45,478 bases of DNA. Source: Jimgerdemannia flammicorona. Lineage: Eukaryota. Each line of letters opens with the position of its first letter. Position 1 is the stretch's first letter. Both the position numbers and the translations under genes were made by a program. Below the pieces are notes generated by a model. It had not been told where the DNA came from. It ran no database searches and saw nothing but the letters and a program-made list of their open reading frames with translations. Positions 1-45,478 of the stretch are shown piece after piece. The stretch lies in the NCBI GenBank assembly GCA_003990765.1, contig RBNJ01000060.1, positions 1 through 45,478 of the forward strand, given 5' to 3'.

Positions 1-113
1 TTTTTTTTTTTTTTTTTAGTAGAATAATTTTTTATGATTTCTTTTTATTTTTATAAAATTTTAGATACAGTTGTTTTTTGCAGCTGAATTTGGCTGAAAT
101 ACTATCTAAGAGA

Positions 114-568
114 AGTATGTTAGAGTCTCAGACTTCAGAGATCTCTCAGCCCACTGTATCAATGCACTAGAAGCCAGAGTGGCTACAGAAGTCCAGTCTA
201 CTATTACCCTCAATAATGATGAAGTAGAAGACTTCTGACATCTCATCCTTCAGGACAACTCAGACCAATTTCTACAAGAATTGATCTCAGTATTCCAAGG
301 CCCAAGTATCCAGGTTAGATCTCTCCAAAACCCCACATTTGTTTCCTATTTTATGAAAGAGAACCTCATAGACTGAAGAGTACTAGACCTTCTTATTCCC
401 ACCACCACTGAATATGATGACATTATCAGCGATGACATCATCTTATGTGATATACATGAAACATATAACCTACATAATGACAATAAATTTGCAGACCTCA
501 TCTCCTTTGAAGACATCCTGACCTCTGATGAGGATGAAGCCCCTATGGTCTTGAACATTCTGCTCTAA
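114..568 (+). pseudogene. C-terminal part of the family-A LTR-encoded accessory ORF
   Basis: Reads YVRVSDFRDLS...DLISFEDILTSDEDEAPMVLNILL*, matching the ORF ends at 11727 and 18913. Contains in-frame TGA stops. Confidence 0.75.
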
Positions 569-958
569 AGTTCTTTGGTAATACTGAATTATACCAGCAC
601 TGGCATTCTGATGTGATACTGAATTATTCTAGCACTATTTTCCTATACTACCGAAATTATACCAGTATCCTGAATCTATACAACCATCAGTGCTAACTCT
701 GAAACTTAGCAGTTTTTTCTGTCCTAGCATTTTATTTTAGTTATTGGAATTTATATTTAGCTTTATGTCTTAGCAATCATTGAATTATATTTTGTATAAA
801 TACTCCTCTTATTTCTTCTGAAATAAAGTCAGTTCCTCTTAGTACAATATATACACTTCCTTGCAAGCAATCTAAGAGATAACAAGACAGTTTAAAGATA
901 AGAAGTTTGAGAACCATAAGATCTTGGGAAGGTACTCTAATAAGAACTTGCTTATAAC

Positions 959-1529
959 TAGTGCTCCGAACGAGTCAATCCGGATGGGATTCGGATGGAT
1001 TCGAATCAACCATTGTTTTGATTTCCAAATTAGACAATTAAATGTTTACATCAATAACTTGATGAATAATAATCCAAATTTGATGATCTTGGTGTCATTT
1101 GAAGGCCCTTAATAAGGCCTTTCTAATGATACCAAGAATATTAAAATCGGATTACATGTTGCCGAGATATTAAGGAAAACGTTCCATTTGACGAAATTTC
1201 CAAAATCGGCAAATCAAAGAATTTCCAAAATCGGCGATTCAGACAGTTTCCTTCATAACACAGCAACGCATGATCCGATTTCAATGTTCTTGGTATCATT
1301 AGATAGGCTTTATTAAGGGCTTTCAAATGACACCAAGATCATCAAATTTGGATGATTATTCATCAAGTTATTGATGTAAACATTTTATTGTCTAATTTGG
1401 AAATCAAAACAATGGTTGATTCGAATCCATCCGGATGGGATTCGAATCCCATCCAAGTTGATCCGGATGAGATTCAATCCGAATCAATCCGAATCCAATC
1501 TGGATTAAATTGACTCGTTAGGAGCACTA
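959..1529. mobile_element. Non-autonomous hAT-type MITE (571 bp)
   Basis: TIRs tagtgctccgaacgagtcaat / attgactcgttaggagcacta. 8-bp TSD cttataac at 951-958 and 1530-1537. Paralogous LTRs (~12074, ~19263) show the empty site. The TIR matches that of the hAT at 39111-45321. Confidence 0.95.
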
Positions 1530-1899
1530 CTTATAACAAACTTAAGTTAGTCTAAGAGATACACCTTAAAGAGAATCTGACATATTTGAAGGACTCAGTG
1601 ACTACTATGTGACAATATATAATTAAAGATAATATTAGTAGTAATAGTCTATCTTCAATTTAAGAATAGAAAAGTCTATTATTTAGTAAAAATGACAATT
1701 TAAATCAAGAGAAAAGATAATTGTTCAGAGAGAATAACAATTTAATTCAAGATTAGAGAAACCTATCTACTATATTAGAGTTCAGCAAAGATTATATTAT
1801 CTATGAACCAACTAGTGATCAGATTATCAATAGTAAGAAAGTACTTATATAGTATAATGAATTTATTTCTAAACTCAGATGGATACTTATAACTGATAT

Positions 1900-3241
1900 A
1901 AACAATCCTTTATATCTTTAGAAGAATAATAGAGAAATTGAGCTTATTAATCTATTGTTTCAAAGTAGAAATATATTCTGAAAGATTGCAGATAAAAGAA
2001 TTTTAATAGCAAATGAGCTCCTCCAGTTCACAAACTCAAGAGAGATGATAAAACATTTAGATATATATAGTAGTCAAAAATAGAATTAAATAGTTAATGT
2101 TTCTGTTAAATGGATGAATATTTTGTAATTCTCTTTTTCAAATTAGCTCTTTAATTATAAAGTTTTTAATATCACTCATATATCTGAAACTTAGACTGGT
2201 GAATATGTACTATTCTATCAAGATTTATTTACTATTCTGTATAAACTGATATCAAATACTCTGTTTAAAGACAATATGAAATTTAAAGCAGAGAAACACT
2301 ATACTGTAGATAGTATATAAAAGTACTCTGAGATATATTGGAGTGATTTTTTGTAGTAAACACAGGTAAAATAATAATTAATTTTAGATTAGTTAGTTTA
2401 TAGACTATAATTCTTTTTCCAAACTATAAGAGAAACCTCCACTTGATATAACAGTAATTCTGGTATTACTTGAAATTGACCAAATATATTGTGATCTATT
2501 TGGATATACTAAATATATCTGCTATACATATCTATTGACAATTTCTCTAAATATATTTGGTAAATATACTTATGAAATATATTCTCAGTAATTATATATT
2601 TTCTGATTATTGAAGGAACTTTCAAGAAGACTAAAAAGAACTCCTTTTATAAAGCAAAAGAAGTTCTATATTATAGATATATGTCATGGATACTTGGCAG
2701 ACTATCTGTAGTAGAGAAAAGATAATATTTGTAATTATAAAATTATTTTGATAAAAATTTTATTTGATAGCTAATTATGAACATATTTTGTAGTAGTATT
2801 ATTATATATAAACTAGATAGCAAACTTCATAATTATTATCCAGTAGTTATGTCCTTCATGGTCAATTATCCAGAAGTATATTTAATCTACCTGATCTGTA
2901 TGAATAAAGTCTACTCAAAATGTATGACTTCTTGCTTAAAATTTTTATACCTTAATAAGATATATTCTCTATGAATAGCTCCTAAAATATAGAGGGTAGT
3001 TGTAAATATACAGATTTACCATTCAAAAGATAAATATAAAATAGCTGAGAAGAGTCTTCAAGAGTATAGATTGTGGGGACTAACTATATATATTAATTTT
3101 ACTTATTCTTGAATAAATATTTTTTACTAACAATTATATCATTTGTCAACTAAACTCTAGAATATACTATGGAAACTACCTCTTATAAATATTTATTCAA
3201 TAATTATATCTAATATACTTTATTAAGTAAAAAAAGATATC
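1900..3241 (+). pseudogene. Plavaka-type transposase relic, 5' part
   Basis: Degenerate translation gives Plavaka-like motifs in the expected order: ITVILVLLEIDQIY..LFG (cf. ATVIPVILSSDKT), YLLYISIDNFSKYI (cf. YPVYLTIGNIPK.IR), LYYRYMSWIL (cf. LFH.CM..IL), YYPVVMSFMVNYPEVYLI...VYSKC (cf. YP....ADYPEQ.L....CPKC), IISNILY*VKKDI (cf. PDILHQL.KG). Most deviations are explicable as C->T/G->A changes. The start is approximate. Confidence 0.75.
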
Positions 3242-3370
3242 TTTTTTTTTTTTTTTTTTTTTTTTTATAGTCACTTAGACTTCTCTTTATTACTGCCTTC
3301 TATAATAATAATGATACAATATCACCCCATCCCTTCAACCAATACTCCTTGGCTCCACTCCTCTCTCCTC

Positions 3371-6300
3371 TATACCCCTCTATTGGAGGACAACTCAGTC
3401 ACCCACTATCTAAATCCTCCCACCACTTTTCTGAGAGATATACTGTACCAACCCTCTGTGACTCCCCCCATCTGGCCCCCACCCTCGCCACCAGCCATTC
3501 AAAATATCCAGTAATAACCATTCCCAATGTGCCACCCTATCCTCAACCCCAACCTGCTGGCCCTTCTCAAATACATGTATCCAATGCCCAGCCATCCCCA
3601 TCCATATGGCCAGAGTCCAACCAAGGGTCAGCTATTTATCTTCTACCCCTCCAACCAGCCTTCAGCAGAGCTCTCCCCATCTCCCCCCTTCCCCTCTCTC
3701 TAGGGCTTACAGCCCTAGATGGTCTGTGATATACCACCAAAACACCCCTAAGATATCACACTTGCTAAGCCAATGTTCAAGCATTTATATCACTTCTCCT
3801 TCCTGTCTAACATCGAAGCACTCCTCACACTCAAACATGCCACTGGCTACCAAGTGCCCAGACCGATAGTTCAATATCACATTCTGCTGTAGAACTCACC
3901 ACCATACCACCCAGAACTTGAGAAGCAACTACTGTATCACTCACTTGCTTCAAAGCCAGAGACCATTTCAGTTCCACTCCTTACCAATATCAACCCTCTG
4001 CCAGGCTTTAGGCCAAAGATCTCCACCCAAACCCTACAAACACTCTATACCATTACCAAGCTGGAAGTCCTCCACCAAAGCACTGCCCAGCAATAGCCTG
4101 TCTCATCACCACATCTGCAGTCCCCAAACCTCCTCTCCTTCATCACCCCTCTACTGAAGACTAATTCTCCTAGCCCCATCCACCACTCTCCACCAAAAGC
4201 CCATATACTACATCCTTCTGTTTCCATCTATGGCCACCATCGCAAGCAGGTCACCAGAGGCTCCACAAGGGGAATACTGGGTCTCCCACACTCTCTGCAT
4301 GAGTGGCATCCACTCTCAGCCCCTCAGCTTGCTTGCCCTTCTCAGCCACCAGGCTCTCAAGCAGTGAAGCCATTTAGTAAAGTCCACTAGCCCCAGCCCA
4401 CCTCTTTCCACTAATAGGGTAAGAACCTCCCAGCCTATCTGACTCCACCACCCTCCCCAGATCCACGATCTCACTATCTTCAACAGCCCCTTGACCACCC
4501 AAGCTGGGAAGTTCAGATGATATCCCACATACCACAGCTTCAGTATCCAATATACATTCAGCACTATCACCCTTCCTGCCAAGGATATATACTGACCACT
4601 CCAATGCAGAAGCACATTTCCCCACTCTAGAAGTCATTGGTCCCACCATGCATAGGGGAGAAGTGACCCAAATACCAAGAAGTAGATCTCCAAGTAATGC
4701 ACTGGCTCTCCTGTCAGCACCACTGTCCCAATCACATTACCACTAATGATTCCACTACCTAGTACCAGAGTCTCACATGTGTCCCAATTGAGTTTAGTAT
4801 CAGATCCCCTCTCATACTATTCAACTGACCTTTGTAGCTCCCCCACATCTGCCAATGAGCCCAGTCTAACCACCATATCATCTGCAAAGGCCCCCACCTT
4901 CCAATTTATTCCTAGAATATCCAAACCCCCAATTTGATGCTAGATTCTGTCCAGTAGGGGCTCCAGGGAGAGGGTATATAAGATGGGTGACAGAGGGTCC
5001 CCTTGTGGCACCCTACAACCAAGAGGAAAGACTACCCCCCTATGGCTATTAACTACTAAGGCTGCCTGACTGTTTTCCAAAAGACCAATCAATGACCTGC
5101 AGAACCCTGGGGGAACACTAATCCATTTCAACACTCTCTCTAACCAGATCCTCCTCACTCTATCATATTCCTTCTCCTGATCCAAAAAGACCAATTGGCC
5201 ATCTACCCCTATAGTCCAGGTTCTTTCAATCACACCATATACCCAAGTCATCCCATTACAGATCAACTGACCACTGACAAATCCTTGTTGCTCCACACCA
5301 AGCACTTGCTGAGTGATTTCCTACAGCCTCAACACCAATATCTTGGTTACCAGCTTGTGGTCCATGTCGAGCAGCATGATAGGCTACCAGTTCTTTCAAT
5401 CTTCCCATCTTCTCTTATTCTTATAGAGCAAGGAGACCAGCCCTAGGTGCTGGCCCCCAATCCAAGTTCCAGACCAAAGAACCTCACCACACATATCTGT
5501 CATTTCCACCAGTACCTTGCCCACCCCAGCCATCTTCTTCCAAAAGTCCCAGGGAAGTTCATCCTCCTCTGGAGCTATCCCCTTACTCATTGTAGCCAAA
5601 ATCTTGCAAATTTCCTCTCCACTCATCAGGTCCCCCAAAGACCCCAGGCCCATAGCTGGGTCTGGATACCAATCTTCCAGCTGCCTCTCAATGGTCAAAG
5701 CATCCTCCCCCCCTTCCTTCTCACTCTACAGATTCTCCCAACAGGTCCTCAGCAATCCCAGAATTGCCAGAGTCCCCACCACTATCTCTCCATCCACACC
5801 CAGTATGCTATCCCACTACTGCTTCATTTGTCACACTTGTAACATCTGTAATAAAAACCTAGTAGGCCTCTCTCCCTCCTCAAGCCCCTGCTATCACAGC
5901 TGTGCCACCATCCCCTTCAGCCTAACCTCCTCCTCTCTTTGTAATACTTCCTTAAGCTCCATAACTTCCTTCTAGATTCTCACAATACACCAGTCAGTCA
6001 CCTCCTAATCCTCTAGCACCCCTGCCCATCTCCCTATGAGTATCACCAATCACCACAAGGCCCATAGTACTCTCTGTCATTATTGGGCACATCTCTCTTT
6101 CTCTACTTCCCTCTAGTACTCCTAAGCACTCACCTTCAGCCTTCTCCAGCAGTCTCCAATTACCAAGTCCTGGTCCCACCACCTCTCAATATTCCCAATA
6201 ACCCCCTTTTCCTAGTCTGCCCACAAAACCTCATCCTCCAATAAAGAAGAATTGAGTCACCAATGTCCAGGCCCATCCCCACTTCCCCCAAACCTCCTCC

Positions 6301-6997
6301 CTCCCAATAGACCCCAGTGATCTGACCATGGACACCAAACTACCTCCAGCATTGTCCAGACATCTACTCTTCAGCAATCCACCATCAATATCCAGTCAAT
6401 TCTTGAGCCCAGCCCTGCTGCCTAGTGAGTATAAATGTGATGATTATTCCAAAACCATCTCCCTGAATCAATCAAAGAACTCAACCTCTCCACCTCCAAT
6501 CAGTTTTCCAACCCACCACTTCTGCTCCTCATTCCTCTCCCTCCATCTATCCTGTTCTTCTCCTTATTCTGTACCATATTGAAGTCACCCCCCAGGCAGT
6601 CTAACCCAACCTTGCCCAAGACACTGGCCTCTTTCAAACTACAAATCCAATCCACCCATTCCCCTCTCTCTGCCAGGCAGTAATATGACCCCACTGTCAA
6701 TGGGCTCCATCTAGGCCTCTTCCACACTCCACACACCAACTGAGACCCCCAATGTCCAATGTTCCCAATGTCTCCCATCCCTTTTCAAACAAGGATACCC
6801 ACCCTCCCCATCCATACCACAGCCCTCCCCCAATCTCTAGTCCAATCCTATAAGTCCACATCTATCTCATAATGAATATCCTGCAGCAAGAAGAGATCTG
6901 CATCCAGTCCCTTTAGTCATCCAAATATGTACCTCCTCCTAGCCACCCTCTGTAACCCATTTATATTCAAAGAGAATATTCTAGTTGTACTGTTCAT
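3371..6997 (-). pseudogene. LINE ORF2 (APE endonuclease, reverse transcriptase, Zn knuckle)
   Basis: Starts MNSTTRIFSLNINGL...DLFLLQDIH. Later motifs: GGDFN, QQGFV, LDQEKEYDRV, VPQGDPLSPILY, FADD, GGLGL, CEEC...EHWLSKC. Many stops and frameshifts. The 3' end is approximate. Confidence 0.92.
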
Positions 6998-7028
6998 ATT
7001 GAAAAATGTTTGAATTTGAGATCCCAGC

Positions 7029-8871
7029 CTAGTATTCCATGCTCATCTTATCCCCAGCCAGATCCAAGCACCACTCAGCTTCCAAGTCACCCTCCACAAC
7101 AGTCTGAGCATCCAATGCCTCTAAGATTTCCTGATATTCCACCCCATCCACCACCTCTATCTCTGACCAGTAGTCAGTGCAGACTGCCCTGCACTTCTCC
7201 AATCCCTTTCTCGAGCCCCACAAGTATGCTGCCCAGTCATTCACAATTTCCCGAAGTTTCTCCTCCCTCTGATCCTTGATATTCAATGGACTCCAAAAGA
7301 ACTGCCAGGATCTCATTCCTCACCTTCCTCAGTACCTCCTCACCCTGAAGGATTTTCTTCCAATATCTCTCTTCTATCACCCAGAAGTCCTCTCCCCCTA
7401 GCTCCTCTGCTGCCACCCCTTCCAGAGTCTTCTACAGCCACTTCTCCTCATCCACTGCCTCTGCCACACCTTGGGCAACCTGACCCCCACTCACCTCTGG
7501 GTCCACCAAAGTGCTCCTCCTCACTGACTCATCCCACTCCTTATCTGGTATATCCAGCAACTCCTCCTCCCCCCCTGCCCCACCCAGGACACTATACTGA
7601 GGGTGCATCCCTTCGTTCATTTCTGTATCTGTCTCCACACCACCCACCTTCTCCTCTCTCAATCTATCCTATGCCCCACCTTGGGTCACCCCACTTCCCC
7701 CTGCCCAGGCACTCTCCCATGAACCTGCTTTCCCATCCTCTGTACTGCTGCCTGCCCCACTGCTACCCAGCTTCACCAGCAGCTCCTTCTGGATTTTCCT
7801 CTCCTGTATCTTCTCCCAGGTCACCCAATCCATCCTAACCCTCTTCCCATTGACCACTTCCACCACCATCCTGGCCTCATACTCCTTCCAAGCCAATCTT
7901 CTTCTCTTGACTGCTCCTTCTAGGTCCTCTAGAGCCTCGAGCAAGTCTTCCTCCTCTTCCAGAGTCCCCTTCACCCTCGTGACCTTGCACTCTATCTGTC
8001 TCCACTTCAGAGTTACCGGCCAGTCCCTCATCTTCCCTATGTTCTCCTTTCCAGCCAGCCTCACCTGGATGTCAACATCACTAGTTTGAAGCTCTATACC
8101 CTCCCAGACCTTGAACCTAACATCCGCAATCTCTCCATACTCCTTGACTACCTCTACAATCAACTCCCTAGCCCTCTCTCTCAATACTGTAGGAAGATCC
8201 AACACCATCAACTGCACTACTCGGGGGTCCCAGTGCATGTACCTGGCTATAGGGACCACAACCCCACCCACTATCACCCCCTTCTCCATAGCTGCCAGCA
8301 ATACTTCTTCTTCCTCAAACCCTACCTTGACCCCTTCTTTCCCCTTCAAAAACTTCACTGATACTGCCCTTTTTGCCTCCTATACCATCAGCCCTAAGAT
8401 CATCCTTACAGTCACCACCAAGTCTCTGAAACACATTGTGACAGTGAATTCAGACCTCAATTTCTTAAGTAATGATGCCAACACCATGCCCATCACTCTA
8501 TCTGCCAGGTCCCTGGGCCTCATGCCCACCCCCTGTCTTGAACCAGCAACTGCCATCATATCTAGATTTTTTGCCAGATCTCTAGTCACAGCCCCATCAA
8601 CAGTTACATCTCCAGCCCCTACTTCCCCCTCTCTCCTACCACTGGACACTCCCCTGGGTACTTCTCCCTGTCCCCCAGCAGCAGCCATCCATGTCTTCCC
8701 CAGACCCAGCCAACCATCCAGGCCAGAGGCCATTCTCCCCATCTTGACCATGTCAGCAAAGGTTGACCTCTCTCCTTCTCTCTGCCTCAGGCTATTCCTC
8801 CCTCTACCACCAGAGCCTTGGCTAGCCATCAAGGCCCCTGGTATCTCCAAACCATCTCTCCTCCTCCCCAC
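7029..8871 (-). pseudogene. LINE ORF1 (RRM-like nucleic-acid-binding protein)
   Basis: Fragmented ORFs 8380-8871, 7669-8358, 7432-7662 and 7029-7316 lie directly upstream of ORF2. The segment VVQLMVLDLP...LIVEVVKEYGEIADV has the RRM-like pattern of L1/Tx1 ORF1. Confidence 0.75.
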
Positions 8872-9043
8872 TTGCTGCCAGCCAAAGGCACCACTGCCCC
8901 TCTGGCCAGTATACTCATCAGATCGATCGTTGCCATCTATGTTGATAGTTGTCTACTATCAAAAACATTGTGAGAAGTGTTGTCTGAGTCTTGTATCACC
9001 TGAATGTTACCAGTGAAAGGTCCTGAGTAAAAAAAAGATATCT

Positions 9044-9760
9044 AGAAACATCTGGTCAATCTAACTCGTAATCTTATGTAGATGCATATATGATAAACCT
9101 ACTTATACTAAAGCTAGATCTCTATATTTAGCTTGTTCCTTAATATCTTGAGCTCAAAAAATTCTCTACTAGAATTTCAATCTTAGTTAAATAACTGCAG
9201 CTAAATATCAACAACTGATATATATAAGTATTTTATATATTATGATAAGTTTATAAACTATTTGTAAACTCTTCAACAAAAAAAAAAAACTTTTAAAAGA
9301 TATTTCTTATATACATGAGAGGAATTTTCAAATTACTTAGTGTTGTCAAATATCTCATAATATTTATTGAGTGATACTTCTATACCTCATTACTAGTCTA
9401 GACTGAAAAAATACTTACAGATCAAGATATACTATTATCTCAATTCAATAAACTAAAAGAGCAGTTTACAGAGATCTTATAACTTTGAAAAACTCCACTC
9501 TTTGTAGCATATTTCTGAGTTAACTCAAATATTTAATATACTAGATAATACTGATACAGAGATAACTAAACATCAATATTATATAAAAGTTAAGATACTA
9601 TATTGACAAATGAATAAATATGATCCTCTTTCTCAAGTTGTCAAGTTTGTAGAGTACTGAACAATACTTGAGAACAAGCTTAATTATATTATAACTAGTA
9701 AGTTTATAGATACCTCAAGCTCACCAATAACTGAGAAATACTGATATCTGAGTGTTAGCA
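9044..9760 (+). pseudogene. Plavaka-type transposase relic, 3' part
   Basis: Continues across the LINE TSD as VKKDI*KHLVNL, then LDLYI*LVP*YLELKKFSTRIS...ITAAKYQQL (cf. +D.R...+P...GL+.F..GIS.L...TA.E). The end is approximate. Confidence 0.7.
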
Positions 9761-10667
9761 TTCCTGATGGTATACTCTATATTAAAATTATTTGAGCTAT
9801 GTGATCTCAAACTTACCACTCAGACATTTATCTATAATCTCTAGTTTGTATCTAGAAATAGATATCATTATTGAGTAAATAGAAGAATCTTTCTAAACTT
9901 TCAAATCCAATAGTAAGTTATTTATACTAAGCTAGCCCATGAATTTTTTGTGATATTTCTAATATCTTTTCTTGGTCTCTGTAGATTAATGTCTTTACTA
10001 CTTTATTAATTACAGTTTATGATCCATTTGCAGATACAAAATTAGATTTAGCTATATTTTGCCAACTTATCCACTATAAGCAATAGTTTCATAAAAGTTT
10101 ATAATATGACTAAATAGTATTGTATAATCTCACAGACAAGCAGTTTGAGATAAGATAAAGTATAGATAAATAGCTTTTTGCCTAAGTTTGCCTTTTCTTA
10201 AAATTGAGCAAGATTGCCAAGTTTATTAACTTATATACTTAGAGTAGTATAATATAGTAGATATTGAGGATTCTAGTATAAAAAATATAGTCTCTTATAA
10301 TTGTGAGACAGAAATAACTATCACTATATAAACTAGATAGTTTAATATTATATCTGTAGATATAATTATTCATAGTATATATACAACCTTTGTTTGAGAA
10401 ATATGATTTAATAAGAAAGAACTTAGTAGATAGATTAAATATATATTTTTTTCATTTATATTTAGTAAATAAGTATACAGATTATATATTATAGGCGGAA
10501 TTTTTTTATATATATTTTATTTATAAATATATAGTTAGACTAAATAGTCAAGTATACAGACTGAAAATATAGTCATATAAACTTAGTATAACTTACAATT
10601 ATGATCAGTTTTTATTTGAGGAGTGTGCAGTAGCATTAAGAGTATATTTCAATAGTGAATTATATAT

Positions 10668-12158
10668 TGTAATAGTGACTCCAGAATGATAACATCAGTA
10701 CAGGAGACAGTCTTTCCTTGCAAGCCACCAGATTGGAGCACAAGAAGATCATACAATATATGAGATGAGCAATGATGACCAACTGTGAGTTATTGTGACC
10801 CTAGTTGAGTATCTTGAGAAATATAAAAGAAGGATCAAGGAACTATAGTAGCAGCAATCAATAAGACCCACCAATCTCAAAATAGCTCAAAGACTTACTA
10901 CAAACAAAATGCCTACTGCTTACCAAACCTCAAGGTCAAGGAACCACCAAGGCATCTCAGTTGAAGAAAGGATGTTCAAAGACATCAGAAGAGCCATGAG
11001 GACCTGCTCAAGAAGGACTCCTAGTATCAATCTGGATACTGATGACTCTTATCATTATATTCTCTACTACTATGAAATAGAAATAAGGATTACCATTGCT
11101 ACTGAATATCTCCAAATATGACAGGAGTATGAAATAGAAAACCTCCTCTGCTGAGAGTTCCCACAGGCCAGCCCTCAGGAGCTACAAGATACCACTCCCA
11201 TGGATATATGAGAGACAAGGACAGCTAAGAAGATCCATCAGATCTTCAGACATACACCATGGTCAATTCTCACCTTAGAGTATGTTAGAGTCTCAGACTT
11301 CAGAGATCTGTCATCCTGCCATATCAATGTACTAGAAACCAGGGTAGCTATAGAAGCCCAGTCCACTATCACTCTCAATAGTGATGAAGTAGAAGACTTC
11401 TGGCATCTCATTCTCCAGGACAACCCAGATCAATTCCTGCAAGAATTGATCTCAGTATTTCAAGGCCCAAGCATCCAGATTAGGCCTCCCCAAGACTCCA
11501 TATTTGTTCCCTATTTTGTAGAAGAGAACCTCATAGATTGGAGAGCCCTCAATTTTGCTGCTACTGAATATGATGATGTCATTGATAATGACATCATCCC
11601 ATGCAACATCAAAGCATGCAAAATGTATGATCTATGTGATAATGATGAATTCATGGATCTCATCTCCTTTGAAGACATCCTGACCTCTGATGATAAAGCC
11701 CCTATGGTCATGAACATTCTACTTTAAGTCTCTTTATATAATACTGAATAATGCTAGCACTGGTATTTTGATGTAATACTGAATTATACCAGTATCCTGA
11801 ATCTGTACAACCATCAGTGCTGACCCTGGAACTTAGCAGTTTTCCTGTCCTGGTATTTTATTTTAATTATTGAAATTTATATTTAGCTTTATATCTTAGC
11901 AATTATTGAATTATATTTTGTATAAATACTCCTCTTATTTCCTCTAAAATAAAGTCAGTTCTGGTTCACTTATACATAATCTCTTACAGGCAATCTAAGA
12001 GATAACAAGACAGTTTAAAGATAAGAAGTTTGAGGACTATAAGATCTTGGGAAGGTACTCTAATAAGAACTTGCTCATAATAAACTTGAGTTAGTCTAAG
12101 AGATATATATTGAAGAGAATCTGATATATTTGAAGGACTCAGCAACTACTACATAACA
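10668..12158 (+). repeat. 5' LTR of element A
   Basis: TGTAAT...AACA, a direct repeat of 17854-19347. TATA-like tataaata at 11921 and AATAAA at 11948. Confidence 0.95.
10672..11727 (+). pseudogene. LTR(U3)-encoded accessory ORF, 5' LTR copy
   Basis: One uninterrupted frame containing the ORF-track pieces 10909-11121 and 11446-11727. Internal stops are TGA/TAA/TAG, nearly all at positions explicable from CGA/CAA/CAG/TGG. Confidence 0.7.
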
Positions 12159-12161
12159 ACT

Positions 12162-12177
12162 TGGTGCCATTGGCTGG
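12162..12177 (+). promoter_or_regulatory. Putative primer-binding site of element A
   Basis: TGGtgccattggctgg begins 3 nt after the LTR end, and an almost identical sequence follows the 5' LTR of element B. The priming tRNA was not identified. Confidence 0.7.
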
Positions 12178-12213
12178 TGATTCAAGATGAATCCCTCACT
12201 TTCAAGCTGAAAA

Positions 12214-15200
12214 ATGAACAACCCCCACAATAACTACCCTGACTACAAGAGTCACTCCTGTAAGAATTCAAGATAAGATGGAAATGTATCCCCCCACATT
12301 CTATAGATATACTACTGAAGAGTCAATCCTGACCTTCATTAAAGACTTTGAACAATTTGCCACTGTATGAGCCCTTGGTGTGGATGCACAATTGGCCCTT
12401 CTACTAGTCAGCCTCAAAGGACCTGCCAGAGATAAGTTCAATACAACCACTATTACCAATAATGGTATAGCCAAACTTGCCAATATGAAGGCCTTTCTCA
12501 GAACAACATACTATACTGAAGAGATCAAGTAAGCTCTCAAGGATTAACTCAATACTATCTGCTAGGGACTTAGTGAAGATTCCAACTCATTCTATACCCA
12601 AATCTACCACTAGATTGTCTTGACTGGCTATGATGATGCCCTCAAGGAACAAATAGTAGATTCAACCTTTCTCAAAGGAGTTCACCTAAAATTGCCTTAG
12701 CAATCTGGTCTACCCCAGCTGCACTGACCCTTGATCAGAAAGTGGTCTTTGTACAGAGATATTGGACTGTCAGACACCCTGTCAAACATTCAATAGAGAA
12801 AATAACTGGTATCAAGATAGAGCCATCAAAGCCAATCAGTATCATATCTACTATAGTTGTAAATAGACAACTAACTCCACCTACCCCCAAGGCAGCCAAA
12901 GTTGACCCAGTGGAGAAACTTGCCAAGTAGTTTGCCAAAATGACTGCACATCTTGGTGATGTTGTTAGAGAAGTCTGAAGTGCCAACAGGAGACCAGTGC
13001 AGAGATTTGCAGCTACTATAGAAGAATGCAATATCACATGCTTCAGATGTAGAGAAGAAGGCCACTATTCAAAGAATTGTATAACTGAAACAAGATGCAA
13101 AGCCCAACTAAGCAATGCTAGCAGAACCAGAGAACAAACTAATACAGTAGTTATCGAGGAGATTGGTGATACTGATGATGAAGATTACTATGAGAAGCTT
13201 GAATTCTACCATACTACTGAAGGTACCAGAATCCAGTCTAAGCCCTATGATAAGAAGAGCAACAGCAAGCCAGTTGAAAGATCAAAGAAGACCTCAGCTG
13301 TCACTATTCAAAGCAAGACTCAATCTAAGAAGATTGATTAAGACATAAAGTTAGATGAAACTGCCCACCAAATCATTGAAGACACTACTCCAGTCTCAGG
13401 AGAAAGTGAAAGCAAGAAAGAACAGAAGCTATGTAAGACCAAGATCCATCAGTATGATATCTATAAGGATCTCAAGGAACAGAAGGTCAATGCTACTTTT
13501 GGACAGCTAGCTGAAGTCTCTGCCTTCAGATAGCAGTTGAGAGTAGAACTTGCAACTACTGTCAAGAATCAAGAGTATAAGATTGTAGAAGCTCACAATG
13601 TACAGAAAGAATCCAAAAACTCAGATGAAGAATCTGAAGATCAGCACAAGACATCAGCCTATACTCTATGTCAGATTGAAGACTATATCTTTGATACTAT
13701 CATTGATACTGGTGCTGGAGAATGTCTTATGAGTAAGAAGGCAATTGATTGCCTAGGTTGGGACATTGAAGAGTCTACCAAGATGGTCTATGTTACAGCA
13801 GATGATATATAAGCTACCCCCCTTAGCAAGATCCAAGAAGTCCCCATCAAGATAGGAGAAGCTACTATTCTAGTGGACGTAATTGTTACAAGTATCACCA
13901 ACTATAACATTCTCATTGGCAACCAATGGCTTTATAAGGCCAAGGCCATCATTGACCTCAATGCCCAGAAGATGCAGATCAACTATAGAGGAAGAAAGAT
14001 ATGAGTCTCTATCAATATCTATAATGGAGTTCTACCAGACATGGAGGAAGAAGATGAAGAGGACACAGAGGTCTTCATGTACTTGGTGAATAAGAACAAG
14101 AACAAGACACCTAAGCTCACAGATGAGCAGTGGTATAACAAGATTATTGATGGCTATGCCCCTCAAGAAAGATACTCTCATAGTACTAGAATGTATTGCT
14201 CTAAACACCTGAATGACTACTGGTCCTATATCAGTGAAGTCAGAAAAATCTGCCAATAGAAATATGAGCAAGAAGCTGCTGAAGCAAAAAGGAAAGCTAA
14301 AGAAAATGACCAGCTCCCTGAGCTTTAGGCTGACAGTGATGATAAGGAGAAACAAGAATCAGACATCACCCTCAAGGTCAAGAAGTTTCACCCCAAAGCC
14401 AAGATCCCAGAATATAAGACTGAAGGAGCCAGAGAAATGGACCTTGCCATTATTCAAGATGCTATCCTCAAACCACAGACCACCACCCTACTTGATACTG
14501 AAATTGGAGTCAAGTTGCCAGAAAACCATACTGGAATTATCAAGACCAAGAGCAGTCTGGCCAAAAGTGAAATCTCAGTTGAAGGAGGAGTAATTGACTC
14601 TGATTACACTGGTGAGATCTTCCTTATAGTCAGGAATCACAACCCCACCACCCCATTTGAAGTCAAGAAGCATGATAGGATTGGCCAGATACTGATCCAT
14701 GAAATCAAGAAACCTAAGATCACTGAAGCCACAAAACTCATCAAGACCAAGAGAGGAGAACAAGGCTTTGGATCTACTGGAAGAGGAGCCTATGCCACCA
14801 CCAAGATTACCAAACTTGAACATAAGAGAGACAAGAACCAGAACAAGTACACATATACTATTGGAGAAAACTTTCCCCTGAAAGAACAACTTCTCAAGAT
14901 CCTATACTAGAATAAAGGAGTACTTACCACAGACTTCAGAGATATCCACAATCAAGAACCCAAGTACTACCACAAAGTTGACACTGGTGATACCAAGCCC
15001 ATCTACCAGAAAGCCAGACCCATACCACCTGTCTACAGAGAATAGCTGTGAGCAGAACTCAAGAAAATAGAAGAAGCCAGAATAAGCTATCAGTCCCTGG
15101 GCTTCACTCATTGTCCTTGCCCTGAAGAAAGGAAGCAAGCCTGGAGAGTTTGTACCAAGACTCTGTATTGACTACAGAAAGCTCAATACCATTACCAAGA

Positions 15201-17490
15201 AAGATAGGCAGCTCTTGCCAAATATTCAAAAAATCCTTACCACCCTTAGAAGCAAAGCCAAATACTACACCACCCTAGATCTGTTCTCAGGCTTCCATCA
15301 GATTGGTCTCACTCAAGATGTCAGTGAGAAATCAGCCTTCATCATACCTAACACCACCTATGTATATCTATCTGTGAATGCTATTTGGAATGTGCAATAC
15401 CCTAGTAAGTTTTCAGCAAATGATGAACAGAGCCTTCAGCAATGAGATTGGAAAATAGCTCTTTGTCTATATTGATGATGTGATCATCTTCAGCAATACT
15501 GCATAGGAATATGTCAATTACATACAGCTAGCCCTCAAGAAGCTCAAGGAGCATGGCCTTTACATCAAGCCTAAGAAATACAAGTTTGCAGCTTAAGAGA
15601 TCGCCTATCTAGGAAATCTCATCAACCAGACCAGAATCCATATAGACCCTATGAAGATTGAGACTATTGCAGCCTACCCAAGACCCAGAACAACTACAGA
15701 AGTCCATGTCTTCCTTGGACTGACCAACTACTACAGAAGATTCATCAAAGGATACTCCAATATTGCAGCACCACCTATCTATGAGCTATTAAAGAAGGAG
15801 ACCAAATTTGAATAGACCAAGGAATACTAAGAACCCTTCAATGAACTCAAGACTAGGTTAACCCAAGCACCTATCCTCAGAAGACCAGATTGGAACCTAG
15901 AATTCATCCTGCAGACAGATACATATACTATAGGACTTGAAGCATCCTAGCTCAGAAGAAAGATGGACATGAATATATCATCTCCTATATATACTGAGGT
16001 ACCTGTGGAGCAGAACAGAACTACAAGTCATACAAGCTCAAATGCTTAGCAGTAGTTTGGGCAGTAGACAAGTTCCACTACTATCTAGCTGAAAAATACT
16101 TCACTATTCAAACAGACCATTCCACTCTTGTCTGGCTATTCCACACTCTGAACCCCAAAGGAATATATGCCAGATAGATCTACAGGCTGTAAGAGTATGA
16201 CTGTACTGTTAAGCACCACTCAGAAAGAACCAATATCAATGCTGATGTACTCTTAAGGACACCCCAAAACACTCCCATCAAGACTATTCAATATGAATAA
16301 GGAGCTATACTATGGATTAATCAGCTATCTTGAGTAGCAGAAGATGCCCAACTATCTCGAACCCTGAACAATCACCATCATCAACCAGACTTGGAAACAG
16401 TTTGAACTAGACAACACTATACTCAGAAAAGAAGGAAAGCTAGTAATACTAGAATACAAGAAGTATTCAGTAATGAAGGAAGTATATGAGTAAGGATATC
16501 TAGAAGAAACCAATACATATGACAAGGCAAGAAGAACCATATGGTGGCCTAAGATAGAAGAAGACCTTTGCCAATTTGTCAAAGAGTGTGACAAGTACCA
16601 AAAACAGAAACAATATCAGCAAGACCAGGCACCTGGGTTATCAAGAATCAAGCCTATCCTCTTCTACCACATCACAATCAATATCATTGGGCCACTACTA
16701 GTAATATTATCAGGAAACTGCTATATTATAGTTATTGTAGACCTCTTTACCAAATGGATAGAAACAGGAGCATTACAAGAAGCCAATGTCCTCTCTATAG
16801 CTAACTTTCTATATCAAGAAATCATCTGCTGCTATAAGACACCAAAGCAAATCACAACAGACTGTGGTATAGAATTTGTCAATAGATTCCATGAGATAAT
16901 GTATTAGAAATACAAGATCCAGTATATCAAGACCACCACATACCACCCTCAAGGAAATGGACAGATAGAGAGAACCAATAAGACTCTCAAGAACATTCTA
17001 GTGAAGATCTCAGAGACATATGAGAATTGGGATAACTATCTCTCAACTGTCCTCTCTGTCCTATGAGATATATTATCACAGAGCACACACTTTACCCCAA
17101 GAGAACTGCTCTTTGGAGAAGAAGATTCTGATGGAACCTCAGCCACAAATCTAGACCTAACTTGGAGATGGGTTGATGCAGAAATCCCAAGACTACACCA
17201 AATCAGGAAGAAGGCTGAAGATAACATTATCAAGTTACAAGTACTGATAAGAAAGAATGCAGAAAAGAATCACAAGACCCTAGAACCCATCTGAATTGGA
17301 GAAAAGATCCTACTGTATCAAAATATGGTAGAAGCCTCATAGTCATAAAAACTGGAGCCCAAATGGGAAGGACTCTTCTATGTGCAAGATATCAAGAGAA
17401 CTATCTTCTAGCTTAGAAAAATCTCAGAGACCATACTGCCTACTACAGTACATAGGAACAGACTCAAGAAGTACCATGAACCTATATAAG
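12214..17490 (+). pseudogene. gag-pol of element A
   Basis: Zn knuckle CFRCREEGHYSKNC; protease IIDTGAG; RT RLCIDYRKLN, LDLFSGFHQI, YIDD; RNase H FILQTD, TDHS; integrase DIIGPL, TDCGIEF, YHPQGNGQIERTN, KWEG. Many premature stops. Confidence 0.95.
14380..14781 (+). pseudogene. dUTPase domain within pol of element A
   Basis: All five dUTPase motifs are recognisable: MDL, KSSLA, GGVIDSDYTGE, RIGQ, RGEQGFGSTG. Confidence 0.93.
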
Positions 17491-17843
17491 AGAAGCAAAA
17501 TGTGATGGTCACCCATGAGATTCTAGTCTGTAAATTGTAACAGTATGTCCCATGATCAGCAGACTATCTGTCTGGACCATTCTCTAAGAGATATGGTACC
17601 AGCAACTACTTATCCATGAGACTTTTGAAGCCAGAGGAGTTCGAACTATCAACTGATTGGTTAAGATCAGAATTAGGCCCTTGCTCTATATGAAGAGAGT
17701 GATCCTTCACCATCATGTCAAAATTCAAAGAGAAGATGTCAGCCCATAAACACTACTTTTCAACCCCTTGCCAGAGGTTATAGGATCAGCAAATTTTTCA
17801 GGACTGGATGAATGAATAAGGATGCTCGAGAAGATCCTTATTT

Positions 17844-17853
17844 AGGAAGAAGA
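17844..17853 (+). promoter_or_regulatory. Polypurine tract of element A
   Basis: aggaagaaga lies immediately before the TG of the 3' LTR. Confidence 0.85.
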
Positions 17854-19347
17854 TGTAATGGTAACCCCAGAATGATGACATCAGCACAGGAGACAGTCTT
17901 TTCTTACAAACCACCAGATCAGAGCATAAGAAGATCATATGGCATATGAGATGAGTAATGATGACCAACTGTGAGTCATTGTGACCCTAGTTAAGTATTT
18001 TGAGGAATATAAAAAAAGGATCAAGGAACTGCAGTAGTAGTAATCAATAAGACCCACTAATCCCAAAATAGCTCAAAGACTTACCATAAACAAAATGCCT
18101 GCTACTCATCAAACCTCAAGGTCAAGGAACTATCAAGGCATCTTAGTTGAAGAAAGGATGTTCCAAGACATCAGAAGAGCCATGAGGACCCACTCAAGAA
18201 GGACTCCTAGTGTCAACCTGAGTACTGGTGACCCTTATCATTATATCCTCTACCACTGTAAAATGGAAACAAGGATCACCATTACTACCAAATGCCTCCA
18301 AATGTGGTAGAAATATGAAATAGGAAACCTCCTCTACTGGGAGTTCCCACAGGCCAGCCCTCAGGAGCTATAAGATGCCACTTCCATAGATATATGTGAG
18401 GTAAGGACAGCTAAGAAGATCCATCAGATCTTCAGACATACACTATAGTCAATCCCCAACTTAGAGTATGTTAGAGTCCCAGACTTCAGAGATCTGTCAT
18501 CTTGCCATATCAATGCACTAGAAACCAGGGTGGCTACAGAAGCCCAGTCCACTATTATCCTCAATAGTGATAAAGTAGAAGACTTCTGGCACCCCATTCT
18601 CCAGGACAACCTAGATCAATTCCTGCAAGGATTGATCTCAGTATTTCAAGGCCCAAGCATCCAGATTAGGCCTTCCCAAGACCCCACATTTGTCCCCTAT
18701 TTTGTGGAAGAGAACCTCATAGATTGGAGAGATCCCAATTTTATTACTGTCAAATGTGATAATGTCATTAGTGATGATATCATCCCATGTGACATTGAAG
18801 TACATGAAACATACAACCTATATGATAACAATGAATTTGCAGACCTCATCTCCTTCAAAGATATCCTGATCTCTGATGATGAAGCCCCTATGGTCTTGAA
18901 CATTCTGCTCTAAGTCTCTTAATATAACACTGAAAAATGCCAGCACTGGCATTTTGATGTAATACTGAATTATACCAGCATTCTGAACCTATACAATCAT
19001 CAGTGCTGACCCTAAAACTTAGCAGTTTTCCTGTCCTGGCATTTTATTTTAGTTATTGGAATTATATTTAGCTTTATATCTTAGCAATTATTGAATTATA
19101 TTTTGTATAAATACTTCTCTTATTTTCTCTGAAATAAAGTCAGTTCCAGTTTACTTATATGTACATAATCTCTTACAAGCAATCTAAGAGATAATAAGAC
19201 AGTTTAAAGATAAGAAGTTTGAGGACTATAAGACCTTGGGAAGGTACTCCAATAAGAACTTGCTTATAATAAACTTGAGTTAGTCTAAGAGATATACCTT
19301 GAAGAGAATCTGGCATATTTGAAGGACTCGGCAACCACTATGTGACA
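17854..19347 (+). repeat. 3' LTR of element A
   Basis: TGTAAT...TGACA, a direct repeat of 10668-12158. Confidence 0.95.
17858..18913 (+). pseudogene. LTR(U3)-encoded accessory ORF, 3' LTR copy (up to 351 codons)
   Basis: ATG at 17858 is in frame with ORF pieces 18095-18310 and 18530-18913. Same length and frame as the 5' LTR copy. Confidence 0.72.
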
Positions 19348-20599
19348 GTATATGTAATATAAGAGTCTATGGATTATTATTGAAACTAAATCTTTATTGA
19401 TATAAGTTGAAATTTATATAGTTTTTATATATAGTATTTATAGTATTCATTATTCATAGTATTTATAGTATAGTAGTATTCATAGTATAAATTACAGATT
19501 TATTACAGATATATTTTATAATAAATATATCTCATCTTTTTATATTTGAGTTAAATTCTATTACTTACTCTTTATAGATAGCAGATTTGATTTAATATTA
19601 AGTGAGAAGTTATATAATAAATCTAATATACTTCTTTGATTGTATCATTTCACTTTTGGTCTTTTTCTCTTCTAGTAAGATAAGGTAGTACTTTTTTGAC
19701 TAAATGAGTAATTACTATTTCTTATCCTTTCTCAGTCTAGTTGTGCTGAATTTATTCATCATATTATAATTTTTTACTGAATAGATGATTTTCCACAATA
19801 GTATCCTTAGAGATAGTGTTAATGGCATATTCATACAATTTAGAGTATATTCTGATTGAGTTTATTAGCTCTGTGTTTTGTCTAGAAACTATATCTTGAG
19901 CTCATCTAAGAGTGACACCAAATTGCTAAAGTATTTTATTGACTTTATTAGTCTATTTGGCTTTCTTCAGAAGTCATTGTCACTTTTGGTACTTGGTATT
20001 TTATTTGGTACTAATAGTGGCTTTTTGTTTCATTAAGATTTATTCTCTATTATCCGAGAACTCTTTATTACTGGCTGGAGATAGTGATAGTGTTGTTTCT
20101 GTTTTTCTTATATAAAACAATCCTTTATTAGCTGTAATTCATATTTCTTTCCATTTTGTCTATATAGTAATAAATATATGAATTTTATTAATAGTGTTAA
20201 GAATGTTATTTGGAAAATCAGAATGGTTGAGTTACAGATATATTTTCTATTTATTTGTCATTTTTCTTATCTGAGTATAGCTATGCTTACTAGTCCCAAA
20301 CTAAACCTCAAATTTCTGCATATTTTGTATACTAAATTACTAGGAATACAGACAGGAAATCACAATATATAAACTATAATTTCATTATATGAACTTGAAT
20401 AACTGCAGATATGAACTAATAGATACTAATAGATTTGTTTTCTTGAAGACATAGCTATATAAACTAAATAGTAAGTACATAGATAGAAATATATAATAAT
20501 ATGAACTAAAAGCTATAAACTCAAACTATATTAAATAATATAAACTCAAACAGCTGTAAATATAAACTAGTAAATACAAACTAAAGTTTTTTTTCCTAA

Positions 20600-21872
20600 T
20601 ATTGATCTTTAGAGTACTGATACTTCTCTTGATATTCTTGAAGATACTAAACTTAGATAATCTGCTAGTCTAGATAAGAGTGAGATAAGTAGAACTTTTA
20701 AGAAGAATGAAAATCAGACAATATAATCTTTAAGTTCTTATATATATAAGTTTGTCAAAAGTTTAGACTAAGTCTTCTATATTATATAGCTAAGGCAGAT
20801 CTTTTAGTAGTAAGTCTGCTAGTACTTCTAGAGTATTTATAAGCTGAACTCTTAGTAATTAGACTGATACTGGTTGAGAATTTTATACTATACTGACCTC
20901 TGATTGAGATTCTTCTGATACTAAATAATTAATAAGTCTTGAGATAATTACTTCTCTTTCTGTCTAAATGCTTCTAATAATTCTTTCTCCTATAGTAGCA
21001 GAGATTAGTATTATATCAAATAGATTTAGTTTAATTGTTGAGTTCTTGTAAGCTAAAAAGTTACATAGATTTTTAGAAAATCTTTCCAGTTGAGTCTCTA
21101 AATATAATATACTAGCTTAATAGAGATAAATTAAAAGTTTGGAGCTACTATATAGATTGACTTGAGCCCCTAGTTACTTTGTCAAAAAGTAATAAAATGG
21201 TTAATTATTTACCAAAAGTAAGTATGATAAGTAATACAGATTCTCATAAATATAGCAAATTTCTCTTCTGGCTTAGTCTAGTAAGTATACTAATAATATA
21301 ATAGATTTCTATTCTAACTTAGTCTGAAATATATCAAAAATAGCAGAGTTCTCAAATTCAAACTTAATCTGATAAGTAGAAAACTTCTTTATATTGAAAA
21401 GTGAACTAAAGTGGAAAAAAAAACTCACAATCTTTAAGTAGTAACTATAAAGCAGATGTTTCTCTTAAGTATTATAATATTTTCTAAATCAAGTGGCTTT
21501 TGGCTAATATATCTCTCAAAGAATATTAAATAGACTTATCTTTTGCTTTAAAACTTTTCAGACTAAGGTTTATTTACTCTTATTACTAGAATATTTTATA
21601 TAGTTGTAATTACCAACTAGTTGCTATATATATGGCTAATTATAAAATATATAGTAAGGTTAATTTAGATAGATATTCTCTTATAGAATAGATGTTTCTT
21701 CAAAGTATAGATATTTCCTCAAGATATAAATATACTTTAGATTTATAAAATTTATTCTAATTTAGTATATCAGTTATTTATATAATAGATAAAATAAGAG
21801 ATAACTATGTAAGATAGCTATGCTGAGTGTTTTATATATTATCTAGTTATACTATAATATTAGCTCATTATA
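20600..21872 (-). mobile_element. Older relic of a Gypsy element related to family C (5' LTR 21103-21872 plus leader/gag start)
   Basis: 20850-21130 aligns by eye with 37050-37320. The LTR shares blocks with the C LTRs (ttgagccc.tagttactttgt, cagact.aggtttatt.actctta, gctcatta.a). Far more AT-decayed than C. The left boundary is approximate. Confidence 0.8.
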
Positions 21873-21912
21873 GTAGTTATATATATAATATATAATACAT
21901 ATGTATAACTAT

Positions 21913-22317
21913 TATAATATAGCAGATGCTTACTCTTGAAAGTATGTCAGATTTCTGTATCTTGAAAACTTGATCTTCTCTGACTCCTCAGAGTCCTTTG
22001 AGTTGTAGGGGAGGATGGGTGAGTTTGAAGTATATCTGCCTGCAGGCTTACTAGTTCCTTTGCTATCTCTTTGCTTTGAACTATTTTGATCTGAGGTTTA
22101 TTCACTTGAAGATACTGGGTTATTTATACAAGTTTGCTAGCTATGAGATGGTTACTGGGTTATATAGCTAAGTTATGAGTCATTTAACACTTTGCGAAAT
22201 ATTTAGCAAGTGGTGAAATTAAGGACTGCTAACTATGTGGCTATACTACTTTGGGACTGAGTGTGATCAAGTGTCTGTTCTCTATTTCCTTCTTCTGAAT
22301 CTGGCTATACCATCACA
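21913..22317 (-). repeat. 3' LTR of element B (405 bp)
   Basis: Direct repeat of 28015-28473, shorter by an internal indel. Confidence 0.95.
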
Positions 22318-22324
22318 ACTTCCT

Positions 22325-22770
22325 CCTAAATAGATGATCTCATCCTTGAAGCATCTATTCAAACTCCCAGGCTTCAATGGTCTGTATGGTCTTGTATTGT
22401 GTGATTTGTTACATTACTGTTTCCCAATGGTGTCACCTGACTTGGTCAAAGTCTGAGGGAGTCACTCCTCACAGGTGGGCTAGTGCTGGTTCATCCTCTT
22501 AGAATAGCTTATAGATTCTCTTAGCAATAGTGATCTGGGAATAGGAGAGCTGGCATTCTACGATCCAATTTTCTTTGGTCATTTCTGGGTCTTGGTTGAG
22601 TACTTGGCCAAGTTTGAAGTACTCTTGAAATTCATTTTGATACTGATAGGTCTTGAAGTATGAGATTCAAGAGAGATGAGTCTGTGCAATGCTTTGGATA
22701 CTATCATAAGACTCCTCTATGATTGGAGGCTTGGTGGTATACCATCGCAGTACTTTTGTTACTGGCCATG
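22325..22770 (-). pseudogene. Accessory ORF downstream of integrase in element B
   Basis: Single frame ...QEYFKLGQVLNQDPEMTKENWIVECQLSYSQITIAKRIYKLF*EDEPALAHL*GVTPSDFDQV..., similar to the A LTR ORF. Confidence 0.65.
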
Positions 22771-25700
22771 ATATTTCTTGAGTCAGTTTCAGTGAATGGT
22801 GGTGGAGATTATTGTGCCTGAGGGCTTTTGTAATCAGAAAGTAGTCTCTTTTATATCTTACACCAGGTAAGGTCCTTCCCACTTGGGCTCTAGTTTTTGT
22901 GACCAAGAAGCTTCTACCATGTTCCAGTATATCAGAACTTCGTCTCCTATCTTAATAATCTCCAGAGGCTTATGGATCTTTTCCGCATTGCTCCATTGTA
23001 GTACCTGTGCCTTGATTATGTAATCCTCTGCCTTTTTCCTAATTTGATGTAATCTCCATATCTTCGTATCCACATGCTTCCAGACTGCATCATTATTTGC
23101 TGACAAACTTCCACTAGAACTTTCTTCTCCAAACAGCATCTCCCAGGGGGTAAAGTGGGTACTTTGTGATCTGATATCCTGGAGAGCAGATAATGCTATT
23201 GGCAGATAGTGATCCCAGTTTTCATAGTTATCACAGATCTTGGCGATAACATTCTTGAGGGTCTTGTTGGTCCTTTCTGCTTGTCCATTTCCTTGGGGGT
23301 GATAGGCTGTGGTCTGAATGTGCTAGATCTTATACTTCTTGTAGAGAACCTCAAAGAGCTGGTTCACAAATTCTATTCCTCTATCTGTAGTTACTTGTAT
23401 TGGGGTCTTGAACTGGCAGATGATTTCCTTGTGGAAGAAATTGGCAATTGACTATACATTGGCTTTCTTGAGGGGTCCTGCTTCTATCCACTTCATAAAA
23501 AGGTCTATGATGATAATGATATATCGGTTACCAGTTAGGGTCAAGGGTAGAGGGCCAATTACATCCATTGCTATATGGGCAAATGGTACTGGTTCTATGT
23601 GTACTGATCCTGAGGCCTGGTTTTGTTGGTCTTGTTTCTGTTTCTGGTATTTGTCACAGGTTCTGACAAATTGTCTGATATCTTCTTCCATTCCAGGCCA
23701 CTACATGGTTCTTCTTGCTTTGTCATATATATTTGTTCCTCCTACGTGGCCTTGTTTATGTACTTCTTTCATTACTTGATTCTTCCAGTGCTCAGGGATG
23801 ACTAATTGTTGTCCTTTCTTGAGTATTTCTCCATCAGTTTCGAATTGTTTCCATGTCCGATTAATAATTGTTTTTGTCCATTCTTCCAGATGCAGGGGCA
23901 TCTTTCACTGCCCCAGGTAGCTGATGATTCCATAGTACAGCTCCCTATTCATAGTGATTTTGTGGGAGTGGGGTCCTTCAGGGTGTCCATGAGAGGGCAT
24001 TGGCATTGGCATTGGTTCTTCCAGGGCAGTGAGTGATTGTAACATCATATGCTTGCAGCTTTATGATCTATTAGACATAGATTCCTTTGGGTTCACTGGT
24101 GGTGAGCAACCAGGTGAGTGCTGAGTGGTCTGTCTGGATGGTGAAGTGTCTTCTTGCCAGGTAATAGTGGAACTTCTCTATAGCCCAGATGACTGCAAGA
24201 CATTCTAGCTTGTATGACTCATAGGACTGCTCTGCTCTATGAGTACCTCAGCTGAGATAGGCTACTACATACTCGGTGCCATTCTTCTTCTATGCAAGGA
24301 TAGCTTCAAGTTCCATTGTACTGGCATCTGTCTGTAGAATAAATTCTCATGTCCAGTCAGGTCTTCTCAAGATTGGAGCCTGGGTCAGCCTGATCTTGAG
24401 TTCATCAAAGGCTAGTTGCTGTTGTTGTGTTTACTGGAACTTGACCTCTTTTCTGAACAGATCATAGATAGGGCTGGCAATGTGGGAGAATCTTCGAATA
24501 AATCTTCTATAATAGGATGCTAGTCCCATGAAGGCTCAGGCTTCAGTGACACTGGTAGGTACTGGGTATGCTGCTACTGCCTTGATCTTTGTGGGATCTG
24601 TGTGTGTTCCTTCATAGTTGATGATGTATCTGAGGTATGCAATTTCTTCTTCTCCAAATTTGCATTTCTTGGGCTTGATGTAGAGGCCATTTTTGTGAAG
24701 CCTTCTGAGGATTTCCTTGATATATTCCAAGTGCTCCTTGGCTGTTTGGCTGAAGATGATCACATCATCCACATATACCATTATCCATTTTTCCATAACA
24801 TCTCTGAAGATGCTATTCATCATTTGCTGGAAGCTTGCTGGTGCATTGCACATTCCAAAGGGTATGTAGAGATAGACATAGGTTCTATCAGGAGTGATGA
24901 AGGCTAATCTTTTGCTGGCTTCAGGTGTAAGGCCAATTTGGTAGAATCATGAGAACAGATCCAGAGTAGTGTAAAATCGTGATTCATTCCCCAGTATGAT
25001 AAGAATGTCACCAATGTTGGGCAATGGTTGTCTATCCTTCTCTGTGATCTCGTTGAGTCTTTTATAGTCTGTGCAGAGTCTTGGTGCAAATTCTTCTAGT
25101 CAGCTTCCTTTTTTTGGTGCAAGGACAATAGGTGAAGACCAAGGGCTGCTGGCTTTCTTGATGATACCAGATTCCTCCATTTCCTTGATTTCAGTCTTGA
25201 GCCATTCTCTGTATGTTGGCAGAATGGGGTGGGCTTTTTGATAGATTGGTTTTGCATCTCCAGTATTGATGTCATGATAGTACAAGGGTTTCTTGATCTT
25301 GATGTTCTTGAAATCTGTGGCCAGTACATCTTCAAATATATGTAAGAGGTTCTGCAACTCCTTCCTGAGGGGAAAGTTCTTTCCAATTACATAAGTGTGT
25401 TTGTCTTGGCTTTCCTCCTTCTTGTGCTCCAATTCTGTAATCTTGGTTGCTGTGAGGACTCCTCTTCCTGTAGAGCCAAATCCAGCTCTTCCTTGCTGAG
25501 TTTGTCTGATGTTTGCAACTTCCTTAATTCTTGGGTTAAGGACAGGTAGGATGAGCATTTGTACTAGCCGATCCTTCTTCTTTACTTCAAATGGGATTGT
25601 TGAATTATGATTCCTGGTGAGGAGGAGAATTTCTCTTGTATAGTCTGAATCAATAACTCCTCCTTCTATAGATATTTCACTTTTCGCCAAGCTGCTCCTT

Positions 25701-27958
25701 ATCTTGAGGATTCCGACATGATATGGTGGGATGGTTACTTCGATTCCTGTTCCCAACATAGTAGTGGTTTGCGGTTCGAGAATTGTGTGTGTTGTGGTAG
25801 ATAGGTCCATTTCTGCTGTATTCTCCAATTTGTACTGTAGCAAGACTGCATCGGGGTAGATTCTTCATATCTTGACTATGATGTCTTCTTCATTATTGCT
25901 GTCATTCAATAGCTCTGGTGGTCTATCTTCTGGTTTCTTCTGGTTCTTCTTTGGCTTATTGGAGATCTTTTTCACTTCAATAATATAGGAGTAGCAGCAA
26001 TCCAAGTGCTGGGCGCAGTATATTCTTTCACCATAGGGGTACCTTCCTAGTGAGGTGTATCTGTCTGTGATCCTTTTGTACCATTCTTCCTCTGTCCACT
26101 ACTTATCTTTTCCTTTCTTCATAGTAACCATGTAGACTTTTTCTTCTTGCTCTTCCTCTATTTCTGGGCAGACTCCTTTGTGGACATTGATGGGAATTCT
26201 GATCTTCTTTCTCCGGTAGACAATTTGCATCTTCTGTGTACTGAGATTGATCATTGCCTTGGCTTTGTGAAGCCATTGATTGCCAATGAGGATATCATAG
26301 TTGGTTGCATTGGTGACGATAACATCTACTGGGATGGTGGCTTCTCCAAACTTGATGGGTACATCCCAGATCTTTCCCAGAGATATTGCTTGTGTTCCAT
26401 CAGCTGTAACAAATATCAATTTGGTGGCTTCTTCTATCTTCCAGCCTAGGCAGTCTACTGCTTTCTTAGTAATGAGACATCCTCCTGCTCCCATATCAAT
26501 GATAGTTTCAAAGACTCAGTCCTTGATCTGGCAGATAGCATAGGCAGAGGTTTTGCGATTGTCTTCACTTTTTTCTCCTGAGTCCTCTTGAGCATTATTA
26601 GCCTCAGTTATCTTCCATCCTTGCTCCTTGGTTGTTTTGGCAAGTCTGAATCTTATTTGTTGTCCGAATGTTGGGATTTCTGTGAGCTGACCAAAGGTTA
26701 CATTGACCTTTTGTTGGCTAAGATCCTTGAAGATATTGTACTTGAAAGTCTTGGTCTTGCAAAGTTTCTTTTCTTTTTCTCCTTCACTGGCTGGGGTAGT
26801 TCCTTGGATAATATCTTGAACTGCTTGTTTCAGCTCCATATCTTGGTCCATCTCTTCAGCTTGGCTTTCAGTAGCCATTTCCATTTGCTTTTCTACTGGG
26901 TTCTTCTTGGATCTTCCTAGTGGTCTCTTGTAGGGTTCCTTGCAAACATCCTTCTTGGTAGTCTGAGCAAGATAGGCCTCTCATTCTTCTTCATCAGAAT
27001 CTCCAATTTCCTTGAAGATAATTGTATTGGCCTGCTCCTTATTTCATATAGCATTGCTTGGTTGAGCCTTGTGCTTGGTTTTGCTCATGCATTCATAGGA
27101 GTAGTGGCCTTCTTCTCCACAAGTATAGCAGGTGCCTTTCTTCTTGTCTGAGATGGCGGCAAAGTTCTGGACAGGGTGGCAGTCTCTTCCTCTGATCTCC
27201 TTTACTACATCCCCCAAGTGGTAGTCATTTCCGTGAACCTCTTGGTAAGTTCCTCCAAAGGGTCACTGTTCTTTTGCTGCTCTGTAGCTTTGGGCTGAGG
27301 TGTGTTTCAATTGATCATTGTAGTGGGGATTACACTGGTTGACTTAGGTGCTTTGATTCTGACTCCTGTAACTCTCTCCATTATATGGTCTTGTGGGTGT
27401 CTAGCTATCCAGTATCACTGAGCATAGGTGACCTTTTGTGGCAGATCCAGAATCACTGGTGATGAGCAGATAGCCATGACTATTTCTGGATGAACTCCTT
27501 TCATAAAGGTTGCTTCAGCTACTTGATCTTGGATAGTAGCAGCATAGTCTGTAAGAATTATCTGATATCAAATTCTGGTATAGAATGTGTTTGGATCCTC
27601 ACTTATTCCTTGGTATGTTGTATTGAGCTGATTCTTCAGAGCTTGCTTGATCTTGTCTGTATAATATGTATTTTGGAGCCAGGTCTTCTGTGCTGTCAGT
27701 ATAGCATCGGCATCATTTCCTGCATGGGTTGTGGCTGTGAATGCTGCTCTGGCAGGACCTCATAGGCTGAAGGGTATGAGAGCTACTTGCTGTACTGCTG
27801 TCAGAGTCCTTATAGTGACATACTGCTCGAAATCATCAATGAAGGTGATGATTGATTCATCTGAAGTATATCCATGGAATACTGGTAGTCTCATATCCAT
27901 CTTATCTGGGTATTGGGGCTCAGTTTGTATGGTTGTTCAGATAGGAGTGGTTGTTCAT
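22770..27958 (-). pseudogene. gag-pol of element B
   Basis: Zn knuckle CYTCGEEGHYSYEC; protease IIDMGAG; RT YVDD; integrase DVIGPLP, KWEGPY. Protein pieces closely resemble those of element A. Confidence 0.95.
25471..25870 (-). pseudogene. dUTPase domain within pol of element B
   Basis: Motifs MDL, RSSLA, GGVIDSDYTRE, RLVQ, GRAGFGSTG. Confidence 0.93.
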
Positions 27959-28014
27959 TGTTCAGCTTGAAAGTGAGAGATTCATCTTGAATCACCAGCC
28001 AATGGGCACCAAGT

Positions 28015-28473
28015 TGTAATGTAGCGGATGCTTACTCTTGAAAGTACGTCAGATTTCTGTATCTTGAAAACTTGATCTTCTCTGACTCCTCAGAGTCCTT
28101 TGAGTTGTAGGGGAGGATGGGTGAGTTTGAAGTATATCTGTCCACAGGCTTACTAGTTTCTTTGCTATCTCTTTGCTTTGAACTATTTCAATCTGAGGTT
28201 TATTCACTCGAAGATACTGGGTTATTTATATGTATAAGTTTGCTAGCTATGAGATGGTTACTGGATTACATGGCTAAGTTATGAGTCATTTAACACTTTG
28301 CAAAATATTTTGTCAGTTGTGAAATGCTATACTATATCGAGAAGCTCGATCTCGCACTTTGCGAAATATTTAGATCGAGGACTGCTAACTATGTGGCTAT
28401 ACTACTTTGGGACTGGGTGCAATCAAGTGTCTGTTCTCTATTTCCTTCTTCCAAATCTGGCTATACTGTCACA
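28015..28473 (-). repeat. 5' LTR of element B (459 bp)
   Basis: TG...CA termini. TATAAATA and AATAAA on the minus strand near 28230 and 28200. Confidence 0.95.
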
Positions 28474-28483
28474 CTATATATAA

Positions 28484-29778
28484 AGTAATATGTCTGACTC
28501 AATAGAGGCAAATTATAAGGTTGGGGATTGTACTAGTTTGGTTTGAGCCCTCAGTTACTTTGTTAAAAGTAACAAAATATTCTAAGATTCCTTGGGTCCT
28601 TATTGGTGTTTAGTGGTATAATAGTCAAAGCTAGATATCTATAAGTAGTTCTGATGATTTTCTTATTGGGACAGGTTTTTGGGTATAGTAGCAATTTGTA
28701 TATATAGCAGATAATATTTGTATAGTATGATGATCTCTGTATAGCATAGCAGGTTTCTTATACATGATAATCTGACAATTTGGCAGTTTTCTTATATGAT
28801 TTCTATATGACAATCTTGTATAGTACAACAATCTCCAAAAGTATGTAATTTCTGACAGATGACTTGATTTGGTATGGGTTTACTGAGAATAGAGAGTGGT
28901 GTGGATTCTTCCTGAATTGATGGCTCACTAGAAATGGATAAATAACTCAGATGATATGAATGGTTTGGGTAACTCAGATAACTTGAATATTACAGATTCT
29001 TCCTGAATCAGACTTACTGAGAATAACAACTTAGTAGTTCTCTGGTAAAAAATTCAGGTAGCATAGATTATTCTGAATTGGCTTATAGAGAATTGTACTG
29101 GTGGCAGATTCTTTCTAAATCAGCAGTTCTCTGGGAATATAGATAACTTAAAAGTGATAGACTTCTTAAATAACTTGGATTCTCTTCTCTTGACAAGTTA
29201 CATCAAGACTGGCTTCATTTGTATGAACAAGTTCACTGTAAAGTTGCATCAACAGACTGGCTTTATACAAAATAATAGACTTCTCTTAAAAACAGCAGCT
29301 TATTTCTTAAGTGGCAGATTACTCAAATAGTAGGAAAGTTCTTCTTTAAACTTTGGTAATAAATCTTCAGACTTATCTGATAAGCAAACCAAGGCTTTGT
29401 ATTGGAAAGTAGACTAGAGTAGAAAGGAGACCAATGATCAATATTTAGAGCCTTCTTTAGTATTTATATTTCAGACTGAGGTTTATTCACTCTTATCTCT
29501 GGAGTATTTTATACAGTTGGGATTACTACTGATTACTACATTGCAAACTATAGATTGCTAACTATAATAAGTATTCCTTGAGAGTACAGTGTACCTGGAG
29601 GGTACAGTATATCTTGAGAGTATAGTATACCTAGAGGGTATAGGTAAACATACTGTTTCTAGTATCTCTGGCTAAATATACAAGTTGGTATAGTAAAGCA
29701 GTCTTGATTGCTTAGTGCACTAGATATAGTATATGGCTAATTTATGATTTTAGTAATACAATTCTGTTGCTCATTACA
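28484..29778 (-). repeat. 3' LTR of element C
   Basis: Direct repeat of 37287-38537, ending ...cattaCA on the plus strand. Confidence 0.92.
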
Positions 29779-29805
29779 TTAGTCCCTACTAAAGGATGAT
29801 CTGTC

Positions 29806-30290
29806 CTCAGACAATCCTTCTGTCATCATTCCAATATACATAAGTATCTTCAGCATCAATATCTGAACTGGTATCCTCATTTAGATTAGAGTTACTCTAC
29901 TTAACAGGTTCTTTTTCTTTCTCTGGAAACAGGATTTTGACATGGTTGATGATGCTCCAGTAGGTGGCAGGATTTATATTTTGGATATCATTTAGGAGGA
30001 ATTATACTTGCATTAATACCAGGATATTTTATTTGTAAATTATATACAATCTGTCTGCAGCAGTAGTATTTTTCCAGGTGAGGCCAGTGGAGTTTCTGAT
30101 GTAGGTTAGGTCTACTGCTGGAAGGTTCTACAACTGTTCTTCAATTATATAGTAGGCCTATAGCTGGTAGACTTGTAGTAAATATCTAGCTAAGACTTGT
30201 TGGAATTATAGAAGAGAAACTGAGAGTAATTGGAATGAACTTAGAACAAAGGTCTGGAGGTACTGGTCAATTGTCTGGTTTATGATAAGA
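29806..30290 (-). pseudogene. Accessory ORF downstream of integrase in element C
   Basis: Single frame ...AYYIIEEQL*NLPAVDLTYIRNSTGLTWKNTTAADRLYIIYK*...INPATYWSII... followed by an acidic tail. Motif spacing matches the B and A accessory ORFs. Confidence 0.55.
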
Positions 30291-33200
30291 AAGGTATATC
30301 ATGAGGCAGTTGATGTGTACTAGTGTTCTGAGGGTCTATCCATCTATGTTTCTTAAATAGATACTGGTTTCTCTGATGTTATATACAAGATAAGGTCCTT
30401 CTCATTTGGGCTCCAGTTTGGCAGCAAAATTCATTTCAATCATACTTCTCCAAACTAGTACTTGATCTCCAATCTTGATCTCCTGATCCTTCTATTTCTG
30501 GTTATAGTACTTCTTTTGTCTTTCCTGGGCTTTGATAATCTGAGCTTAGGCTTGATTATGTAACTATTCTGCCTTCTTGAGGAGGTCTCCAAGATTCTCA
30601 TGATCAGCAGTTCTGGTTTTCTTAGTAAATATCATTTTGAATGGCTTTTGTTTAGTGGAGACAGCAGGGGTGTTCTGAATTTCCCATAGAATCTCAGATA
30701 AGCAAAGGTCTCAATTGGTAGGATTGACTTAGACAAGTCCTCTCTTGATGGTCTGATTCATTCTTTCTGTCATACTATTGGTCTGAGGGTAGTATGATAT
30801 AGTCTATTTGAGATAGATCTTGTAAATTTGGATATAATTTGTAATTATATTATTGATGAATTCTGTGTCTTGATCAGAGATAAGTTCTTCTAGGGTCTAT
30901 ATCTGAGTGTGAGTCCATAGAGAAGGCCTACAATAGTTAAGGTATCTACAATTTCCATTAGGAAAGCCTTAAGCCACTTGGTCAGATATTCTACAAATAC
31001 AAGAATATACTTATTTCTTCTTAGTATAACTAGTAGGGGTCCAATTACATCTACTCTCCATCTCTGAAAGATATTGTCTAGTAGTACAATTGGTTGCAGT
31101 AGTACTTAGTAGTTCTTTCATTCTTAGTACTTCTGATAGATATCATATTTCTTGAGTATATCCTGGACTTATGTTCTGAGATTGGGCCAATGTTGGTGTG
31201 TTGTTTGCAACTTTTTCTCTATGTTTACTTATCTCTAGTGGGCTTTCTGATATTTTTTTTAGATGAGATCTTCTTATACCTTAATGATCTGAGGAGCTTC
31301 TTTTGGGGTGTAACTCTTTGGGACACCCTTCTTCTGGTTCTTGGGGCTAGCAGAAAAGTACATCAACATTGTTGTGAGCTTTCCCCACTTGGTGGATGAT
31401 GGTGATTTTGTAATCCTGAAGGATAAGGATCCAGCAGGCTAGGATTCTAGTGGATTTCTTGTAATTAAATAGCTATTTGAGAGCTGTATGGTCTGTAATC
31501 AGGGTGAATCTTTTTCTGATGAGGTAATGCTTAAACAGAGTAACTGCCTATATGACTGCAAGGCATTCCAGTTTGGTGCTACCATAGTTCATCTGCTGCT
31601 GATTGGTAGCTTAGCTTGCATAAGCTATTATATAGTACTGCTGATTAGATCCTTCTTGGGCTAGAACTGCTCCTAGGCTATCTTTGGAAGTATCTGTATA
31701 TAAGATGAATGGCTTCTGTAGATTGGAATATATAAGGATTGGTGCTATAGTCATGCAGTTCTTGAGTTCTTTGAAAGCTTTCTCTTGTAATTCTGTCTAT
31801 TTGAATAGCACTTCTTTCTTAAGAATTGGGGCAGCAATTTGGGTAAAGTTCTTGATAAACCTTCTGTAGTAGAATACTAGCATCAGAAATGATAGTGTTT
31901 CCTTTGGGGTCTTAGGTACTGGCCAATTGTTGATCTTCTCAGTTTTCTTTGAGTCTGCATAGATTCCTTCTTTTGAAACTATAAATCTAAGGAATTCAAG
32001 TTTCTGTTTTCTGAAATAGTATTTCTTAGCATTAAGTCTCAGATAGTTCTTGTGGGTGAGCTTGAAGAATTCCTCCAGGTAGTGTAGGTGTTCTTTGAAA
32101 TTTGCTGAATAGATGTTGGAATCATCTATATATACAATTAGACAGTGGTGGATCAAGGGGGCATAGACTGAATTCATCATCCTCTGAAAGATGGGGGTGC
32201 ATTACAAAGTCCAAAGGGCATTCAGAGGTATTTAATTAGTTTTTCTAGAGCAAGAAAGGCTGTCTTTTGAATGTCTTTGGAGTCTATGGAGATCTTGTGG
32301 AATCTTGCAAAAAGGTCTATACTACTGAAGTATCTGGCATCTTATAACTAATCTAAGAGGTCATCGATTCTGAGCAAAGGATAGGCATCCTTTTCAGTGA
32401 CTGAATTGAGTTTCCTGTAATCTACACAGAGTCTCCATCCTCCTTTCTTTGATATAATAAGTATGGGGCTGGCCCAGGGGCTAGTTGAGGGTTGGATGAC
32501 TCTATTGTCTAAGAGTTCTTGAATGTACTTCTTTTTAAATGTTTTTAAGTGATGGGGTATTCTATAGAGTTTCTGCCAGATGGATGTTGCATTTTCTGTA
32601 TTTATGCTATAGTGATATGATGGGTTGTATAGCAGATTGCCATAATTAATAGTGAAGATATCTTGATATTTATTGAGGAGTTCTACTAGTTGTTGCTATT
32701 GTTGGGGTATCAATTCTTCTCCAATGTTGGTGAAAGGCTTTACTGTCTCCTGGGTCACAGAGGGGCCTTTCCTTTCTTCTGAGACCTTTTGCTATTTCCT
32801 GATAAGTTTAGTTCATAAACTTCTCTATGAGTTTGGTTAAGAAAAGGCACCAGATGTCCTATAATGATTCCTTATGGCAAGATGATGGTTTCCTAACTTT
32901 GGTTAGTTGCTCAGGAGTGCACTAAGTTTGTCTTGTCAGAGAATGTGTGTCCTTCTATATCTAAGTGTGGGATATCTTCATAGGGTTTGAAGAAAAGGTT
33001 TCTGGGATTGGGTGGTACAAAGATTTCGAAGGTGGTTTGTTCTCCAGGCTCCAGAATGAGATTCTTGTGCAGTTTGACTGGTTGGTGGTATACTTTCTAG
33101 AGAATATTTCTCTTGAGGTAGTTGACTTGAAGAAGATATACTTTCTTCTTATCTGAACTTCCAAATCCTTTGGCTTGTCTTTTTCCTTCAGTTAGTTCAG

Positions 33201-36200
33201 AGACTTCTTGTAATTGTGAGATCTTGACCTTTATGAAGACTGCTTGGGCAATCTTCTGTCCTTTAATGATTCAGTACTATTCTATACTACTGTTATATAG
33301 GATGACCTTGATTTTGCCTATATATCTTGAGTCAATGATTCCTCCTTCCATAGTTATTCCTTATCTGGAAAGTTCAGACCTTGAGATTAGTTGGATGTAA
33401 GCTCCTTGGGGTGGCTGCATGGTTAGTCTGGTTCTGATCATGAATGTTTTTCCAGACTTGATGGATTTGTCCTCCAGACTGTAAAGATCATATTCTATAT
33501 CTTCTGGGTGGGCTTTGGTTGAGAGTTTGGCCTTGGGAAGTAGCAGGGCATACTGGGGAATATTCTTACTGAGTTCAGACTATTCTTGGGCTGAAGCTCT
33601 GCTAGCAGAGAACCTCTAGGCTCTAAGATTGAGGTGTGGCCATCTGGCTCCTATAGAGGGGTCTCAAAGATAGTTGATTCCTCTTCTTCCTATAGAGTCT
33701 AGGGCTTCCATGAAGTTAGTGGTATCTTCTATCCATCCTTAGTAAGTTGTATATCTGATAAGAGCTAGGATATCTTCTCCTAAATCATAGATCTTGAGGG
33801 TTCTTCTTTCTGGCTTCTTGGTCTGGCTTTTTCAGATCTGACCTCTATTATCTCCTCTCTTCAAAGTGTGGATTGCAACATCATAACTGAGGTGAATCTT
33901 CTGATGTCTACAGTCTTGGCAGTTTGAGTGTCTTCTATAATTACAATATCCCATTGCTTGAAAATGCTATTCCCAGTTGTTGATCTCTTGTTGTCTCAGG
34001 AATCAGTATCCATCTTAGTCATAAGTTGGGGGAAGAGTGGACAATGGGTATACTTCTGTTTGGGTGAAGAGATCTTATACTCTAAATTGGCTTTGAAATC
34101 TGATAGTAACTTCTTGGAAGATAGTTGACTGTATAACTATAGTTGGAGATTATGGTCTTTGGGGTCTCTGTCTTTTCTATTAGTCTAGTAAATAGTACTG
34201 ATAGCAGTTGTCTCAGAGAGAGTAAAAGACTATTTAGTGTGGACATCTCTCTAGCCAAAATGCTCTTTCTTGGTGATTTTCTTTCTTGGGAATAATGGAG
34301 ATTGTGCTGGGTCCTTCTTCCATATTCTAAGAGTCATTATCTTCAGGTAGTGTCTACTGAGAGTCATCCCAGAGAATGAGTTCAGAGACCTCTTCTTCTT
34401 CAGGTGCTTTTTGTTCAGAAACTTCTTGATCTAGAGCTTCTTTTTCCTCAGATGTTTCTTGCTCCCAGATTGCTTATACTTCTGCAGCTTTAGCTGCAGG
34501 TGTTTCTGAAACATATTTGCATTTCTTCTTTCTTCTATACTTAGGGCAGACTATACCAGGTGAATTCCTTATCTCACTGATCTTAGAGGAGTGCTCAGGG
34601 CACTTGTATCTCTTGAGGCAGATAGAGTATCCTTTGATTTCTCCTGCAATAGCTTCAATAGTAATGGGGACAGGATTCTTAACCCATATATTGTCTTCTG
34701 GTCTATCATCTACTAGATTAATTCAGGAATTGAGTCTGGAATCATTTCTATCTTTGAATTCTTCTTCTTCTTTTGTAGTAGATTCTTCACTGCTGGTATA
34801 TTCTTCCTGGATAGTGACCTTTTTCTTCTTCTTTAATTTCTTATAGCTGATTACCTTGACTCTGTACTTTTTGCCTCAGTAGTCAAACTTAAGTATTTAT
34901 TGACTGATATCAACAACTGCATTTATTTCCTTCATTCAGTTGGTACCAAGAATCATATTATAAGTGACAGCTTCAGTGACAATAGCTTTAGAATAAAGAA
35001 CTGAATGTATCCCAGGGAGATGGTGATGTTTCATACTTCTCTAAGGGGTTGAGTTCAGGCTCCATCTGCTACTATGATGCTAAGGTTGGATGGTTCATCA
35101 ATGGGCCATTAGAGGGTATCCAGGAACCATTTGACAATGACACAGACAGCTACTCTTATATCTATGAGGATTTTCACCTTTTGTCCTCCAATATCTCTAT
35201 GTAGATAAGTACTAATATGTCTTTCTATAGCTTGGATAGGAATGGAAGCTAGCTCTTATTGTGGGATTAGAACTCAGCCAGTACTGGACCTGGTGGTTCT
35301 CAGCAATTTGTTTCAGAATTCAACTGGTATCAGTTGCAGAAACTACAAAAAGGGGACCTCTATCTTGGCTTCTTGAATCTTCTATCAGGCCTTATTGTAG
35401 ATGTCTCCGAGTATGGTCTTTAGAGTGTACTTCTTCTTAGGCTTTGGGGCAGCAGGCTCCTATTCTTCTTATTTCATTTCTTCATCCTCTAGTGACAGCT
35501 CATTTGTCTCAAGAACAAAAGGTAAGAGAGTTTGGGGAGGTGTTTTCACTTGCTCCTCTTTATGTTCTTCATCTTCTTCTTAAATAATTCTTCTACTGAT
35601 ATTCCTGAATGGCCTTCCTATAGGTCTCTTTCTTTTTTCTGCTGGATAAACTGTTTTTCAGATGGTAACCTTGGTAGAGTACAGGTCTAGATTGCTGTAG
35701 TCTTTACTGTTGCTTGCTTCTTCAAAGTCTTCAACAGGATGGGCTTCAGTCTTCTTGTACTGAGTGTCATTCCTTCAGTTTGGTGGTTCTGAGTCTCTTT
35801 GATCACTTCTTTTGTTGTCACATTCAGTAGTATAGTGTCCAAATTATCCACAGTGGAAGTATTGGACTTAGGCTCTATCTCAGATAGAGTATCTTCTTTT
35901 TTCTTGCTGATAGCTTCTGTTATCTCTTGGTGGATAACCTTGGTTCCTCTGAGGTAGGTATCCTTTATTGTCTTGATGACTCTGATTTTCATGTATGGTG
36001 AGCTTTTCAATCTGTTCAATCAATTGGTCCAACTTGGGACTGAGGTCTTGGATTTCACTTCTGTTCTTCTTTCCTTCTTTGGCTGGTCTTCTTTCTTCAG
36101 ACCTCTCTTATCCTTGGAGGAGTCCTTGTAGGGCTTTGACTAGGATATCTTCCTTATCATCCTTCTTATCATAGTCACTCCAGGTAGTTTCTTGTCTGAC

Positions 36201-37200
36201 ATCAAAGAATCCTTGGGCTATATCTACTTACTCTTCAGACCTTCTGATACCTAGGGTGCAGAAATGCTGGGCAATATTTGGAAGAATCTTATTTATAAAG
36301 GTCATTGAACCTATGATGTCTTGGTTGGTGGCATTGATTCCAGCTGTATGCATTCTCTTCTGAATTCTTATAAAGAAGGCTCTGAGTGATTCTCTAAGGT
36401 TTATCTTCATCTCTATAATAGATTCTTGAGCCTTATGGCAGGTTTCATTTCCTACATATTTTTCAATAAATTAGTGGACCATGGCTACATACTCTAACTT
36501 GTAGGATACTACTACTTATATTTGTGCTGCCAGTTCAGAGTAGGGGTCATTTGTTGTTTGGTAAAAAATTCCTTTGGCTGGTTCTCTGAGCTGGGCCTTG
36601 TAGATGGTAATTTTTCTTTCATCTGAGAGATTTCTCAGAGCTGTAATTCCTTCAATTCCATCAAGGAATTCTCTAGGGTCTCCCTCTAGATATCCTGCAA
36701 AGGTTGGCAATAAGGTTGTTATTTCATCATCACTTTCTTTTGATTCTGGTTCTGGTCTGGATTCTGATTCAGATTCAGACTCTGATTCACTTTCTGAACT
36801 ATTACTGGAAATGAGGATACTTGGGTATCTTGAGGATAGAGTTCTGAACCTTGGGCAAAGTAGAATAAACCTAGGTATTTTTGAAGGAGCTGCTTTCAGT
36901 TCTGTAAGAGTTGGTGGTAAAGATTCTATGGGTGAGATTGGTGGAACTGCTGTAGGGTATCTGGTTGCATAATTTCAAACTTGTGTAATAAGATCTTCCA
37001 GTTTTTGAGTAAGTTCTCCAAAGTCTCTAACAGGGCTACCTGTGTTGTCTAGCTAATCTGATTGAGGATTTTGAGCTATACTGATTTCTGGTGGGAATCC
37101 TTCTGATACCAGGTAGTTGGCAAGTTTTGAGGTAATTATTTCTCTTTCTGTTCAGATACTGGTGATAACTAGTTCTCCTGTAGTAGTAGAGATTGATATT
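30290..37200 (-). pseudogene. gag-pol of element C
   Basis: Gag LPTFAGYLEGDPREFLDGIE; protease [32 protein letters not shown]; RNase H LYTDTS, TDHTAL; integrase DVIGPL, SDQDTEF, KLEPK*EGPY. Ends are approximate. Confidence 0.9.
33154..33555 (-). pseudogene. dUTPase domain within pol of element C
   Basis: Motifs EYDL, ISRSEL, GGIIDSRYIGK, KIAQ, RQAKGFGSS. Confidence 0.88.
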
Positions 37201-37286
37201 GTATCAAATGTGTCCAGTTTGACTGTGGGTTCTTATGAGCTGAAAAGTTATATTGATTTTGAAATTTTCTCAGTTGTGCCCCCAAA

Positions 37287-38537
37287 TATAATATACCTGG
37301 CTCAATGGAGACAAATTACAAGATTGGGGGTTGTGCTAGTTTGGCTTGAGCCCTCAGTTACTTTGTTAAAAGTAACAAAATATTCTAAGATTCCTTGGGT
37401 CCTTATTGGTGTTTAGTAGTATAATAGTCAAAGCTAGATATCTATGAGCAGTTCTGGCAATTTTCTTATTGAGACAGATTTTTGGATATAGTGGCAATTT
37501 GTATATATAGTAGATGATCTCTATATAGTATAATTATCTCTATATAATACAGTAGGTTTTTTATATATAATGATCTGGCAATTTGGTGGTTTCTTTATAC
37601 AATTTCTATATGACAATCTTATATAACATAATAATCTCCAAAAGTATGTAATTTCTAATAGATAACTTGATTTGGCACAAGTTCACTGGAAATAGAGAGT
37701 GGTATAGATTCCTTCTAAATTAGCAGCTCATTGGGAATGGGTGAATAACTCAGATGATATGAATGGTTTGGATAACTTGGATAACTCAGATATTATAAAT
37801 TCTTCTAGAATCAGGCTTACTGGGAATAATAACTTGGTGGTTCTCCAGCAGATAATTTAGGTGGTATAGATTATTCTGAATTAGCTTACTGGAAATTGTA
37901 CTGATGACAGATTCTTTCTGAATCAGTGGCTCTCTAGAAATACAAATAACTTGAAAGTGACAGACTTTTTAAATAACTCAGATTCTCTTCTCTTGGCAAA
38001 GTTACATTAAGCTGGCTTTGTTTGTATAAATAAGTTTACTGTGAAGTTATATCAATAGACTGGCTTTATGCAAGATGACAGACTTCTCTTAAAAACAGTG
38101 GCTTATTTCTTAAGTGACAGAATAGTAGCAAAGTTCTTCTTTGAACTTTGGCAGCAAATCTTCAGACTTATCTGATAAGTGAACTAAGGCTTTGTATTAG
38201 AAAGTAGACTGGAGTGAAAAGAGGACTAATACTCAATCTTTAAAGGCTTTTTTGATATTTATATTTTAGACTGAGGTTTATTCACTCTTATCTCTGAGAT
38301 ATTTTATATAGTTGGGATTACTACTGGTTACTATATTGCTAACTATAGAATGCTAACTATGGCAAGTATTTCTTAAGGGTATAGTGTATCTGGAGGATAT
38401 AGGTAAATATACTATTTCTAATATCTCTGGCTAAATATACAAGTTGGTGCAGTAAAGCAGTCTTGGTTACTTAGTGTACTAGATATAATATATGGCTAAT
38501 TTATGATTTTAGTAGTGCAATTCTGTTACTCATCATA
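37287..38537 (-). repeat. 5' LTR of element C
   Basis: Direct repeat of 28484-29778. Terminal TG/CA have decayed to TA/TA. PBS adjacent. Confidence 0.92.
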
Positions 38538-39127
38538 ATAGATATATTTAGTATACTATATTTGGCTATAGTCTTAATCTATATAAATATTCTCTATACT
38601 AAGTATAGTATAATCTCAACTTTACTTTTTTCTCTCAAGAATAAAGAAATATTCTTCTCAAAGAGTTCTTCAATCTGACTTGTTAATAATTCTGAGTCTA
38701 ATTAACTTAGAATATAAGTATAGTATCTCTATTCAGTTTAAGACTCTAAAAGTAATACTTAGACTATATTTTAGTAATAGAACTTAAAACTTTCTAAGAA
38801 CTTAGAATCTAGAGCTAATAGTCTATCTGGATTATCTGTAATATATATTAATCTTATTAGTATATAGTTTTATTATATTAATTTTTTATATAGATTTTTT
38901 TTTAAATAATTAATAAAAGTTAAGTAATAAATTTAATAAATATAGTTAATTTTAAATTTTATTTTTATTTTAATATTTTATATAATATTTTAATTTAGTT
39001 CAGTTAATTAGTTATTCTATTTTCTTAATTTTTTTTTTATTTTTTTTATAATATTCTGTATTTTATAAATAGTTAAAACTCTTTTCTTAGTATTAAGCTA
39101 TAGCTAAAATTAGTGCTCCGAATGAAT

Positions 39128-39280
39128 GGAGTTGATCCGGATGAGATTCGATTCAGATTCGTCATGTGATGGATTCGAATCAACTCGGATTGGTCTCGTG
39201 ATCTGATCCGGATTGATCCAGATTGATCCGGATTGATCCATCCGGATTGACCCATCCGGATTGATCCATTCAGATTGAAA
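39128..39280. repeat. Left subterminal repeat array of the hAT
   Basis: Many gatccggatt / gattcgaatc variants. Confidence 0.85.
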
Positions 39281-39479
39281 TCTTTGGTGATGTCACCCTT
39301 TCTTTTGTTCATTTCGCTCTTGTTTTTTTTTTCTGCTACACTTTGGTGACATCACCCTTTCCTTTGTTCCCTTCTTTTCTTTGTTCTTTTTCTTTGTTCT
39401 TTCCTGCCGCATCATAAGCAAACAAAACAGCAGCCCTAAATTCGTACGTTGGTCCAGTCTACTCATTTTTTACCCTGCA

Positions 39480-41539
39480 ATGATCGTCAAAAGAGGGAGT
39501 ATTCGAGGTGGAAATACACTCTCTGCTGACAATGTTAGATTCTTTCTCATATTGACAGCACACAAGCTGCTCATCGAGAGCCAAAGGGGTGATGGCAGTG
39601 GCAGTGGTGGTGGTGATGGCGATGGCGATGGCGGAGATGAGGGAGAATTCCAGCAACAACTCACAGCGGCCCTTCGGACCTCGGAATTCACAGACCTCAC
39701 AGCTATGTATGCGGCAGCCTTTTTGGAGCAGCCGATAGTAGATGTAGGTTGCTCACTCGGCCACTACTTGTTTACTTGTATTTATTTATTTAAACTTTCC
39801 CAGTATGACCCAATTTACCTCGTGCTTTTCTCAGGATCCACAGCTCTATGGTGAGATCTGCCGACTTTATTCGCAACATCTGGTCAAGATGAAGAAAGGC
39901 TGGCGGATGTTGCGGGGCATGCCTTTGGTGGCTGAGCTATTGAGTCAATGCATCGCATGGCGGAGGTCTTAAAAGGAACAGAAGTAAGCCTTCATGAGCA
40001 ATTCTTGTGCAACTCGTGCAACTCGTCGGCGTGCAACTCATCGGCATACAACTTGTCAGTATGTAGCTCACTCACTCGTGCTCTTTTTCTGAAATACCCA
40101 TCTCCGTGTTTTATTTAATTTCATTTTTACGTGGTCTCCCCCTAAAAAACACCCACACCCGACGCAACCTGCACACAACCCATCCACACACAACCCGCCC
40201 ACCCACATGCAGCCCGCCCGCACGCAACCCGCCCGCAACCCGCCCGCATACAACCTGCCTGCATGCAACCCATCCGCATACTTATCTCGGTCCCTCAGAT
40301 CAGGGTTCAGTTCTAGTGGAAAGGAGAGTTCAAAGTTACCCGAGTTCAACCACGTCCGGTGTCTGATCAAATAGAGAAATTCGAGGGCAAGATATTCAGC
40401 ATGAGTAGTACCAGCATCGTCATCAAGGCTTGGGGGTCTATATTCAAATCAGAGCCAATCGTACACAACCAAGGGGTCCATTGGCCAGCAGGAGTAACCA
40501 ACGACGAAGAGAACTATATCTTTATTAACGAATGTGGAGAGGTGGTTGCGATGGTGGTAAGGAACCTCTACGGCGACAAGCTTCACCGCCACATCAACGA
40601 GATTTGCGAGGATTGCATCAAATACTGGGTGGCAGGGAAGAGGGGGCGAAAAAAGCAAGGAGGGGGGGTTTGGATGAGAATTGGGTATACTGCAACACTG
40701 GCAAAGGGTGGGTTCCAAAATCCCCTGCACTCGTCTCCCTTTTTTTTTAACCCCTCCCCAGATAAATCACACTCTTCGCCAACATACTCTTTTTGATACA
40801 ATTCCAGAGATGCACAAGATTCTGTACCCCTACTGGAACTTTAGAAGTGCCGTCGAAGAGCAAACTATGCGCAAGCATGACACGGCCTGTGCGGCAATGG
40901 CGGCTATGATCTGGGGTTCTTTGAGCAGATTGGTAGAGCGTACGGCAGGCCAGCTTGGTGGTGATCTCAGCACGGCTGTACATATGTTCTTGGTGCAATT
41001 TAGCTTGCCGTATGAGGTGAGGAGCTCCGCTTTTTTGGGGTGCTGCAGCCTGGGGGTTTTCTGCGGCCCGGGGGGTTTCTGCCCCCCAAACGCAAAAAGG
41101 ACTGACCGGTTGCCATTCGTTTTGGCAGGTTTCCAAGCTGGGGCTCCCGGGGCTGGACCAAGGGCAGGCATCCACCAGCACAGCCTGGCAGTATGAGGTC
41201 CTGGGCCAAGGGTTCACCCAACCATATGCTCGCATCACATCAGGATATGTCAGGTGCAACCTTTCTCTGCCCACACACACAGACAACAACATCACCCCAG
41301 TAATGTTTTACATCCCGGAAAGGAAGGGCCCAACCTGGGAGGACAGCGGCAGAGTCTAGTACAACCTCACCTACGGTTTTGGGGTCCCATTTGTGGCCAA
41401 CATGGCTGTCCTATTCCAACCACACGACCACCACGGTACTGTTGCCTTCAAGGAGAGCTCGGATATAACAGTCGTCACACTCACAATGGATGACAGGCTC
41501 ATCAAGGCCTGGGACCGGCAGGTGGAGCAGTTTTTGTGA
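39480..41539 (+). pseudogene. Intron-containing cargo gene; C-terminal Fe(II) dioxygenase (DSBH) domain, TET/JBP-like
   Basis: GT-AG introns at 39744-39803, 39984-40298 (or 40316), 40708-40761 and 41017-41128 (branch site actgac at 41101). Last exon 41129-41539 reads ...GYVRCNLSLPTHTDNNITPVMFYIPERKGPTWEDSGRV*YNLTYGFGVPFVANMAVLFQPHDHHGTVAFKESSDITVVTLTMDDRLIKAW..., with HxD at 41276-41284 and distal HGT at 41432-41440. Stops at 39852, 39933 and 41357, plus one frameshift near 40650-40795. The first exon is uncertain. Confidence 0.6.
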
Positions 41540-41770
41540 GGGTTAGGCAATCTTTCGTAAGGGTTAGGCAGCCATTTTGTGTGGGTTGGGCAGTCTTATG
41601 TGGGGGGGTTGGGCCGGGTGCCTCTTATGTAGCACTAGCTTAGCCATTATGCAGGGCCCTACCGGCCCCTCGGCCCTGCTCTGTAGTGCTGCCAGTGCGG
41701 TGCTGCGGCACAGGGCCGGGGTGCCCATGGGACCCGAACCGGCGACTTCGACCGCTGGAAATGCCCTCTG

Positions 41771-41830
41771 ACCGCCAGAAGCACCCTCCGACCGCCAGAA
41801 GCACCCTCCAACCACCAGAAGCACCCTCCC
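41771..41830 (+). repeat. 3 x 20-bp tandem repeat
   Basis: accgccagaagcaccctccN repeated three times. Confidence 0.9.
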
Positions 41831-41882
41831 TCTGCCTGCCCCACCTGCCAACCGACCCCGCCCACTGACCCAGATGCTGACA

Positions 41883-42080
41883 GCTTGGGGCTGCCCCTTG
41901 CTGCTGGCGGAGGGCCGCAAATTTTGCGCACTCCCTCTGCCTCCCCCCCTGACCCGGACACTTGCGGCTTAGGGCTGCCCCTTACTGCCGGCAGAGGGCC
42001 GCAAATTTTGCGTGCTCCCTCCGCCAACCTGCCCACCGACCCGCCCACCGACTCAGGTACTGGCAGCTTGGGGCTGCCAA
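41883..42080 (+). repeat. Imperfect GC-rich direct repeats between the two convergent genes
   Basis: gcttggggctgccccttgctgctggcggagggccgcaaattttgcg at 41883 and 41967, with a partial third copy at 42067. Confidence 0.8.
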
Positions 42081-42201
42081 CCCCGCCCCACTTTGGCCGC
42101 AAACTCCGGGCTGAGTCCTCAGGTTTTTTTCCTTTTTATTAATTTGAAAGGTATTAAATATTCCACAAGGCCAACCAACTTATCCGCGGACCTGCCAAAT
42201 T

Positions 42202-44791
42202 TTAGCAGCCTGAGCCCCACCAAGACTTCAGACACATACATACCCAGATTGTCTCAGCATTCAGCGCACACCTCTTTGGGGCAATGAGGTCCACCCCACC
42301 TGAGAACACCCGCTCGACGGGAGCACTGGAGGCAGGAATCACCAGGTAGTCCCGAGCCATACCACACAGGCTGGGGAAGTCCATTTGATGCAGCTGCATG
42401 CCCCGGTGGGTAGAGTAGAGCAGTGGTTAGATTGGTGGGTTAAATTGGCCCAACACCCGCCAGACAACCCACCTTCCACCAGTTGAGTACCTCCGTGCTC
42501 TCCAGCAGGACCATGCAGTCGCTGGCGAGGTAAATGGTAAGTTTGTCTATTGATGGCAGCTCTTCCACTGATGGCTCCCTCTTCCTCTTTCTGCCGAAGT
42601 AAATGTGGGACAGGAGGGATCCCTTGGCATATTCGTCCGGACTTCGGCCAGAACCTTGCGGCGGTGTGTAGTTTTTCCGGTACACTTCAATTATGGTCTG
42701 CTTGGTTCTCTCAATGAAGTGCTGCTCCTAGCCCTGATCTTTATAGTATTGTAGCTTTAAGTGTGGGTCCAGCACTGTTCGAAGAAAAGGAGAGTGAGTT
42801 TTTGCGGAGTTTCCTCTGTTTTGGAAGGGGCAACGGCTACACGCCGACATTGACATACCTGTACTGATTGAGTATATGGCGGTATCTGTTTGGGTATAGT
42901 ATTTTCTAAGCTTGCTTAGAGCAACCACCATGGCATCTCTCTGATCCAGGCTTAACCGTAAATCACTGCAACCCTCCAGCCTGTCCTCGAGCTTGTCCTC
43001 TAGCCAGTCAATCAGAAGGTTGTATACCGGTATCACAGAGCTTATTGTCGGGGTTGTTTGTTTGACTATATCCTTCATACAATTGTCGAAACACTGGCAG
43101 TTATATGTGGTGAGGTGTTGCACTGTGCGAAGGCAGACAAAATGAGTGTGGAGCCAGGGCAACCACCACTTACTTCCAAAACTCTGACAATATTCCTAAG
43201 TACGTCCCACTCGCTTTCACTTAGAGCCTCGGCCCATATTTCCTTGTCGGCAGCCATCGTTGAATCTATTGGCTTTTTTTTTTTTTTTTAAAATAAAAAT
43301 AAATCTTCCATCATCCAAAACAGTTGCTTCAGCCGACCAAAGAAAAAAAGGATGCATACCACAGCAAACTCCAGCATGTACTGGATCATTGCAAATGTTG
43401 AGTTCCAACGCGTACAGACGTCCAATATAAGCTCTTTCGGGGCTAAACTGATTGCCCTACACTGCGCAGCGAATTTGTCTCGTCATTGTGGGGATGATCG
43501 GACCGACACAACCAGTTTGCGCAGCTTGGAAATTATACTCAGGGCCCCTCCTCTCTCGGATGTTTTGTCTACGTGCGTAAGATAGTCCTGAACAGCGAGG
43601 TTCAGTATGTGGGCCTGGCATCGCACACGGCAGCTTTCTGCACTGAAGGCTATGTTTTCCTGTTTGAGGCTGGCCGCTAAACCTTGGAAAAATGTTGAGT
43701 TATTTGTGGCATTATCCGTCATAATGGCCAAAATCTGTACTTGAAATATTTGGTTGACAAATTTATGTGAAAATAAGTAACCAATAAAATCTGGTTTGGT
43801 TTAGGACCTCCCTCAAAATGCCGACCTGACAGCAAGCCCTCCTTTTTTACCTTGGTGGTGATCCCAAACTCCTGGATACAACTAATAAAAGCATCTGCGA
43901 TGTTGTCTCCAGAATGAGGACCAGCAAGTTTGACGAAGTCAAGGGTGAGAGATTTAAGCTGCCAATCGAGGTCAATCCAATGACCAGTAATGCCCAGAAA
44001 TGAAATTGCATTGGGGGATGTCCATGTGTCGATCATAAACAAAATTTTACCTGCCGAATTCTGCTTATTGAATGTGAGGTTAAATTGGTGAGCTCTTTTG
44101 TATAATTCAGCTTGCAAAGGTCATGGTGCCGCCCTTATTTTACCTGAAGTATCTGGCAGAGATTGTCATGCTCCTTCCTATAGGCCTCCAGGACATCTTT
44201 ACAAATAGTATCGGCACTTGGCAAATATAAATCATGCTTGAGGAGGCCAAAGATGCTATACAATTGATCACTCTCGATGGTTGTAAATGGCTGGTCTGTG
44301 CACACAATCCAGCAAATGAGCCGATTTCGAAATTCTGCTAAAGAGTATGGCTAAAATTTTTGATTAAATGGCGTTGTTGGTACAGAAATGGTCAGGCAAT
44401 CGGATAAACGTACCCACCACAGCTTGGATGTCGATTTTATTTATTTCCATATTCTTTTTGATTTTGTCAGAGTGCTTGTCTTTTATGTGTCAATTCATGT
44501 TCGAAGTCGTACCCCCAAGCATTTTGAACTTCTGGCTGGTGCAGTTCATGGGAGTGGATGAAACAATATCATGTATGTGTCAAACAATATCATGTATGTG
44601 TCAAAACAAAGTGTCAATAGGTGCATCTTAATTTTTTATCTGCAATAATTACAAACAACATCATCTCCTATCTTAGTACAATGTTGCCAGATTTCAGAGT
44701 GAGGATTGCATGGAAGGTATGGAACTATCAGGGATGTTTGACTTGAAGCATCATCGGTACTGTGAACTGTTGAAGACTGATCTGTCGACAT
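42202..44791 (-). pseudogene. hAT transposase (BED finger, DDE core, C-terminal dimerisation domain), multi-exon
   Basis: ATG at 44791. BED finger SEIWQHC...VCNYC...GTTSNMN*HIKDKH; DQPFTTIES; IDTWTSPN..FLGITGHWID; HSGDNIA; TDNATNN; RCQAHILNL; LDVCTRWNSTFAM; LDPHLK; WWK..FPSLCGMARDYLVIPASSAPVERVFS. CGA->TGA-type stops at 44490 and 43483. Confidence 0.95.
44561..44602. repeat. Perfect 21-bp tandem duplication in a probable transposase intron
   Basis: aaacaatatcatgtatgtgtc occurs twice in tandem. Confidence 0.9.
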
Positions 44792-44885
44792 GTGTGTTTG
44801 CATGTTTGCGTGTGCATATGTATGCGTGTGTGTGTATGCGTGTGTGTGTGTTGTGTTGTGGACGCATCCAGCATATGAGTCATGT

Positions 44886-45300
44886 GGAGGATTTGGATTG
44901 GAGGATTCGGTTGAAGGATTCAGATGAGGATTCGGATTGAAGGATTCGAATTGGAGGATTTGAATTGGAGGATTCGAATTGGAGGATTTGAATTGAGTGA
45001 TTCGGATTGAGTGATTCAGATTGAGTGATTCAGATTGAGTGATTCAGATTGAGTGGTTCAGATTGGAGTGGTTCGGATGGGTGATTCGGATGGGTGATTC
45101 GGATGGGGTGATTCAGATGGGGTGATTCGGATTGAGTGATTCGGACTGAGTGATTTAGATTGGAGTGGTTTGGATGGGTGATTCGGATGGGGTGATTTGG
45201 ATGGGGCGATTCGGATTAAATCCGAGTTGATCCAGATGGCTTCGGATTTGAGATTCGAATCAAACTGTCATGTGATGAATCAAATCCAGATTTGATTCAA
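44886..45300. repeat. Right subterminal repeat array of the hAT
   Basis: Long array of 14-15-bp units (gattcggattgagt, gattcggatgggt, ggaggattcgaatt). Confidence 0.9.
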
Positions 45301-45433
45301 ATTGACTTGTTCGGAGCACTAGCTAAAATACTTTTATATTTTTTTAATACTAAATATCTTATCTTAACTAGTTATAAAATCTATAAAATATTATAGAACT
45401 TACTTAATTATTTTTAGTTTAAACTTTATTTTA

Positions 45434-45471
<38 letters not shown>

Positions 45472-45478
45472 TTTTTTT

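Follow-up and report, generated by a model that had tools for sequence, protein, structure and literature searches.

A gene formerly under purifying selection in the U3 region of a Ty3/Gypsy retrotransposon family of Jimgerdemannia flammicorona

Element A and the extent of its U3 reading frame

The window analysed here is the whole 45,478-nt stretch of contig RBNJ01000060.1 (assembly GCA_003990765.1) from Jimgerdemannia flammicorona. It contains a decayed retrotransposon, element A, whose TG...CA LTR pair, primer site, polypurine tract and PR-RT-IN gene order are those of a Ty3/Gypsy element (Table 1). The two LTRs are 88% identical to each other. Pfam matched zf-CCHC, dUTPase, RVT_1, Integrase_H2C2 and rve within gag-pol, the protease was located by tblastn in sister copies, and the dUTPase lies between PR and RT, as PMC2864245 also describes for some fungal elements. 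Decay of the elements is chiefly C>T/G>A (89% of differences), with CpG observed/expected ratios of 0.02-0.07 in retroelements A-C versus 0.61 in the right arm (39000-45000), and non-CpG cytosines are also affected.

Family A is abundant: a first look at the 231-Mb genome gave at least 5,085 candidates, and 150 of them were scored. Our LTR alignment comprises 64 near-full copies from 80 loci, four duplicates and 12 partial copies having been left out; 24 were retrieved with a protein query, 23 with a query of LTR DNA outside the ORF, and 17 were hand-picked, mostly for long open frames. By their flanks, 17 of the 64 are solo-like, the polypurine tract being absent before them and the primer site absent after them.

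Other repeats share the window. An approximately 470-bp element with 201-nt inverted arms splits the truncated family A LTR at 978-1447, and its end is similar to 45284-45328, beside a 14-nt tandem array (44938-45215). About 12 bp (28473-28486) separate element B, with LTRs at 28486-29782 and 37289-38541, from the 5' LTR of element C, and AT-rich DNA surrounds both. On the minus strand, 3300-9000 holds a decayed, strongly GC-skewed element, which we take to be non-LTR-like and in which 4940-5320 is RT-like, and remnants at 42700-44700 presumably resemble a hAT-type transposase; Pfam gave no match on 43722-44120.

Table 1. Features of the window that bear on the U3 open reading frame (ORF) and its relatives.
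Feature	Position	Strand	Remarks
ORF C-terminal part in truncated LTR of the same family	113..568	+	
5' LTR, element A	10668..12158	+	primer-binding site from 12162 comes next
U3 accessory ORF, 5' LTR copy	10909..11727	+	stops at 11119, 11152, 11209
gag-pol of element A, decayed	12979..17463	+	zinc knuckle, protease, dUTPase, RT, integrase
3' LTR, element A	17854..19347	+	polypurine tract 17844-17853 just before
Non-coding 5' part of U3, with fixed stops	17854..18094	+	motifs at 17876 and 17972
TATA box of the ORF	18008..18014	+	about 87 nt before ATG; 10822 in 5' LTR
U3 accessory ORF, 3' LTR copy, 272 codons	18095..18913	+	stops at 18308, 18371, 18446
Main LTR TATA (19106) and AATAAA (19133)	19106..19138	+	3' of U3 ORF and of a ~33-nt repeat tract
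Short homologue in element C, 153 aa, internal	22355..22769	-	overlaps integrase end, stops before polypurine tract
Probable decayed homologue in element B, weak	29830..30200	-	between integrase and polypurine tract

The first-pass annotation read the 3' LTR as holding an ORF of about 350 codons from an ATG at 17858 to a TAA at 18913. Both ends are present, but the length did not stand. The frame carries 10 internal stops, its 5' twin starts with ATA and carries eight, and upstream each of the 64 copies has stops at codons 6, 7 and 39, while 63 also have one at codon 60. An ATG at LTR base 5 occurs in 27 of these copies, and in only 13 is it in frame with the core; together with the fixed stops, this rules out a 350-codon gene. 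The shared upstream stops had been explained as former CGA or CAG codons, yet none of the 64 copies has a CGA, CAG or CAA allele there. The upstream stretch has a dN/dS of 0.72-1.21 across three frames, and none of its five shared indels is in frame. The region before ATG 18095 is a non-coding promoter region, and the coiled-coil-like N-terminus ascribed to the product is merely its translation. This region carries two motifs that we take to be CRE-like (at 17876, in 54/64 copies) and AP-1-like (at 17972, in 50/64).

The true start of the gene is the ATG at 18095, giving a length of about 272 codons. This codon is ATG in 47 copies and ATA in 17, and the terminal TAA is present in all 64. The N-terminus from this ATG can be aligned with families D and E and with proteins P0015 and P0017, and a metagenome locus, L236, has 46 nt around the ATG in common with family A (0/200 shuffles). 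Much of the earlier description survives this shortening: the 5' LTR preserves the same frame, the truncated LTR retains the C-terminal part, the core stops fall at different codons in the two LTRs, and the product has a very acidic tail. The tail (18760-18913 and its counterparts in other copies) varies in length through in-frame indels of 3-24 nt and carries most of the remaining CpG in less decayed copies. As had been proposed, the whole ORF falls within U3 and precedes the main TATA and AATAAA; it is therefore copied into both LTRs at every integration, U3 content being duplicated in this way during LTR replication. Of the suggestion that solo LTRs spread the gene, retention holds, the solo-like copies keeping it, but movement does not, since solo LTRs do not move copies.

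Evidence for selection on the coding sequence

Both full copies in the window are broken by stops, and the case for a gene comes from the 64-copy alignment. A majority stop occurs in none of 289 codon columns in the ORF frame, as compared to 11/288 and 27/288 in the two remaining plus-strand frames and to 10, 25 and 9 columns in the reverse frames; so open a core is far more than chance would give. Shared indels are multiples of three in 23/26 cases within the ORF versus 5/25 downstream. Pairwise dN/dS computed on transitions was 0.49 (0.38-0.62) for the ORF, 0.47 (0.33-0.66, 25 copies) for the element's integrase and about 1 (0.72-1.21) for non-coding LTR. Because decay here is mostly C>T/G>A, we ran the selection test again separately for each mutation class, with single natural copies as the reference. 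At A/T sites, synonymous change reached 0.112 versus 0.032 for non-synonymous change, and the 23 copies found through non-ORF DNA gave 0.112 versus 0.033 (p=9e-6, a generous value, as are all the selection p-values here, the LTR copies being related by descent).

We conclude with near certainty that the U3 of element A holds a real gene, formerly under purifying selection. A once-coding piece carried passively in the family A LTR would account for the fact that almost all copies are broken: of the 23 copies retrieved with non-ORF DNA, just one has an uninterrupted frame from start codon to stop, with many open copies elsewhere. However, selection on the ORF equals that on integrase, its shared indels keep the frame, and 152/159 premature stops fall at columns explicable by C>T/G>A decay after insertion. 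The passenger reading is thereby largely refuted and very improbable.

Sister families and a candidate promoter

The gene has homologues in six or more Gypsy families of this genome: within U3 in A, E and F, and in the interval between integrase and polypurine tract in C, D and, less surely, B. A joint profile, searched against 1.84 billion representatives, returned nine proteins, all without a name, which were then used to find more families. The family D protein is 41% identical to that of A, with no DNA match between the two; its ORF is internal, with the stop abutting the polypurine tract in 25/25 loci listed (21 distinct copies), a layout that the metagenome locus L236 repeats. The family E protein is 28% identical to that of A. 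At locus L242 the order is AT-rich flank, TG, ORF, tandem repeats, TATA, CA, primer site, gag, protease, dUTPase and RT, which therefore places the family E ORF within a 2,371-bp 5' LTR (this family being known from its 5' LTR only). The homologue in family F scores 31-34 bits, and its U3 placement comes from the flanks of three copies without gag-pol in view: a unit of about 2.07 kb has a purine tract before it (L235), a primer site after it (L217) and a near-perfect 5-bp duplication bounding it (L251).

In family C, the ORF runs in a separate frame from integrase and is the most constrained of all (dN/dS 0.23, 61 copies). Profile comparison supports its homology at 94% (E=1e-7), a figure that is partly circular because some members came from the joint profile; an earlier profile gave 65% (E=6e-5), and direct E-to-C protein matches reached E=7e-6 in a 20-sequence set. 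The decayed candidate in element B scores 4.7 bits versus at most 1.1 in a reversed control, and a less decayed copy, L238, scores 20.6 bits (E=1e-4). Two further decayed members, at L039 and L241 (33 and 57 bits), are both apparently internal, and the one at L241 resembles family D.

The internal regions of A and C share 66% DNA identity, and the two families have polypurine tract and LTR start in common (score 40, 0/200 shuffles). The ORF of A, in contrast, is closest to that of D, whose RT is only about 40% identical, so gene and backbone differ in history; this points to recombination of the cassette. A, D and two metagenome proteins meet at an open fork in the protein tree. An upstream shift of the LTR boundary over a formerly internal gene is the less favoured explanation, given that the gene lies on opposite sides of the polypurine tract and LTR start that A and C have in common; insertion or recombination fits better. 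We also considered a relic of the gene in the post-integrase spacer of A (17463-17850), but this stretch gave no profile match, has stops in all frames and shows a dN/dS of about 0.8-0.9. Separately, the main TATA regions of family E (at L242) and family C (22091-22144) share about 90% identity across 54 nt, with RTs about 47% alike, and promoter modules seem to have been swapped between families too.

A TATA box lies 55-110 nt before the ATG in 99/103 copies of A, 50/55 of C, 16/16 of D and 8/8 of F (shuffle-expected counts 7.2, 2.4, 0.4 and 0.9, respectively; copies of common descent, so these counts are not independent), as well as in L236; in family E, the strict pattern is found in 1/6 copies. 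The spacing is conserved in four of the five families tested. In family C, where the box lies at 22855, it is spelled by integrase codons in 53/56 copies, whereas the equivalent codons of A, which has no ORF there, spell it in 0/32. This conservation suggests that the ORF probably has its own promoter. The family A LTR reads, from its 5' end, enhancer-like motifs, TATA, ORF, repeats, main TATA and AATAAA, and with a conserved TATA before the ATG each LTR therefore has the appearance of a self-contained transcription unit. Among the sequencing runs listed, none is recorded as RNA; pieces spanning the ORF and the remaining LTR, mostly 85-95% alike and silent on strand, start and level, occur in two contig sets of guessed RNA status.

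The encoded protein and its possible role

The profile and structure searches recommended at the outset yielded no named relative. Three protein searches gave 5, 9 and 15 matches, all unnamed or "hypothetical"; Pfam placed none of 30 members in a family above its cut-off; PDB sequences gave no match at E<0.2; PHROGs held no named relative (best E 0.008, unnamed); and viral sources offered 0/22 candidates among contigs and E=0.2 among phage records. The product of the U3 ORF is, as judged from these sequence searches, a protein of no known family and undescribed.

The protein has nine K/R in its first 40 residues and 19 D/E in its last 60. A basic, arginine-rich N-terminus characterizes the long forms A, D and E, and the long forms have an acidic, hydrophobic tail; C and F have only four and one K/R in the first 40 residues, respectively, and family C is without the acidic tail (10 D/E and 8 K/R in the last 60). 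An env-like transmembrane segment or signal peptide was found in none of six proteins (highest 19-residue hydropathy 0.07-0.84). AlphaFold on 30 sequences gave a mean pLDDT of 76, with an all-helical core at 85-95 and a low-confidence second subdomain (model residues 140-197); a shallow alignment had given an unusable pLDDT of 35. The best structural match of the core was a VirB core-DNA complex (Z 4.2, rmsd 3.8, 77 aligned), below the tool's meaningful level, and SopB-DNA matched at Z 3.6 (rmsd 4.0, 79 aligned) in a comparison whose top two rows are not DNA-binding; these scores are tied with unrelated folds. Foldseek found no match at E<=0.001. Hints of a helix-turn-helix from the Pfam Mu I-gamma family (4/30 members, E=0.03), a DUF3102 model (probability 0.35) and Atlas are within chance range, the Atlas values being 0.77 for A and, scattered over unrelated families, 0.92-0.95 for C. 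The modelled core may weakly resemble ParB-type helix-turn-helix domains.

We propose that a dUTPase-bearing Ty3/Gypsy lineage carries a cassette of TATA box, 70-90 nt leader and ORF as a third gene, and that in A, E and F this cassette sits between the enhancer-like motifs and the main LTR promoter. Its own promoter would produce an unspliced mRNA with its 3' end at the LTR poly(A) signal, which would make every LTR, solo ones included, a complete unit. More speculatively, the protein might enter the nucleus via its basic N-terminus, its core might bind DNA through the helix-turn-helix-like fold, and its acidic, hydrophobic C-terminal tail might regulate the element's transcription, as in foamy-virus Tas. 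We give this explanation as a whole, a promoter and gene cassette encoding a Tas-like DNA-binding regulator, a probability of roughly 40%; that the protein is an element-encoded DNA-binding regulator is, by this analogy, a tentative assignment to which we would give somewhat less than even odds. A pure activator model leaves unexplained why the tail-less C form is under the strongest constraint, and this points to a separate role for the core. A bolder version, in which a retrotransposon lineage evolved a regulator in the style of complex retroviruses, a promoter and gene cassette for a protein of ParB-like helix-turn-helix and acidic tail that is swapped among Gypsy backbones about 40% alike, and thousands of LTRs, including solo LTRs, supply the regulator in trans, switching on or shielding whole families, seems doubtful.

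The same weak DNA-binding fold would be compatible with an anti-silencing factor that binds the DNA or chromatin of the element and keeps host methylation off it, as plant VANC proteins do in their role against silencing, and such a factor would suit elements so heavily decayed by C>T/G>A change, with CpG observed/expected as low as 0.02. At loci L081-L235, CpG is also two to three times higher in LTR than in the integrase of the same copies in C (0.39 versus 0.19) and D (0.54 versus 0.16), a comparison that has no starting-CpG baseline. Family A, however, has 0.05-0.06 in LTR parts versus 0.09 in integrase, with no retention outside the tail, and the protein has no similarity to a described anti-silencing protein; we consider this role unlikely. 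Less likely again is an accessory of integration or of the particle, an adaptor that would do the work of a chromodomain by tethering integrase or cDNA to AT-rich targets. The insertions are indeed flanked by AT-rich DNA, the ORF of C and B occupies the usual post-integrase place of a chromodomain, and Pfam found no chromodomain in the part of the element C integrase end that was scanned. Against this, the ORF is read in a different frame from integrase and has a TATA of its own, and its pairing with pol genes only about 40% alike is a poor fit for a protein partner; nor is it a chromodomain extension of integrase, the C ORF being in its own frame and the core all-helical. Lowest among these roles we place an RNA-binding export or packaging factor like retroviral Rev or Rem, for which the arginine-rich N-terminus of A, D and E speaks, as does the second exon of MMTV rem in U3 (PMC12789967). 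That basic N-terminus is absent in C and F, and no RNA-binding domain was matched.

The DNA-binding regulator that we favour would, if acting in trans, be to a retrotransposon what Tas or Tax is to a retrovirus and would offer a testable explanation for the bursts that inflated this genome. LTR finders and annotators assume that LTRs do not code and that solo LTRs are regulatory remnants, and a selected U3 gene in three high-copy families runs counter to that practice.

In its size the protein is similar to the foamy-virus activator Tas/Bel1, of about 300 aa. Tas/Bel1 is a DNA-binding activator of the nucleus that has an acidic domain at its C-terminus and is expressed from an internal promoter (PMC517496), and the putative second transcription unit and acidic C-terminus make it our working analogy; unlike it, our protein has no sequence or fold match, and its ORF lies in U3 in three families and internally in others. 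The resemblance of the core to the ParB-type proteins VirB and SopB (Z 3.6-4.2) may reflect a common helical arrangement, given 11-13% identity, an rmsd of about 4 A and the lack of an N-terminal CTPase domain. Additional ORFs of LTR retrotransposons (the env-like ORFs of Athila and Bagy2; the antisense ORFs of Grande, namely gene23, and of RIRE2, Retand and Boty) are internal, mostly from pol to the 3' LTR, in the review PMC7264820, which describes none in an LTR and reports Grande gene23 as a nuclear protein expressed from a promoter of its own. PMC5408684 describes rotifer ORF3s common to unrelated rotifer lineages. Like these, the gene is a family-wide extra ORF at the 3' end, but it is sense where the nuclear ones are antisense, is not env-like and belongs to another family.

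No retrotransposon with such a gene inside its LTR appeared among the search listings of openly available papers, and PMC3248453 had nothing relevant to one. A handful of complex retroviruses have a comparable layout, closest that of MMTV, in which the whole sag ORF lies in U3 and upstream U3 promoters are able to transcribe it (PMC12789967). Family A likewise has the entire ORF within the U3 of both LTRs, but sag encodes a retroviral type II membrane superantigen, whereas the carrier here is Ty3/Gypsy and the protein has no transmembrane segment and no sequence match to it. What appears to be new is the protein family, together with a variant of the layout known from MMTV, and sister families with the gene inside versus outside the LTR offer a natural comparison for the entry of retroviral accessory genes into U3.
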